Shown in pieces: positions 1 through 64,000 of a stretch of 64,000 nucleotides of DNA; positions within the stretch are counted from its first letter, which is position 1, and every line of letters starts with the position of its first letter. Location of the stretch: contig CAXXHB010000002.1 in the NCBI GenBank assembly GCA_963664815.2, forward strand, positions 416,001 to 480,000. The letters run 5' to 3'. The position numbers and the translations under genes are program-made. Source of the stretch: Spirochaetota bacterium. GTDB lineage: Bacteria; Spirochaetota; UBA4802; UBA5550. The notes under the pieces are model-generated. The model had not been told where the DNA came from, made no database searches, and was given only the letters and a program-made list of their open reading frames with translations.

Positions 1-1
1 G

Positions 2-364
2 AGAATTAATATATTGCTTTCAAGAAATGGTAAAATTATAAATATCAAATTTGTATTAAGAGAGAAGGATGAATATGTCCGGCTGCAAAGTGAACTGGAT
101 CAGCTATTTCAGACGTATGGAGTTGAGGTTGATGAAGATGCCCTTACCGGAAATATTGTTGTCACTTATCTTTCTCCCAGAAGTACACATAAAAATATTG
201 AACAGGGTGATATTATTGTTTCTGTTAATGACAGGAAGATTTCATCTCTTGAAGGTTTTATAGAAAAATACAGGATTTCTGAAAGGAAAATACGCAATAT
301 TGTTGTTTTACGAGATTCTAGAACTCATGAAATTAATTTTGAAGATTTGAGTAATGAAGAATAA
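2..364 (+). CDS. C-terminal part of a PDZ-domain protein (probable HtrA/DegP-like protease), 5'-truncated by the window edge
   Basis: Frame is open from position 2; PDZ-like segment 'IEQGDIIVSVNDRKISS...IVVLRD'. Confidence 0.6.
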   Translation, partial: RINILLSRNGKIINIKFVLREKDEYVRLQSELDQLFQTYGVEVDEDALTGNIVVTYLSPRSTHKNIEQGDIIVSVNDRKISSLEGFIEKYRISERKIRNIVVLRDSRTHEINFEDLSNEE

Positions 365-806
365 TAGAGTAATAAAAAATTTACTGATAATTTCTGTGTT
401 TATAATATTGTTCTGCCCGAAGATCTTTGGTGAAGAAGCGGAATTTGTATTAGATGAGAAATTTTTTAAAGATTTCAGCAGGATTCAGATAATCCAGAGA
501 GATGATATTTTTCAATCCATGATTAATAAAATTATCATCGGCAGGGGGGTTATTACTGAAATTTCGGTTAATGAACGATATAAGAAAAAATTCAGGATTT
601 CTGTCGAATCATCTGATTCAGCAGCTTTTAATCAGAAGATAATTTTTTTTGTTTTTCTTGAAAATAAAGATACTGTAGATCTTCTTAATTTGAACACAAA
701 GTTTGAGTTCAAGGGTCAGTTAATGGAATATACACCTCTTTCTTCTAAAAGGAATGAGTTTATTCTTGATGTGATACTGATGGATGGATCAACAATTATT
801 GAATAA
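354..806 (+). CDS. Hypothetical exported protein
   Basis: 150-aa ORF with N-terminal signal peptide, overlapping the upstream stop. Confidence 0.6.
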   Translation: MKNNRVIKNLLIISVFIILFCPKIFGEEAEFVLDEKFFKDFSRIQIIQRDDIFQSMINKIIIGRGVITEISVNERYKKKFRISVESSDSAAFNQKIIFFVFLENKDTVDLLNLNTKFEFKGQLMEYTPLSSKRNEFILDVILMDGSTIIE

Positions 807-913
807 TTGCAGAAGAGCGGCTTACGTGTTTCTTATGACAGAGTAACATTTGTAAATAAATTATTAGATCTTTAAAATAGCAGATTTGTTATAAAACAAT
901 AAAGGGTTAAAAA

Positions 914-2200
914 ATGGAAAATATTAAAAAATCATACCAGACAATATTAGATGATAACTTTCCCGAAGAAATGACCATTAATTTCGGCAATCAGAAGCTC
1001 CAATATAAAAAAAGAATATGGAGGATTAATGATGAGGGTGTGGAAGTTGAAAGGGGTTTAAGGTATGGAGAGAATCCGGGACAGGAAGCGGCGATGTATG
1101 AACTCGTTAATGGAAATCTTGTTTTAGCGGGATGTGAGTTCATTAAACCAGGAAATTCTTTTGTAAGCGGTATTGACGAGGATATGCTGATTCAGTTCGG
1201 AAAACATCCGGGAAAGATTAATCTTACAGATATAGATAATTCTCTTAACATTTTAAAATATCTGATGGATAAACCAGCGGCTGTTATTGTTAAACATAAC
1301 AACCCCTGTGGAGTGGCATATGGTACGTCAATTGCAGAAGCTTTTAATCGTGCATACAGGGCTGACAGGATTGCTGCTTTCGGCGGATGTGTTGCTATGA
1401 ACAGAATATGTGATAAAGAGACTGCCGGACTGATTGCAGACAAGTATCTTGAGGTTGTTGTAGCTCCGGAGTATGATGGTGCTGCACTGGAGATTTTGAA
1501 AACAAAAAAGAATTTAAGAATAGTAAAGATACCGAGAATTGATCGTTTAGCTGAAGTGAGAGATGTTATTTTTCCTGATTTCAAATCTTTGATGGATGGA
1601 GGTTTAATTGTTCAGCAGTCATCAACTACCAGGATAAAATCAAGAAAAGATCTCCTTCCTGCAGAAACAGAATATAAAGGCCGTAAGTATTTTATTGAAA
1701 GAACTCCAACAGACAGAGAGTTTGAGGATATGCTTTTTGGCTGGTATGTAGAACAGGGTGTTACTTCAAATTCTGTTATTTATGTTAAGGATGGAGTTAC
1801 AGTAGGTATTGGAACAGGAGAACAGGACAGGGTTGGAGTAGCCGAGATTGCAATTTATAAAGCTTATACAAAGTATGCCGATCTGTTATGCTTTGACAGA
1901 TATGGAATTACATACAAAGAACTTGAACTTTCTGTAAAAAAAGGGGATCGAAACAGCTCAGATAAGGTATTAATTGATGAAGAAACTGCATCTGCAAGGG
2001 GTGGGCTTAAAGATTCGATTGCCATATCCGATGCTTTTTTCCCATTCAGGGATGGTGTGGATGTAATAATTGAACAGGGAATATCGGCAATATTACATCC
2101 TGGTGGTTCAATCAGGGATTTTGAGTCTATTGAAGCATGTAATGAGGCAAATCCAAAAGTTACAATGATGTTTACAGGTCAGAGAGCGTTTAAACATTAA
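914..2200 (+). CDS. purH: AICAR transformylase / IMP cyclohydrolase family (PurH-like, lacks the N-terminal MGS-like domain)
   Basis: Motifs LRYGENPGQ, KHNNPCGVA, SNSVIY, GIGTGEQDRV, SDAFFPFRDG, HPGGSIRD, FTGQRAFKH. Confidence 0.88.
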   Translation: MENIKKSYQTILDDNFPEEMTINFGNQKLQYKKRIWRINDEGVEVERGLRYGENPGQEAAMYELVNGNLVLAGCEFIKPGNSFVSGIDEDMLIQFGKHPGKINLTDIDNSLNILKYLMDKPAAVIVKHNNPCGVAYGTSIAEAFNRAYRADRIAAFGGCVAMNRICDKETAGLIADKYLEVVVAPEYDGAALEILKTKKNLRIVKIPRIDRLAEVRDVIFPDFKSLMDGGLIVQQSSTTRIKSRKDLLPAETEYKGRKYFIERTPTDREFEDMLFGWYVEQGVTSNSVIYVKDGVTVGIGTGEQDRVGVAEIAIYKAYTKYADLLCFDRYGITYKELELSVKKGDRNSSDKVLIDEETASARGGLKDSIAISDAFFPFRDGVDVIIEQGISAILHPGGSIRDFESIEACNEANPKVTMMFTGQRAFKH

Positions 2201-2220
2201 TTAACATATAAGTTAAAAAA

Positions 2221-2238
2221 AAGGGACGGTAGTCCCTT
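2221..2238. terminator. Probable bidirectional intrinsic terminator
   Basis: AAGGGAC-ggta-GTCCCTT hairpin flanked by A-tracts, between convergent genes. Confidence 0.6.
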
Positions 2239-2258
2239 AAAAAACTACAGGTTAAACA

Positions 2259-2915
2259 TTATCTTTTTTTCTGCTTTTCGTATTCTTTCATATATTGATC
2301 AATTAGACTAATTCTTCTGGTTGGTTCATTATTTTTTAGTTCATTTTCTTTTACAGGTGTTAATTTACCGGCAAAGAATTCAGCTATAAGTATAAAAGGT
2401 TTGGTTAAAATATCCTTTACTGTAACGAAAAACTCAACAATAAACTCAAAAGTGGATTTGAATAAAGGTTTTTTTGATCCTTTTCCAGAAGGAGCCGATT
2501 TCATCGGATTGAGAGCCTTTTGTACAGTATCTGTTGTTTTTGCAGTAACATTTACTACTGATGAAGTGATAGTTTTTCCCGTATTACCTGCTGCATTTTT
2601 CATTTTATACATAGAGGGAACAACTGATGGTGTTTTATCAAAACTTACAGTTGGTATTCTTGAAACTTTCTGAGATTTCTTTCTTGTTCTCATCGCAGGT
2701 CCACTTGATTCAGAACCTCTGTCAATCATGAAAAGAAATATATAATAAGCGTACATGAAATAGTTGTAGAAAATCCCGAAGAAAGCGAGCCATATATCTA
2801 TAAATGCCCAGAATACTTCTATCATTAGCTTGCCAAAATCGACTATTTTAAAAACAAAGCTGAAGGCATTATCAAGGGCAGCGTTAGAGAACTGCTTAAC
2901 CATTGTATATTTCAT
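2259..2915 (-). CDS. Hypothetical membrane protein
   Basis: 218-aa ORF with a hydrophobic aromatic N-terminal segment and a basic remainder. Confidence 0.65.
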   Translation of the reverse strand: MKYTMVKQFSNAALDNAFSFVFKIVDFGKLMIEVFWAFIDIWLAFFGIFYNYFMYAYYIFLFMIDRGSESSGPAMRTRKKSQKVSRIPTVSFDKTPSVVPSMYKMKNAAGNTGKTITSSVVNVTAKTTDTVQKALNPMKSAPSGKGSKKPLFKSTFEFIVEFFVTVKDILTKPFILIAEFFAGKLTPVKENELKNNEPTRRISLIDQYMKEYEKQKKR

Positions 2916-3176
2916 AAAGTACTCCGGATGTTTCAGTTTAAATAAAAATCTTGAAAATATTATTATTTTTATTTAAACTGAGTCAATGATTTTTTATTTG
3001 TTACATCAATAGTAATTCCCTTGTTTTTGTCAGTAAAAATAATACATTGTAAAGGAATACTTTGATGCTGGTGCCACCATCTGTTAAAAAAGAGCGGATT
3101 AATAAGAAAAGTGTTTTCATTGGAAGAACTTTTTTAAAAAAATGTTTTAAACAAATTTATACAACTAAAGCTTTTT

Positions 3177-3680
3177 ATGAAAAGTGGATATAAGATGAAT
3201 AAAATATATTTAGCTTCACCACTCGGTTTTACCGAATCAGGGAGATTTTTTCTTTATAAGAAATTAATTCCTCTTCTGGATGAGCTGAAAATATGTTATG
3301 TAGATCCCTGGAAACTTACGTCTGAAGATTTAATTAATAAAGCTGATAAAATTGAAAACCTTGCTGAAAGAAGAGAGGAATGGGTAAAACTGAACAGAAT
3401 CATTGCTGAAAATAATAAATCTGGTATTGAAGAATCAAATGGAATGATAGCTGTTCTTGATGGAACAGATATTGACAGCGGTACGGCTGCAGAAATTGGT
3501 TATGCTGCTGCGTCAGGTAAAAAAATCTGTGGTTATAGAAGCGATTTCAGACGCTCTGGCGATAATGAGGGTGCACTCATAAATCTTCAGGTGGAATATT
3601 TTATATTGAACTCAGGAGGTCGTATAGTATCTAACCTCGCTGAGTTGAAAGAAGAGTTAAAAAGAATATTTATCTCTTAA
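3177..3680 (+). CDS. Nucleoside 2-deoxyribosyltransferase family protein
   Basis: IYLASPLGF and DGTDIDSGTAAEIGYAAA motifs; start may be 3195. Confidence 0.85.
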   Translation: MKSGYKMNKIYLASPLGFTESGRFFLYKKLIPLLDELKICYVDPWKLTSEDLINKADKIENLAERREEWVKLNRIIAENNKSGIEESNGMIAVLDGTDIDSGTAAEIGYAAASGKKICGYRSDFRRSGDNEGALINLQVEYFILNSGGRIVSNLAELKEELKRIFIS

Positions 3681-4281
3681 TCGGTTTTACGTTATAATTA
3701 CGTCTGAAAAGAAGTTTTTCTTCAGTATCAAAAATCAGGATAGTTATTTCATTAAAAAAGTAATAATTTTTCATGTATTTACTGAAATGACGTGAACTGA
3801 ATGTAATTGTATCATTGAGTGTGTACGGCTTACCGCTTTTTTTATCAATACCTGCTTTAATATTTTTCGGATATTTCTGATATACTTTTTTTTCTGCACC
3901 TGATTGATCTTTTATGATATATTCATAATTTGAAATATCATCAGGGTATGTCTGAATCAGCTTTATTAATTTAGTGTCTTCCATGCTTGGTTTTTCAAAA
4001 CTTGATTTTGTAATATATTCTTTTTCGTAGGTTGCTATAACAAAAATATAGAGATTTACAGGAATATTTGTCTGATTTTCGATCTGGAACTGCGTTTCAA
4101 GGATTTCACCATTGCTGTCAGTCTGAATTTTAGAAAATGTAAGATTTTGAACCTTGAAAAGATCCGTGAAAATTGATAAAACCGGCTCTTTTTTTATATC
4201 CAATTTGTTATCAGCACCTTTATCCTGAGAGAAAAGGAATACAGGTGTAATTAAAAAAAGAATGATTAAGAGATGTTTCAT
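3670..4281 (-). CDS. Hypothetical exported protein
   Basis: 203-aa ORF with signal peptide and an AGGT RBS. Confidence 0.65.
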   Translation of the reverse strand: MKHLLIILFLITPVFLFSQDKGADNKLDIKKEPVLSIFTDLFKVQNLTFSKIQTDSNGEILETQFQIENQTNIPVNLYIFVIATYEKEYITKSSFEKPSMEDTKLIKLIQTYPDDISNYEYIIKDQSGAEKKVYQKYPKNIKAGIDKKSGKPYTLNDTITFSSRHFSKYMKNYYFFNEITILIFDTEEKLLFRRNYNVKPIKR

Positions 4282-4336
4282 TTTTCTACCTTTAATTCAG
4301 TATTATATTCTTAATTTTCGACAGAATTTATTTTTT

Positions 4337-7300
4337 TTAAAGTATAATTCTCTCAAATCCTTCTTTTTTAGCTACATCTGATATGAAATGTTTTTTCCAG
4401 TTTCGCCCCAAAAAAAGCTCTGCAAGATAAACTGCCATTGCTTTTCCTGTAACAGATGTTCTGCTGTTTATTTTAGAAAGACCCTGTGTACAACTTGGAC
4501 ATGTTGTAATAACTGTAATACTCTCCTTTTTCTCGAAGAGAGCGGCTATGTTAATCGATTTTCTCTCTCTTAAAGAGTTTGATATTGATGGAGAGGAGAG
4601 TGACATCGTTCCACCTTCTCCGCAACAATTCGGTATGACAACCGGTTTCTTTCCCAGTATAATATCAAAAGTTTTATTTACTCCAAAATCTTTTAATGGA
4701 GAGTGACAGGGATCATGGTAAAAAACTGTATCTTTTTGTGTTTTTTTATAGAGACTCTCTCTGGCAATAAAAGCATTGATATCAGTAATCTGTGAGTTTG
4801 GGAAAATATTTTCTATTTTGTATTTATTCAGCATTTCATAGCATGTGCCGCATGATACAATTATATCTTCGATTTCCATATAGCTTATTATATCCGACAT
4901 TCTGTGAAGAAGAACCCGGTTTTCATAACTCTTTGTTTCTGCTTCTTTCAGTTTCCCGTTAAAAAGGAATGGATATCCGCAACAAAGATATTCAGGCGGA
5001 ATTACAACACGTACACCGGCATTATAAAGAAGAGCTATTACCGCTATGCTGATTTCAGGGAACATTCGTTCAGAACCGCAACCGGGGAAATAGATCACAC
5101 TTTTAATCAGTTCTTTATCAGGATTTTGAAATGCAAAAAAAGTATTTACACCTTTCAATCCCAGATAATCCCTTAGAGATGGAGTTCCTGATTTTGAAAA
5201 GCGTGACTGAAGAATTCCATTAATTTTCGGTATAAGAATTTCAGTTACATTGTTAACAGGTTTATTCAGAAGATATCCAAATCTCTGCATGGAAAATCCG
5301 AATTTAAGCAATGCCAGCCGGAACAATTTGTTAGTATAATATCCCTTTCTTTTCAGATAGAAAAGAAGCAGATTTATAATCATTTTAGGTTCTGCCCTCT
5401 TTCTGTCATAAAGCAGATTCTTGATGGCCAGTGTTACAATTCCGAAATCGATATCTACTGGACATGGAGTATAGCAGTTATGGCAGCCTGTACAATGATC
5501 TGATATATCACGAAGCATCCGGAAATTCCTGAAACTCAGGTTATTGGTAGTCTGTGCCTCGTAAAGAACTGCTTCAGTGATCAGAGTTACTGCCAGGATT
5601 TTATTCCTGGGACTGTAAAACATAGTGCAGACCGGGACATGAGTGTTGCATACCTCCTTGCATTTACCACACCTTACGCATGCTGCAATCGACTTTGTAA
5701 GATCTTTCATGTCTGCAACCTCGAGAATGAAAGCCTCAAGCTCCAGCAGGTTAAGAGATGGAGTATACACGGAGCTGTGAGGGAAATCATGTCGAAGTTT
5801 TCCCGGGTTGAACAGGTGCCCGGGATCTGCCTCATCTTTATACTCGGCATAGGCGTCAAGGAGTTCTTTATCAATGAATTTAAGCTTGGTAAGACCTATG
5901 CCATGTTCACCTGAGATAACGCCGTTGAATTTCTCAGTGGTTTCTTTCATGACAATTCCGGCAATTTCCTCAGCCTCAATCATCATTCGGTAATCGTTTG
6001 AATGAACCGGAATATTTACATGGATATTTCCGTCACCTGCATGCATATGGGTAGCAATAATTATTTTTCTGCTCTGCCTGAATTCAACAATTTCATCGAA
6101 TGAGCTTATTATATCATTATAACCATGAAAGTTTTTTCTGAACCTGTTCAGGATTGTATCTGAAATGGTATATTGTATCTCACCGTCACGCAGAAGTTCG
6201 AAAAGGGGTCTGTCCCTTTTTTCAGGATTTATATCCGGTAGATGAGTTCCGGCAGTTTTTTCAATATTGTGGATGAATTCTGTCTGTATTGCCTTGATGC
6301 CATTTATGTAGTTTATGTAGTTTTCAATTTTGGTCTGGAAGAAGACATCCTCCTTTCCCTGAAGGGTTTTAAAATAGGCCGCAAGCTCGTCTATGAGGGA
6401 ACAGTTGTTTTCCAGCTCTTTTTGAAGATTAAGCCTGTCTATGAAGTCTGAAAAATGCGGGAGCGCTTCAACAGGAATAACTATATCTTCGTTGAGTTTG
6501 AAAGCATTTGTATGACGTGCAATGGCTCCCAGGTTTTTCCTGTCTTTCCAGAAGAGTTCTCTTTTTTCTTCAGAGTCGGCGATGAAACCCTCCGTGTTGT
6601 ATAATTTTACTATTTCAAGAATGTTGTTTGAAGATATTTCAAGTTCTTTAAGATCATCGCTTTCCACATCTATCAACAGTACCGCCTTGGGGAAGTCGCT
6701 GCGGTCTGATTTGTTTCTGTAGTTTATTGCGCTTACATATTTTTCGTCGAAGTGTTCAAGAGCAGTCAGGTGTGCATGGTCGTTAGCATTAAAGGATTCT
6801 CTTATTTCAACTATTGCCTTTGATGCGTTAATCATGTTTGTTCCGAAGAATTCAAGACAGATTGTCCGGCAATGATCAAATGGTTTGTAGAGAACAAATT
6901 TTGCTGAGATGATTACACCATCTCCGCCCTCTTTCTGTATTCCCGGAAGCCCTTTAAGCGCCTTATTTGTTATATCCTTTCCTACTCCCTGCTTTCTTAT
7001 ATCAAGACCGTTGAGTATAATTGTTTTTAATAGTTTTTCTCCTTTTCTTTTGGAAAGTAAGTATACCTCAAAGACGACAGTATCTTCCGGTTCAATTTTC
7101 CTGTGGGGATGATTCTTTCTTCTTACGTCAAGGACATGGCCTTCGGCATTTACGATTTTAAAAGAAAAGATGTTGTCAATGGCTGTGCCCCACATTACGC
7201 ATTTTTTACCACCTGCGTTTTCGGCAATATTACCTCCGATTGTTGATGCCCAGCCGGATGTGGGGTCAGTGGCAAAAATGTATCCTCTGTCCTTGCAGTA

Positions 7301-8050
7301 ATGCGTTACGACATCGGTAATGACTCCCGCGTCTGTTTCAACAATAGGGATTTTATTTCCGTTTACAGTTACGAATTCAATTTCACTGATGTTGCGCATT
7401 TTTTCAGTATTTATTATCATTGTATCCGGAAGAATAGGGATTGCCCCTCCGGTCATGCCTGTTCCGCCACCACGAGGTATAATTTTGAGGTCGAGAGAAG
7501 CCGCCGCTTTGATAATTTTTGTTATTTCAGATGTTGTTTCCGGGTATACAATGACTTCAGGGTATTCAACCCTCCAGTCTGTTGAGTCTGTAACATGCGT
7601 TACTTTCTGAAATGCAGAGAAGTGAATATTTTTCCTGGAGACTATCGGGTTCAGTGTATTGAAAATTTTATTACGTTTTTTTCTTTCAGTCCGGAATTTG
7701 TGAAAAAAAATGTCATCAACCTTTATAAGTCTTTCAAGCAGTTCAAGAACCTGTTTATTGGAGGTTTTATTTCTTATAGACTCAAACCGGATTTCATGGA
7801 GTTTTTTTAATCTCTTCTGCTTTTTTATATCATGAAGGAAATCGTTGAAAATATATGGATTACGGTCTATGATAAATATATCACCAATAATCTCAAAAAT
7901 AAGCCGTGCACTTCGTCCTGTTTTCCTTGTAGTTCTCAGGGTGTTTAAAAGCGCCCAGATATCGTCATCGAAATATTTTAGTATAATCTCCTTGTCGGAA
8001 AAAGACGTATAGTTGTAAGGGATCTCCCTGTAGCCGAAATCTTTTTTCAT
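4337..8050 (-). CDS. FAD-binding / 4Fe-4S / CCG-domain oxidoreductase (GlcD+GlcF-like fusion, DUF3683-type N-terminus)
   Basis: REIPYNYTSFSDKEI N-terminus; PRGGGTG, STIGGNIAENAGG, HAGDGNIH, GEHGIG; CVRCGKCKEVC and CTGCHNCYTPCP ferredoxin motifs; CCG motifs. Confidence 0.85.
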   Translation of the reverse strand: MKKDFGYREIPYNYTSFSDKEIILKYFDDDIWALLNTLRTTRKTGRSARLIFEIIGDIFIIDRNPYIFNDFLHDIKKQKRLKKLHEIRFESIRNKTSNKQVLELLERLIKVDDIFFHKFRTERKKRNKIFNTLNPIVSRKNIHFSAFQKVTHVTDSTDWRVEYPEVIVYPETTSEITKIIKAAASLDLKIIPRGGGTGMTGGAIPILPDTMIINTEKMRNISEIEFVTVNGNKIPIVETDAGVITDVVTHYCKDRGYIFATDPTSGWASTIGGNIAENAGGKKCVMWGTAIDNIFSFKIVNAEGHVLDVRRKNHPHRKIEPEDTVVFEVYLLSKRKGEKLLKTIILNGLDIRKQGVGKDITNKALKGLPGIQKEGGDGVIISAKFVLYKPFDHCRTICLEFFGTNMINASKAIVEIRESFNANDHAHLTALEHFDEKYVSAINYRNKSDRSDFPKAVLLIDVESDDLKELEISSNNILEIVKLYNTEGFIADSEEKRELFWKDRKNLGAIARHTNAFKLNEDIVIPVEALPHFSDFIDRLNLQKELENNCSLIDELAAYFKTLQGKEDVFFQTKIENYINYINGIKAIQTEFIHNIEKTAGTHLPDINPEKRDRPLFELLRDGEIQYTISDTILNRFRKNFHGYNDIISSFDEIVEFRQSRKIIIATHMHAGDGNIHVNIPVHSNDYRMMIEAEEIAGIVMKETTEKFNGVISGEHGIGLTKLKFIDKELLDAYAEYKDEADPGHLFNPGKLRHDFPHSSVYTPSLNLLELEAFILEVADMKDLTKSIAACVRCGKCKEVCNTHVPVCTMFYSPRNKILAVTLITEAVLYEAQTTNNLSFRNFRMLRDISDHCTGCHNCYTPCPVDIDFGIVTLAIKNLLYDRKRAEPKMIINLLLFYLKRKGYYTNKLFRLALLKFGFSMQRFGYLLNKPVNNVTEILIPKINGILQSRFSKSGTPSLRDYLGLKGVNTFFAFQNPDKELIKSVIYFPGCGSERMFPEISIAVIALLYNAGVRVVIPPEYLCCGYPFLFNGKLKEAETKSYENRVLLHRMSDIISYMEIEDIIVSCGTCYEMLNKYKIENIFPNSQITDINAFIARESLYKKTQKDTVFYHDPCHSPLKDFGVNKTFDIILGKKPVVIPNCCGEGGTMSLSSPSISNSLRERKSINIAALFEKKESITVITTCPSCTQGLSKINSRTSVTGKAMAVYLAELFLGRNWKKHFISDVAKKEGFERIIL

Positions 8051-8280
8051 GAAATATATCCGTATATTAAAAAATAAAAACCCACATTACTCACATAACT
8101 TATGACGACATCTGTCAAGTAAATTCGGGTAGTATTTTATCCGGTAAAAGAAGGGTAAAAGGTTGAATTTTTTATCTATGGTCTATGATTTTAAAACAGT
8201 AGTTAATCATGGAGTTTTTTTAGTTGAGAATGTATTTTTTAAGTAGACAGCTGCAATTTTATTAACAGTAAAACGAGAGA

Positions 8281-8841
8281 CTAAAATCCGAGTTCGTCAC
8301 TTATATCCTGCATTGCTTTTAAAGATATTTCTGCAAACTCCTCCAAAGGAATTCCTATTTTCTCGCACTCCATAATATTCTCCCTTTTTACAGATGCGGC
8401 AAATATTTTTTCTTTCATTCGCTTGGTTATAGATTTTGCTTTAACACTTGCGAGTTTTTTATCTGGGTAGACGAGTGTTGTTGCAAAGATAAGCCCGGTG
8501 ATAGTTTCGCATGCAGCAAGGGCATGATGGAATTTTTCCGACCTTTCCATGCCGGTAGCCTCTTCATTATGCATTTTAATTGCTTCAATAATCTCAGGAT
8601 TGTAGCCTTTTCCGGATAATATTTCAACAGCTTTGAGACCGTGGGTTTTCATATCGGCATTGGTTACTTCAACATCTATATCATGAAGAAGACCTGCTAA
8701 ACCCCATTCGTTTTCATTTTCACCAAGACGGTTTGCAACTGCACGCATTACAACCTCTGATGCAAGAGAGTGAGCGAACATTCTGTCGTTTTTAATATAT
8801 CCTTTTAACAGAGCAACGGATTCTTCCCTTGAAATAGCCAT
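8281..8841 (-). CDS. HD (HDIG) domain metal-dependent phosphohydrolase
   Basis: HSLA...GLLHDID...HG motifs; start placed at MAISREE with an AGAGGT RBS. Confidence 0.85.
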   Translation of the reverse strand: MAISREESVALLKGYIKNDRMFAHSLASEVVMRAVANRLGENENEWGLAGLLHDIDVEVTNADMKTHGLKAVEILSGKGYNPEIIEAIKMHNEEATGMERSEKFHHALAACETITGLIFATTLVYPDKKLASVKAKSITKRMKEKIFAASVKRENIMECEKIGIPLEEFAEISLKAMQDISDELGF

Positions 8842-8991
8842 ATCAGTACCTCTTGAATATAAGACCATTTTAAACATTTAATCATTTCATGCAAGGTTTT
8901 TTAGGGATTGAGTCGGGAAATAATTAAAGTAATTGCTATTTATGATGATTTGATACATATATAAATTGAAAATAAAAAAGGAGAATTTCAA

Positions 8992-9561
8992 ATGAAAGAG
9001 ATTGTAAAAATGATAATGTTTCCCTTTGCTGTTATGGTATTATTAATATCAATAATGGTTTTGCCCGGAGATTCTGCTCCGGTAAATGGTACTCCGTTAG
9101 GGAACAGTGACCTCAAGATTTTTTATAAGACCGGTAAATCACTCGGATTATTTTTAACACAATATAAAGAGTTCATCGATATTACAGAAAACAGCGGAAG
9201 GTGGGAGGATGAAAATAAATACCAGTATACATGGGATGAGGGCCAGGCTGCGTTTATAAAGACTACTGAGATGAAAACTCCGCAACTTGTACTGCTGGTT
9301 TTAGATGAAAACTTTAAAACTTTCAGAGGTATAAAAAAAGGTTCAACAACTGAAGAGATAATAAAAGCCTATTCAGACAATTATGAAACAATCGAAGCAG
9401 GAGATGGGGTATGGTTTGTTTATAAATGGACTGCAGGCAGCCCGGTGCCATATATAAACGGGAAAACGTTTTCTCTCTCCTTTTATATTGTGGATGATGC
9501 GGTAAAATCGGTTATGTTGAAAATGGAAAGCGAAGAGACTGAAGAGATCCCTGTAGGATAA
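8992..9561 (+). CDS. Hypothetical exported protein
   Basis: 189-aa ORF, AGGAG RBS, N-terminal signal; 'TFRGIKKGST.EEI.KAY' segment. Confidence 0.65.
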   Translation: MKEIVKMIMFPFAVMVLLISIMVLPGDSAPVNGTPLGNSDLKIFYKTGKSLGLFLTQYKEFIDITENSGRWEDENKYQYTWDEGQAAFIKTTEMKTPQLVLLVLDENFKTFRGIKKGSTTEEIIKAYSDNYETIEAGDGVWFVYKWTAGSPVPYINGKTFSLSFYIVDDAVKSVMLKMESEETEEIPVG

Positions 9562-9831
9562 TTATCAATGAACTGATGACAAATATCCTGAAGTACTCTT
9601 TTAATCCCGAAGATGAGGATAGTATAGTATTCAATGCTTATTCGATGGAGAATAGGATAGTTATTGAAATATCAGACAATGGAAGTGGATTGCCGGAATC
9701 ATTTGATATAAAAAATTCAGATGGTTTTTAGTTTACAGGTTGTTACAATGTTAAGTGAACAGATTGGCGGTTTAATTAAATTTGAGAGAATTAATGAAAC
9801 ACGGTTTATACCTGAAATTCAGCAGGAGTAA
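9547..9831 (+). pseudogene. Remnant of a HisKA_2/HATPase_c histidine kinase catalytic domain
   Basis: Manual translation across two frameshifts: IPVG/IIINELMTNILKYSF...IEISDNGSGLPESFDIKNSDGF/SLQVVTMLSEQIGG..FER...TRF (N, G1 and G2-like boxes). Confidence 0.75.
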
Positions 9832-9873
9832 AAATATTTGAGAGTAAGCCGGATTTTTCTTCAGGTTGATAAA

Positions 9874-10242
9874 TTATAACCAGGGCTGATAAGAAATATT
9901 CTTTTTATCATAAACGCTTTTCAGTGCTTCTGATTCAGTTTCATATATTTCAAATAATGACATTGAATTTGTAATATTGAAAGTCTTTCTGACAAATCCA
10001 TTTAAACCGGTAATTATCAGGAATCCTCCGATTTTTTTTAACTCCAGCATTGTTGTTATAAAAACGCCAAGACCGGAGGAATCAATGAAGAATACTTTTT
10101 CCAGATTCATAATTACAAATATTTTGTCTTCAATTATCAGGTCATTGATTGCAGTTTTGAGACTGACCGCATTATAAAGATCTATTTTATCACTTGGTTT
10201 TACAATGGCAATTTTATTAACTGATTTTATCTCAATATTCAT
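9874..10242 (-). CDS. STAS domain anti-sigma factor antagonist
   Basis: V.FIDSSGLG motif. Confidence 0.85.
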   Translation of the reverse strand: MNIEIKSVNKIAIVKPSDKIDLYNAVSLKTAINDLIIEDKIFVIMNLEKVFFIDSSGLGVFITTMLELKKIGGFLIITGLNGFVRKTFNITNSMSLFEIYETESEALKSVYDKKNISYQPWL

Positions 10243-10457
10243 CTGGACAAATCTCTAGAGTATTCAGAAGACTGAGACCTTTTTTATTTGTAAAAAGTTC
10301 CATTTTATTTTTTTTTAATGGATGTGAAAAAAAATAATTTAATTCTATTCAATGATTGTAATGAAGCTATTATTAGTGTATTTGACTATCGCTTAAAAAT
10401 AGTTATAAACCTTCGTTGATGTTGTTATACTCCGGCTGGTGAGCATATTTAATAACT

Positions 10458-11912
10458 CTATGGTTTAAGCGCCGTAAGGTACGGGTAGCCGCTGTTTACA
10501 GACGAGGATATGCTCCATGTGGAGGTAAAGTCCCAGCCGGAATATGTATTCTGTGTTTTCATTTCAGAGGTTGTTTTACCTGCTGCATAGGAGTCCGTTT
10601 GACCTGTAGCTGTTGTATCATAAAAGCATGAAGTGTATGTCACGGAAGTATTAATGCCAACAAATCCTCCGAGATTAGTGCTTCCGGTTACTTTTCCTGC
10701 TGCATAACAGTTACTAATAGTAATAGTTGATGAAGAACCACAATTATTATTACCCACGAATCCACCTGTATTGGTAGTTCCGCTTACTGTTCCAGTAGAA
10801 TAGCAGTTGTTGATTTTTATTTCTACAGAACCTGTGGAATTTGCGCTACCATAATTATAGCCCACAAATCCGCCGACGTTGTTTGCTGATCCTGTAACAT
10901 TACATGTTGTATAGCAGTTGCTTATTGTCATTATCATTGCAACTGTTGATGAATAACAGGAGTTTTCCCCAACCAGCCCGCCGGTATGGGTTGCTCCGCT
11001 TACTGTTCCTGTTGAATAACAGTTACTTATTGATGAATGGTCATTAAATCCAACCAGCCCGCCGGTAAATAATCCAGTTCCGGTTACATTTACTGATGCA
11101 TTGCTGTTATTTATAGATGAACCATAAATGTTAAATCCAGTCAAACCCCCGACCTGATTACCGGTTCCGTTAACAGTTCCGGTGACATAACAGTTATTTA
11201 TTGTTGAATTTGAGTTCTCCCCCACAAGAATTGCTGTACAGGTACCTCCGGAGACATTTGCGTTTTTAATACCCAGATTTTTTATTGTTGCGCCTTCTGC
11301 ATATCCAAAAAGCGCTCTGAAATCCGAAGAGCCGGTTATTTTAAGATTGTTTATAATATGGCTATTGCCGTCAAATGTTCCGGTAAATTTGTAGGCCGTG
11401 TTTGTTGCATAATCACCAATGGGTGTCCAGTTTGTATAGCTGCTCAGATCAATATCAGCCATTAGTATATAGTAACAGGAGAGGTTTGATGCAGCTGACG
11501 CAAGTTCTGATGCTGTATAAATAAAACATAGAGTATTGGATGCGTTAGGCGTAATTTTAAATGTAGATGCATCAGATTTGTTGCTGTACATGTCAACCGC
11601 ATGGATGGTTATGGTATATTCGGTCGTTGAAATAAGACCGTTTATAGTACAGGTTTTTATACCTTTAGCCACATTTAAAGTAGTAGTTGTTCCTTCTGCG
11701 GTATAAGAGACTTCGGTATGATCATATGAGGGATCGGTGTCCGGTTCAGTCCAGTTGAGAGTAAGGCCGCCGGCTGTTCCAGCTGATTGTTTAAGAGTGA
11801 TAACGGCGGGAGAAATCCTGTCACCTCCGCCTGTTATTTCATTAAGACCTTCCCAGCATGAAACAGCCTGCAGGGCGTTAACCAGGAGAAGCAAAATTAT
11901 AATCCTTTTCAT
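10458..11912 (-). CDS. Surface lipoprotein with Fn3 and GLUG-repeat domains
   Basis: Lipobox-like QAVSC; ADIDLS..WTPIG, FTGTFDGN, repeated (V/T)GGLVG.N motifs; GGAGG RBS 8 nt before ATG 11912. Confidence 0.8.
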   Translation of the reverse strand: MKRIIILLLLVNALQAVSCWEGLNEITGGGDRISPAVITLKQSAGTAGGLTLNWTEPDTDPSYDHTEVSYTAEGTTTTLNVAKGIKTCTINGLISTTEYTITIHAVDMYSNKSDASTFKITPNASNTLCFIYTASELASAASNLSCYYILMADIDLSSYTNWTPIGDYATNTAYKFTGTFDGNSHIINNLKITGSSDFRALFGYAEGATIKNLGIKNANVSGGTCTAILVGENSNSTINNCYVTGTVNGTGNQVGGLTGFNIYGSSINNSNASVNVTGTGLFTGGLVGFNDHSSISNCYSTGTVSGATHTGGLVGENSCYSSTVAMIMTISNCYTTCNVTGSANNVGGFVGYNYGSANSTGSVEIKINNCYSTGTVSGTTNTGGFVGNNNCGSSSTITISNCYAAGKVTGSTNLGGFVGINTSVTYTSCFYDTTATGQTDSYAAGKTTSEMKTQNTYSGWDFTSTWSISSSVNSGYPYLTALKP

Positions 11913-11938
11913 TTTATTCATCCTCCGGATAGATATTC

Positions 11939-13354
11939 TTATAGCCCGTGTATAATACCGGCGCTGCATCCTGAATACATACCACTGTCAGCTCCTGTCA
12001 GATAACCGAATGTCCCGCGCAGTGAGATATAAACTGAATTGCTCATCCTGTATTCAAATTCAATCCCCGCCCCTGCGGCAGGTCCCCCTTCCGACAGGGT
12101 TTTATTGGAATAGAGGTATGTTACTTCGTCGCGGGAGGTATACTTTGAATAGAGGTAGGCCCCTCCACCTGTAATAAACGGAATAACAGAGAGCTTTTCA
12201 CCAATAGTGAAATTGTAACCGGTTGTAATCATAAAAGGGATAAAGACCATGCTGTCGGTTTTGCTGAACCTGGTATCAATTGCATCTTTCCCTGTAAGGT
12301 AATAGCATCCTGTTTCTATCCCCACAGTAAAACCCTTGAAAAGATAATTATAAAGTGAAAATGAAAAGGTTCCGCCGTATCCAGTTCCCGCAATATCTCC
12401 AAAGTCACCCATGGGGAATATTACACCGGGGTAGAAGGCTATACGCATTTGCTGTCCACAGGATTCATAGGCGCGGGTTATATTCGATTCATCACCCAGG
12501 TTGTCCACTGCAGATACATAAATTTTATCAAACTTAACGTCGGGCTTTATGGTGAAGGCTGTATTTTTTACTTCGCCCATGAGTTTTTTCTCTTTACCGG
12601 AAGTTACATACACCCTGTATTTATCAACGGAGCCATCCGGGTCGACAGAAGGCTTCCATGAAATGACCTTATTGCCCGGAGGATCGGTTATATATTCTGC
12701 TTCTTCGGGTTTAAGTGGTAAAATGTTTTTTGTTGTAACCTCTATCTCGTTACTGTAGGGGGTCTCGTCATTACGCGGATCAATGCCTGTAACTACTATA
12801 AAGAAATGTCTGTTGCTCGGGAGATTTTCAAGAGTGTACTTATTGGAGCCGGATGTTGCTGCAAGTTCGTATTTACCCCCCTTCTCTTTCTTTGTGTAGA
12901 TGTTATACTTTTTCATTTTGTCGTAAGGATGGTACCATGTGAGTTTTATGGTTGTAGTGTCTGCCTCCCCTTTAAGCCCTGAAGGGTTACGCTCCGCTAT
13001 AAAAAGAACCTCTTTTCGTTCAAGCCTGAACTCCTCCGGTTTGAAGAGATCACGACGGAAGGTATAGGATTCCCTGTCTTCATCCACCATGTAGGCGGTA
13101 AAGTTTTCCCCGTTTTTTCTCTGCACTAATATTTTTCCCATGTTAAGTTCAGTGTAGAGGACCCGGATAACATTTGTACGTTTATAGGTTTCCCTTTTCT
13201 TTTCATCAGTTAGTATAGTTATTGAGGCTGCACTTTCGCTTTTAATTGCCCCCTTGTGTATGGCGCCGTCTAATGTGAAAACATACTCCGCATGAATGGG
13301 CAGAGGGAGGGTTAATAAGACGACGGTAATAAGCAGGGTATAACTATATTTCAT
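11939..13354 (-). CDS. Exported protein with Fn3 domains and a C-terminal outer-membrane beta-barrel
   Basis: Signal peptide; Fn3 patterns (LTW..Y..Y, SWKPSVDPDG...Y); C-terminal alternating amphipathic beta strands. Confidence 0.7.
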   Translation of the reverse strand: MKYSYTLLITVVLLTLPLPIHAEYVFTLDGAIHKGAIKSESAASITILTDEKKRETYKRTNVIRVLYTELNMGKILVQRKNGENFTAYMVDEDRESYTFRRDLFKPEEFRLERKEVLFIAERNPSGLKGEADTTTIKLTWYHPYDKMKKYNIYTKKEKGGKYELAATSGSNKYTLENLPSNRHFFIVVTGIDPRNDETPYSNEIEVTTKNILPLKPEEAEYITDPPGNKVISWKPSVDPDGSVDKYRVYVTSGKEKKLMGEVKNTAFTIKPDVKFDKIYVSAVDNLGDESNITRAYESCGQQMRIAFYPGVIFPMGDFGDIAGTGYGGTFSFSLYNYLFKGFTVGIETGCYYLTGKDAIDTRFSKTDSMVFIPFMITTGYNFTIGEKLSVIPFITGGGAYLYSKYTSRDEVTYLYSNKTLSEGGPAAGAGIEFEYRMSNSVYISLRGTFGYLTGADSGMYSGCSAGIIHGL

Positions 13355-13499
13355 GCTATTCTCCTTCAGGGGATTATTGTTCCCGGGAAAGTTTTTTTGT
13401 CATATTTTAATACTATAGTAGAACTAATTATTTAATTCTGAAGAATAATTTCAACAACTATTCGGAATGATCTGTGAAGATTTAGTGTCTATGCAGATA

Positions 13500-15254
13500 C
13501 TATTCGCGAAAAGTGTTCATTTTTTTACAGATGTCAGGATTTGTTTCCGAGATATTATTTTTTTCAGCAGGATCAGCTTTCAAGTCATATAACTCTTCGG
13601 TATTATATCGTCTGTTTAGAATGTATTTATATCTTCCGTCACTGCATCCCCAGTATGGAGTGCTGAAGCTTGTAAAAAAAACAGCCTTCCTCAGAGTGTC
13701 AGTAAAAAGGCTGGATCCTTCAGGATTGAAGTTTCCATAAGGTGTACCTGTCAAATCAAGGATAGTGGGCGCTATGTCCAGGTGGCTTGTAACCTGATTG
13801 TATTCAACTTTTTTAGGGAATATAACCGGGTTTATTATCATTGCAACTGTGTGTACATTTTCATCATAAAGATAAATCGAATGTAAGTAGTTTCTTGTGT
13901 GCTGGTAGAATGCTTCACCGTGGTCAGAAACCAAAACAAAGAGAGTATTTTTCTCCAGCCCGTTTTTAACAAGCAGTGCATAGCATTTTCCTATCACATC
14001 GTCTGCGCCATGAAGAGCATTTTTGTACATGTCAAATGGTTTAGCCGTTCCGAATACCTCGTAGGATTTTGAACAAACATCATACGGGTGATGCGGATTT
14101 ACAGAACTGAGAGCAAGAAAGAATTTTTCCCTTGAATGAGTCTTTAAAAAACTCTCCATATACCATATAAGGGTGTTATCTTCAAGACCCATTGAGGTTG
14201 TCCTGCTTTCAGGGTAAAGTGCCCTGAGTTCTGTGCTGTCGCTTACCTTGTTAAAGTGCGGCAGCAGGAAGTCTTTCTCGTAGTATTCCTTCCCGTCAAC
14301 GGGCATAACAAACTCGGAGTAGTATCCTGCCCCGGAAAGCACCTGCGCAAAGGAGATGTCTTTCCTGCTCATAGCAAGGAATTGTTTCCAGTTCCTGGAG
14401 ACATAGGGGAAACGGCCGGTCATAAGGCTGTAGACGGCTTTAAGCGTAGCCGGTTCGGTGGTGTAATGTGAATTGAGCACAAGGGCTCTGTCTGACAGTG
14501 AAACAATATTTGGCGTAACTTCCGGACTGAGGTATCCTGGCGTTGTTGATTCAAGTATAAACATCACGACGTTCATGTTTTTCGCTGAGCCGGGTGCTGC
14601 GGAAGCAAATGCCTTACTGCTTTTCAAATTGGGCCTGGTGATGTGACTATTCTGATAATTTTCAGTATTCTGTTGATCTTTATTGCTGAAGATGGAGGAT
14701 GTAAGCTCGAGGATGGGGTCACGATCAATTGAGTGAAACTCGGTTTTGCTGCTGCGGGAGTAAAGAGCCGATGATGAAATGATGAATACTATGGTTGCTG
14801 TGAGAATAACCGGTACTCTGTGTTTGAACCCTCTGACTTTTCCGGCGTAAAGCGATAAAACTGCATAAACAATTCCTGTAACAGCCAAAGCAACAGTGAG
14901 GATATCGGTTTCCTGTATAAAACTGTTTTTATAAAGACTAAGGTAGTTAATCTGTTGAAAAAGTTCATACGTCATAAAAGTCCCAATGGTAAGGTAAAGC
15001 TTTATGTTAAGCATGGTTATCATAATTATAAAAAAATAGATGATTGATACAGGTATGGCTAATGTTTTTTTTAAACATCGCGCAGATTTAAGTATCGGCA
15101 GGTCAAGGAACAGAAAAACCAGCCCGCTCATAAGTATGCTGCTGAGGAAAAAGTATGGAAGAGACAGAAGAATATTGTACGAGAAATTAATTGATATAAG
15201 AAAAATCTTCAAAATTATTGAAAGGATTAGATAAAAAAACCACAAATTGCCCAT
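13500..15254 (-). CDS. LTA synthase / sulfatase family membrane protein
   Basis: About 4 N-terminal TM helices; ILES, PHHPY, SDHGE, SHLDIAPT, ELYDL..DP.E motifs; Thr at the catalytic position. Confidence 0.85.
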   Translation of the reverse strand: MGNLWFFYLILSIILKIFLISINFSYNILLSLPYFFLSSILMSGLVFLFLDLPILKSARCLKKTLAIPVSIIYFFIIMITMLNIKLYLTIGTFMTYELFQQINYLSLYKNSFIQETDILTVALAVTGIVYAVLSLYAGKVRGFKHRVPVILTATIVFIISSSALYSRSSKTEFHSIDRDPILELTSSIFSNKDQQNTENYQNSHITRPNLKSSKAFASAAPGSAKNMNVVMFILESTTPGYLSPEVTPNIVSLSDRALVLNSHYTTEPATLKAVYSLMTGRFPYVSRNWKQFLAMSRKDISFAQVLSGAGYYSEFVMPVDGKEYYEKDFLLPHFNKVSDSTELRALYPESRTTSMGLEDNTLIWYMESFLKTHSREKFFLALSSVNPHHPYDVCSKSYEVFGTAKPFDMYKNALHGADDVIGKCYALLVKNGLEKNTLFVLVSDHGEAFYQHTRNYLHSIYLYDENVHTVAMIINPVIFPKKVEYNQVTSHLDIAPTILDLTGTPYGNFNPEGSSLFTDTLRKAVFFTSFSTPYWGCSDGRYKYILNRRYNTEELYDLKADPAEKNNISETNPDICKKMNTFRE

Positions 15255-15435
15255 CGTCTGAAACCTGTTTATCTATACTATTACTTTAATATAATAGGTT
15301 TCCGCATTAATCCGGTGTCAAGCGGTTATTCTTTTTGATTTGACGATTTATTAACATATTTTAAAACCATATATATGATATTGATCTGTTATGTATAAAA
15401 TTATTTTATATATAATTAATACCCGGGGAGATAAA

Positions 15436-15963
15436 ATGAAAAAACTTAATTTAAATTTTGCAACAGCTATTATTCTTATTTTGCTTACAGGGATTACATC
15501 TCTTTACGCGGAGGATTTTAAATTTCCGGTGGATGAATATGGCAATGACTATACTTTTTTCGCAGACAAGAGCACCTATGTCGCACAGGTCAATGCCGGG
15601 AATACAAATTCCTCCGGTGCAGAGAGCACTGCAGATATAAATATGCATAAAATTCTGGGATGGAGTACACTGGCCTCTGCACTGGCAACCTTCGCAGCTA
15701 TAGGCTTGGGAGGTAAAGACCTTCACTGCGGGCTTGCATATACCTCGACAGCTCTTGCCGTAGCAACATGTACAACAGGTTACTATTCATACAGCGATGT
15801 ATTGGGTAATGATACACTTTACACAACACATGCCCTGCTCGGTACACTTGCCACTGCAGGATTCGGTGCAGCACTTGCAATGGCTGATGGAGGTCCTCAT
15901 GCGGTCGTGGGAGCTTCATCGGGAGTTGTCTTTGTTTTTACAATAGGGATGGTATATTTCTGA
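15436..15963 (+). CDS. Hypothetical membrane protein with His-containing TM helices
   Basis: GGAG RBS before MKKL; signal peptide plus about 4 hydrophobic segments (HKILGW, HCGL, HALLG, HAVVG). Confidence 0.6.
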   Translation: MKKLNLNFATAIILILLTGITSLYAEDFKFPVDEYGNDYTFFADKSTYVAQVNAGNTNSSGAESTADINMHKILGWSTLASALATFAAIGLGGKDLHCGLAYTSTALAVATCTTGYYSYSDVLGNDTLYTTHALLGTLATAGFGAALAMADGGPHAVVGASSGVVFVFTIGMVYF

Positions 15964-16008
15964 TATTATTAATATCCTAAATGTACATGCAGATAAAATG
16001 GCGGTTTT

Positions 16009-16869
16009 TCAGACAGTAATAACCATTCCTTCGGAACAGGCAAAAAATTCCAGGGATATTTTTTTTTCATTTATATATTTACGATATAAATCAACCTGCT
16101 GATCAATTTCATCATCAGTACGATCCGGGTCGTGATGAAACAATCCCAGACGTTTAACACCGGCTTTAAGTGCAAGATTAACTGCATCGCCGAATGTTGA
16201 GTGGCCCCATGTGATGGTTTTTTTATATTCATCTTCGGTATACTGTGCATCGTGAATCAGGAGATCGGCGTCCCTGCAGAAATCAGCATATTCTTCCATA
16301 GAGAGACCCCCATCATGGATGTATCGCAGTTCATTGTCTGAAAGGAAGACAAAGGATTTTCCGTTGCTGACAAATTTGAAACCGTAACCACCGTTAGGGT
16401 GATTGAGAGGAATTGAACTGCACCTGATAGATTTTATTCTGCCACCAGGGGAGTGATCACAAATGCCCTGACTGCAGTGACAACCTTCTGTAAAAGTTGC
16501 TTTCATTGCGGATATTTCCACTGGGAAATAAGGGGGTTCCATCTGGTGAGTAACATATTTCATTACTGTACCTTGAGGTACAGGTCCGCCGCATAAAGAC
16601 ACTTTGCAATCCGAGAAATATGCCGGCCTGAAAAAAGGGAAACCTGAAAGATGATCCCAATGGGCATGGGTAAAGAGAATTGTTAAGTTTTTATCCCCAT
16701 CTTTTAAAATTTCATTCCCCAGCTTCCTTATACCCGATCCTGCATCAATTATGAGTCTTTCCCCTTCATCAGATATTATTTCAATGCAAGTAGATTCGCC
16801 GCCGTAAATAAGAGTTTCTTTTCCCGGCGCCGGTATTGATCCCCTGCATCCCCAGATTTTAACTTTCAT
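16009..16869 (-). CDS. MBL-fold metallo-hydrolase (RNase Z / phosphodiesterase-like)
   Basis: WGCRGSIP, THAHWDH, HDAQY, WGHS, FHHDP motifs. Confidence 0.88.
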   Translation of the reverse strand: MKVKIWGCRGSIPAPGKETLIYGGESTCIEIISDEGERLIIDAGSGIRKLGNEILKDGDKNLTILFTHAHWDHLSGFPFFRPAYFSDCKVSLCGGPVPQGTVMKYVTHQMEPPYFPVEISAMKATFTEGCHCSQGICDHSPGGRIKSIRCSSIPLNHPNGGYGFKFVSNGKSFVFLSDNELRYIHDGGLSMEEYADFCRDADLLIHDAQYTEDEYKKTITWGHSTFGDAVNLALKAGVKRLGLFHHDPDRTDDEIDQQVDLYRKYINEKKISLEFFACSEGMVITV

Positions 16870-16881
16870 TGAAAGTACCTC

Positions 16882-17436
16882 TTACTTTTTTTTATTATTT
16901 GAACTATGAAATCTTACCCATGGAGGAATAATTTTGAAAGTCTTATCCGCGAAGGTATTACGAACCCTTTCTGAACGGAGAAAATACGGGATGCATATTG
17001 AGGAAAATATGAGTGAGATTAATAATTCCCGCAAAGATGAAGTGTTATTCAATGCTCCTACAGTATCTATCATATCTGCCATTAAAAAATCGCAGGTGAA
17101 AAAGAAGAGGTTTGCCAGCAGAAAAAGAATAAACATCAGGGGAAATCTGTGATTCTTTTTGAAAAAGAAAAAAAGAAGCAGAATGGACAGTATTATGAAA
17201 ATGATATTACCTGTTATTTCAAATATAATTACCGGTGCCCAGAGTTTATGATATGCCGGTGATTCCGGGGTTGTGAGAATTAACCAGTAGTCTTTTGCAT
17301 AAAAAGGCAGAAAATTGGTGAAGAGATAAATTATGTTTTTAAGCGGTATAAAAAAAAGGACAATAATCGGAAGTATAAGCCAGCCGCTTATCCCTTTCAG
17401 CTCTTTTCTCTTCTCAGGCATGATTAGTCGCTCCAT
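16882..17436 (-). CDS. DUF2569-like membrane protein
   Basis: GISGWLILP N-terminus, 4 TM helices, IPYFLRSERVRNTF C-terminal motif. Confidence 0.75.
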   Translation of the reverse strand: MERLIMPEKRKELKGISGWLILPIIVLFFIPLKNIIYLFTNFLPFYAKDYWLILTTPESPAYHKLWAPVIIFEITGNIIFIILSILLLFFFFKKNHRFPLMFILFLLANLFFFTCDFLMADMIDTVGALNNTSSLRELLISLIFSSICIPYFLRSERVRNTFADKTFKIIPPWVRFHSSNNKKK

Positions 17437-17984
17437 TACTTACTTTTCATATGTAAAGTTAAAGATTTCAACTGTTATTTTTTAACATCTGTAAATTATT
17501 TAATAAATATCTGGTGTATGGTAATTTTTTATTAAATAGAAGGTCAAATGAAACATTGGATCAAAACAGAATCTCCATTTCGTGGTATTTTACAGACAGT
17601 CTATTGACAGTATTCAAACAGTATGCTCACCCTTTCAGACATAAGTAAACTACTGTTAATATAAGGTCAGTAAAGGGTCTATAAACCGTCTGAAATCGAT
17701 GGCTTTCTATCCAATATGAAAGACTTAATTATTCTAACAATTCATGAAAAACCTTCATACTTGAAAAGACTTTATATTACAAAAAAGAGTGTAGTAAAAA
17801 TAACCTTTAGATAAAGTCTTTTTATTTTTACTACACTCTCAAAACCTGCAACAGTTAATCTTATAATAGTAATTCGAGAGGATTTTTTTTATAAATTTAT
17901 TCTATTAACCTGTTGACATTATATAAAATAGTATAATAAAAGCTTTAATATTTACATTGCTGCCGAGTTAGAGCGCGAAACTCT

Positions 17985-18890
17985 TTGATAAAAATAGATA
18001 AACATATTAACGTTATCAGGTTTCCGGGATTTGAATATCCTCACTGCAACTGTATGTGGATTGAGGATGAAATCAACTGCCTTATTGATACCAGCCCGCA
18101 TAAAGATGACCTAAATTTTTTAATGACACAGAGAGTGGATCTCATAGTAAATTCTCACGGTCATATAGATCACTATCAGTATAACCACCTTTTTCCTGAC
18201 AGCAGAGTAATGATGCACCATGCAGACAGAGCTATCGCACAGTCTCCTGAAAAGTATGCGGAGGCTTTTGGTTTTTATGAATTGGTAAAAAATCCCGTTG
18301 TTGAAAAGTATTACCTTGACGCAGTTCATTACAGGACTACAAAGATTGATGAATTTCTGGATGAAGGGAAAATAATAAATCTTGGTGCCACCGTTATGCA
18401 GACGGTTCACCTTCCGGGACATTCCCCCGGTCATAGTGGTTTTCTTTTTCCGGAAAAGGGATTTATCTTCACTGCAGATATTGACCTGTCGACCTTCGGG
18501 CCATGGTATGCTAACATAAACTGTTCCCTTACTGAACTTATTGGTTCAATAAATCGTGTTATAGAAATGAAGCCAGAGTATATTGTTACAGGGCATGGTG
18601 AGGGTATTGTTAAAGAAAACTATTCAGGCCGGCTTGCTCAGTATCGTGATATTGTGTTTGCCAGACAGAAAAGAATTGTCGATCTGATGTACAACGGCTA
18701 TAATACCCTTGATGCGATTGCGAAGATGTATCCTGTTTATCAGCAGCTCCCGCGGCCGGAAATTATTTTCTATCTTTATGAGCAGGTAATGGTACTTGTT
18801 CATTTGCGGTATCTCATACAGACTGGTTCTGTTATACAGGATGGGGAAGGTTACTATCTGGAAGAGGGGCTAAAGGCTTCGCTGTTTTAA
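17985..18890 (+). CDS. MBL-fold metallo-hydrolase
   Basis: SHGHIDH, PGHSPGH, TGHG motifs; TTG start. Confidence 0.85.
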   Translation: MIKIDKHINVIRFPGFEYPHCNCMWIEDEINCLIDTSPHKDDLNFLMTQRVDLIVNSHGHIDHYQYNHLFPDSRVMMHHADRAIAQSPEKYAEAFGFYELVKNPVVEKYYLDAVHYRTTKIDEFLDEGKIINLGATVMQTVHLPGHSPGHSGFLFPEKGFIFTADIDLSTFGPWYANINCSLTELIGSINRVIEMKPEYIVTGHGEGIVKENYSGRLAQYRDIVFARQKRIVDLMYNGYNTLDAIAKMYPVYQQLPRPEIIFYLYEQVMVLVHLRYLIQTGSVIQDGEGYYLEEGLKASLF

Positions 18891-19071
18891 GTGGAGCAAA
18901 ATATTATATGTTTCAAAGATTTTATATATTTCAACGAGTTAAAGCTTCCTTTATTCCGGATGGCGGCTCAATGCCGGAGGATTTTTTAGATTTATAAAAA
19001 ATAAAAATCCTTCCTGTTTCTCTCGTTATATTCCCTTTGATTAAAGAATGTTTGTATAACTGGGGTACTAG

Positions 19072-21072
19072 ATGTTTGAGATATTGTTCAGTTCAATAAA
19101 AATAAACAATACAACAATAAAGAACAGAATTGTCTATCCCTCTCTTGCGCTTTTTTATTCAAATGACAGAAAACTGAATAACAGATATCTGGACTTTTTT
19201 AGAGAGAAGGCGAAAGGTGGCGCAGGAATTGTTACCGTGGGTCCGGTTCTCTTTGACAATACAGGTACCGGTGTAATTACGCTGACTATTGAGAGTGATG
19301 AATATATTAATTCATTCAGAAAACTCGTTTCCGTCATAAAAAATGAAGGCGCATGCGCATGGATGCAGTTATATCATGCCGGGGCATACGCCTATTCTTC
19401 GATGATGAATGGCGCTCAGTCTGTTGCCCCTTCCGCTATATATTCAAAATATTCCAAGGAGACTCCGCGGGAGATGTCAATAGAGGAAATTATCTCTGTT
19501 CAGGAGTCTTTTATCCGGGGAGCGGAACGCGCGAAAGAGGCGGGTTTTGACGGAGTTGAACTTATCGGTTCTGCCGGTTACCTGATTACGCAGTTTTTAT
19601 CTCCTGTTAAAAATCATCGTACTGACATGTATGGAGGTTCTTTTGATAACAGAATACGTTTTGTACGAGAACTTATAGAGAAGATGCGTCAAAGACTGGG
19701 GGAGGAATTCCCTATAACAATACGCATGGCGGGAAATGATTTTGTTCCTGGGAGTAATACAGATTCAGAAACGCCACTCATCGCAAAGGTTTATGAAGAG
19801 GCCGGGATAAACGCCATAAGTGTGACAGGCGGGTGGCATGAATCTCATGTCCCGCAGCTTGCCATGGAACTGCCCCGTGGAGGGTTTGCTTATCTGGCAA
19901 AAGCTGTCAGGGATGCGGTTTCTATTCCGGTTATGGCTTCTAACAGGATTGCAGAACCTTTTATGGCAGAAAGACTGATAAAAGAGGGATACGCTGATAT
20001 GGTAAACCTCGGACGTGTCCTCATTGCGGATCCCTTCTGGCCGGTTAAGGCACAAAGCGGACGGGTTAAAGAAATCAGACCATGTGTGGCATGTTCACAG
20101 GGATGTACTGATGAATTTTTCAGCGGACGCTCCGTTGTATGTCTTGCCAATGCTCGCGCAGGTTTTGAGGGGGTGAGGAATATTCATCATGTAAATCACC
20201 CTAAAAGGGTTATGGTGATTGGAGCAGGGCCGGGAGGCCTTGAAGCAGCATATCGTGCAGCGGAGACTGGCCATATTGTTGACCTTTACGAAAAGAATGA
20301 CAGGATCGGGGGACAGATATGGATTGCAGGAACACCTCCTCATAAAAGGGAGCTTTGTGAGCTGGTCAGTTTTTATAATGAGATGATAGTTAAGTACGGA
20401 ATTAATGTACATTTTAATGTTGAAGTTACAATAGATATTATAGAAAAAGTAAAACCTGATTTTATCATTGCAGCGGAAGGTGGAGAACCGGCGACTCCTC
20501 TGGTTGATGGTATAAATGATGGTGCAGTTATTACCGCGTGGGATGTTCTGAAAAATGATCCGCCACTGGGGAAAAAAATTGCAGTTATCGGTGGTGGAGC
20601 AGTGGGGCTTGAAACGGCGGAATTTATTGCGGAAAAGGGAACCATTGATCCGGAAACACTCTATTTCCTGTTTAAATACAGGGCTGAAAGCGATGAAAGG
20701 CTTCACGAACTGATACGAAAAGGTTTAAAGAGTGTAACCGTTTTTGAAATGCTTCCCAAAGCTGGTATGGATGTGGGTAAATCTTCTAAATGGATTATTA
20801 TGGCTAATATGGAAAGCTATAATGTTAAAATAATCACAGGGGCGAAGGTTAAGTCAGTAATGGACGGTATTGTTGTTTATGAAAAAGATGCTACACTTCT
20901 TGAATTGAAATTTGATAACATTATAAACGCAACAGGAACAAAACCTGTCAGAAAGATTGCGGATAAGCTTAGTGAAACAGGGATCCCTTTTACTGTTATT
21001 GGTGACAGTCTTCGTCCTGCACGTATCCTTGAAGCAATACATGAGGGGTATCTCTCTGTGATGAATATTTGA
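19072..21072 (+). CDS. fadH: NADH:flavin oxidoreductase, 2,4-dienoyl-CoA reductase-like
   Basis: Old Yellow Enzyme domain (AGFDGVE, GYLITQFLSP, RTDMYGGS), CVACSQGC Fe-S motif, two GxGxxG Rossmann motifs. Confidence 0.8.
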   Translation: MFEILFSSIKINNTTIKNRIVYPSLALFYSNDRKLNNRYLDFFREKAKGGAGIVTVGPVLFDNTGTGVITLTIESDEYINSFRKLVSVIKNEGACAWMQLYHAGAYAYSSMMNGAQSVAPSAIYSKYSKETPREMSIEEIISVQESFIRGAERAKEAGFDGVELIGSAGYLITQFLSPVKNHRTDMYGGSFDNRIRFVRELIEKMRQRLGEEFPITIRMAGNDFVPGSNTDSETPLIAKVYEEAGINAISVTGGWHESHVPQLAMELPRGGFAYLAKAVRDAVSIPVMASNRIAEPFMAERLIKEGYADMVNLGRVLIADPFWPVKAQSGRVKEIRPCVACSQGCTDEFFSGRSVVCLANARAGFEGVRNIHHVNHPKRVMVIGAGPGGLEAAYRAAETGHIVDLYEKNDRIGGQIWIAGTPPHKRELCELVSFYNEMIVKYGINVHFNVEVTIDIIEKVKPDFIIAAEGGEPATPLVDGINDGAVITAWDVLKNDPPLGKKIAVIGGGAVGLETAEFIAEKGTIDPETLYFLFKYRAESDERLHELIRKGLKSVTVFEMLPKAGMDVGKSSKWIIMANMESYNVKIITGAKVKSVMDGIVVYEKDATLLELKFDNIINATGTKPVRKIADKLSETGIPFTVIGDSLRPARILEAIHEGYLSVMNI

Positions 21073-21215
21073 TTTATATAGCCAGTGTTATGCTTTTATA
21101 GAAAAAGATAAAACATTTTAAATAAATCAGTTATTCTGAAAATCTTAATTGACTTAATTAAAGATTCTTTATTTTTTCATGATAGTTAAATTCCTGACAT
21201 TATCTGGAGAACAAA

Positions 21216-21941
21216 ATGGATTTTGCAAACTGGAGCAAAGACGAAACTGTAGCAATCGTCACTATGAATAACGGAGAGAACAGACATAGTCCGGCATGGA
21301 CAAAAAGGATGCTGGAGGTGTTCGGTGAAATAACTGCTGATGAGGACATTAAAGCGCTAGTGCTGACGTCAAGTGATGAAAAATTCTGGAACCTTGGTAT
21401 TGATACAGACTGGTTTACCGAAAAATTAGAGAAAAAAGATATTCAATCTATAAGTGAATGGTTTCATGAAAACAATGAGGTTTTCAGATTCCTGATGATG
21501 TGTCCGTTTCCTTCAATTGCAGCCATAACCGGGCATGCTTTCGGCAATGGTATTATGCTTGCAGGTGCATGCGATTTCAGATTCATGCGGTCCGACAAGG
21601 GATTTCTCTGTCTTCCTGAGATTGATCTTGGCATACAGTTGACACCTGCGATGATCGAGTGGATGAAAACAAAAGTAATGCCATATCATCTTTTTATCAG
21701 GATGAAATGGTCTGGAGAACGAGTTCCGGCTGCGGAGCTTGAAAAGCATGGTGTAGTTATGCAGGCTTGTGAAAATGGGGAGGAAACCGTGAGATCAGCA
21801 GTTGCCTTTGCCAAAACTTTCAAAAAATCACGCAAAACTATTGCAGAAATGAAGAGACGTACATACAAGCACATCATTGACAAGATGGAAAATGAAGATC
21901 CTGAATATATCGATCCGCCATTTTTTATGCTCACACGTTAA
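21216..21941 (+). CDS. Enoyl-CoA hydratase/isomerase family protein
   Basis: AAITGHAFGNG...CDFR...CLPEIDLG crotonase motifs. Confidence 0.85.
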   Translation: MDFANWSKDETVAIVTMNNGENRHSPAWTKRMLEVFGEITADEDIKALVLTSSDEKFWNLGIDTDWFTEKLEKKDIQSISEWFHENNEVFRFLMMCPFPSIAAITGHAFGNGIMLAGACDFRFMRSDKGFLCLPEIDLGIQLTPAMIEWMKTKVMPYHLFIRMKWSGERVPAAELEKHGVVMQACENGEETVRSAVAFAKTFKKSRKTIAEMKRRTYKHIIDKMENEDPEYIDPPFFMLTR

Positions 21942-22170
21942 CAGGGAAAAATAATTTAACAGAGCTTGCTGTTGTCTTTTTGTCAGGATTAATACTGAAT
22001 CGTTTTCCAGCTAACTTTCAGGATGTTCCATGAATCTCAGTTTGTTGAATATAAACTTTCTGATAATTTTAGCTCAGAATAATATATAGAAAAAATGAAA
22101 TGTTACTTGATATTTCATCAGATAAGACTTCTTCGTGAAGCGAAAAGATACTGGCTGACCGGGAGAATTC

Positions 22171-23643
22171 ATGAAAAATATATCTATTATATTTGCATTA
22201 TTAATAATATTGATTTCGTCGAACGTCAGGACGGCTCCCGGAAACGCTGTGATACTGGTCTATCCCTTTCAGAACACCGGAGATACAAAATATTCATGGG
22301 TCTCAGCCGGGATGACCGATTCGGTTATTTCTGATCTGAACCGGTTAAAAAACATTACTGTAATCACGGAATCTGACAGGAAAAAAGCCGTCATGGAAAT
22401 AGAACTGGGTATGACAGGGCTAATCAGTGAGAAGACGATCACCGGGGTAGGAGAGCTTATTGGAGCAACAACGATCTTTACCGGAAGCTACCTTGTAGTG
22501 GATAATACAATCCGCGTTAATGCAAAGATAATCAATGTCTCTACAGGTACTCTTGAAAAATCAATCAAGATCGACGGGGCAATGGATGACATCTTTTGTG
22601 TGCAGGATAAAATCATTGGTACGCTCATGGATGAATCGAAACAGTTAAATAAAACTGGAACGATCACATTCGGAGATGAGGAGAAAAATATCATTGCAGA
22701 TAAACATAAGCCGGCGTTGACTGCATATGAGTATTATTCGAAGGGGCTTGAGATTATTGATACCAACCCTAAAGAGGCGCTTAAATACTTTAAAAAGGCC
22801 GGGAAAAAAGATTCAGAATACTTTGATGCGTTTGAACACGCGGGCTTTGTATGCGGTGTCCATTTAAACGAATACGAAGAAGCCCTGGAATATTTTAATA
22901 AGGCTGAGGAAATATTAAAAAACAAAAATAAAATAAAATCTGAAGACTACGTGAAGCTGTTAATATCTTATGCTGATACTGCTGCGGGCAGGGGGATGAA
23001 ATACCAGGATCAGGCTTTGAAGTATCTGGACAGAGCCAAAGAAATTATGACGGTTATGGGATTAACAGAAACTCAATTATATGCCAAGGTTTTGAAAAAT
23101 TATGGCGATACGTACCTGTTAACAAGGGGGGCATTTAAAAAGGCGCTTGAATATTATTTGCAGTCACAGGAAATATTACTGAAGCTTGGATTAACAAATA
23201 CTATGGAATACGGCAGCCTGATGCTCAACATGGGAAGCGCATACGGATACGGAGATGATCATAAAAGTGCTGTTGAGCATTGGGATTATGAACGGAGATT
23301 GCTGATTAAGTATAATATGAAAGAATCCATACCATATGCCGATGTAGCTGTTAATATGGGAAGCTCCTATGTAATTCTGGATGAAGCCGAGAAGGGATTC
23401 CTGCTTCAAAAGGAGGCTAAGTCAATTTTTGAAAAAATGAAAATGGAGGAAACAAATCAATATGCCGGTGTATTATACAATATGGGCCTTAATAGAAGGT
23501 CGCTCTGGATGAGGAAAAAAGATAAAAAGGCTTTGAGCGAATCCTGCGGATATTACAGGCAGGCTATGGAACTTCTTAATAGGAATAAATATGAAGGCAG
23601 CATGATTTTTCTTATAGAAATGCAACTGAAGCAGTGTGAGTAA
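22171..23643 (+). CDS. Exported FlgO/TolB-N-like domain plus tetratricopeptide repeat protein
   Basis: VYPFQN...GSY...IRVNAKII N-terminal domain followed by TPR repeats; signal peptide. Confidence 0.75.
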   Translation: MKNISIIFALLIILISSNVRTAPGNAVILVYPFQNTGDTKYSWVSAGMTDSVISDLNRLKNITVITESDRKKAVMEIELGMTGLISEKTITGVGELIGATTIFTGSYLVVDNTIRVNAKIINVSTGTLEKSIKIDGAMDDIFCVQDKIIGTLMDESKQLNKTGTITFGDEEKNIIADKHKPALTAYEYYSKGLEIIDTNPKEALKYFKKAGKKDSEYFDAFEHAGFVCGVHLNEYEEALEYFNKAEEILKNKNKIKSEDYVKLLISYADTAAGRGMKYQDQALKYLDRAKEIMTVMGLTETQLYAKVLKNYGDTYLLTRGAFKKALEYYLQSQEILLKLGLTNTMEYGSLMLNMGSAYGYGDDHKSAVEHWDYERRLLIKYNMKESIPYADVAVNMGSSYVILDEAEKGFLLQKEAKSIFEKMKMEETNQYAGVLYNMGLNRRSLWMRKKDKKALSESCGYYRQAMELLNRNKYEGSMIFLIEMQLKQCE

Positions 23644-24010
23644 CCAGATAATATGATTTAATTCCCCACTTGCAACAACAGAAATTGATCCGCCTTATCT
23701 TTCAGTACCTCCCGCACTGGAATTTATTTAAGCACAATAATTCACCCGATTTTTAACGATCCTTTTGATGCCCCTGTTTGACTGATCCATCGGTGTATTT
23801 TTTTAATTAGATATTCCGTGGCCGGGTTTTTGTATTTTACTAATATCCTGCAGTATCCTTTTTGATAAATAATAATACAAAATTATTGAAAGGCTTTAAA
23901 ATTTCATTATTATAATAAATATATAAAGTATTTATAATTTCTTTATGTCTGTTTAAGAGGTTTTAAAAAACCTTTTAATATCTGGAAATATAAAAAATGG
24001 AAAAATAGTA

Positions 24011-25450
24011 ATGTTTAAAAAGAAAAGAAGCATTGTCAGTGACAGATTGAAAAAGATCAGTGAAGGAGAATTTCATTTATCTGTTGCAGATGGAAAGAAA
24101 GAAGAATATGAATACAAAAATCTGACTGATAAACTGACTAAAAGCAGGAATGATATTAGTACGCTTATTAAAAACGTATTCCAGATTGCAACCAGCATCA
24201 GTGCCTTTGATATGAAGCTGTCGTTTTACAGCAGAATTATGAACAGGATGTCGCTTGATATAAACATGATGTCAGATTCACTGAATAACTCGTTAAGAGA
24301 AACCTCCATCGCAATTAATGAAATTACCACATCAAATTCCGAGCTGATAACGGCATTGAGCAATATCGGGGAAAGATCCAGAATAATAAGTGACAGTGTG
24401 AAAGACAGCAGCAGAAAACTCGAGGAGATAAGTACCGGAGGAGCGCAGGTTCTGATAACTGCAGACAACATGAAAAACGATTTTGACAGCCTTTCGGGGA
24501 TAATGAGTGAAATGGACTCGGCGATCAAAGGTATCTATGAGATTTCAGATCAGACAAATCTGCTTGCACTTAATGCGTCGATTGAAGCAGCCAGAGCGGG
24601 TGATTCCGGCAAAGGGTTTTCCGTTGTTGCGGATGAAATCAGGAAACTTTCAGATACAACGAAAAGTAATCTGGATGCAATCAACTCTCTTATGACAAAA
24701 GTAAAGGAAGCGCTTCTGAAAAGTAATACCAGCACCAGTGAAACCATATCTTCCGTTAATAATATAAATAGCGCTATTGAAGCAATTTCGTCTAATTTTT
24801 CAGTAAACACTTCTTCAATTAACGGGATAGCTGAAGATATCTCTTCCATCTCAGCTCAGAATGAGGAGTTGAATGCATCACTTGAAGAAATAACTGCAAC
24901 AACAAATTTCCTGTTTGAAGAAACAACAAGGATGAAAGACCTTTCGGAAAATCTGAGAGAATCAGGAAATAATGTGCATAATGTATCGGACGAGATTAAA
25001 GAAATTGAAACACATGTAATTGATACATCCAGGATGGCAGGAGATATATCAAATGAAAGGATGTTCGGGCTATCAAATGAAGATTTTATTGAATCAATAA
25101 ATTCCGCGATAACCGCTCATGCAAAATGGGTAGAAAGCTTAAAAGCGATGATCGATGAAATGGAATTACGCCCGCTCCAGATTGATGATCATAAATGCGG
25201 ATTCGGCCATTTTTATCATTCAGTTAAACCATTTTCTGAAAAGGTTTTATTTCTCTGGGAATCAATAGATGAAAATCACCACAAACTTCACAGCATGGGT
25301 GAAGTTGTTATGGAGAAAATAAAAAATAATAATAAAAATGATGCTCTGAAATCATATGCAGAAGTTAAAAATGTTTCCGGTCAAATAATAAAAATTTTTG
25401 AAGAGCTTATCATAATTGTTAAAAGTATGGGAGATGAAAAAGTATTCTGA
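24011..25450 (+). CDS. Soluble methyl-accepting chemotaxis protein with C-terminal CZB domain
   Basis: [31 protein letters not shown]; CZB motif H..W...C.FG..Y...H..LH; no TM segment. Confidence 0.9.
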
Positions 25451-25527
25451 TTTATAAATTTATAACATTCGAAGGAATGAACATGATTGATGTAAATAAA
25501 AATAGAATGAAGTAACTGCAGCGTAAG

Positions 25528-25729
25528 AAATCTCCGGAATATCCTAATCTTCAGAACAGTATTGACAGAGCTTATACAGCAAAATGTGAGCCAGATTAAG
25601 CAATTGAGTGTTGCCATAAATCTAAAAAACATATATGATGCAAACTGTATGCAGAATAAACCTGATAATACCGGACTGATTAATTCCCTTGCTACTGTTT
25701 ATCAGAATAAGGGTTATAATAAACAGTAG
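25528..25729 (+). pseudogene. Degraded TPR-repeat gene fragment
   Basis: Manual translation KSPEYPNLQNSIDRAYTAKCEPD*AIECCHKSK / NIYDAN...GLINSLATVYQNKG, with a stop and a frameshift. Confidence 0.5.
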
Positions 25730-25931
25730 AGAGAATGTTATCGTTTTTTTTATCGACGGTGAGCAGCAGGTTCAGTTAGTTCCGGTATAATGAGTTAATA
25801 AACTACTGTGGTTTAAAGAAGTTTCCTGCATAAAAAAATGAAATTCCATTTATCATCAGAGGCGACATCTTTCATCCGGAGAGAATCCTTGAGGTGATAC
25901 ATAAAGGATTTCTCTCCTTAATGGGTTTGGT

Positions 25932-26585
25932 TCAGGAATGAATGATATTTTTAATTCCATAGACTACCATCATCAGGTGAAGCATAGCCCCGCCAATGAT
26001 AAAGAGATGGAATATCTCGTGAAATCCAAAATAGGAAGGGATGGGGTTCGGCTTTTTAAGAGCATAAATTACCGCACCGATAGTATATGATATACCCCCT
26101 GAGGCAAGAAATATCATTGCAGTGGCAGGCATTGTATGAATCAGTGTGGATATAGGAACAACAACAATCCACCCCATAAGAAGATATATAAGAGTTCCTA
26201 TGACTCTTGGGGCATTGATAAAAAAAACTTTAAAAACGGTCCCGATGATTACCAGTGACCACTGGGCAATGAGAATTCCCCATTTCATGTTGCCTTCAAG
26301 ATAAAAAAAGCATATAGGTGTATATGTTCCGGCTATGAGAAAAAAAATTGCTGAGTGATCCAGCTTTCTCCAGATGGTTGTATCGTTATCGGTTACTTTT
26401 TTCGAATGGTAAATGAAGCTTGCACTGAAAAGAAATATTCCCGAAAGCCCATAAATTAAAGAAACAACCTGAGCCGCAGTATTACCTGTTGAAAGAAGCA
26501 GCAGAATAAATGTTCCCATTACCATTACGGGAATTGTTCCGCCATGAGTCAGTGCCGATATTTTTTCTCTGTCAGAAATATTCAT
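25932..26585 (-). CDS. Hemolysin III (PAQR/TrhA) family membrane protein
   Basis: S..YH, LDHSAIFFLIAGTYTP, HEIFHLF motifs; start at MNISDREK with an AGAGG RBS. Confidence 0.9.
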   Translation of the reverse strand: MNISDREKISALTHGGTIPVMVMGTFILLLLSTGNTAAQVVSLIYGLSGIFLFSASFIYHSKKVTDNDTTIWRKLDHSAIFFLIAGTYTPICFFYLEGNMKWGILIAQWSLVIIGTVFKVFFINAPRVIGTLIYLLMGWIVVVPISTLIHTMPATAMIFLASGGISYTIGAVIYALKKPNPIPSYFGFHEIFHLFIIGGAMLHLMMVVYGIKNIIHS

Positions 26586-26652
26586 TAAGTTCAACCTCTG
26601 TCGATTTTTATAAAAAGTAAAACTTAAAAGTTTTAAAAAGGTTGCAATTTTT

Positions 26653-26680
26653 TGCAACCGGAGGATAAAAGTGTGGTTAT
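26653..26680 (+). promoter_or_regulatory. Putative ECF-sigma promoter (TGCAAC-N16-GGTTAT)
   Basis: AAC(-35)/GTT(-10) pattern upstream of the operon encoding the ECF sigma factor. Confidence 0.4.
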
Positions 26681-26729
26681 AAGCATTAAAGAACAGAAAA
26701 CAGTAAAAAAGAATTATAAGGAGTTTGTT

Positions 26730-27074
26730 ATGCCTTCATTGTCCATAGCTGCACAGGTAATAGTAAGTATTATACCAATAGTAGGAATTGTAATGGGGTG
26801 TTCTGTGATTTTTTTTTATCTTCTCTGGAGTTACAAACTGAAAGTGAAAATGATCGAAAAAGGTATATATACAAGAGTACCGTTTGATCTGGACATATTT
26901 TCGCTTTTGTCAGGACTTGTTCTTTTTATTCTGGGCCTTGTGCTTTTGATTTTTTTTCTGGTAAAAGATGGTTTCTGCTACGGAATGTTAGGTGGACTTA
27001 TTCCTGCATCAATTGGTTTAAGTTTCCTTCTTTTTTTCCTGGTAAGAATCAGGTTTAAATCCCGAAATGCCTGA
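26730..27074 (+). CDS. Small 3-TM membrane protein (DUF6249-like) heading the ECF operon
   Basis: AAGGAG RBS before ATG 26730; 'MIEKG' motif followed by TM helices. Confidence 0.65.
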   Translation: MPSLSIAAQVIVSIIPIVGIVMGCSVIFFYLLWSYKLKVKMIEKGIYTRVPFDLDIFSLLSGLVLFILGLVLLIFFLVKDGFCYGMLGGLIPASIGLSFLLFFLVRIRFKSRNA

Positions 27075-27633
27075 TATAAGAATATCTGATGAATATATTG
27101 TCCGGCAGGTTCAGAAGGGAAAATCAGAATTATACAGTCTGATTGTACAGAGATACCAGGATAAGATATTCAGCATAGGGATGAGATTCTTTTATGACAG
27201 AGATGACTCTGCTGATTTTACCCAGGAGGTGTTTCTTAAGGCTTTTAAAAGTATTAATTCTTACAGGGAGATTGCTAATTTCAAGTATTGGCTGGTTAAA
27301 CTTGCATATAATCATGCAATTAATACAAAAAAAAGTCTTCAGGACAGAGGGGTGGAATTTAACTGTGAGGAGATTCAGTCGAAATATGAGCTTCCTGAAA
27401 AGAGTCATATTTATAGTGAAATAAAGGAGATACTTACCGGAGAGATAAATATGCTCCCGGAGAGATACAGGATTTGTATTGATTTTTATTTTTTTTTAGG
27501 ATTGAAGTATAATGAAATAAGTGAGATTACCGGCTATCCGGTTAATACAATAAAATCGGATGTACTAAGGGCAAAAAATATATTAAGGCAGAAACTTAAG
27601 GGGACAATCGCGGAGGAATATGAAGAAATGTAA
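27067..27633 (+). CDS. ECF RNA polymerase sigma factor
   Basis: DFTQEVFLKAF, F..WL..LAYN region 2; Y.EISEITGYPVNTIKS region 4. Confidence 0.9.
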   Translation: MPDIRISDEYIVRQVQKGKSELYSLIVQRYQDKIFSIGMRFFYDRDDSADFTQEVFLKAFKSINSYREIANFKYWLVKLAYNHAINTKKSLQDRGVEFNCEEIQSKYELPEKSHIYSEIKEILTGEINMLPERYRICIDFYFFLGLKYNEISEITGYPVNTIKSDVLRAKNILRQKLKGTIAEEYEEM

Positions 27634-28087
27634 TAAAGCAGTTGATAAATACCTGGAAATTGAGGATCCTTCACATATTCCATTTCTGATAAGGTTTCAT
27701 ATGGCATTCTGCCGTGAATGTCGTATAGAAATATTGAGACTTAAGAATCTTTTTGTTTCATTATTGAATGAATCTTCATACGAAGCAGAATATAGTATGA
27801 CATCATCGATAATGCATTTAATAAATAATGAAAGAAATTTAAATGTAAAAAAAATATCTGTATTTAAATGGGTCACTATAGGTTCGGTTATTTATCTGAG
27901 TATTGTTCTTATAAATTACAGTGAATCATTTTTATGTGTAAAGAAAGAACTAGGATCTTTTTACACAATATCAATGAGCATTGTCATGGGACTTTTGCTG
28001 TCAGCGTATTCAGTAATCTTTATCGGGTGTAATTATGAATATATAAAAGTGTACATTGAAGCACATGTAAAGTGGAAGATGAAATGA
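27620..28087 (+). CDS. Zinc-finger (HxxxCxxC) transmembrane anti-sigma factor
   Basis: HMAFCREC motif, 2 TM helices, overlaps the sigma gene. Confidence 0.7.
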   Translation: MKKCNKAVDKYLEIEDPSHIPFLIRFHMAFCRECRIEILRLKNLFVSLLNESSYEAEYSMTSSIMHLINNERNLNVKKISVFKWVTIGSVIYLSIVLINYSESFLCVKKELGSFYTISMSIVMGLLLSAYSVIFIGCNYEYIKVYIEAHVKWKMK

Positions 28088-28224
28088 GAGGATTTAATTC
28101 TGGAATGTTTTCTGCTGTATAGCTGTATAATTATATAATTGTAAAAAATAATAAAAAAATATTGACCTTAAACAGAATGCGTTGTATTTATAAAAAGACA
28201 TAATATTTTTTTAACAGGTGCTGC

Positions 28225-28680
28225 ATGAGTGATTACGAAGCTTACAGTAAAATTCTTACAAAATCGGTAAATCATATATTCAGGAAATTTCTTGATGACC
28301 ACGATATATCTGAAGTTTTTGAAAGCCAGGCGGGAGAAAAAGATCCACAGGTGGCGATAGAAATCAAGGGTACTCTCAAGGGAGAGCTTGTAATCAATAT
28401 GCCGCAAAAAACTCTGAACCAGATTTCAAGAAAATTTATTGGAGATCCAAAGGCCAAAATATCAAAAAATATGAGTGCCGATGTAGCTGGAGAGCTTGCA
28501 AATCTTATTACAGGTACTTTTGCCAACCTTATGCAGTATGCTGAGCATGACCTAATTTTATCGCCGCCGGAATTTAATGATGATCCAATAACAATAAAAG
28601 CACTTTACGACAATGTTAATATATCATTTATCTCTTCTTATGGCGGATTTGATATAGATTTCTATTACAGGGATAACTGA
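28225..28680 (+). CDS. cheX: Chemotaxis phosphatase CheX family
   Basis: G.LKG.L, GELANLITG and LSPP motifs. Confidence 0.8.
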   Translation: MSDYEAYSKILTKSVNHIFRKFLDDHDISEVFESQAGEKDPQVAIEIKGTLKGELVINMPQKTLNQISRKFIGDPKAKISKNMSADVAGELANLITGTFANLMQYAEHDLILSPPEFNDDPITIKALYDNVNISFISSYGGFDIDFYYRDN

Positions 28681-28682
28681 GT

Positions 28683-29144
28683 TTATCCTATTATCTCCCA
28701 GAAGCTTCCATTGTACTTAACACATATTTCGCCGGGACCGTTGCTGTCGAAGTAAGTGAATTCAACAACAGGTTTGTGAGTATTAAGAAATTCGACTGCT
28801 TCTTCGTCTGAAAGCAGTTCAAATGCCCACCAGACAGCCATCTCCGCGACATATTCGTTGATTTTTCCGTCCCAGCCGAAAGGGAGATCTTTTGCCAGCG
28901 GGTCAATACCTGTATAGGTAGATGGAACATTAATGAGGATCATATCGCTTTTTCCGAAAATGTTTTTACCGGATGAAATACTGAACAGACCTATTCTGTT
29001 ATAGTTCATCTGCCATGAACTGATCTGGTTCCCATCCCTGCTCAGGCCGAAGGGTGTCCGGATAAATGGATTATCCTTAACCTCTTTTTCCTTTTCTGCT
29101 GCGAAGTCATCAAGACGGTTTTGTTTGAATTCAGATACTTTCAT
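28683..29144 (-). CDS. Hypothetical protein
   Basis: 153-aa ORF convergent with cheX. Confidence 0.55.
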   Translation of the reverse strand: MKVSEFKQNRLDDFAAEKEKEVKDNPFIRTPFGLSRDGNQISSWQMNYNRIGLFSISSGKNIFGKSDMILINVPSTYTGIDPLAKDLPFGWDGKINEYVAEMAVWWAFELLSDEEAVEFLNTHKPVVEFTYFDSNGPGEICVKYNGSFWEIIG

Positions 29145-29395
29145 TCTTTATATAAGTGATAATCAGAGTTGGTTGTAAAGGATTTATTTTTGCACCGGAT
29201 AGTAAAAAGATTGAATTTTTATAATATAGGTTAATATTAATAAGTGAAAATTATTTAATAATAAATTTATTGAAAAGTTTTAATTCATTTGTAACATTGA
29301 ATTAAAACAATTAATGAATAAATAATTGTATTCTCTGTCATTTCTGTTGAAATGAATAAAATGTGTAATTAAAAGAATATCAAAAGGAGACAACA

Positions 29396-30397
29396 ATGAC
29401 TCATGCATTGAAATTTTTATTTAGTTCAAGTATTGTATTTTTATCAGCATTTAACCTCTATGCCGAATGCGTAGACGGAGATTGCGTTAATGGTAAAGGA
29501 AAATTTCTCTACAGCAACGGAGCGGTTTATGAAGGTCAGTTCAAAGATGAGAAGATGACAGGAAATGGAATTTACACGGACAAAAAAGGGGACCGATATG
29601 AAGGTGAATTTACCGACGGGAAACTGAATGGTAAGGGTAAAGTTACTTACAAAACCGGCGAGATTGCTGATGGAGATTATAAGGACAATCTTCTTGAAGG
29701 AAACGGATCTATTATTACTAAATCCGGAGATAAATTTACCGGAGAATTTGTTAAAGGTAAAAAAAATGGAAAAGGTGTATTTATTTTTACGACTGGAGAA
29801 AAATATACCGGAATGTTTAAAGATGATTTTTTTAATGGGGAAGGAACATATAATTATTCAAATGGAGCATCCTTCACAGGACCTTTTATTAAAGGAAAAC
29901 CTTTAGGGAATGGAACGTTTATTGATGCAGCAGGTGATATTTTTACAGGAAATTTTGCTAATGGTAAAATTAATGGCAAAGGGACTGTGGCTTTTAAAAA
30001 CGGTTCAAAATATGATGGAAATTTTGTAAACAGTACAATAAGCGGTAAAGGTTCCTTTATTGATAAAAACGGAGATCAGTATACAGGGGATTTTAAAAAT
30101 GGTAAACTGAATGGGAAAGGGGTGATAACCTACGCAAACGGCAATATCTATGAAGGAAACTTTGTAAATGACATACTCGAGGGGAAAGGGAGGCATACTT
30201 CAAAAAGCGGAGCTGTATATGAAGGTAATTTTAAAAAAGGGGTATACGACGGCAAGGGCACACTTGTTCAGGCGAATAAAATTAAATATGTTGGAGATTT
30301 TAAAGACGGCGTTCCCCATGGCAATGGTATTATTTACAGATCTGACGGATCTGAAGATCGTAAAGGTAAATTTGTAAACGGGAAGTTTCAGGAATAG
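29396..30397 (+). CDS. Exported MORN-repeat protein
   Basis: About 13 repeats of Y.G.F..GK..G.G; signal peptide and CxxGDC cap. Confidence 0.9.
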   Translation: MTHALKFLFSSSIVFLSAFNLYAECVDGDCVNGKGKFLYSNGAVYEGQFKDEKMTGNGIYTDKKGDRYEGEFTDGKLNGKGKVTYKTGEIADGDYKDNLLEGNGSIITKSGDKFTGEFVKGKKNGKGVFIFTTGEKYTGMFKDDFFNGEGTYNYSNGASFTGPFIKGKPLGNGTFIDAAGDIFTGNFANGKINGKGTVAFKNGSKYDGNFVNSTISGKGSFIDKNGDQYTGDFKNGKLNGKGVITYANGNIYEGNFVNDILEGKGRHTSKSGAVYEGNFKKGVYDGKGTLVQANKIKYVGDFKDGVPHGNGIIYRSDGSEDRKGKFVNGKFQE

Positions 30398-30406
30398 AGT
30401 TTTTTT

Positions 30407-30442
30407 AAGATTCACTGCTTAATTTTCAGCGGTGAGTCTTTT
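30407..30442 (+). terminator. Intrinsic terminator after the MORN gene
   Basis: AAGATTCACTGCT...AGCGGTGAGTCTT hairpin followed by T residues. Confidence 0.55.
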
Positions 30443-30469
30443 GTAAATAAAAAAAGTATTAATGGCCGG

Positions 30470-30862
30470 TTGATGAAAATCATATATATTAAATCAAATT
30501 CAGCAGAGGAGCTGATTGATATTACCGGAGAGGTAATAAAAGCTGTAAATGAGTCTGGTGTCAGCGAGGGGTTATGCTGCATTTATACTCCTCATACGAC
30601 AGCCGCTGTTACAATAAATGAAAATGCTGATCCATCGGTAAAAATTGATATTCTTGCGGGTTTAAGGTCATTAGAACTTGAAAAAGTGCATTTTCTTCAC
30701 GGAGAGGGGAACTCCCCTGCCCATATTAAATCATCACTGGTTGGTATTTCGGAATTTGTTATTGTTGAGAAAGGTATTCTTCAGCTTGGAACATGGCAGG
30801 GTATTTATTTTTGCGAGTTTGACGGTCCGCGGAACAGAAGAGTTTATGTTACGGTCAGTTAG
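30470..30862 (+). CDS. yjbQ: YjbQ / UPF0047 family protein
   Basis: [41 protein letters not shown]. Confidence 0.9.
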
Positions 30863-31907
30863 TATCTTCATCGAATAGTATCTGCTGGTTATCTTCTGCT
30901 ATTCTTGTAAGTTCAATACCCAGATGTTTGTATGCATGTGCTGTTACCATTCTTCCACGGGGTGTTCTTTTCAGCAGACCTGTCTGTACAAGAAACGGCT
31001 CGTAGTAGTCTTCAAGAGTGTCGGTCTCCTCGCCCACTGATATGGCAATTGTCTTTAAACCTACAGGCCCGCCGTTATACTTTTCAATGATTGAAGAAAG
31101 TATTCTCCTGTCCATTTCGTCAAGGCCGAGTTCATCTATATCGAGTCTTTCCAGCGAATATTTTGTGGTTTCAAGATTAATCCGCTCATGCTTCAGGACA
31201 GTAGTGAAGTCTGCAACACGGCGGACTAGCCTGTTGACAATACGCGGAGTTCTTCTTGAACGTCTTGCAATCTCAAGAGCAGCATCGTCATCTATCTCTA
31301 CGCCGATGATTCCTGCCGTACGTGTGGCGATCTTTTTCAGATCTTCAGGTTCGTAGTAATTTAAGCGAAGCGGAATGCCAAACCTGTCCCTGAGAGCGGC
31401 TGTGAGGAGGCCTGTACGCGTTGTAGCTCCCACCAGAGTAAATGAAGCGAGATTTAGTTTAATACTTTTCGCACCAATGCCCTGTCCGATAATTATATCT
31501 ATGGATCTGTCTTCCATTGCAGGATAGAGAATTTCTTCTATGGCCGGGGAGAGCCGGTGTATTTCGTCGATGAACAGTACATCGTGTTCCTCAAGTCCGG
31601 TTAGTATTGAGGCAAGATCACCTGCTTTATCGATGATCGGGGCAGATGTAGCTTTAAGGTTTACTCCAAGTTCCTGAGCTATAATAAATGCCAGTGTTGT
31701 TTTACCAAGGCCGGGGGGTCCGGAGAGAAGAATATGATCAAGGGATTTTTTCCTGAGTTTTGCTGATTCTATAAAAACTTTGAGGTTGTCAGTGATTTTT
31801 TTCTGACCTATAAACTCGTCCAGTCGTGCCGGCCTCAGGGAGAGTTCATGGTCAGATTCCTCTTCGGGAATTTTACCAGCGTCTAATATTCTGGATATCT
31901 GATCCAT
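30855..31907 (-). CDS. ruvB: Holliday junction branch migration DNA helicase RuvB
   Basis: [36 protein letters not shown]...RTPRGR. Confidence 0.97.
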
Positions 31908-31910
31908 CTG

Positions 31911-32375
31911 CTATGTCAGGGAATAACTTTTCAGTGTTTTAATAATAGAATCCGCGGTTTTCTGTTCAAGAAGTTTTTCGCGGAGTTCCTGGTCGCTCAT
32001 CATTTTTGCAATGTTTGCCAGAGTTTTTATATGTTGTGTAAGTTTATCTTTCGGGACAATAAGGAGGATTACAATCTTTACAGGTTCGTTGTCAATGGAA
32101 TCAAAATTTAATCCCCGGGGAGTAATAGCCATTACGGCTATTATGTTGTTGACCTTTGTTGTTGAACAGTGCGGTATAGCAACTCCGTTACCGATACCTG
32201 TACTCATCGATTTTTCTCTTTCAATAAGGGAGCTTTTTATAGCTTCAGAGTCTTCATGAGAAATTTCTTTATTCTTTACCGTGAGATCAATCATCTCTTC
32301 AATGATTTCCCACCTGTTTTTTGCATTGGATTTAACCAATATATTATTCTTTTTTAGATTTTCAAGCAGGCTCAT
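31911..32375 (-). CDS. PTS EIIA (fructose/nitrogen-regulatory type)
   Basis: RE..MSTGIGNGVAIPH motif. Confidence 0.88.
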   Translation of the reverse strand: MSLLENLKKNNILVKSNAKNRWEIIEEMIDLTVKNKEISHEDSEAIKSSLIEREKSMSTGIGNGVAIPHCSTTKVNNIIAVMAITPRGLNFDSIDNEPVKIVILLIVPKDKLTQHIKTLANIAKMMSDQELREKLLEQKTADSIIKTLKSYSLT

Positions 32376-32722
32376 TTTAAATTATTCGTCATCTTTTAAT
32401 TTAAGTTAATTATATGTAAAGTTGTTTATTCGTCAAGTCTATAATGTAAATGAAGAAGGTAATTCTTCCGGGTAATACAGAATAAATATTTTTTCAAATC
32501 TTCATTTTAACTGTTTTTATAATTATTGCTGTTGATCAAAATCTTGATTCCCTCGCATTTATTAACTATTTTGTCAATAAAATTGCAGTATTATCGATGT
32601 TACCATAGGAGAGCGGCTTTTTTAAATGCCGCTTTAAATTTACATTTTAAAATTTTGTTGACTCTTTTAAAAAGGATATTTGTAATAATTGAGGATTTAA
32701 TATAAATAGAGAGGGATTCAAT

Positions 32723-33052
32723 ATGATACATCTTGAGGAAAAAGAAAATGGGCTGTGCATCATTAAAGTAGTTATGCGTGAGGTTCATACCCTTGATGTT
32801 CCTGACCTTAAAGAAAAAATTCAGCAGGCAATAGTTGAGAAGGGAATTAAAAAGATGGTTCTGGACCTTTCAAATGTTAAACTTATTACAAGTACCGGTA
32901 TCGGGATTTTTTTAAATATTAACCAGATTCTGAAGTCACAATTGAGGCTTGCATGCCCTAATGAAGACGTCAAAAAAGTACTGGAACTGACGAAAGTGAC
33001 ATCTGTTATTAAATTGTATAATTCTGTTGATGATGCTCTGGCAGGTTTTTAA
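32723..33052 (+). CDS. STAS domain anti-sigma factor antagonist
   Basis: DLSNVKLITSTGIG...V.KVLELT. Confidence 0.8.
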   Translation: MIHLEEKENGLCIIKVVMREVHTLDVPDLKEKIQQAIVEKGIKKMVLDLSNVKLITSTGIGIFLNINQILKSQLRLACPNEDVKKVLELTKVTSVIKLYNSVDDALAGF

Positions 33053-33092
33053 AATATTTTTACTGTAAGGTATGCATATCCCTTAATTTATA

Positions 33093-33707
33093 TTATGTAA
33101 GGAAGGGATTCATTTTCTTCTCTGTACCCACTGTTGTTTCCGGCCCGTGACCAGAAAGAACTCTTGTATTATCCGGCAGAGTAAGTATTTTATCCTGAAT
33201 AGACGTTATCAACTCTTCATAATTTCCGCCGGGAAGATCGGTTCTCCCGATTGAAAAATTAAAGAGAGTATCCCCTGAAAATAAAATGTCATCAATTTTT
33301 ATTGAGATTGATCCCTTCGAATGCCCTGGCGTATGAAACAGTTCGAGAGTCATGTCTGCAACCTGTATTGTTCCTGCTGAAGGGAGGTTACTGTCAGGGG
33401 ATACTTTTCCCGGATCAGGTACTCCGAACATTCTGGCCTGCATTTGTACAGTTTCTATCAATTCTCTGTCCAGTTCGTTTGCATAGAATGGAACTTTAAA
33501 TTTTTCTTTTACCCTGTTTACTCCGTCAATATGGTCAATGTGACCATGGGTTGCGATTATTGCCTCTATTTCGAGCTGATCAGATACTGCTTTGACGATA
33601 AGAGGTTTAATTCCTGAGCCCGGATCGAGTATAAAGCCTTTACGGCCGTTTACAACAAGGTATGAGTTAACCATAAAGGGACCATTTGGAAGTGTATATA
33701 TATCCAT
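33093..33707 (-). CDS. MBL-fold hydrolase (glyoxalase II-like)
   Basis: THGHIDH, TPGHS, SGDTLF..SIGRTDLPGG, GHGP.T. Confidence 0.9.
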   Translation of the reverse strand: MDIYTLPNGPFMVNSYLVVNGRKGFILDPGSGIKPLIVKAVSDQLEIEAIIATHGHIDHIDGVNRVKEKFKVPFYANELDRELIETVQMQARMFGVPDPGKVSPDSNLPSAGTIQVADMTLELFHTPGHSKGSISIKIDDILFSGDTLFNFSIGRTDLPGGNYEELITSIQDKILTLPDNTRVLSGHGPETTVGTEKKMNPFLT

Positions 33708-33948
33708 TTTATTCTCTCTGTAAATTTAATGATTTGCGGCATAATAATTATATAGATTATACACAGAAACAGCACCGATGTGTCAATAGTTTAATATTCC
33801 GTTTAACTCAGCCTGACTGTTTTACCGCGGGTGAGCTAAACTACAAAAAAGTGCTTGTAAAATATATTTATATTCATAATAGCATACATGGAAATTTTTG
33901 ATTAAACTGAAGTTTTTTAAATAAATTCCTGCAGGGGGATTAAATATT

Positions 33949-36900
33949 ATGACAAAAATAAACTGGAAACAGTTTCTGAAAAAACCTGTTATTTATTCTC
34001 TGATAACGGTATTATTTTTAATATTAATTATTTTTACAACTGTTTTTACACAGACTTCAAAGAGCGAAAAGAATAAATCTTTTGATGAAGGAAAATACAG
34101 TGAACCGGCAGTTGTGGATGATTCTTTTCTGCAGGTCGTTCAGGCTACTCCGCAGGGAGATATTCCCTTTTCAGAAACACGGAGAGAGATATATGTTATG
34201 TTCAATCATCCTCTTGTTCCACTTGCAATGCTGGAAAATGAAACAAAGGGCGTTTTTTCCATTTCACCTGCTTTAAATGGAAAATTCAGGTGGTATGGCA
34301 GCCGGATATGTTCATTCAGGCCGGATGATACATGGCAGACTGGAAGTGAATATACAATAACTGTTCCACGCGGGCTTAAATCTTTAAATGGGAAAGAGTT
34401 GAAAAAAGAGTACACATTTACATTTAAATTACCGGCACCTGAACTGACAGTATATATCAGCCGAAGCGGTGGAGGATCAGATACAATTGACTATGACCAG
34501 AAATTCCAGTTGAGTTTTAATTTTCCCGTTTCGGTTGAGGATTTAAGGAAGCATCTCTCTATAAACTCGGGTTTAATAAGAAGATACCAGTATACAATTA
34601 CTCCGTTGAAAAAGAACCAGTATTATGATTATGAATATCAGGGAGAAAGCAGCAATGAGGATAATACTATTGATTATAAAAGATTTTTTATCAAGTCAAC
34701 AAAACCATTTGAACGTGATTCGGAGGTTACTGTTACAGTAAGTGACGGTCTGAAATCTCAAAATAAAATTTCAATGCTTCAGGAAGATAAAACCTCAACA
34801 TTTAATACACACGGTCCTCTGGAAGTATCGTTTGATCATAATGCCACACACTTCCAGCAGATCTGGTCTTCTCACATTTCATTCAACAACAAGGTTGATG
34901 TGAAAAAAGCACTTCAGGCAATAAAGTTTTCGCCGGATGTCAAATTTACAGGGGATGTATACGGAGAAAACCTGACCAGTTTTTACTTTAGAATGTGGGA
35001 TATTAAACCGGGCGTTGATTATAAAATAACAGTCAACAAATTCAGCGATATTTACGGGAATATGCTTAAAGAGAAGGGTGAGTTTTCATTCAAAGCTCCG
35101 GATTATGCTCCGGAGTATTCAATAGAAAATGACATGAATCTTATTGAGGCGGAATCCGGGCACAAGCTTCCGCTGGATGTCATCAATATTCAGAAATTTA
35201 AAGTTCTGTACGGGAAATATACAATAGATGACCTGCAGGAGGAGATATCATCCGGGCGCAATGATTTCAGACTTGCAGACAAGATAAATCTTAAAGATTC
35301 CGAATGGAACACAGGACTGACGAATAATACAGGTGGGAAAATAGGTTTTGATATCTCAAATTATCTTTCAGGGGGAAAATACGGCTGGTTTGCTTTCAGG
35401 TTTAAGGCTAACATCTATGATTCGTGGGAGAAGAAGTACAAGGAGCAGGTTACAGACCAGATTATTCAGTCTACGGATTTTGCGGTTATCGTGAAGGAAG
35501 ACTTCGGGAAATTTTATTTCTGGGTGAATTCTCTTTCAGGCGGCGGCCCCTGTAAAGCTGTTAAAATTGAAGTATATAATAAAAAAGATAAAACGGGGAG
35601 CGCTGTTACCGACACCGGCGGATTCTGTGAAATATCCAAAAAGAATGGTGTAATAGATAATGATGTAATATTTTTTGTATCTGATGCTAAAGGTGATATG
35701 GCATACCTTACAGGGAGAGAGAATGCTGTGTCAATGTACGGACTTGGTGATTTCAGCGCCGGAGCCCATGCGAAGACAATAAGGGGTCAGGTAATATTCG
35801 ACAGGAAGCTGTACAGGCCGGGTGACCAGGTTTTCTTCAAGGGGATATTTGCTGAAAAAACCGGCGGAAAGCTTACTCCTCTTGCCGGTGAAAAAGTGAA
35901 GGTCTCTATTGCGGATTCTTCCGGCGAAGATATTTATTCCGAAGAGATAAAAAGCAGTGAAAATGGCGGAGTCTGGGGGAATTATATTATCCCTGCAGAT
36001 GCCAAACTCGGTCATTACAACGTATTTTTTAAAACAAATGGCAGCAATATAAGTGATACCTTCCAGGTGGAGGAGTTCAGGCCTGTTTCATTCTCGGTTG
36101 ATATAGACGGGATGAATAATGCCAGGAGCGGAGAAAAAGTTTATCTGACAGTGGAAGGAAAATACCTGTTCGGTGCCCCTATGAGCCAGGCACCTGTTTC
36201 ATACAGTATTTCAAGGACAAAGAAAAGCATTTCGTTTGAAAACTTTTCCGGATTTACTTTCGGAGACAACCTGTACTGGTATAATGAAGAGACAAGCCAG
36301 TCAGGAACAGGATACTATTCGGGGGCTGAAGGTAAACTTAACGCGGCGGGGAAACTGGGGATAAATGTTGAATTGAAACCGATGGAACTGGTTGAAAAAA
36401 TAAACAGCCCTGAATCAAAATTTACCATGAGCGATCCCTATGACCTGAATATAGAAGCAACAGTTCGTGATATTGACGAAAAATCTGTTGCGGGTAGAGG
36501 GAGTTTTTCCGTTTTTCCCGGAAGTTTTCTCATAGGGTTAAAAATTCATAACAGTTATCAGAGTTATAAAGACGAGTTCAGCTTTGATATTGTTGCGGCA
36601 TCAAACAGTGGAGGACCAGTATCGGGAAAGAATGCCGAGATAAGAATTGTAAAGAATGAATGGAAAACAATACACACTAAAGGTCCGCAGGGGAGCCTCC
36701 AGGTAAAAAACACACTGGAGAAAAAGATAGTACATCGTCAGGATATTACCCTCTCCAGCAAACCTGAAACAGTTGCATATAGGCCGGTATCTCCCGGAAC
36801 CTATACTGTTACGGTGCAGGAAAAGGGTGGTATGGCTTATTCTCGAACAGGGTTTTATGCATATGGCGGGGAATCCGGCGCATGGGGATACAATGATGAT

Positions 36901-39855
36901 GATTCAATAACCATGATTCCTGATAAAACCAGTTATATTCCCGGTGAAACTGCGAGGGTGCTCATTCAATCACCATTTAAAAACTGCAAAGCGATTATAA
37001 CGCTTGAAAGAGAAACGATATACTGGCAGAAAACAATAATCCTTGACGGTAAGGGTACGCCGGTAGAAGTCCCGATAATGGAGGAGTATACTCCCAATGT
37101 CTATCTCAGTGTTATGATTGTACGGCCGAGAGTTAAACTCGACGCGGGGGTATCTGAGGATGCGAAGAAAAACTTTGATGATAATGACCTTGGTGTTCCG
37201 CGGTTTAAGGCCGGGATGACACAGCTTAATATAAGCACAAAATCCAAAAATGCGAAACTGAATATAGAAACGGAGAAAGAACACTATACACCAGGTGAAA
37301 AAATAAAGCTTAAAATATACTCTGAACCTGGTGCGGAAATTGCAGTTTCTGTAGCAGACAGGGGTGTCCTTGATCTTATAAACTATATGTTTGAAAACCC
37401 AATTAAGAATTTCTATAGTCTCTATCCTCTTGGAGTAAGGATATTTCATAATATGAACCTTATAATAAAACAGTATAAATATGCCTTAAAGGGGGGAAAG
37501 CCGGGCGGCGGTGATGATGGTTACAGCGGTGAGGGTAGTGGTGGATTTAATCTTAAAAACGAGGACGGGACAAGAAGCGATATAAGGTACACCGCATACT
37601 GGAACCCGAAAATTATCGCTGACAGCAAAGGTTACGCCGAAGTTGAATTTAAACTCCCTGATAATCTGACAACGTTCAGAGTAATGGCACTTGCGGCATC
37701 GGGGGCAAAATATAAAGAGTTTAAAAAGGAATTCAAGGTCAGGAAGGCTATGGTTATCCAGAAGAGCGTGCCGAGGTTTATAAGGTGCGGGGATAAAATC
37801 ATGATCGGTGCTGTTATAATTAACCAGACAGGTATAAGTGGAAAATTCAAAATATCTATAGAAGGTGATATGCTGAAAATAGATTCCGCCATGAAGAGTA
37901 TAATGGTTAAACCAGGAGAGGCGAAAGAAGTTCTCTTCACTGTATCTGCAGATATAAAAAAATACTCGGTTCTCAACAGAGCTATAGTTAACGATATAAG
38001 AAGCGGAAAGCAGAATATTGATAAAATTATCAAAAACAGGGGATACCTTACAGTGGAGCCGGAAAACATGGAACAGTTTTCAAAGGCTGGATTTGAAAAG
38101 AGTGATGTCAGAGACAGGCTGTTCTATGAATTCCCTGTGAAAGAGGAAAAGCCTGAAGAGGCATTTACCATAACGGGATTCACCGATGGAAACTACTCGG
38201 AGATGATAAAGATTCCTTCTGAAACAGAAATATTTCCGGAGTTTGGAGGACTCAATCTTAAGCTTTCAGCTACTGCTCTTATCGGACTTGAAAAGGGTTT
38301 CACTTTTTATGAAAGCAACCCGTACTTCTGTCTGGAACAGAGGGCATCTGCATTTTTACTTACGATATCTGCAGGGAAACTTCTAAAGGAATTTTCATTC
38401 AGGCCTCCAGACAAGAGCAGTTACGATTTTGATAATATAGAACAGCTTTTTCTTGGAGAACTGAAAGATTTCAGAAATGCCGATGGCGGGTTCAGGCTAT
38501 GGAAGGATTCAAAAGGGTATGCAGGTGAACACAGCAACCCGTATCTTACAGCATATGTTAATTTTGTACTGATTACTGCAAAGAATAAGGGATACAAGAT
38601 TGATAATGAAATTCTTGCAGGTGCAATAAACTACCTGAAAGAGTATATGAAAAATCCTGAGCGTGAAGGATACAGTTATATACTTGAGACATTTGCCTTT
38701 GTCAATTATACTTTTTCGATAGGGGGATTAAAAGATCAGTTTCTGACGAAAGTTCTTCTTGAAAAGAAAAATCTTCTATCTGCCAGATCAAAGGGATACC
38801 TGGCTCTGACACTTGCACTGCAGCGGGGAATAAAAAACTGCAATGAAGATGCGGACATCAAGTCAATAATGGATTCTTTCAAAAACAGCATGGAGATAAC
38901 TACAAGGAAAGTGTCATTTAAGGAAAGTGGCAGCGGGGCATATATGAGGGCGTTTTATTCTGACGGCTCGGCATTAGGAGTGATTCTTCTTTCTATGATA
39001 AAACTTGATAAGGATAATCCTCTTATCCCGAATATTGTGAATTACATTATCAGTTCCAGGGAGCATGATTATTGGGGGAATACACAAAGTATAGCAGCTA
39101 TTGCGCTTGCCCTTGATGAGTACCGTAATACGTATGAACTTACAGGTGACAAGTCGAAGGAGTTTAATGCAATGGTTCTTGTAAATTCAAAAGAGATTTT
39201 AAAGAATACTTTAAAGGTGGATAATCTGAATGCGTTAAGCAGCAATATTTCTTACGATTCACTTTACTCCAAAGGGAAGAGCGGCGTTAACCTTCCGCTT
39301 GAATTCAGGAAAGATGGAACCGGCGGCAGGCTCTACTATTTTGCAACATTGCAGTATCAGCCGGTGCTTACAAAGGTATTGCCACGGGATGAAGGAATTG
39401 AGGTAAGGAGAACGCTTTATGATCTCTCGACTGCAACCGAGAAAAATATTTACGGCAACGAGATAAAGAACAACCTGAAAAGGGGTGAAGTATATTTGTG
39501 CAGAATTACCATTGTAAATCCGAAGCCTTATTATAATGCAGTTATTATTGATCCTCTTCCCTCGAATGTCGAAATACTGAACAGCAGTTTTGCAACTGAA
39601 AAGAAAAATATAATGCCTGGATCAAAAAGCAGGGATTATGATTACTGGTACAGTTCGTCAAACCAGGTTACTGAATACAGAGACGACAAAGTTGTTATAA
39701 CCGAAGAGTACCTTTATCCGGGGATGCATGAATACAGCTATCTTATCAGGCCGACAAATAAAGGGGAGGCGAGAATGCCTGCTGCCGGAGCGAAGCTGAT
39801 GTATGAACCGGAGATTTTTGGAAGGACAGGAAGTTCAAGTTTAACAGTAGACTGA
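33949..39855 (+). CDS. Bacterial alpha-2-macroglobulin
   Basis: DRKLYRPG, FQVEEFRP, LPDNLTTFRV, CLEQ thioester motif, MYEPE C-terminus; N-terminal membrane anchor. Confidence 0.92.
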   Translation: MTKINWKQFLKKPVIYSLITVLFLILIIFTTVFTQTSKSEKNKSFDEGKYSEPAVVDDSFLQVVQATPQGDIPFSETRREIYVMFNHPLVPLAMLENETKGVFSISPALNGKFRWYGSRICSFRPDDTWQTGSEYTITVPRGLKSLNGKELKKEYTFTFKLPAPELTVYISRSGGGSDTIDYDQKFQLSFNFPVSVEDLRKHLSINSGLIRRYQYTITPLKKNQYYDYEYQGESSNEDNTIDYKRFFIKSTKPFERDSEVTVTVSDGLKSQNKISMLQEDKTSTFNTHGPLEVSFDHNATHFQQIWSSHISFNNKVDVKKALQAIKFSPDVKFTGDVYGENLTSFYFRMWDIKPGVDYKITVNKFSDIYGNMLKEKGEFSFKAPDYAPEYSIENDMNLIEAESGHKLPLDVINIQKFKVLYGKYTIDDLQEEISSGRNDFRLADKINLKDSEWNTGLTNNTGGKIGFDISNYLSGGKYGWFAFRFKANIYDSWEKKYKEQVTDQIIQSTDFAVIVKEDFGKFYFWVNSLSGGGPCKAVKIEVYNKKDKTGSAVTDTGGFCEISKKNGVIDNDVIFFVSDAKGDMAYLTGRENAVSMYGLGDFSAGAHAKTIRGQVIFDRKLYRPGDQVFFKGIFAEKTGGKLTPLAGEKVKVSIADSSGEDIYSEEIKSSENGGVWGNYIIPADAKLGHYNVFFKTNGSNISDTFQVEEFRPVSFSVDIDGMNNARSGEKVYLTVEGKYLFGAPMSQAPVSYSISRTKKSISFENFSGFTFGDNLYWYNEETSQSGTGYYSGAEGKLNAAGKLGINVELKPMELVEKINSPESKFTMSDPYDLNIEATVRDIDEKSVAGRGSFSVFPGSFLIGLKIHNSYQSYKDEFSFDIVAASNSGGPVSGKNAEIRIVKNEWKTIHTKGPQGSLQVKNTLEKKIVHRQDITLSSKPETVAYRPVSPGTYTVTVQEKGGMAYSRTGFYAYGGESGAWGYNDDDSITMIPDKTSYIPGETARVLIQSPFKNCKAIITLERETIYWQKTIILDGKGTPVEVPIMEEYTPNVYLSVMIVRPRVKLDAGVSEDAKKNFDDNDLGVPRFKAGMTQLNISTKSKNAKLNIETEKEHYTPGEKIKLKIYSEPGAEIAVSVADRGVLDLINYMFENPIKNFYSLYPLGVRIFHNMNLIIKQYKYALKGGKPGGGDDGYSGEGSGGFNLKNEDGTRSDIRYTAYWNPKIIADSKGYAEVEFKLPDNLTTFRVMALAASGAKYKEFKKEFKVRKAMVIQKSVPRFIRCGDKIMIGAVIINQTGISGKFKISIEGDMLKIDSAMKSIMVKPGEAKEVLFTVSADIKKYSVLNRAIVNDIRSGKQNIDKIIKNRGYLTVEPENMEQFSKAGFEKSDVRDRLFYEFPVKEEKPEEAFTITGFTDGNYSEMIKIPSETEIFPEFGGLNLKLSATALIGLEKGFTFYESNPYFCLEQRASAFLLTISAGKLLKEFSFRPPDKSSYDFDNIEQLFLGELKDFRNADGGFRLWKDSKGYAGEHSNPYLTAYVNFVLITAKNKGYKIDNEILAGAINYLKEYMKNPEREGYSYILETFAFVNYTFSIGGLKDQFLTKVLLEKKNLLSARSKGYLALTLALQRGIKNCNEDADIKSIMDSFKNSMEITTRKVSFKESGSGAYMRAFYSDGSALGVILLSMIKLDKDNPLIPNIVNYIISSREHDYWGNTQSIAAIALALDEYRNTYELTGDKSKEFNAMVLVNSKEILKNTLKVDNLNALSSNISYDSLYSKGKSGVNLPLEFRKDGTGGRLYYFATLQYQPVLTKVLPRDEGIEVRRTLYDLSTATEKNIYGNEIKNNLKRGEVYLCRITIVNPKPYYNAVIIDPLPSNVEILNSSFATEKKNIMPGSKSRDYDYWYSSSNQVTEYRDDKVVITEEYLYPGMHEYSYLIRPTNKGEARMPAAGAKLMYEPEIFGRTGSSSLTVD

Positions 39856-39874
39856 GATACGCTCCCGGCAGTTA

Positions 39875-42139
39875 ATGCAAAACTACCGGGTAAAAATATC
39901 CCAAGCAGGAAAAATGAGAAATTATTTAAAGTTTTTTTTAAGGCGGTTAGCTGACCAGAAGTACCATATATTGTTTTTTTTTATTTTCTCTGTTTTTATT
40001 TTTTTTGCTCTACCTGTTCCAGGAGAAAGGCTGAAAGGGGAGGGTTCTTTCCGGATATTTTCACAGGAGGGTAATCTTCTGAGGGAGTTCTGTTCTCCTG
40101 AAGGGAACCATTCAATCTGGATAGAGATTGATGATTTTCCCGAAGAACTTGTGAAAGAGGTAATCAGGGCCGAGGATAAAAGGTTTTTTATTCATTGCGG
40201 GTTTGATCCTTTGGCAGTTTTGCGTGCTGCAATGCAGGATATAAGACACAGGAAAATTGTTTCCGGCGGATCGACAATTACCCAGCAGTTTGTAAGAGTT
40301 GCTTACAGGGATATTCTGCCTTCAGACATCTTATTGAAAAAAATCTGTGAAATTATACTTGCCGTAAAAGTGGAATTTCACTATCCAAAAAAGAGGATAC
40401 TGGAATGCTACCTGAATCGCATACCCTTGCGATTCAACCAGAAAGGAATACCATCGGCAGCACAGCGGATATTCGGTCGTGACGTAAGGTTTCTGTCGAG
40501 GGAGGAGCAGGCGGCTATTATTGTCCTTATAAGGGAAAACCAGCCGTCCCGTGAAAGTTTCAGAAAGAGGATGAGCAATATCCTGAGTGAAACGGGAAAT
40601 AAATCATTCAGCACCGGAGAAATAGAAAAGAAAGTATTCAGCCTTTCGGGATATTCATACAATAACGAGAACTCTTATACCCCCCACTTCGAAACTTTTT
40701 TAAAATCGGTTGTCAGGAGTGGAAGCGGGGACATTGCCTCGTCAATATCCAATAACCTGAACCGGCATATCAGCGCGATAATAAATTCCGAACTGAAATT
40801 TATTACTCCATACAATGTTGAGAACTGTTCGGTTGTGGTTCTCAAACTGCCGGAAAAAGGGGGGACGAAGACAGATCTTGTTGCAATGGTTGGTTCGCAG
40901 AATTTTCATGGAAAGATATCAGGACAGGTAAATGGCTGTATTACAATACGTTCCGCAGGGAGTACATTAAAACCGTTTCTTTACGGTTATTCAATGGATA
41001 AACTTGGATACAGGCCTTATACAATATTAAATGATACGCCTCTTTCCATCAGCGCAGGCGACAATGTGACATACACACCAAAGAACAATGATATGACATA
41101 CTGGGGGCCGATCCCTCTCAGGGAGGCCCTTGCATGTTCCAGAAATATTCCTGCAATTGATATTGTGAATAAGGCGGGAGTTGAGAATTTTTATCTGTTT
41201 CTCGGTGAGTGTGGTTTCAGCCATATGAAGAGAGAACCGTCATATTACGGTCCGGGACTTGCACTTGGGACAGGCGGAGCTTCACTGCTTCAGCTGGCAA
41301 GGGCATATGCCGGTATTGCAAATGGCGGTGTTCTTCTTCCTGTTTATATAGGAAGAGATGATAATGGAGATGATATTCTGTTCGGGAGAGGGGGAAAAAT
41401 TCTGACAGAGGCTTCGGCATACAGACTGATACACATTCTGTCTGACAGGGAGGCCAGAAGGCGGGCTTTTGGAAGGAGAAATTTTCTCGACTTTCCATTT
41501 GATGTTGCTGCAAAGACCGGTACTTCAAAAGACTGCCGGGATGCATGGACTGTTGGTTTTACTGATAAATATGTTGTCGGAGTGTGGGTAGGAAATTTTT
41601 CAGGGGAGCAGATGAATGGAGTTTCAGGGGGATGGGGTGCCGGAAGAATTTTTCATCAGGTAATAAGGCTTTTAACCATGAAGGAGAATCCTGTTTTCTC
41701 TTTCCCGGACAGTTTCAATAAAGTACGATTCTGCCGAAGGACAGGAAAGATAGCCGGGGAGAACTGTCCATTCAATATGGAACTTGCAGATTCTTCAGAC
41801 AGTTTTCCCGGAGTCTGTAACAGCTGCAAACCGGGAGATGCATATGGTATTGCATTTTATGCAGCATCGGGTAAAGCGGAAATACTCTCTCCGGTTCAGG
41901 GTGAATCTTTCATTATTGATCCAATGGTGTCTTTAAAAAATCAGCTTGTGCCGTTAAAAATTTCCACAGGTGATAAAAAGGGTGATGCCAACAGTTATTT
42001 TTATCGTATTGATAACGGCGGGATAGTCAGTCTGAAGGGAAATGTGGAGAAAAACCTTGACCTTAAAAAAGGAAGGCACAGAATAGAAATATTTAGAAAT
42101 ACTGAAACCATTCAGGCTGTTGAATTTTCAGTTGAATAA
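39875..42139 (+). CDS. pbpC: Penicillin-binding protein 1C
   Basis: EDKRF, GGSTITQQ transglycosylase motifs; STLK, SRN, KTGT transpeptidase motifs; directly downstream of A2M. Confidence 0.9.
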   Translation: MQNYRVKISQAGKMRNYLKFFLRRLADQKYHILFFFIFSVFIFFALPVPGERLKGEGSFRIFSQEGNLLREFCSPEGNHSIWIEIDDFPEELVKEVIRAEDKRFFIHCGFDPLAVLRAAMQDIRHRKIVSGGSTITQQFVRVAYRDILPSDILLKKICEIILAVKVEFHYPKKRILECYLNRIPLRFNQKGIPSAAQRIFGRDVRFLSREEQAAIIVLIRENQPSRESFRKRMSNILSETGNKSFSTGEIEKKVFSLSGYSYNNENSYTPHFETFLKSVVRSGSGDIASSISNNLNRHISAIINSELKFITPYNVENCSVVVLKLPEKGGTKTDLVAMVGSQNFHGKISGQVNGCITIRSAGSTLKPFLYGYSMDKLGYRPYTILNDTPLSISAGDNVTYTPKNNDMTYWGPIPLREALACSRNIPAIDIVNKAGVENFYLFLGECGFSHMKREPSYYGPGLALGTGGASLLQLARAYAGIANGGVLLPVYIGRDDNGDDILFGRGGKILTEASAYRLIHILSDREARRRAFGRRNFLDFPFDVAAKTGTSKDCRDAWTVGFTDKYVVGVWVGNFSGEQMNGVSGGWGAGRIFHQVIRLLTMKENPVFSFPDSFNKVRFCRRTGKIAGENCPFNMELADSSDSFPGVCNSCKPGDAYGIAFYAASGKAEILSPVQGESFIIDPMVSLKNQLVPLKISTGDKKGDANSYFYRIDNGGIVSLKGNVEKNLDLKKGRHRIEIFRNTETIQAVEFSVE

Positions 42140-43865
42140 TATCATGTGCAGGAATCGCGAGACAAATAAATTTTCAGGTATGCTTATATCATTAATTATT
42201 ATAATGATGTATGGTCTCTCTGTTACTGTTTATTCCGGCTATCCAGGACCGGGAATTATACTGAATTCATTTTTATCTTTATCCGCTATTGTATCAGTTC
42301 CATTGTATATTATTTTTTATAACAGGAAGAAACAGAAAGCAGCAGAGACTACTGTAATTTTTTTTACTGTTGTAAACAGTCTTTACATTTTCATTGCGGG
42401 AGAAGTCTGGATAATTTTTAAAACAGATATCACTTTTTCCGTTACGTTTTTTATCCTTGAAAATGCAGGAATACTCATTTCAGATATAAAATCTGTTATA
42501 TTTCTTATTTCCCCTTTTCATCTTGGGTTCTTTCTGTTAATATCCGCAGCTGTGATTGTGTTTATTTTTTATACTGAAAAGAATGGATCATGGATAGATT
42601 TTATTCCTGATAAGGTTGTATACGTTTTTTTTATCATTCCTGCACTTGTGCTGATAATCAATTCAGCTGCTGGCACTTTTGTGGATATCAGCGGGAAAGA
42701 AAATGAATTCCATGGCATAAATTTTTCAAAGTACGCGAAAAAAAAATATGCCGGGGAGGGCCATTTCAGAAAAAGATTCGGGTTCAATATTTCGGGAAAT
42801 CCGGATATTGTGGTATTCATTCTTGAAAGTGTTGGAGCTGATTATGCTGATTTAAAAAGTACAGATGTTTTCGGACGGAGTGAGCATACGCTTAATATAG
42901 ATAATTTCTTCGTACCTGTACCACATACCTCAAATTCTATATATTCCCTGATAACAGGAAATTATAGCGACTATCGTGTAAGGCAGAGGCTTTCACGGGA
43001 TGATATAATGAATTCTCTTCCGGCGGTATTGAAAAAAACAGGCTATAAATCATACTTTTTATACTCTGGTCCGGTTTATTTTGAAGATATTAATTACATA
43101 CTTGATGGTGCTGGATTTGAAGTATTTGATATGGAATACTTTAAAACAAAAACAGATCCGGCAACGGGTCTGCCATACAACTCTTTTTCATGGGGAGTTG
43201 AAGATATGGCAATTCTGAATGAAATACCATCAATATTGGCAGGGAAATCATATCCTGTTTTTTTATGTATTGGTTTCTCTTCAACTCATTCCCCTTATTT
43301 TAATCCTGTTCCAGGAAAATTCAACAGGTATGATAACAGTACTGCTGAAGGGCGTTACAGAAACTGTATAGAATATGAACTGGATGTTGCAGCACAGATT
43401 GTTAAACTGATGAAAGGGAGAAACCGGAACACAATTTTTATCATTACAGGTGACCATGGTGAATCCTTTGGGGAGTATGGGTATCTGCGGCACGGTTTTT
43501 CTCTCTACAACACGGAGATAAAAGTTCCATTTAGTATGAACCATCCGCTGCTTTCAAATGTAAAAACACCTGATGCCGGGTCTATACTCGACATATATCC
43601 GACGCTGCTTGATCTGCTTGGTATTGAACAGCCTGTGGAAGTAAACGGTAAATCGCTTTTCAGCTACGGCTACAGTCTTAACCTTTTTTTGAGGTCATGG
43701 AAAACCGGTGAAAGCAGGGGGATGATTCATGGCAACACAAAGTTTTTATATAATAAAAACTCAGACATTCTTTATGAAATGGATATAATGGATAATATAA
43801 AAAGCAGCATTTCAGTTTCAGCAGAGAAAAATTCTTTTATACGCTTTCTGGATAAACAATATTGA
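42120..43865 (+). CDS. LTA synthase / sulfatase family membrane protein
   Basis: 5 N-terminal TM helices; ILES, THSPY, GDHGE, DIYPT motifs. Confidence 0.82.
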   Translation: MNFQLNNIMCRNRETNKFSGMLISLIIIMMYGLSVTVYSGYPGPGIILNSFLSLSAIVSVPLYIIFYNRKKQKAAETTVIFFTVVNSLYIFIAGEVWIIFKTDITFSVTFFILENAGILISDIKSVIFLISPFHLGFFLLISAAVIVFIFYTEKNGSWIDFIPDKVVYVFFIIPALVLIINSAAGTFVDISGKENEFHGINFSKYAKKKYAGEGHFRKRFGFNISGNPDIVVFILESVGADYADLKSTDVFGRSEHTLNIDNFFVPVPHTSNSIYSLITGNYSDYRVRQRLSRDDIMNSLPAVLKKTGYKSYFLYSGPVYFEDINYILDGAGFEVFDMEYFKTKTDPATGLPYNSFSWGVEDMAILNEIPSILAGKSYPVFLCIGFSSTHSPYFNPVPGKFNRYDNSTAEGRYRNCIEYELDVAAQIVKLMKGRNRNTIFIITGDHGESFGEYGYLRHGFSLYNTEIKVPFSMNHPLLSNVKTPDAGSILDIYPTLLDLLGIEQPVEVNGKSLFSYGYSLNLFLRSWKTGESRGMIHGNTKFLYNKNSDILYEMDIMDNIKSSISVSAEKNSFIRFLDKQY

Positions 43866-43892
43866 TGATTTTAATCAAAGTTATATTAATAA

Positions 43893-43921
43893 AAAAGACC
43901 AGCCTTTTTATGAGGCTGGTC
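43893..43921. terminator. Intrinsic terminator (U-tract on the minus strand)
   Basis: GACCAGCCT-ttttatg-AGGCTGGTC hairpin preceded by an A-tract on +. Confidence 0.7.
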
Positions 43922-43967
43922 ACAGACTTTCAATTAAGGAGGTTTTATGAGTAAGACTTATGATACC

Positions 43968-44111
43968 TTAAGATCTTCCATCATCACAGGGCTCATCATT
44001 ATTGCTGTTTCTTGCCATTTCGGGATTATCGGCTGTTACACACTTATCCAGTTCAATAATCTCTTTTTTTAATTTATCAGATTTTATTGATTTTTCAAAT
44101 TTTTCTTCCAT
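43968..44111 (-). CDS. Small protein, 47 aa (MEEKF...KCVTADNPEMARNSNNDEPCDDGRS), absent from the ORF track
   Basis: AAGAGGT RBS, clean ORF, downstream terminator. Confidence 0.6.
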   Translation of the reverse strand: MEEKFEKSIKSDKLKKEIIELDKCVTADNPEMARNSNNDEPCDDGRS

Positions 44112-44379
44112 AAAAATACCTCTTTTATAATTGTTTCATATAATTACAGGTGTTCTTTCGAGCATCTGAAAATTGTATTTTTATTTTATACAATCATAGA
44201 TATAATATATAAGATTTTAATAAAATAGTCAAATGCTGAAGTAACAAAAGTCATTTTTTTATACTTTTTATGAAATAAAAAATTTTATTAATAGAAATTA
44301 AATGTTATTGCTCGGATTAATCTGCTTTTTAAACTGATGGAAAACTGAATAATTGTAATAAACTGAATTATTGTAATAA

Positions 44380-44655
44380 ATGGAAAAGAAAGCGGTATTT
44401 GATATCATTGCATCCCCCAAATCTTCACGAAGCGAAGTGAAGGTTGACTTATCAGGGAATATCAGGATTTACCTGAACTCCCCCCCAGTCGATGGAAAGG
44501 CAAACGCTGAATGTATTAATCTGCTCTCAAAAAAACTGAAAACATCTAAATCTAACATTGTAATAGAAAAAGGGGATCATGGAAAAAACAAGAGAATCTC
44601 AGTGTCAGGAATATCTTTAGAAGAAGTGATTATGAGAATTAAAGGTGAGAATTAG
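44380..44655 (+). CDS. DUF167 / YggU family protein
   Basis: SPPVDGKAN motif. Confidence 0.85.
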   Translation: MEKKAVFDIIASPKSSRSEVKVDLSGNIRIYLNSPPVDGKANAECINLLSKKLKTSKSNIVIEKGDHGKNKRISVSGISLEEVIMRIKGEN

Positions 44656-44657
44656 TA

Positions 44658-45524
44658 ATGAGTAAAATTAATAGAAAGATCGGATTTCACCTGTCGGCAG
44701 CCGGCGGAGTACACATGGCTGTTGAGAGAGCTGGAGAACTGGGAATAAATGCCCTGCAGGTATTTTTAAAGAATTCCAACAGATGGACATCTCCCCCTTT
44801 TTCTGAGAAAGACATACTCCTGTTCAGGGAGAAGTGGAAACTTTTTCCTGAACTGTCAGTTACAGCTCATACAGGGTATCTTATTAATCCTGCAGGAGAC
44901 GGGGAGAATCTTGAAAAATCAATGATACTCCTGAAAGACGAGTTAAATCGGGCAGATAAACTGGGTATCCGATACCTTGTTCTTCATCCCGGTAATCATA
45001 AAGACAAAGGTATAGATGAAGGGATTAAGTGTATTTCCAGAAATCTTGATGAAGTTTTTTCCGGAGATGAATCTTCTGTAGAGATACTTCTTGAAACTAC
45101 AGCGGGACAGGGATCTTCAGTCGGGCACAGGTTTGAACATATCAGGGATATAATGGCGGCCAGTAAATTTCAGCACAGGCTTGGTGTTTGTCTTGATACA
45201 TGTCATATATTCGCGGCAGGGTATGATATATCCACAAAAGAGGTTTATAGTAAAACAACAGATGAATTTGACAGAGTAATCGGTTTAAATAAATTGAAGC
45301 TGTTTCATCTCAATGATTCAAAAAAGGGGTGTGGTTCGCATGTTGACCGGCATGAACATATTGGTCTTGGTCTTATAGGCAGCGAGGGAATATCCTGTTT
45401 CATTAATGATGAAAGATTTGCCGGAATTGATTTTATAATGGAAACTCCGGATGATGAGGTAAGATCTGACAGTGATAATTTGAAGGTAATATTCTCCCTG
45501 CTCAAATCAGGAACAAAAAGATGA
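44658..45524 (+). CDS. nfo: Endonuclease IV
   Basis: GFHLS.AGG, HPG, LETTAGQG, CLDTCH, HLNDS, DRHEHIG, MET motifs. Confidence 0.93.
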   Translation: MSKINRKIGFHLSAAGGVHMAVERAGELGINALQVFLKNSNRWTSPPFSEKDILLFREKWKLFPELSVTAHTGYLINPAGDGENLEKSMILLKDELNRADKLGIRYLVLHPGNHKDKGIDEGIKCISRNLDEVFSGDESSVEILLETTAGQGSSVGHRFEHIRDIMAASKFQHRLGVCLDTCHIFAAGYDISTKEVYSKTTDEFDRVIGLNKLKLFHLNDSKKGCGSHVDRHEHIGLGLIGSEGISCFINDERFAGIDFIMETPDDEVRSDSDNLKVIFSLLKSGTKR

Positions 45525-46393
45525 GGAAACAGCTTTTAGCCGATCTTTCACTTCTTGTTGTTGTAACAGTATGGGGTTATACATTTGTTGCAATTAAAAA
45601 TGCACTTTCAGGAATAACTCCGTTTAATTTTATCGCGATAAGATTTATCATTGCTTTGATTATTCTTCTTGTTATTTTCCGGAAAAGGCTTTCAGGGCTT
45701 AACAGAGCAGTTGTCTTTCGCGGAGCTGTTGTTGGTGTTTTTCTTTTTTTTGCATATGCATTTCAGACGGTGGGATTAAAATACACCTCGGCTTCAAATG
45801 CAGGTTTTATAACTGGTTTCAGCGTTGTTCTTGTTCCTGTTTTTTCCGGGGTAATATTAAAAGCAAGACCTTCAATGGAAAGCGTTGCAGGGGTTACCTG
45901 CGCGGTTGTGGGACTGTTTTTTCTGTCTTATAACGGCGGTTACTCTTTAAACAAAGGGGATATTCTTGTTCTTTTTTGCGCTGTTGCGGTAGCCTTTCAT
46001 ATCCTGAGCGTCGGATATTACACAAAGAGAACGGATTCCATTCTTCTTACTATTGTACAGGTTGGAACAGTAACCATTCTTTCGGTAATTTTTGCACTTA
46101 TATTTGAGAAACCGGTTATGCCTCGCGGATCAGTTGTATGGCAGGCAATTTTAATTACCTCTGTTTTCGCAACCGTGGTGGCATACCTTGTGCAAAATAT
46201 AATGCAGCGCTTTACAAGTTCAACTCATACGGCTCTTATTTTTTCAGGAGAACCGGTTTTTGCAGGAATTTTCGGTTATTTTTTACTTGGAGAAAGATTA
46301 GGCGGATGGTCTGTTCTTGGATGTATTCTTATACTTGCCGGAATGGTAGTAAGTGAGCTGAGGATAACCGTCAAAGACGAAACTGATTCCTGA
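45521..46393 (+). CDS. DMT/EamA family transporter
   Basis: 10 TM helices with two EamA repeats (WG..F, EPVF). Confidence 0.9.
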   Translation: MRKQLLADLSLLVVVTVWGYTFVAIKNALSGITPFNFIAIRFIIALIILLVIFRKRLSGLNRAVVFRGAVVGVFLFFAYAFQTVGLKYTSASNAGFITGFSVVLVPVFSGVILKARPSMESVAGVTCAVVGLFFLSYNGGYSLNKGDILVLFCAVAVAFHILSVGYYTKRTDSILLTIVQVGTVTILSVIFALIFEKPVMPRGSVVWQAILITSVFATVVAYLVQNIMQRFTSSTHTALIFSGEPVFAGIFGYFLLGERLGGWSVLGCILILAGMVVSELRITVKDETDS

Positions 46394-46396
46394 GAA

Positions 46397-47725
46397 TTAT
46401 CTCTCTTTGAAATAATCTGAAATGAATCTTCCGGCTTCATCTGCGGGTAGAGGTTTGGCAAAGTAATATCCCTGGGCATAATCACATCCTAAGGATTTAA
46501 GAAGATCAATCTGGGAAATCTCCTCTGTACCCTCCGCTACCACTTTTAACCCGAGATTGTGGGCAAGCCCGATAATTGATTTTACAATTGTTTCACTCTG
46601 ATCGTCAATATGCATCCATTTTACAAAAGACTGGTCTATTTTAATAACATTTACCGGGAAATGCATGAGGTAGCTCAGTGAAGAGTAGCCTGTTCCGAAG
46701 TCGTCCATATACAGCGTGAATTTTTTAGCCCGCAACTCCAGAAGGGCAATGTTTGCCAGTTCAACATCTTCCATGAATGCACTTTCAGTTAATTCAAAGG
46801 CGAGATCCTGTTCATCTACACCAAGTTTATCTGTAATCTCAAAGATATGGCTTGTAAGATTGGGGTGAATGAACTGCTTTGCGGAAAGATTCACATTTAT
46901 TTTTAATGGAGAATCAAAAATAAATTCATCTTTCCATAACTGAATCTGCCTTCCAGCCTCTTCTATTATCCAGAGCCCCAGCGGAAAGATTATTGCTGAT
47001 TTTTCAGCAACGTGAATAAATGAATCGGGCGGAATCAAACCTTCTTCAGGATGAAGAAGTCTTATGAGCGCTTCGAATCCAGACAGCTTACCTGAATTAA
47101 GATCAATTACAGGCTGGTAGAATAATCTGAAATATCCGTTATCGTAAGCGTTCCATAATTTTTTTTCTATCAGCCTGTGGCTGTTTATTGTTTCTGAATG
47201 TATTATTTTATTTTTTTTGGTTTCCAGGTTGATCCTGTTTCTCAGATTATTTTTAACTATCCTGTTCTGAATTACAAGATTTGATATAAGTGAATTATCT
47301 TTTTCACTGAAGGATTTTTGCGGCGATATGAAGTCTGTTTCTTCGGCTGAATCTTCTGTAGAAAGGAATTTATCGATAAGGCTGATGAAACTTTTTTTGC
47401 TCATAGGGAATGTAATAATTTTTGCAATTTCATTTTTCAAAAGGAAATAATACAAATCCTCTTCACTGCGGTTTACAATGACAGATAATTGTTTTTGAAA
47501 GGATTTTGAAATTTCTTTTAGTTCAGTAATCTGATTTTCGTAATCCTTCATAGCAGCGGAGACAGCAGCGAACAGCATGTCGGGTTGAAAACTTTCAATA
47601 AAAGCTTCAGTATCATTTAAATCGCAGAATTCGGAAATCAGCTGAGTGTTGTCGAGATGTTTTTTTATCTCTGCTTCAATCTTTTCACTTATTCCGCAGA
47701 AAAGCAGTTTTTTGTCTTTATACAT
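46397..47725 (-). CDS. EAL-domain c-di-GMP phosphodiesterase with a degenerate receiver-like N-terminus
   Basis: YQP, EAL, ELTES, DDFGTGYSSL, KID, AEG, QGY motifs; no GGDEF. Confidence 0.9.
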   Translation of the reverse strand: MYKDKKLLFCGISEKIEAEIKKHLDNTQLISEFCDLNDTEAFIESFQPDMLFAAVSAAMKDYENQITELKEISKSFQKQLSVIVNRSEEDLYYFLLKNEIAKIITFPMSKKSFISLIDKFLSTEDSAEETDFISPQKSFSEKDNSLISNLVIQNRIVKNNLRNRINLETKKNKIIHSETINSHRLIEKKLWNAYDNGYFRLFYQPVIDLNSGKLSGFEALIRLLHPEEGLIPPDSFIHVAEKSAIIFPLGLWIIEEAGRQIQLWKDEFIFDSPLKINVNLSAKQFIHPNLTSHIFEITDKLGVDEQDLAFELTESAFMEDVELANIALLELRAKKFTLYMDDFGTGYSSLSYLMHFPVNVIKIDQSFVKWMHIDDQSETIVKSIIGLAHNLGLKVVAEGTEEISQIDLLKSLGCDYAQGYYFAKPLPADEAGRFISDYFKER

Positions 47726-48046
47726 ATCTACATTATAATTAAATATCTTTCTGATTTATACTACTTTTTGATTATAAATTTAATTTTTTATCAGTATAAA
47801 TTTTAAAAAAAGAGTTATGAAAAAGATTTTGTAAATTTTAAAACAGGAATTCCTGAAGTGGAATGTTCATTATTTTGACTTTGTCCGTCAATAATCTGGT
47901 GCTGATTATAATATATTAAAAAGAGCATGGGTGTGCTAAATAGAATACATTCATAAATAATAAGGATAAAAAAGAGTAATTCTTATTGACATTTTAAGAA
48001 TAAAAATATTAATATTTTTTAAATATATAAAGGAAACCATGCTTTT

Positions 48047-48412
48047 ATGAATAATTTTTTTAAAACATCAATCTGTGCAGTGTTAATAATGGGTATAATG
48101 ACAGCGGCAGTTGCAATGGACCCGAAGGTAAGTATAAAATTCACCTCTGAAGAGCTTGCCCTTTGTATAAATATTCTTAACACTATTGACCTCAGAGGCG
48201 ATGAGGTAATGCCGTTCATAGATATCAAGAATCTTCTTGTAGATGAATACAAGAGTGTAAGTTCAGATAAAAAAAAGTCGGTTGAAATTGATTTCCCCCT
48301 TCCAATGGCGAAAAATTTTCTTTTCTTTATGCAGAGGGCCAAGCTTAAAGGGGCTGAAGCGGAGATCTTTAACGACATATGCAATAAAATGATCAAGGCC
48401 ATAAAAAAGTAA
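48047..48412 (+). CDS. Hypothetical exported protein with an internal duplication
   Basis: Signal peptide (AVA); two similar ~45-aa halves. Confidence 0.65.
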   Translation: MNNFFKTSICAVLIMGIMTAAVAMDPKVSIKFTSEELALCINILNTIDLRGDEVMPFIDIKNLLVDEYKSVSSDKKKSVEIDFPLPMAKNFLFFMQRAKLKGAEAEIFNDICNKMIKAIKK

Positions 48413-48492
48413 CCAGGGAGTTATCTGATTTAAAAAAAATATAAAACCGGACATACATAAACAAACCGGTAAAGGGCACCTGTTGAAAAAAC

Positions 48493-51400
48493 ATGTTACC
48501 CGGGAAGATAAGTGTTATGAAAAGGTTAAAAGAGATCTTAAAGCAATTACTTGTACTTCTGCTGGCAGGTGAGATGTGTACCTTTGCACTGCCTCCATTA
48601 TACGCTGCGGATATAACTGTCGATACCTCGGCGGCGAACAAGCCCACTCTGGATACCGCACAGAACGGCGTAACAGTAGTAAACCTCGCAACAGCAAACT
48701 CAAACGGCGTTTCGCACAACATGTTTCAGAACTATAATGTAGGTACCGGCGGCGTAATACTCAACAACTCCGTAAATATGGGTGTGTCTGTTCTGGGGGG
48801 CGCCATGTATGGGAATCCCAATTACCAGAGCAGCGGCGTCGCCGCCTCTCTTGTAATAAACGAAGTGACGGGCACCGGAAGAAGCAGCCTGCTGGGAGCC
48901 ACGGAGATGTTTGGTAAATCTGCGGAATTTGTCCTTGTAAACCCCAACGGTATAATGTGCAACGGTGCCTCATTTATCAATATGCCCAGGGTAACCCTGG
49001 CCACAGGGAGGGCTGTCTTCGATTCCGATGTCTTTAAAGGCATAGATATAAGCGGCGGTTCACTGATAGTTGAGGGGAAGGGGATAGATGCCGGGCAGGT
49101 GAACTATTTTGAAATAGTATCAAGGGTAGCCTCCCTTAACGGCGGCATATGGGGAAAGGATGTAAGCATAAATACGGGAACCGGGTTTTATAACTATAAT
49201 GACAAAACATTTACACAGAAGGATACAGGCGAACCGAAACCTGAGATAGGGATTGACGCCTCCGCCCTTGGAAGCATATATGCAGGGCGAATTACAGTGG
49301 TAAGCAATGAGAAGGGCGTTGGCGTAAAATCGGACGGTGATATGGTTGCCGATGTATCGGATATAAAAATATCGGCTGACGGCAATATTGAACTGAAAAA
49401 TGCACAGTCTGCGAAAAATGTAACAGTAACCTCCATTTCAGGTGATATAAAACAGAACGGCAATACCTTTGCCATGGAGAATGCAGGCTATTCCGCTAAA
49501 AATATAACCAACAGGGGGAGCATAAAGGCCCTTAAGGATATATCGCTGGCAGGGTTAATTGACAATAACGGGGGGAAAATAGCCTCCTCGGGGAATATAG
49601 ATATAGCCGCAACAGGAACTCTCGACAATAACGGCGGGAGTATTACAACAGCTGGTGAAAACGGCACAATAAGCATACATGGTAACGGCAGCCTTGACAT
49701 ACTTGGCGGAGAGATAAAGTCTGCCGGTAATATCGGGATAGATATGACCGGAAACGTTACCCTGAACAGCGGAATATCTTCCATATATGCAGAGAAGCAC
49801 CTCGGCATATCCTCTGCTGACTTTACAAACAACATTAACCTCTCAATGAACGGAGCAATAGGGATAAACGCCTCCGGTAATATAGTCAACAGCAGCGGAA
49901 GCAGCATTGTTTCAAAACAGGGGGTGTCAATATCATCCGGCGGTAATATTGTCAACAGCGGCATTATAAGCAGCGCATCAGATATGGCTATAAATGGGAA
50001 AAATATAAGTAATTATAAAGAAATATCATCGGGAAATGATCTTGCTATACACGCAGATACAATTCTTAACAGCGGAGCCCTGATATTTTCAGGCAACAAG
50101 ATGACTATTGAGACAGGTTCCCTTAAAAATACCAGGAACGGCCTTAATGAGAGCTATATATATTCTATGGGAGATATGACAATTACAGGTACCGCTCCAA
50201 CAGGGAACAGTATATATAATTATTCCTCAAATATTGAATCTGAAAAAAACATGTCAATAAACCTTGGAGCAGACGGCAGGCTTGAAAATACGGGGGAGGA
50301 TACCTACGGGTATACCACAACACTTGTTCATGTAGGGGACTATGGGGATGAATGCTGGGCTGTAATGGATCAATATGTGCTCTCCCAGTCTCTGATGCAT
50401 ACTGATTACTCCACTATTAAGGCGGGTGGAAATCTGGACATTACATCCGGAGAGGTTAAAAACCATGGAAGCGTAATATCCGCAGGAGCTGATATTACAA
50501 TAAATGCAGCCACTCTTATAAATGAAACAAACAACAGGAATGAATATGTAGCGCAGCTTAATTATATGGGGCATAAACATCACTGGACAGAAACAATTTG
50601 CGGCTGGGGCTGGACAGAATATGATGAAGGGGATGATTATTCGGAAGTGTGGGAAGCCGGATACATTAATGTAGTATCCAATGATAAAGCCATTATAAGC
50701 GCCGGCGGAAAAGTTACTTTAACAGGCGGTGCGGTTAACAATGGATTTGTAGAGGAGAATAAGCCGGGAGTTGTACTATCCGGAAATACTGTTGATAAGG
50801 CATATGAAGCAATTGCAAATAATGGAGCCATTGATCTTTCTCAAAATATAAATATAAACAATGACGGAAACGCTCTTTTTACAGTAAACAGCGCTCCAGG
50901 TTCGACCTACCTTATAGAAACAAGAAATGAATTCATAGATGTAGAAAAGCTTAAGGGTTCACAGTATCTGCTGACCAGGATAGGATTTAACCCTGAAAAG
51001 GATGTGAAATTTCTTGGTGATGCGTTTTATGAGCAGAAGCTTGTTACGGAATCCATCCTTAAAGCCACTTCAAACAGGTACCTTGACGAGAGTATAAAGA
51101 GCGACCAGGAGCAGATGACATGGCTTCTTGACAACGCAGCCAGCGCCTACAGGGATCTTGAACTTGCAGTGGGAGTTGAACTGAGCAAAGACCAGATAAA
51201 CAGGCTGCAGCAGCCAATTATATGGTATGTGGAAGATGAGGTAATGGGCCAGAAAGTTCTTGTACCGAAGATATATATACCTGAACATATAATAGAGGGA
51301 TTTTCAAAGAACAGCAGTTCAACAATAGCGGGTAATTCGGTTAATATCAATGCTGATGGCAATGTAGGCAATGCCGGCAGGATTGAAGGGAAAAGCTCTG

Positions 51401-54400
51401 TGGAAATAACCGCGAATGGCAATATAACAAATAGCGGGGGAACAATAAAAAGCGGCGGTTCCCTTACCCTTACAGCAGTAAATGGAAATATTATAAATGA
51501 AACAGAAGTAAGCACTGCAGTATATAATCCGGACTATGTAAATACAACCGTTGGTGCAGCAGCATCCATAGAAGCAGGGGGAAAACTGACTGTAAACGCC
51601 GGGGGTAATTTTACAAACAGGGGGGCAGAAGTAAAATCGGGGGGTGACGCGGTAATTGAAGCCGGCGGGAATATAAATTTTGAGACGATTAAGATCAATA
51701 ATACTGTTTATAAGGAAGCTGACGATACAAGCGGAATATCAACTACCTCCGAATCTGCCGGTTCCACGCTTGCATCAGGGGGAAACCTTGTACTTACATC
51801 GGGAAGGGATATAAACTTTGTCGGGAGCAAAGCTGACATTACCGGTAATGCTGAAATAACTACAGCGGGTAATTTTAATCTTCTTAACGACTATGATACC
51901 AGTAGTTATCACGGCACAAAGAAAGAGAATAAAACCTTCAGCAGTGAAACCACAACAGTGGATATGAGTACAAAGACCGTTGTAAGCTCCGGTTTCACAA
52001 CAGGGGGAAACCTTAAGGTAAAGAGCGGAAACGACATAAATATAGTTGGAAGCGATATAAAATCGGGTGGAGATGCCGAACTTGACGCTGAAGGTACCGA
52101 AAGGATAATAGCAGTTCATGACGAATCATACTACAGCAGGACAACGGAAAAGACAGGTTTTGCCACAGGTGGGGCATTATACGGCTCCGAGAAGAAAAGC
52201 GACATGGTGTCGGACAAGACAGTCAGCGGCTCTGCCATTGACATAGCAGGGCAGTACGCATCAAAATCGGGGAAAGATACCGATATAACAGGGAGCACAC
52301 TTAATATAGGGGGCGAAGCCGATATAACCACCGGCGGCAGTTTAAATGTAAGGGCCGCATACAACGAACATGCGGAAGAGCATAAAACAGAGAAGAGCGG
52401 AGTATTGACAACAGACGGCGATCTGTACGCCAAATCGATAGACGCAGCCGGAAACGGAGCAACAACAGCCGCGGGATCTGCAATAACTGCCGGAAAACTT
52501 AAAGCATCCACAGGCGGCGATTTTCTGATGGAGGGGAGCGCCATAAACGCCGGCATTGCGGAATTTGACACAACCGGCAGTTTTACAGAAACAAGCGCAA
52601 AAGAGACAAGCTACGAATACAGCATCCATGAAAAGACCACAATGGGGATAAACATGGACCTGTTTACCAACCCCAAAAACGCCTTTGACTATGACCAGGG
52701 GAGAGCTTCTGTAACGCTTGCAGGGGGGAGCTACGACAGCGTAAAGGAGAGGACAGACAGGGAGACACAGAGCTCATCAAAACTTAATGTATCGGAAGAC
52801 CTTACGGTAAACAGCGGAAAGAATATAACAGTAGCGGGATCTGAGATAAATACCGGTGGAGATGTAACCCTTACGGCGGCAGAAAACGTAAGCATAAAGA
52901 CAACAGAAGAGAAGACAAGCCATACAGCAGAAGAGACTCACGGAAGCGTGGAATTTTCGTTTGGGGGCAAGAATGCCGCAACGGATGTGGCATACGCAAC
53001 AAAGGCTCTGGTAGAGGCAAAGGAAGCAGTTGTAAAGGCAAAGAATGATTATGAGAAATACAGGGAGAGCCTGAAGAAAGCGGAAGATGACCATAAAAAC
53101 AACCTTATAGACCAGGATGATCTGGATTCAATAAGAGAGCAGGAGGCCTTTTACATTGCGAATATAGCGCTCTGCGGGGAGAACGTGGTTGCAAAGACAG
53201 CGGCGCTGCTGCAAAGCGCAGCGGGGGCGGCGGGATCTGCAGAGGCATTCGGCTTCAGCGGAGATGCCCAGTTTGAAATAGACGCCACAAAAACAAAATC
53301 GACATCGGAAAGCACAACTGCAAAGGCATCGACAATAAAAACCGGAGGGAGCTTTACCGTAACAGCGGGGAGCAAAGCGGAGGTAAAGGGGAGCAGCGTG
53401 GCAGCCGGCGAGGATATAACCCTTGACGCAGAGAATGTGGAGATAAGCGCGGCGGAGAACAGAGAGAGCAGCAGCGAAGATAAGAAACATGCCAACATGA
53501 AGGTAAGTTTCGGAACATCGGGAGCAATTGGAGTTAATGCATCAGCAGACAGCACGGAGACAGATAGCGAAAGCAAAACATATACCAACGCACATTTAAG
53601 CGGAAACAACATAAAAATAAAGAGCAGCGAAGACACAACCGTAATCGGCGGAGTGGTAAAGGCGAAAAACGAGCTTGACCTTGATGTAAACGGCTCCCTT
53701 GTGGTACAATCACTGCAGGATAAGAGTAAAAACAGCTCGCAGACCATAGGCGCAAGCGGTGGAGTAAGTGTAACAGGCGAAAACGTATCGGGAAATGCCG
53801 GAGTAAACGCAAACTTCTCCACGGGGAAGAAAAGCTGGGTAACAGAACAGACATCCCTAACCGGCGGGACAGTAAACGTAGACGTTGAAGACAAGACAAC
53901 CCTAAGAGGGGCAGTAATAGCATCAACAACGAACAACCTGACACTTACAACCGGAAGCCTCGAGTTCAGCAACATAAAGGACAAGGACGTATCTTTCAAT
54001 GCAGGTGGAAGCGCAGGCGGCAGCTTCAAACCAACAGAAAATACGTACAGTTCAAGTTTAAACTACGGCTACACAGACAACAGACAGACAAACCTGGCCA
54101 CAATAGGAGCAGGAACAATAACAATAACCAAACCGGAAACATCGGCAGAGGGACTTAACAGAGATGTAACAATATCACAATACAATACATACAGCGGAGG
54201 ACTGAAAGGCGGAGTTACGGTAGATACCGCAACAGTAGAACTGATAAAAGACAGGGAAAAGACCTTATATAATACAGTAGATGCATTGGAAAGTGGATTA
54301 ACTGAAGCAGAGAAAACAGCGAAAAAGGTAGATAAGGAAATTGAAACAACAATTGAGAAGACTGAGAACCTGATTGATGTCGGGGAGTTTGGGCTTAATA

Positions 54401-55014
54401 AAGATTCAGATGTAATAAAAGCAAAACTTGAAGAATATAATGTGGATTTAGAAAAGAATGGAATTGAAGATGTAAGATCATTGAAGGGATTCAGCATTAT
54501 AAGTGAAGATGGAAATTTAATCAATGTTTTATCTTCGGGAGAATTGATTATTAAACCATTACAGGCTTTTGAAAATAGACCGGAATTGGCTTATCCTCTT
54601 GAAATGGGAGGTGATACAGAAAATACAACTTATAGTAAGAAAATAATATCATCTTCTAAAAATGGATATATAGATTTAAATATTTCTGGTGGATATATCG
54701 GAGGTATAACTGGTGGTTTAATTTTAAGTAATAATGGTAATCTATATCCATATTTAGGCGTAGGTTTGGTAACACCCGGTATTAGTGGTGCTTTAACTAT
54801 TTCAACCTCAGAAGCAAGTAGCGGATTTAATGTTGGTTTGCAAGCACAGAATGTTGTAGCTGGTCAAATCGGTTATAGTTTCCAAAATAATGGAAGTTCA
54901 TTTGGAGAACTTGGATTTGGAGCACCTGCTGGGGTTTCTGTAACTGGATATTATATATTTAATCCTATTACTAACATTTTAAATAAACCATCTGTTAATT
55001 ATGGTAAAAAATAA
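48493..55014 (+). CDS. Filamentous haemagglutinin / CdiA-like polymorphic toxin (TpsA) with a Gly-rich C-terminal toxin domain
   Basis: TPS domain (GVSHN, NPNY, INEVTG, NPNGI..NG..FIN), haemagglutinin repeats, LGDAFYEQ...PIIWYV...VLVPKIY segment, variable C-terminus followed by a small immunity gene; start may be 48517. Confidence 0.9.
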   Translation: MLPGKISVMKRLKEILKQLLVLLLAGEMCTFALPPLYAADITVDTSAANKPTLDTAQNGVTVVNLATANSNGVSHNMFQNYNVGTGGVILNNSVNMGVSVLGGAMYGNPNYQSSGVAASLVINEVTGTGRSSLLGATEMFGKSAEFVLVNPNGIMCNGASFINMPRVTLATGRAVFDSDVFKGIDISGGSLIVEGKGIDAGQVNYFEIVSRVASLNGGIWGKDVSINTGTGFYNYNDKTFTQKDTGEPKPEIGIDASALGSIYAGRITVVSNEKGVGVKSDGDMVADVSDIKISADGNIELKNAQSAKNVTVTSISGDIKQNGNTFAMENAGYSAKNITNRGSIKALKDISLAGLIDNNGGKIASSGNIDIAATGTLDNNGGSITTAGENGTISIHGNGSLDILGGEIKSAGNIGIDMTGNVTLNSGISSIYAEKHLGISSADFTNNINLSMNGAIGINASGNIVNSSGSSIVSKQGVSISSGGNIVNSGIISSASDMAINGKNISNYKEISSGNDLAIHADTILNSGALIFSGNKMTIETGSLKNTRNGLNESYIYSMGDMTITGTAPTGNSIYNYSSNIESEKNMSINLGADGRLENTGEDTYGYTTTLVHVGDYGDECWAVMDQYVLSQSLMHTDYSTIKAGGNLDITSGEVKNHGSVISAGADITINAATLINETNNRNEYVAQLNYMGHKHHWTETICGWGWTEYDEGDDYSEVWEAGYINVVSNDKAIISAGGKVTLTGGAVNNGFVEENKPGVVLSGNTVDKAYEAIANNGAIDLSQNININNDGNALFTVNSAPGSTYLIETRNEFIDVEKLKGSQYLLTRIGFNPEKDVKFLGDAFYEQKLVTESILKATSNRYLDESIKSDQEQMTWLLDNAASAYRDLELAVGVELSKDQINRLQQPIIWYVEDEVMGQKVLVPKIYIPEHIIEGFSKNSSSTIAGNSVNINADGNVGNAGRIEGKSSVEITANGNITNSGGTIKSGGSLTLTAVNGNIINETEVSTAVYNPDYVNTTVGAAASIEAGGKLTVNAGGNFTNRGAEVKSGGDAVIEAGGNINFETIKINNTVYKEADDTSGISTTSESAGSTLASGGNLVLTSGRDINFVGSKADITGNAEITTAGNFNLLNDYDTSSYHGTKKENKTFSSETTTVDMSTKTVVSSGFTTGGNLKVKSGNDINIVGSDIKSGGDAELDAEGTERIIAVHDESYYSRTTEKTGFATGGALYGSEKKSDMVSDKTVSGSAIDIAGQYASKSGKDTDITGSTLNIGGEADITTGGSLNVRAAYNEHAEEHKTEKSGVLTTDGDLYAKSIDAAGNGATTAAGSAITAGKLKASTGGDFLMEGSAINAGIAEFDTTGSFTETSAKETSYEYSIHEKTTMGINMDLFTNPKNAFDYDQGRASVTLAGGSYDSVKERTDRETQSSSKLNVSEDLTVNSGKNITVAGSEINTGGDVTLTAAENVSIKTTEEKTSHTAEETHGSVEFSFGGKNAATDVAYATKALVEAKEAVVKAKNDYEKYRESLKKAEDDHKNNLIDQDDLDSIREQEAFYIANIALCGENVVAKTAALLQSAAGAAGSAEAFGFSGDAQFEIDATKTKSTSESTTAKASTIKTGGSFTVTAGSKAEVKGSSVAAGEDITLDAENVEISAAENRESSSEDKKHANMKVSFGTSGAIGVNASADSTETDSESKTYTNAHLSGNNIKIKSSEDTTVIGGVVKAKNELDLDVNGSLVVQSLQDKSKNSSQTIGASGGVSVTGENVSGNAGVNANFSTGKKSWVTEQTSLTGGTVNVDVEDKTTLRGAVIASTTNNLTLTTGSLEFSNIKDKDVSFNAGGSAGGSFKPTENTYSSSLNYGYTDNRQTNLATIGAGTITITKPETSAEGLNRDVTISQYNTYSGGLKGGVTVDTATVELIKDREKTLYNTVDALESGLTEAEKTAKKVDKEIETTIEKTENLIDVGEFGLNKDSDVIKAKLEEYNVDLEKNGIEDVRSLKGFSIISEDGNLINVLSSGELIIKPLQAFENRPELAYPLEMGGDTENTTYSKKIISSSKNGYIDLNISGGYIGGITGGLILSNNGNLYPYLGVGLVTPGISGALTISTSEASSGFNVGLQAQNVVAGQIGYSFQNNGSSFGELGFGAPAGVSVTGYYIFNPITNILNKPSVNYGKK
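54185..54372 (+). repeat. Homology block A, copy 1 (188 bp, in the main toxin gene)
   Basis: Near-identical to 57100..57287. Confidence 0.95.
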
Positions 55015-55236
55015 ATGGTTACGAATAATCTATCCTTTATATTAGCATTAATATTTTTTATAATTGTACTTATCTTTAATAAAAAAATAGCAAAAAAAAT
55101 AATATTAGATCAGAATAAAAAAATGGGTTTTAACTTTAGTGAAAGAGAAATAAAAATTACTGAAAAACTTTTAGTAATTATTAGTTTTCTATTTTTAATT
55201 TTTACACTGACAATAAAATTAGGTTTTATTAGATGA
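55015..55236 (+). CDS. Putative immunity protein (2-TM membrane protein)
   Basis: Starts immediately after the toxin stop; two hydrophobic helices; very AT-rich. Confidence 0.7.
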   Translation: MVTNNLSFILALIFFIIVLIFNKKIAKKIILDQNKKMGFNFSEREIKITEKLLVIISFLFLIFTLTIKLGFIR

Positions 55237-55248
55237 ATTAATAAAATT

Positions 55249-55571
55249 AAATGTATCATCATACCAGACAATGGATGAGTACGCGAAGAAGGTAGAAAAC
55301 GGGGAACCGGTAAGTGCACAGGAGAAGCTTGATTATTATGAGTTAAAAAAAGCTGTCGGAGAAAAACTGAGTCCTGAAGAGCAGCAGGATGAGAATAAAG
55401 CGATTCAGACAAGAACCAAAGAAGTAGCAAATGATCTGAAGCAGGATATTCTTGATACATATACAAAAGATACTGCGGTTGTAATAAATGCCAAGATAGC
55501 GTTGCTTAAAGAAATTGATCCTGAAGCGGCACATGCAATTGAGGTTAAGTTTGCTAAGGAGAGGGCGGCGA
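55249..55571 (+). repeat. Homology block B, copy 1
   Basis: 70-bp identical stretch 55249..55318 = 57317..57386, plus a near-identical stretch ~55444..55571 matching ~57512..57639. Confidence 0.9.
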
Positions 55572-56383
55572 ATGAGAAAACAAAAGAGGCTAAGTATCTT
55601 GCCGACTTTAAAGAACTGGACAGATCGAAGACTAATGAATATTTAGAAGGACAAAAAGGTAAGGATTTATCGTATTACGCAGGTGAATTTGGTGAAGGAC
55701 TTTTATCTTCATTACCGACTAAGGATGAAATAAAAGAATCATTAAAAACAGGTGGATTATACCTGATAAATCCTGCACTGGGAAGTGCTTATGAATTTAA
55801 TAAAAGAGTTGAGACTGTAACAGGTTTAGCAGATAATATAAGTGAACAGGGTGCAGGAAACTATTTAGGCAATGTAGCAGAAAATGTAAAAGAGAAGGTA
55901 ACCGAACACCCTGCTGAGGTGGCTGGTTTCATTGCAGGTGAATTGATTGAGAATGCTTTAATAAATAAAGGATTATCAGTTTCCGGTATTACAAGTGCTG
56001 AGAATGTTTTGGGTGTAACAGGGAAAGCGGATGATGTTTCAAAAAAATATTATAGATATATTGACGAAGGTGAAGCTAACGTTATTAGAAATACTGGTGA
56101 AATCCCGAATACTAATAAATATGGTGATCCCAAAGATATATTTATAACTGATCGTCGTTATGAAACTGCTGGTGGTGCAAAAACTTATAATCAATTACCC
56201 TTAAAACCTGAATACAGAATAGAAATAGACCCTGAAAATGTACCTAATAGAACACCTTTTACAAAGATAGAGCCAAATCATCATCCTGAATGGGGAAAAG
56301 GTAGGGGTGTTGAAGCAATAACAAAAGATCCGATACCAGTCAACCCTGATGATTTGGTTAAATTGAAAGGGACAGGAAAATGA
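55271..56383 (+). CDS. Orphan toxin cassette 1 (C-terminal toxin, possibly ADP-ribosyltransferase-like)
   Basis: N-terminus shared with cassette 2; C-terminal YYRYI...IFIT...WGKGRGVE domain; overlaps the downstream gene (ATGA). Confidence 0.7.
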   Translation: MDEYAKKVENGEPVSAQEKLDYYELKKAVGEKLSPEEQQDENKAIQTRTKEVANDLKQDILDTYTKDTAVVINAKIALLKEIDPEAAHAIEVKFAKERAANEKTKEAKYLADFKELDRSKTNEYLEGQKGKDLSYYAGEFGEGLLSSLPTKDEIKESLKTGGLYLINPALGSAYEFNKRVETVTGLADNISEQGAGNYLGNVAENVKEKVTEHPAEVAGFIAGELIENALINKGLSVSGITSAENVLGVTGKADDVSKKYYRYIDEGEANVIRNTGEIPNTNKYGDPKDIFITDRRYETAGGAKTYNQLPLKPEYRIEIDPENVPNRTPFTKIEPNHHPEWGKGRGVEAITKDPIPVNPDDLVKLKGTGK

Positions 56384-56808
56384 ATAAAAGTTGGCCTGAA
56401 GAAATGCTTTTCGAATATTATAAAAATAAAGAAACGATAAATAATCTATTAGTTCATGTTATTTTATTATCAGAATTAAAAAATGATTTTTCTCTTGGTC
56501 ATTTTTTGACTGATAAAAATGGAAGAATCAAAATAACAAAAGATTTTATGATGAATGAAATAAAAAGAAATGAGTTAGAATTCCCAATGGACTATAAAGG
56601 AACTTTAGAAAATTGCTATGGAATTAAAATAATTATAGAAAATATTGATGATTTGAATGATAGGAAAATTAGAATAGAAAAATATTATCCTAATGATGCA
56701 AAAAAATTTGAAGAATTAATTCTGAAATGTTCAAATGCTAATTATTTAACAAAAGAATTTATTTATAAGTTCCCTTTAGAAAAAAATGAGTTTAAAATAG
56801 AAATGTAA
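56380..56808 (+). CDS. Putative immunity protein for cassette 1
   Basis: 4-bp overlap with the toxin ORF; AT-rich soluble 142-aa protein. Confidence 0.7.
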   Translation: MNKSWPEEMLFEYYKNKETINNLLVHVILLSELKNDFSLGHFLTDKNGRIKITKDFMMNEIKRNELEFPMDYKGTLENCYGIKIIIENIDDLNDRKIRIEKYYPNDAKKFEELILKCSNANYLTKEFIYKFPLEKNEFKIEM

Positions 56809-56896
56809 TCTATCTTTAGCACGGCGATTATTGCTGAAGCTCTGGGATTCGAAGGTGAGAGTTTAAAAAACGTCACCAACAGTTCAACATGTCGCA

Positions 56897-57100
56897 ATAA
56901 TTGAGTAGCTTGACGTCGTCGCCAATGACTGTGTAAAGTTTATTTTAAAACAAGGCGACGATGTGCTAAAGCGAACATCTAGTGAAAATTTCGTGTTCTA
57001 TAATTCTGAACCAGCTAATTATTGATCTTTGAAAGTAATTTTTTTCTGTTATATACCGGAAAAAAAAGTTTTCGCAGGATTGTGCGCAGGCAGATGTTGA
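56897..57100 (+). repeat. Inter-cassette unit, copy 1 (degenerate hairpin plus 107-bp leader)
   Basis: Similar to 62063..62295; leader 56994..57100 aligns with 62189..62295. Confidence 0.85.
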
Positions 57101-58328
57101 TACATACAGCGGAGGACTTAAAGGCGGAGTTACGGTAGATACGGCAACAGTAGCACTGATAAAAGACAGGGAAAAGACTATATATGATACAGTGGGTGCA
57201 TTGGAAAGTGGATTAACTGAAGCAGAGAAAACAGCGAAGAAGGTAGATAAGGAAATTGAAACAACAATTGAGAAGACTGAGAACCTGTTAAAATTTGACC
57301 ACTATACAGAAAATAAAAATGTATCATCATACCAGACAATGGATGAGTACGCGAAGAAGGTAGAAAACGGGGAACCGGTAAGTGCATCAGAGACACTTGC
57401 ATATTACGGATCAAAAAACCTTGTCGGAGAAGCACTGAGCCCCGATGAGCAGATGGATATGCTGAATGCTTACAAAACTGTAAAGCAGGAGCTGTCAAAT
57501 AGTCTGTCAAAGGATATTCTTGATACATATACAAAAGATACTGCGGTTGTAATCAATGCCAAGATAGCGCTGCTTAAAGAGATTGACCCTGATGCGGCAC
57601 ATGCAATTAAAGTTAGGTTTGCGGAGGAAAGGGCGGCGATAGCTTATGCTAAGCAGCTGGCGGTAAATTCAGGTTTAAGAGATGCGGAGATACAGCAGGG
57701 AAATGAGATAGCAAATAATGTTGTCAATCTTTCGGGAACAGTTAATACAATGGGGATTGATAATACTGATTCCAATTCTCCTGATGCAAAACTATTACGT
57801 ATAGTTAAAGACAAATTAACTGAAAATTCGATTGAATCGATTGCAAATGCCGGAAATTCTGATAGTACGTTGAAGCAGGCATTCAATTTAGCTTTAGGTG
57901 TAGTGTTTAAGGAAGCAGCAGACAATATACCTGAACATATAAGTGTTGCTGACGTAGGGCTTTCTGAAGCTGCAGGAAATGTTTTTGGAAAGGTAGAAAA
58001 ACAAATTGTTAATGAAACGGAAGATGCTGCTAACCTTGTGGAAAGAAATCTTCCATTTAAAGATTCAGATCGCTTGACTGAAATTAATAAAACTCTTGAT
58101 AGAATTGAGCAAGGAGATAACTTTTGTTATAAAAAAGATGGAACTCTTTTTAGAAATGACAAAAAAAAATTACCAGCTGATGGTGATTATAGAGAATATA
58201 CAGTTAATACACCAGGCGCATCTAATAGAGGAACTCGTAGAATTTTAGTAGATCAAAATAGTGGTAATACATATTATACTGATGACCACTATGAAAATTT
58301 TATACAAATAAATCCAAAGAAAAAATAA
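57100..58328 (+). CDS. Orphan toxin cassette 2 with a C-terminal barnase/RNase Sa-family ribonuclease (no clear start; frame open through block A)
   Basis: Begins with a copy of the main toxin sequence (TYSGGLKGG...); C-terminal F.N....LP...YREYTV.TPG..NRG.RRI...YYTDDHY..F. Confidence 0.85.
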
Positions 58329-58330
58329 AA

Positions 58331-58738
58331 ATGATAAATAAATTAGAAAAATATTTGTATGACTGTATTCATTTTACAACTGATAATATAAATAATTATT
58401 TAAAAGAGAATTATAATAATTTTAATATTTTAATAATTGATAATAATTCTATAGAAAATGATAAAGATCTATTTAATTCAATTGCAAATGTAATGAAATT
58501 TCCTGATTATTTTGGGAAAAATTGGGATGCATTGGATGAATGCCTACGAGATCTTGACTGGCTTGAATTAAAAGAGGGATTGATATTAGTTATACTTAAT
58601 TCAAAAAAAATATGGCAAAGATGTCCGATGACAGCTGGTAAATTAATAGAAAGTTGGTTAACTGTTGTAGATTATTGGTCTAAAGAAAAAGTTCCATTTC
58701 ATTTATTTTTTTCTGAAATGGAAATTGATAAATTATAA
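58331..58738 (+). CDS. Barstar family immunity protein
   Basis: FPDYFGKNWDALDECLRDL motif, directly downstream of the RNase toxin. Confidence 0.92.
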   Translation: MINKLEKYLYDCIHFTTDNINNYLKENYNNFNILIIDNNSIENDKDLFNSIANVMKFPDYFGKNWDALDECLRDLDWLELKEGLILVILNSKKIWQRCPMTAGKLIESWLTVVDYWSKEKVPFHLFFSEMEIDKL

Positions 58739-59020
58739 TTCAACTAACGAATAACGAAACCATGGAATGTAAATCGATTTTATTTTAAGAATTATAAATT
58801 TCTGATAATGTAGACTTGTAGTTCCTTTCTACGTCACATATCGTGTAAATGAAAAAGTTCCTTGAAAACCAACAATATAAAAGCACACCGCGTGAGAGAT
58901 TGCAGCGATATAAAACGGCAATCAATAAATAGTTAAATGAAAACCCTATGTGCGTAAGCGTCAAATTAACCCCATCTTGAAAAAAGATCAATGATATATT
59001 ACAATACCCTTCATTAAAAA

Positions 59021-59347
59021 ATGGAGGAAGAGATGAGTAAAAGAATTGAATATCAGAAACGCGATATGTCAAGCATGGAGAAACATATAGCCGCCTGGGA
59101 ACAAAGCGGGATATCACAAGTTGAGTATTGCAGAGAGAATAAAATACCTCTGTCAACCTTCGGCAACTGGAAATCAAAAGTAAGTAAAAAATCTCAGAAA
59201 GAAATACCATTTATTGAACTGCAGGGGAATTTTTCATATCAGGATGAATATTTTGAATTACTGCTCGATGATGGCATGACTTTGAGAATCCGTGAAACCA
59301 TCCCTGTATCGCAATTACGAAATATCATTCTTGCCATACGGAGGTAG
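59021..59347 (+). CDS. tnpA: IS66 accessory protein TnpA
   Basis: W..SG.SQ.EYC..N.I..STF..W helix-turn-helix. Confidence 0.85.
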   Translation: MEEEMSKRIEYQKRDMSSMEKHIAAWEQSGISQVEYCRENKIPLSTFGNWKSKVSKKSQKEIPFIELQGNFSYQDEYFELLLDDGMTLRIRETIPVSQLRNIILAIRR

Positions 59348-59697
59348 TGATGCTCAGTTTGCAGAGAGAAACGAGAATATTTCTTCATCCCGGCAAAACA
59401 GATTTTCGGAAGTCAATCAATGGTTTATCCGTCTTTGTTCAGGAGCATATGAAGGAAGACCCTTTCAGCGGGAATTACTATGTGTTCTGCAACCGGACAA
59501 AAAATATGCTGAAGATATTATACTGGGACAGGAATGGTTTCTGCCTGTGGCATAAAAGGCTGGAGGAGGATAAATTCCGCTGGCCCCGGATAGCCGAAGA
59601 TGTCCATGAGATTACCCGCGAGGAATTCCGGTGGCTGTTACAGGGGCTTGACTTCTATAATGCTCATAAAATCCGCCGTTATGCAAGCGTGATATAA
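59347..59697 (+). CDS. tnpB: IS66 accessory protein TnpB
   Basis: DFRKSINGL, FCNR...KILYWDRNGF.LW.KRLE. Confidence 0.93.
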   Translation: MMLSLQRETRIFLHPGKTDFRKSINGLSVFVQEHMKEDPFSGNYYVFCNRTKNMLKILYWDRNGFCLWHKRLEEDKFRWPRIAEDVHEITREEFRWLLQGLDFYNAHKIRRYASVI

Positions 59698-59720
59698 AAA
59701 TTAATTGCAATCATGAGGGC

Positions 59721-61316
59721 ATGTTATATGATGTACTCATGATTGCAATGCCCGACAACCTTCCTGATGATGTAAACGAGCTCAAGAAAATTATTTCAAA
59801 CCTGGCAAATGAATACGAAAAAGAAATTCAATATCTTAAAGAGAAAAATAAATTTTTACTTCAAAAGTTATTCGGCCGTAAAAGCGAGAAGCTGACTCCC
59901 GATGATATTCTACAGGGCCGGTTGTTTGATGAATCAGAATTCAGCTCTGATGAGAATGAAAACGCAGAAGATGATTCACCTGAAAAGCTAACCGTTGTTT
60001 CATCTCATACACGCCGGAAGACAGGAAAGAAACCTCTTCCGGAATCACTCCCTCGTGTTGATGTTGTACATGATATCTCCGAAGAAGAAAAACAGTGTGC
60101 CTGCGGGTGCGAGATGAAACGCATTGGGGAAGAAGTTTCTGAAAAGCTTGATATGATTCCTGCGAAAATCCAGGTGCTTCGTCATATCCGATATAAATAT
60201 GCCTGTAAAAACTGTGAAGGGAGCGAAAGTGATGAAGCTCCGGTAAAGATTGCGCCATTGCCTCCGCAGATTATACCGCAGGGGATTGCAACACCAGGAC
60301 TTGCGGCATGGGTGCTGGTGAGTAAATTCTGCGATGCGCTTCCTTTTTACCGGCAGGAAAAGCTTTTTTCCCGGATTGGTGTTGATATTTCACGAGCGAC
60401 TTTTTGTAACTGGTCCATTATTACACATAGAGGCAGTGAACGGCTGCTCGAACTGATGTGGAGAGATATTCTTGCGTCTCGGCTTGTTGGCATGGATGAG
60501 ACGCCGGTGCAGGTTATGAAAGAGCCAGGCCGCAAAAATACAACAAAGTCATACATGTGGCTGTTCCGGGGTGGAGAAGAAACCCGACCAATTGTGATAT
60601 TCCGGTATGCTCCGACCCGGGGATCGGAATTCATAAACAGTGAATTTGCGGATTACGAAGGTGTCATCCAGACCGACGGCTATCAGGGATACAAAACTCT
60701 GGGTAAAAAAGAAAAAGTAACACATGCTGTATGCTGGGCACATGTCCGGAGAAAATTCATGGAAGCGATGAATGGCACCAGTCAGTCTTTTTCACATTCT
60801 ATAGTATCGATGATAAAAACGCTTTATGATGTAGAAAAAGAAATACGTGAGAATAAATATAACCATGAAGAGATCAGACAGGTGCGCAATGATAAATCAC
60901 GTCCAGTAGTGGAAAAGATAGAACAGCAATTGAAAAAGCATGTTCACAGTATTGCACCGGGAAGTCTTGCCGGTAAGGCAATCTCATACTCATTAAAGCT
61001 GTGGCCCCAGTTGTGTGTATATCTTGACAACCCTATTATTCCCATCGACAATAATCATGTTGAAAATGCAATCCGCCCTTTTGTGGTGGGACGAAAAAAC
61101 TGGCTTTTTTCCGGTAGCCCGCGCGGTGCCCATGCCAGTGCCGGATTATATAGCATAATAGAAACGGCAAAGGCAAATGGTCTTGAGCCATACTGGTATC
61201 TTAGATACCTGTTTGAAAAATTACCTGCCTGTACAAGTGATAATGAAATCCGGTCAATTATGCCGAATAGAATTGATCCTGAAGTTATCAGTAAACTCAG
61301 AGGTGGGGTTAATTAA
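59721..61316 (+). CDS. tnpC: IS66 DDE transposase TnpC
   Basis: FGRKSEK, zinc finger, LPFYRQ, DET, TDGY, CWAHVRRKF, DNN..EN.IRP...GRKNWLF. Confidence 0.95.
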   Translation: MLYDVLMIAMPDNLPDDVNELKKIISNLANEYEKEIQYLKEKNKFLLQKLFGRKSEKLTPDDILQGRLFDESEFSSDENENAEDDSPEKLTVVSSHTRRKTGKKPLPESLPRVDVVHDISEEEKQCACGCEMKRIGEEVSEKLDMIPAKIQVLRHIRYKYACKNCEGSESDEAPVKIAPLPPQIIPQGIATPGLAAWVLVSKFCDALPFYRQEKLFSRIGVDISRATFCNWSIITHRGSERLLELMWRDILASRLVGMDETPVQVMKEPGRKNTTKSYMWLFRGGEETRPIVIFRYAPTRGSEFINSEFADYEGVIQTDGYQGYKTLGKKEKVTHAVCWAHVRRKFMEAMNGTSQSFSHSIVSMIKTLYDVEKEIRENKYNHEEIRQVRNDKSRPVVEKIEQQLKKHVHSIAPGSLAGKAISYSLKLWPQLCVYLDNPIIPIDNNHVENAIRPFVVGRKNWLFSGSPRGAHASAGLYSIIETAKANGLEPYWYLRYLFEKLPACTSDNEIRSIMPNRIDPEVISKLRGGVN

Positions 61317-61399
61317 GCACATACCTATGTGCCAAGATAGTTGTCGCATGGAACATTGATTGGTAGTAAGAAAGAAGCTGCAAAAGTGGAGAACAAATT

Positions 61400-61996
61400 A
61401 TGAAATGGATTAAATTATTATATGCTATGTCGTTATCTCTTCTTTTGTTTTCAGGTTGTACATGTATTTACCCAGTTTTAGATTATGTTGACGAGAATAA
61501 TAAAAGTTATATTGAATTGTTTAATGAAGATGGTTGTAAAATTGAAATGAAATATTTGGGAACATATCCCACTTATCCTGATATTCACGGGAATCCTGTC
61601 ACTGAAGAAATAATTTCGCATGAACAAACATACATTTTTATTGATAGTTCCAATCGAAATGTAGATGGATATACAAGCAGCATTGAAAAATGTCATATTG
61701 AATTGAAAGATGAAGATAATAAAATTATATCTTTTAAAAGCATTGAATTAAAATCCTACTTAAAGAACTTTAATCATTATGATAAAGAAGAAAGTATATC
61801 AAAATTTAAACTAGATAGGGGTCTTTATGAAATTATATATTTATATAATGATACAAGTAATATAGAAAGTGCCAAATTTTATATCAAACTTCGTTTAATA
61901 ATTAAAGGCAAGATACATATAATAGAAAAATCAGCATTTTTGAAAAGAAAAGAGGGGAAAGTCTTTTTTACACCGTTTTGTAAAATAAAGTTTTGA
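61400..61996 (+). CDS. Lipoprotein, probable orphan immunity protein
   Basis: Lipobox FSGC; visible similarity to the ORF at 63491. Confidence 0.7.
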   Translation: MKWIKLLYAMSLSLLLFSGCTCIYPVLDYVDENNKSYIELFNEDGCKIEMKYLGTYPTYPDIHGNPVTEEIISHEQTYIFIDSSNRNVDGYTSSIEKCHIELKDEDNKIISFKSIELKSYLKNFNHYDKEESISKFKLDRGLYEIIYLYNDTSNIESAKFYIKLRLIIKGKIHIIEKSAFLKRKEGKVFFTPFCKIKF

Positions 61997-62062
61997 TTGA
62001 GGTGTCGTGTCTTCTCCATAGGTAGAAGTAAAAACACCACACAACCAAGTTCCGCATATAGC

Positions 62063-62295
62063 ATAATTGAGTAGCTAGACCGACATCGCCGGGGCTGGAT
62101 TAAGTTTCTGATACATGAGTCCGGCGATGTGCGTAGCGAACGTCTAGCGACAATTATGTTGAGTTGACATATTGATATTTTATTGATCTGTTCTATAACT
62201 CTGAATTAGTTAATTATTGATCTTTGAAAGTAATTTTTTTCTGTTATATACAGTGAAAAACCGTTTTCTCAGGATTGTATACGGGCAGATGTTGA
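62063..62295 (+). repeat. Inter-cassette unit, copy 2 (attC-like hairpin plus 107-bp leader)
   Basis: Hairpin arms CATAATTG/CAATTATG, GCTAGAC/GTCTAGC, ACATCGCCGG/CCGGCGATGT; leader shared with 56994..57100. Confidence 0.85.
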
Positions 62296-63484
62296 AGAGG
62301 CAACAGAAACTACCAAAGCTAAAGAAGGTCTTGGATTCGCGGGTACACTCGAGGCTGTAATTAATGCCCGTAAGGATGTATTAACAATAGCATCCCTGGC
62401 AGAGAACAAGGCTTTAGCTGAAAAACTCGATAATGCACTTGATAAAGATGCGGCATCATTGGGAGAAGCGGTTAATAAGGTTTCTGAAACTGTTCAGAGC
62501 AGCGATGGAGTTAAGGATGATAAAATATCTCATGTAAATCTGTATCAGGGTGATAAAACAGATAACGCGATGAATGGATATGCAGCAGCATATGACCAGA
62601 ATAGTAATGAAACATATCTGAATACCGAAGGAACAGATATATCAAAGGGTGGTGATATTATTACATCACTCTTCTGGGAAGCCCAGAGGAAGGATAACAC
62701 TACTAATGGGCTGGACCTTGATGCAGGACAGCAGCTAATACTTGCATCTTCACGTGGAGAACAGGCGGGAAATTTATGGAACAGGTTTTCAGAAACAGCT
62801 TCAACAACTACAAATCATGATGCTGTAATTAACTGGAATACAGTCAATGCGGGTTCAGATACACTGATTAAGGGGAGTGCTAAAGCGAATGAACTTAATA
62901 CAGACGATGGGCATGGGGTTGTACCGAGACCAATAACACCAGTTGATGTAAATAATGCAAGAGATATAGCGATAATGGAATCACCTAAAAAGGCATTAAC
63001 TCTTTTAACCGCAATAAAATTGGAAGGAAAAGAAGGAACCACAGAAGAGAAAGAGAATATGATGAATAAGATTGTAACTCATCCAAAAGCTGAAGAATTG
63101 TTAATGGAATTATTAAATAATGGTGAAACAAAAGGAGTTGATACAATTTATGAAACGATAAGTAGTACATTTGATAAAGGTAAACCGGATTTTGGTTCAT
63201 TTACAATTCAAAATGTGGATACATATGATTATCTTGTAACAAATAGAAATGAAGCACTCGAGGTAGTGAATTCGATTTTTGGACCAGATTATAACACTGC
63301 TGCAAGACTATACCCAAATGAAAAATATGATAGATATGGTGGGATACATATCGAAGCTGTAAAAATTGAAAATAATAGCACACAAGTTCAAATAGATATA
63401 GATCAATACCCACCGCAGGATATAATAAATTTACCAGCGCATTACTGGTATGATGTGTTGCAAAAGGGGAGTAAGGAAAAATAA
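62288..63484 (+). CDS. Orphan toxin cassette 3 (unknown C-terminal toxin; reading frame open from the leader junction, no canonical start there)
   Basis: Frame reads DVEEATETTK... without stops into the 62459 ORF; followed by a membrane-anchored ORF. Confidence 0.7.
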   Translation, partial: DVEEATETTKAKEGLGFAGTLEAVINARKDVLTIASLAENKALAEKLDNALDKDAASLGEAVNKVSETVQSSDGVKDDKISHVNLYQGDKTDNAMNGYAAAYDQNSNETYLNTEGTDISKGGDIITSLFWEAQRKDNTTNGLDLDAGQQLILASSRGEQAGNLWNRFSETASTTTNHDAVINWNTVNAGSDTLIKGSAKANELNTDDGHGVVPRPITPVDVNNARDIAIMESPKKALTLLTAIKLEGKEGTTEEKENMMNKIVTHPKAEELLMELLNNGETKGVDTIYETISSTFDKGKPDFGSFTIQNVDTYDYLVTNRNEALEVVNSIFGPDYNTAARLYPNEKYDRYGGIHIEAVKIENNSTQVQIDIDQYPPQDIINLPAHYWYDVLQKGSKEK

Positions 63485-63490
63485 GATTAA

Positions 63491-64000
63491 ATGAAAAATC
63501 CTGTAAAAAAAATTAAGAAAGTAATAATTACATTTTTGGTTCTTTTTTCAATTATATTTGTGGGGGTATTTGCTTTCTCAATAATAGGTGTATATGTATT
63601 ACAGCCTCATTATGATTATGTTTATTATGTTGATGAAAGAGAAAAGGACTCAATATCTGTTTCTCTAGATGAAATATCTAAAGCAGCAATTTGGTTTGAA
63701 TATTTAGAAGATTTTTCAAGTATCGGGTCAGCGGCTGTTCCAAAAGAAATTGATGGAATGGTATATACGCAGATATTAATAATGGATATAATCCCACAAA
63801 TACATATAAAAGATTGCCGTGTGGAAATAAGAGATATAAAAAATCAAATCATACCGCATAAGTCAGTAGTAATTCGAGATAAAACTTATTATAAGAATAA
63901 ATACAATGAGTATATAAAATATAATAATATAGATGAATATATTAAAACAAAGCCGGTAATAGATACAGAACACACAAATTATGCGATATATTATACATAT
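63491..64000 (+). CDS. Putative membrane-anchored immunity protein for cassette 3 (3'-truncated by the window edge)
   Basis: MKNPVKKIKKVIITFLVLFSIIFVG... open to the window end; starts 6 nt after the toxin stop. Confidence 0.7.
   Translation, partial: MKNPVKKIKKVIITFLVLFSIIFVGVFAFSIIGVYVLQPHYDYVYYVDEREKDSISVSLDEISKAAIWFEYLEDFSSIGSAAVPKEIDGMVYTQILIMDIIPQIHIKDCRVEIRDIKNQIIPHKSVVIRDKTYYKNKYNEYIKYNNIDEYIKTKPVIDTEHTNYAIYYTY

Follow-up and report, generated by a model that had tools for sequence, protein, structure and literature searches.

A Repeated Leader Unit between Silent Toxin/Immunity Cassettes of a Spirochaetota Bacterium and its Possible Role as Promoter of Orphan Immunity Genes

Introduction

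Arrays of orphan toxin/immunity genes are thought to be the record of past toxin swaps or a reserve arsenal. How the displaced immunity genes stay expressed is, to our knowledge, a question rarely addressed. Among the described systems, the orphan cdiA-CT/cdiI modules of contact-dependent inhibition (CDI) resemble the locus of this study in several respects. According to an excerpt of PMC4927057, a large TpsA-type exoprotein ends, beyond a conserved body and a short boundary motif, in a toxic tip that varies, and is followed by its immunity gene, and tandem 5'-truncated tip/immunity pairs lie downstream in the same orientation, amid transposases. Some of these orphans are homologous to the expressed gene, which permits recombination, and the displaced modules are described as kept for immunity or as silent stores that recombine with the upstream gene (same excerpt of PMC4927057). 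A similar arrangement is found in Neisseria meningitidis, where the expressed tpsA can swap its 3' end, by recombination, for that of a tpsC cassette; these cassettes are silent 3' ends, each with an intervening immunity ORF (PMC3848433, in extract). The orphan rhs-CT/rhsI of Salmonella Typhimurium is likewise a silent toxin/immunity module, deployed via recombination with the upstream full-length gene (as summarized in PMC4927057). Integron cassettes, with their attC hairpins, attI site and Pc promoter, offer another likeness, as arrays of promoter-less modules with imperfect hairpins at their ends and fixed junctions to unrelated cassettes.

Here we describe a related locus in a 64,000-nt stretch of a Spirochaetota genome (contig CAXXHB010000002.1, positions 416,001 to 480,000; hereafter the window). 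A first-pass annotation of the window had reported a 107-bp non-coding leader before two silent toxin cassettes, fused at the NRDV motif of the main toxin, and had proposed a site for recombination. We summarize the anatomy of the locus and the distribution of the leader, and weigh different models for its function and origin.

The Toxin Locus and its Silent Cassettes

The features of the locus are collected in Table 1. The main toxin gene, 6522 nt in length, carries its LNRDV boundary codons at 54157-54168, and the class A pre-toxin region that it has in common with cassette 2 lies at 54185-54372. There are three full-length TpsA genes in the genome, 99% identical to nt 5880 and diverging after it, and the motif LNRD(V/T/I/E) is kept in all four distant full-length relatives. 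The genome has one ShlB-family match for TpsB (E 9.3e-83), immediately 5' of one of the chromosomal tpsA genes, and none stands beside the main gene of the window. Several features expected of a CDI-type locus are found here: a TPS exoprotein, a TpsB in the genome, a conserved body with variable tips, downstream immunity genes and startless orphans. The 5' regions of the orphans are homologous to the expressed gene over 188 to 831 bp (95-96% identity) in class A, which is the pre-toxin class of the resident full-length genes, and class B is present in none of the three.

Table 1. Coordinates of the toxin locus in the window.
Feature	Position	Strand	Remarks
Full-length TpsA/CdiA-like toxin gene, called expressed, 2173 aa	48493..55014	+	Pfam TPS E 5.2e-42, Fil_haemagg_2 E 1.6e-45
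73-aa ORF, candidate immunity gene by position	55015..55236	+	directly 3' of main gene; no Pfam family
Leaderless orphan fragment and 142-aa ORF (candidate immunity gene)	55271..56808	+	no Pfam family
Diverged post-immunity hairpin copy	56897..56990	+	~72% identical to reference copy (blastn); 3' end and spacer deleted
Leader copy 1, before cassette 2	56994..57100	+	-10-like TATAAT 56999-57004; -35 lost; A8 tract 57060-57067
Cassette 2, silent class A tip, 411 codons open from DV	57093..58328	+	barnase-like end, Ribonuclease PF00545
Barstar-family immunity gene of cassette 2	58331..58738	+	Pfam Barstar PF01337, E 3.4e-22
Leader2 fragment, cut by IS66	58856..58942	+	matches leader2 positions 97-183 at 93% identity (blastn)
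IS66-family insertion sequence, three ORFs 59021-61316	58944..61324	+	Pfam TnpB_IS66, DDE_Tnp_IS66 and others
Lipoprotein-like ORF, 198 aa	61400..61996	+	paralogue in chromosomal locus, 76% identity over 692 bp; no family
Post-immunity hairpin, reference copy	62056..62157	+	long imperfect inverted repeat
31-nt spacer	62158..62188	+	-35 hexamer TTGATA at 62172-62177
Leader copy 2, before cassette 3	62189..62295	+	-10 TATAAC 62194-62199, 16-nt spacing to -35
Cassette 3, silent class B toxin module	62288..63484	+	~215-aa conserved pre-toxin domain ending GVVPR, then variable tip
Candidate immunity gene of cassette 3	63491..64000	+	runs off window; 225 aa in genome; no family

The RNase domain of cassette 2 occupies residues 321-406 (Pfam PF00545, E 2.1e-15). 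Cassette 3 matched no Pfam or NCBIfam family, and NCBIfam gave no names for six proteins of the locus. The class B domain forms a family of 34 representatives, and its best look-alikes in the atlas, metallopeptidase clusters, scored 0.81, below the useful level. The small ORFs that follow the tips, other than barstar, belong to no family, and thus we infer their immunity role.

Similarity had been said to stop exactly at the junction of leader and cassette, and this is correct between classes A and B; within a class it runs on for 188 to 1858 bp. Cassette 2 matches the main gene over 188 bp (95.2% identity) and, over 1858 bp (94.8% identity), a paralogue that is a long orphan on the chromosome. 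In the other class A cassette behind a leader, the tip is that of the main gene itself, copied with a frameshift (96.3% identity over 831 bp), and among class B cassettes the similarity continues for 511 to 641 bp. An ordered block consisting of barnase tip, barstar, leader2 fragment, lipoprotein, leader and class B is common to the plasmid-like replicon and chromosomal loci, with 94-95% identity in the flanks. Other orphans of these loci stand after a second element, leader2, in some cases, directly after a hairpin in one and without any leader in one; the leaderless fragment of the window, of 370 aa and starting MDEYAKKVENG, is a homologue of the central part of class A tips. Such a mixture of orphan types is what an array of the "fossil record" kind might be expected to give. 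IS66 and IS21 elements lie near leader copies, and the loci are rich in rearrangement scars and IS insertions. In contigs of public sequencing runs, loose ends at 58933 continue in three runs into sequence absent from the window, and the segment 58944-61324 is skipped in three of four runs.

The Leader Repeat

The 107-bp segment reported before cassettes 2 and 3 is present at both places, and blastn aligns the pair with 86.9% identity over 107 nt (93/107 identical). In the whole genome of 5.2 Mb there are eight copies, every one within two TpsA/CdiA-like toxin loci: six are full-length, one matches over 104-105 of the 107 nt and one is split by an IS. This recurrence exceeds chance, and the element is specific to the two toxin loci. 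All eight copies have the orientation of their cassettes and are therefore direct repeats, and each is followed by a pre-toxin region, of class A in two copies and of class B in six, never by arbitrary sequence. The first-pass annotation had named two outcomes that would speak against its proposal, namely copies preceding arbitrary sequence, or a single segmental duplication with no more examples; all further copies precede toxin cassettes, and eight copies occur in two loci.

In the pair of the window the similarity ends at ...GATGTTGA, and the 5' edge, TGTTCTATAA, is the end of a deletion of about 30 nt in the copy of cassette 2; five other copies have a longer common unit of hairpin, 31-nt spacer and leader. 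Both junctions of the window read GAT GTT GAn in the frame of the cassette, as had been noted. In neither copy does the cassette frame contain an ATG, GTG or TTG from its nearest upstream stop, at codon -19, down to the junction, which bears out the absence of a start codon reported next to the junctions. The same lack, from the upstream stop to the junction, is seen in six of the seven analysed leader copies, and the cassettes, which are 5'-truncated toxin tips with an immunity gene behind each, are silent as proposed. The exception is the copy at chromosome position 2085977, where TTG codons lie upstream in the frame of a decayed cassette whose frame has 80 codons. The junction does carry an ATG, out of frame.

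Among the six class B copies the last 85 nt of the leader differ at about 3% per site and the adjacent coding DNA at 1-2%. Being more variable among copies than the neighbouring coding DNA, the leader shows no sign of special constraint. It contains homopolymer tracts (T7-8, A5-8), and in contigs of three of four public runs the cassette 2 leader differs in length by one base within or beside its A tract. The predicted RNA fold of the leader was not significant on either strand (z -0.25 to -0.86), and a structured RNA was rejected on these values. A reading of its 3' part as a decayed class B linker ('VIYS...CIRADV' against 'IAYS...AVKAVDV') found no support: shuffling gave p 0.32 (best score) and 0.11 (summed score), the remaining two frames did about as well, and the profile of the relatives aligned from the V of DV onward. 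An apparent ATGTTGA direct repeat around spacer and leader was dismissed, its first copy being a mere variant of the usual 3' flank of the hairpin.

The Inter-Cassette Unit and its Predicted Promoter

On its 5' side the leader continues into a larger inter-cassette unit of about 240 bp, in which a post-immunity hairpin and then the 31-nt spacer precede it. The reference hairpin folds with -40 kcal/mol (z -3.9), as well as which none of 200 shuffles folded, and the diverged copy before cassette 2 with -25.4 kcal/mol (z -1.8). The hairpin has ten copies, with compensatory change in 6 of 25 predicted pairs, and its base is formed by ATAATTG/CAATTAT.

A near-consensus sigma-70 promoter match, directed into the cassette, straddles the boundary of spacer and leader. 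Among the seven copies whose 5' part is intact, six carry TTGAYA-16 nt-TATAAY, which agrees with the consensus at 11 of 12 positions, and the hexamers are kept at chromosome position 2093504 although the upstream sequence has otherwise diverged. The cassette 2 leader is the exception, with one of six matches at the -35. In leader copy 2 the -10 is followed by an untranslated stretch of about 96 nt with in-frame stops. Its sister copy, at 480453, gave TTGATA-16-TATAAT (11/12) in a promoter scan, and that region has 6 promoter-like sites in 400 nt vs. 1.5 +/- 1.2 in shuffles. A crude motif count upstream of long ORFs indicates that the genome uses sigma-70-type promoters and Shine-Dalgarno sites. 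The leader promoter is a putative one, predicted from its match to the consensus.

A second inter-cassette element, leader2, is conserved and structured and was found in 14 of 64 family genomes, including the source genome, where a covariance model of its 3' domain identifies six copies. Its fixed 3' end is joined to tpsA nt 5566 or 5567 in four copies and to nt 4123 in one, and in a contig of another species it is joined to a different orphan start. The leader is not a relative of leader2: with filters off, the model gave at most 8.7 bits (E 0.47) over 55000-64000, with weak rows on hairpins and none on the leader.

The Leader in Other Genomes

No credible leader match was obtained in 60 relatives; in two of them the T-rich core was matched over 29-38 nt (E 3.6e-5 and 4.1e-4), something we attribute to chance. 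An exact 24-mer of the leader had no match in species-representative genomes, and the best blastn hit in 14 related loci had E 2.5. A 361-nt query against five genomes of the same genus recovered the hairpin in four of them and spacer or leader in none. The leader therefore looks species-specific, and its conservation across species is unusable as an argument for function. A search of species genomes for close relatives of the region around NRDV returned nothing, and Rfam gave nothing for leader, hairpin or leader2, the sole rows being mir-302_2 (E 0.67) and Flavo-1 (24.5 bits, cut-off 42).

The NRDV Motif and Candidate Recombinases

The hexamer AGATGT at 54162-54167 does sit inside the NRDV codons of the main gene. 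The claim that the leader is fused there finds no support in either class: class A homology starts at NTYSGG, five codons past NRDV, and skips TISQY, which is conserved in relatives, and class B homology to TpsA fragments of relatives begins about 57 to 70 residues after LNRD(V/T). The supposed matching site in the expressed gene amounts to 6 nt in common with the leader end. AGATGT occurs seven times in the main gene, five times in the same codon phase, and its position within seven codons of the class A homology start is a coincidence at the level of a few percent, which is not decisive. The link of the leader to NRDV, as it appears from these comparisons, is weak.

A linked recombinase or HUH transposase, which the first-pass annotation had suggested looking for, was found at neither locus. 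This replicon has no tyrosine recombinase (Phage_integrase); the genome has nine matches, of which the one closest to the chromosomal locus is about 100 kb away from it, and it contains no serine recombinase and no Y1/HUH transposase. Rearranged junctions had also been suggested as a check, and none appears in the public contigs, whose short unitigs make this weak evidence; over 53001-64000 the contigs of four public runs contain no joint of main gene to cassette, with unitigs that break at repeats. The one recurrent 5-kb "skip" (56941 to 62118, 11 letters added) agrees with a paralogous copy of the hairpin. Among the public runs listed for the locus, none is an RNA run.

Models for the Function and Origin of the Unit

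We cautiously favor the model in which the leader closes, on the 3' side, an inter-cassette unit belonging to an orphan toxin/immunity array of the CDI (two-partner secretion) kind, a unit that would supply promoter and 5' UTR for orphan immunity genes and would have spread by duplication and homologous recombination. In order, the hairpin ending the previous module would be followed by the promoter, by about 95 nt of untranslated leader with in-frame stops, by the 5'-truncated toxin C-terminal module (pre-toxin class A or B plus variable tip) and by the cognate immunity gene. For the putative promoter, of sigma-70 type, the 31-nt spacer would contribute the -35 and leader nt 6-11 the -10, and transcription from it may pass through the silent tip and reach the immunity gene, so that displaced or spare immunity genes could stay expressed though cut off from the tpsA promoter. 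Class A cassettes would be open to redeployment by homologous recombination with an expressed tpsA. For class B a role as silent store is inapplicable because no homologous full-length gene exists here, and with no acceptor these cassettes would mainly be immunity stores against the class B toxins of related bacteria. The unit probably spread via tandem and inter-locus duplication and gene conversion, and the DV at the leader end would be leader sequence or microhomology, not a remnant of NRDV. The anatomy of the unit, its copy set, the missing usable start codon, the class A homology to expressed genes and the large paralogous blocks between loci are observed directly. Duplication alone does not explain the junction shared by classes A and B (to ~3 nt), and a second event at nearly the same position is needed.

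That the unit is an inert relic, flanking DNA co-copied in segmental duplication, with fortuitous hexamers or ones left from a lost gene and with a junction made by one illegitimate (microhomology) event, seems to us unlikely. The variability of the leader relative to adjacent coding DNA is in its favor, together with the absence of leader relatives in other species, the insignificant RNA fold, the out-of-frame ATG at the junction that fits a former gene start, and loci full of other scars and IS insertions; it accounts poorly for hexamers and 16-nt spacing being kept in six of seven copies, one amid diverged sequence, and for promoter-like sites enriched over shuffles. Somewhat more doubtful still is that the leader 3' end (...GGCAGATGTT) is a specific joining site that captures or exchanges toxin-tip/immunity modules, either by a site-specific recombinase encoded elsewhere (e.g., an Xer-type housekeeping enzyme) or through a nick or break whose position the neighbouring hairpin determines, in an attC-like role. 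Two unrelated cassette classes do begin within about 3 nt of one leader position, leader2 too has one fixed 3' end with different tpsA partners, each module closes with a conserved hairpin found genus-wide, and an in-phase AGATGT of the NRDV codons lies five codons from the class A homology start. Against this stand the lack of a linked recombinase or Y1 transposase, the mere 6 nt of leader end in the expressed genes, the different places in the toxin architecture at which classes A and B begin, and the direct orientation of all leader copies, which would allow only deletion or circle formation. The contigs of four runs show no joint skipping from main gene to cassette (weakly, the unitigs being short), and the hairpin stems, based on ATAATTG/CAATTAT, do not fit by eye what we take to be the attC box consensus of integrons. 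A wider form of the same idea strikes us as improbable: both termini (leader ...GGCAGATGTT, leader2 ...CACGCCC) would capture tpsA 3' ends and immunity genes, with the hairpin marking the other boundary, in an integron-like system without linked integrase that works via a host recombinase or a mechanism guided by ssDNA or RNA structure. What stands of the recombination site first proposed is a recurrent, locus-specific element; the fusion at NRDV, the matching site, the linked recombinase and the rearranged forms are not supported.

We see very little prospect for a frame-switching start, in which the homopolymer tracts would set the frame with an upstream TTG and thereby turn translation of a free-standing toxin fragment on or off. 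The copy at 2085977 (1/7) and the one-base differences at the A tract of the cassette 2 leader in contigs of three of four runs are what suggest it. That sole in-frame copy is a decayed cassette, the TTG has by reading no Shine-Dalgarno-like sequence before it, class B leaders carry a stop in that frame, the contig variants could stem from paralogous copies, and the product would be without any secretion domain. Hardly any credence is left for the end of a transposable element, or a MITE, inserted beside toxin tips by chance. The repeated unit of 107 to 240 bp is sharply bounded, an IS interrupts one of its copies, and elements of the IS66 and IS21 kinds lie close by; the copies are confined to two toxin loci in constant order and orientation and are never followed by arbitrary sequence, with no associated transposase, no dispersed copies and, on reading the ends, no terminal inverted repeats or target duplications.

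Comparison with Known Systems

If the promoter of the favored model is real, a near-consensus promoter repeated before each silent cassette would be a simple answer to how orphan immunity genes are expressed. The locus also offers a clean case for deciding between random-scar and defined-end junctions, with two toxin classes on one junction and a structured leader2 with a fixed end. Should the promoter prove spurious and the junction a scar, the locus would be an ordinary orphan array.

The likeness to integrons does not extend to mechanism, since no IntI-type tyrosine recombinase is adjacent and the hairpin, judged by eye, does not fit the attC box consensus. No integrase is linked here, and each leader-type cassette has its own promoter copy instead of one in common. 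Shufflon-like or invertible tip switching is rejected as well, all eight leader copies being direct, not inverted, repeats and no recombinase being linked. In N. meningitidis the exchange rests, according to the extract of PMC3848433, on repeats or homology between tpsA and the 5' ends of the cassettes, and that extract mentions no common non-coding leader with a promoter. The orphan rhs-CT/rhsI belongs to a different delivery family, Rhs and not TPS, and the summary in PMC4927057 has no repeated leader unit. With respect to CDI, the boundary motif here is LNRDV and not VENN (named so in the extract of PMC3848433), the single TpsB gene is at only one of the two loci, orphan class B is without acceptor gene in the genome, and some of the orphans stand behind a constant non-coding unit that bears a consensus promoter match.

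Toxin genes and their tips

The window lies on a replicon of 842 kb in a genome of 5.2 Mb with 37-38% G+C. Its exoprotein gene (the main gene) has two further full-length paralogues on the chromosome, which share 99% identity with it over their first 5880 nt, and the only ShlB-family transporter gene of the genome adjoins one of them. Every one of the three full-length tpsA genes has a small ORF of 121 aa immediately 5' of it. All three proteins have GLNRDVTISQYNTYSGGLKGG in common and carry different tips beyond it. LNRD(V/T/I/E) followed by xxxQ(Y/E) is kept in four of four distant full-length relatives, and LNRDV therefore acts as the boundary motif of this family. The cassettes, 5'-truncated tips each accompanied by an immunity gene, are inter-bacterial toxin/immunity modules.

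Coordinates of the features discussed (G000, genome under study; C2 and C3, its replicons; L numbers, related loci or genomes; no prefix, window)
Feature	Position	Remarks
Small ORF	48047-48412	121 aa; signal-like N-terminus, no family
Exoprotein gene	48493-55014	2173 aa; TPS secretion domain and haemagglutinin repeats
AGATGT in NRDV codons	54162-54167	
Leader copies	56994-57100; 62189-62295	
One-base length differences	57060-57073	in or beside A8 tract of cassette 2 leader
Cassette 2	57093-58328	barnase-like RNase domain at end; barstar gene next
Class B pre-toxin domain	62288-62935	~215 aa, ends GVVPR
IS-split leader copy	G000:C3:2111782-2113093	IS with two 173-aa ORFs
Hairpin copies, window	56897-56990; 62056-62157	
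Hairpin elsewhere	L063, L064, L065, L066, L067; L038 2014-2100	
Last tpsA fragment, chromosomal array	G000:C3:2082335-2082470	fused to hairpin at 2082334
Leader2 fragment	58856-58942	
IS66 element	58944-61324	inserted into leader2 copy
Leader2, full copies	G000:C2:482743-482950; G000:C3:2109677-2109883	
Leader2 in relatives	L040 630-815; L036 4396-4590; L039 2188-2380	

Leader copies and the sequences behind them

The repeat that the first-pass annotation had described ahead of cassettes 2 and 3 is present at both places with 86.9% identity, and both copies end in the same frame (...GATGTTGA). Genome-wide there are eight copies, three at the window locus and five at a chromosomal locus, all oriented as the downstream cassette. 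One chromosomal copy is interrupted by an IS with leader positions 22-28 on either side, and this doubling suggests a 7-bp target duplication. When the sequences behind the copies were tabulated, a check that the annotation itself had proposed, all eight proved to be toxin cassettes. Class A follows in two and reads (D/N)TYSGGLKGG..., the region after NRDV-TISQY in expressed genes; class B follows in the other six and reads EEATETTKAKEGLGFAGTLEAV..., a conserved domain of ~215 aa that closes with GVVPR or GVVAR and is followed by a tip that changes from copy to copy. Only these two classes occur, therefore the downstream sequence is not arbitrary, and the same table rules out a single segmental duplication. 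The leader was found nowhere outside this genome in searches of relatives, species-representative genomes and related loci, and it has no significant fold. Its last 85 nt diverge by ~3% per site among the six class B copies, against 1-2% in the neighbouring coding DNA, and therefore conservation from copy to copy adds no functional argument.

The class B family is small, with 34 representatives at E <= 0.001 among 1.84 billion proteins, and has no Pfam or NCBIfam family. Many members are orphan-sized, and one protein of 2279 aa has the domain at residues 1837-2029. In relatives the domain lies between the TpsA body and the variable tips, and a novel pre-toxin or release function is possible for it. 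A weak resemblance to metallopeptidases (Atlas, score 0.81) is not a reliable lead.

A larger unit with a predicted promoter

The repeat itself stands, while its 5' edge as first drawn is an artefact of a deletion: the cassette 2 copy has lost ~30 nt comprising the 3' end of a hairpin and a spacer, and the real unit is larger. It places a 31-nt spacer and an imperfect hairpin of ~100 nt 5' of the leader, the hairpin standing behind the preceding immunity gene. The genome contains 10 copies of this hairpin, the fullest bounded by ATATCGCATAATTG...CAATTATGCGATAT; the reference copy has a folding energy of -40 kcal/mol (z -3.9), and 6 of 25 predicted pairs show compensatory change. It is kept in four of five same-genus genomes searched and, in a metagenome relative, likewise comes after an immunity gene; the leader follows it in none of them. 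This hairpin closes toxin/immunity modules and, lacking a T-run, is not an intrinsic terminator of the typical kind. In the chromosomal array, the final tpsA fragment stops at ...AATACATACA and runs straight into a hairpin, <=10 nt from the class A leader-cassette start point (AATACATACAGC); the place may be a hot spot within a short tandem CAATA repeat.

In six of the seven copies whose 5' part is intact, the spacer carries TTGATA or TTGACA, and after 16 nt comes TATAAT or TATAAC at leader nt 6-11, with 11 of 12 consensus matches. These hexamers are kept even in one copy that is otherwise divergent upstream, and a promoter scan picks the same site in the sister copy, where a 400-nt region holds 6 promoter-like sites versus 1.5 +/- 1.2 in shuffles. 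Judged by a crude count of motifs ahead of long ORFs, promoters of sigma-70 type and Shine-Dalgarno sites are in use in this genome. The cassette 2 copy has lost the -35 and retained TATAAT. From these motifs we infer that the leader would supply orphan modules with a promoter and 5' UTR that move along with them and maintain transcription of their immunity genes. Class A cassettes could be redeployed via homologous recombination; class B cassettes would have no redeployment in this genome and probably serve as immunity against the class B toxins of relatives.

The cassettes are silent, as had been supposed, with no in-frame ATG, GTG or TTG from the upstream stop (codon -19) to the junction in six of seven analysed copies; the seventh, a decayed copy of class A, contains TTG codons in frame. 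An ATG at the junction itself is in the +1 frame, which closes after 23 codons in class B and 14 in class A. In or beside the A8 tract of the cassette 2 leader, a tract whose length decides the frame with respect to a TTG further upstream, contigs of three of four public runs show one-base length differences, which could reflect polymorphism between strains or the mapping of paralogues.

The junction and the NRDV motif

The leader end had been proposed as a site-specific recombination site at NRDV. AGATGT is indeed present within the NRDV codons; it occurs seven times in the main gene, five of them in the same phase. Fusion at NRDV is not borne out. Class A homology to expressed genes starts at (N)TYSGG, five codons past NRDV, skipping the conserved TISQY. 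Class B never occurs in full-length genes of this genome; relatives have it within long TpsA fragments, where homology sets in at (E/D)GLG..GTLEAV, or at the V of DV when a profile is used, ~57 to 70 residues downstream of LNRD(V/T). The starting points of the two classes within the toxin architecture thus differ. A test of the last 20 leader codons as decayed linker coding sequence was negative. A linked recombinase, which the annotation had suggested looking for, was not found: the window replicon has no tyrosine recombinase, the nearest being ~100 kb from the chromosomal locus, the whole genome has no serine recombinase or Y1 transposase, and the window flanks hold ordinary genes and IS66. 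Public contigs of four runs contain no joint between main gene and cassette, although such short unitigs say little. Classes A and B are attached to the leader at almost one position, to within about 3 nt, which the promoter reading leaves unexplained. A microhomology event at AGATGT and a defined end are both possible sources of the shared junction; that the leader 3' terminus is a defined recombination end we consider improbable.

A second inter-cassette element

Leader2, a different element between cassettes, has a core of ~200 nt and a fixed 3' end (...CACGCCC) that abuts tpsA fragments at different positions. It is a conserved element, and an alignment including copies from three other contigs or species supports a predicted five-helix structure: 88% of cells are paired versus ~35% with partners slid, eight pairs show compensatory change, and the covariation score was reached by 0 of 500 shuffles. 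It has no Rfam family and no sigma-70-like promoter. A search with a covariance model built on the 3' domain gave six copies in this genome, all within toxin loci, and matches in 14 of 64 family genomes (this one included) from 4 of 25 genera. TpsA homology lies near only 2 of 11 fetched loci of other genomes; leader2 is therefore more widely distributed than the toxin loci. The IS66 insertion is skipped by contigs in three of four public runs, so it is polymorphic among samples.

Comparison with known orphan arrays

Other orphans start within the repeat region (tpsA nt 4123 or 4137), start at tpsA nt 5566 or 5567, or lie leaderless directly behind the immunity ORF of the main gene. Both loci hold one ordered block (barnase tip, barstar, leader2 fragment, lipoprotein gene, leader, class B) with common flanks 94-95% identical, and the chromosomal leader-type class A orphan is a frameshifted copy of the main gene's own tip. 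The overall picture is that of a CDI-type orphan array which displacement, duplication and homologous exchange have shaped, as described in PMC4927057 and PMC3848433.
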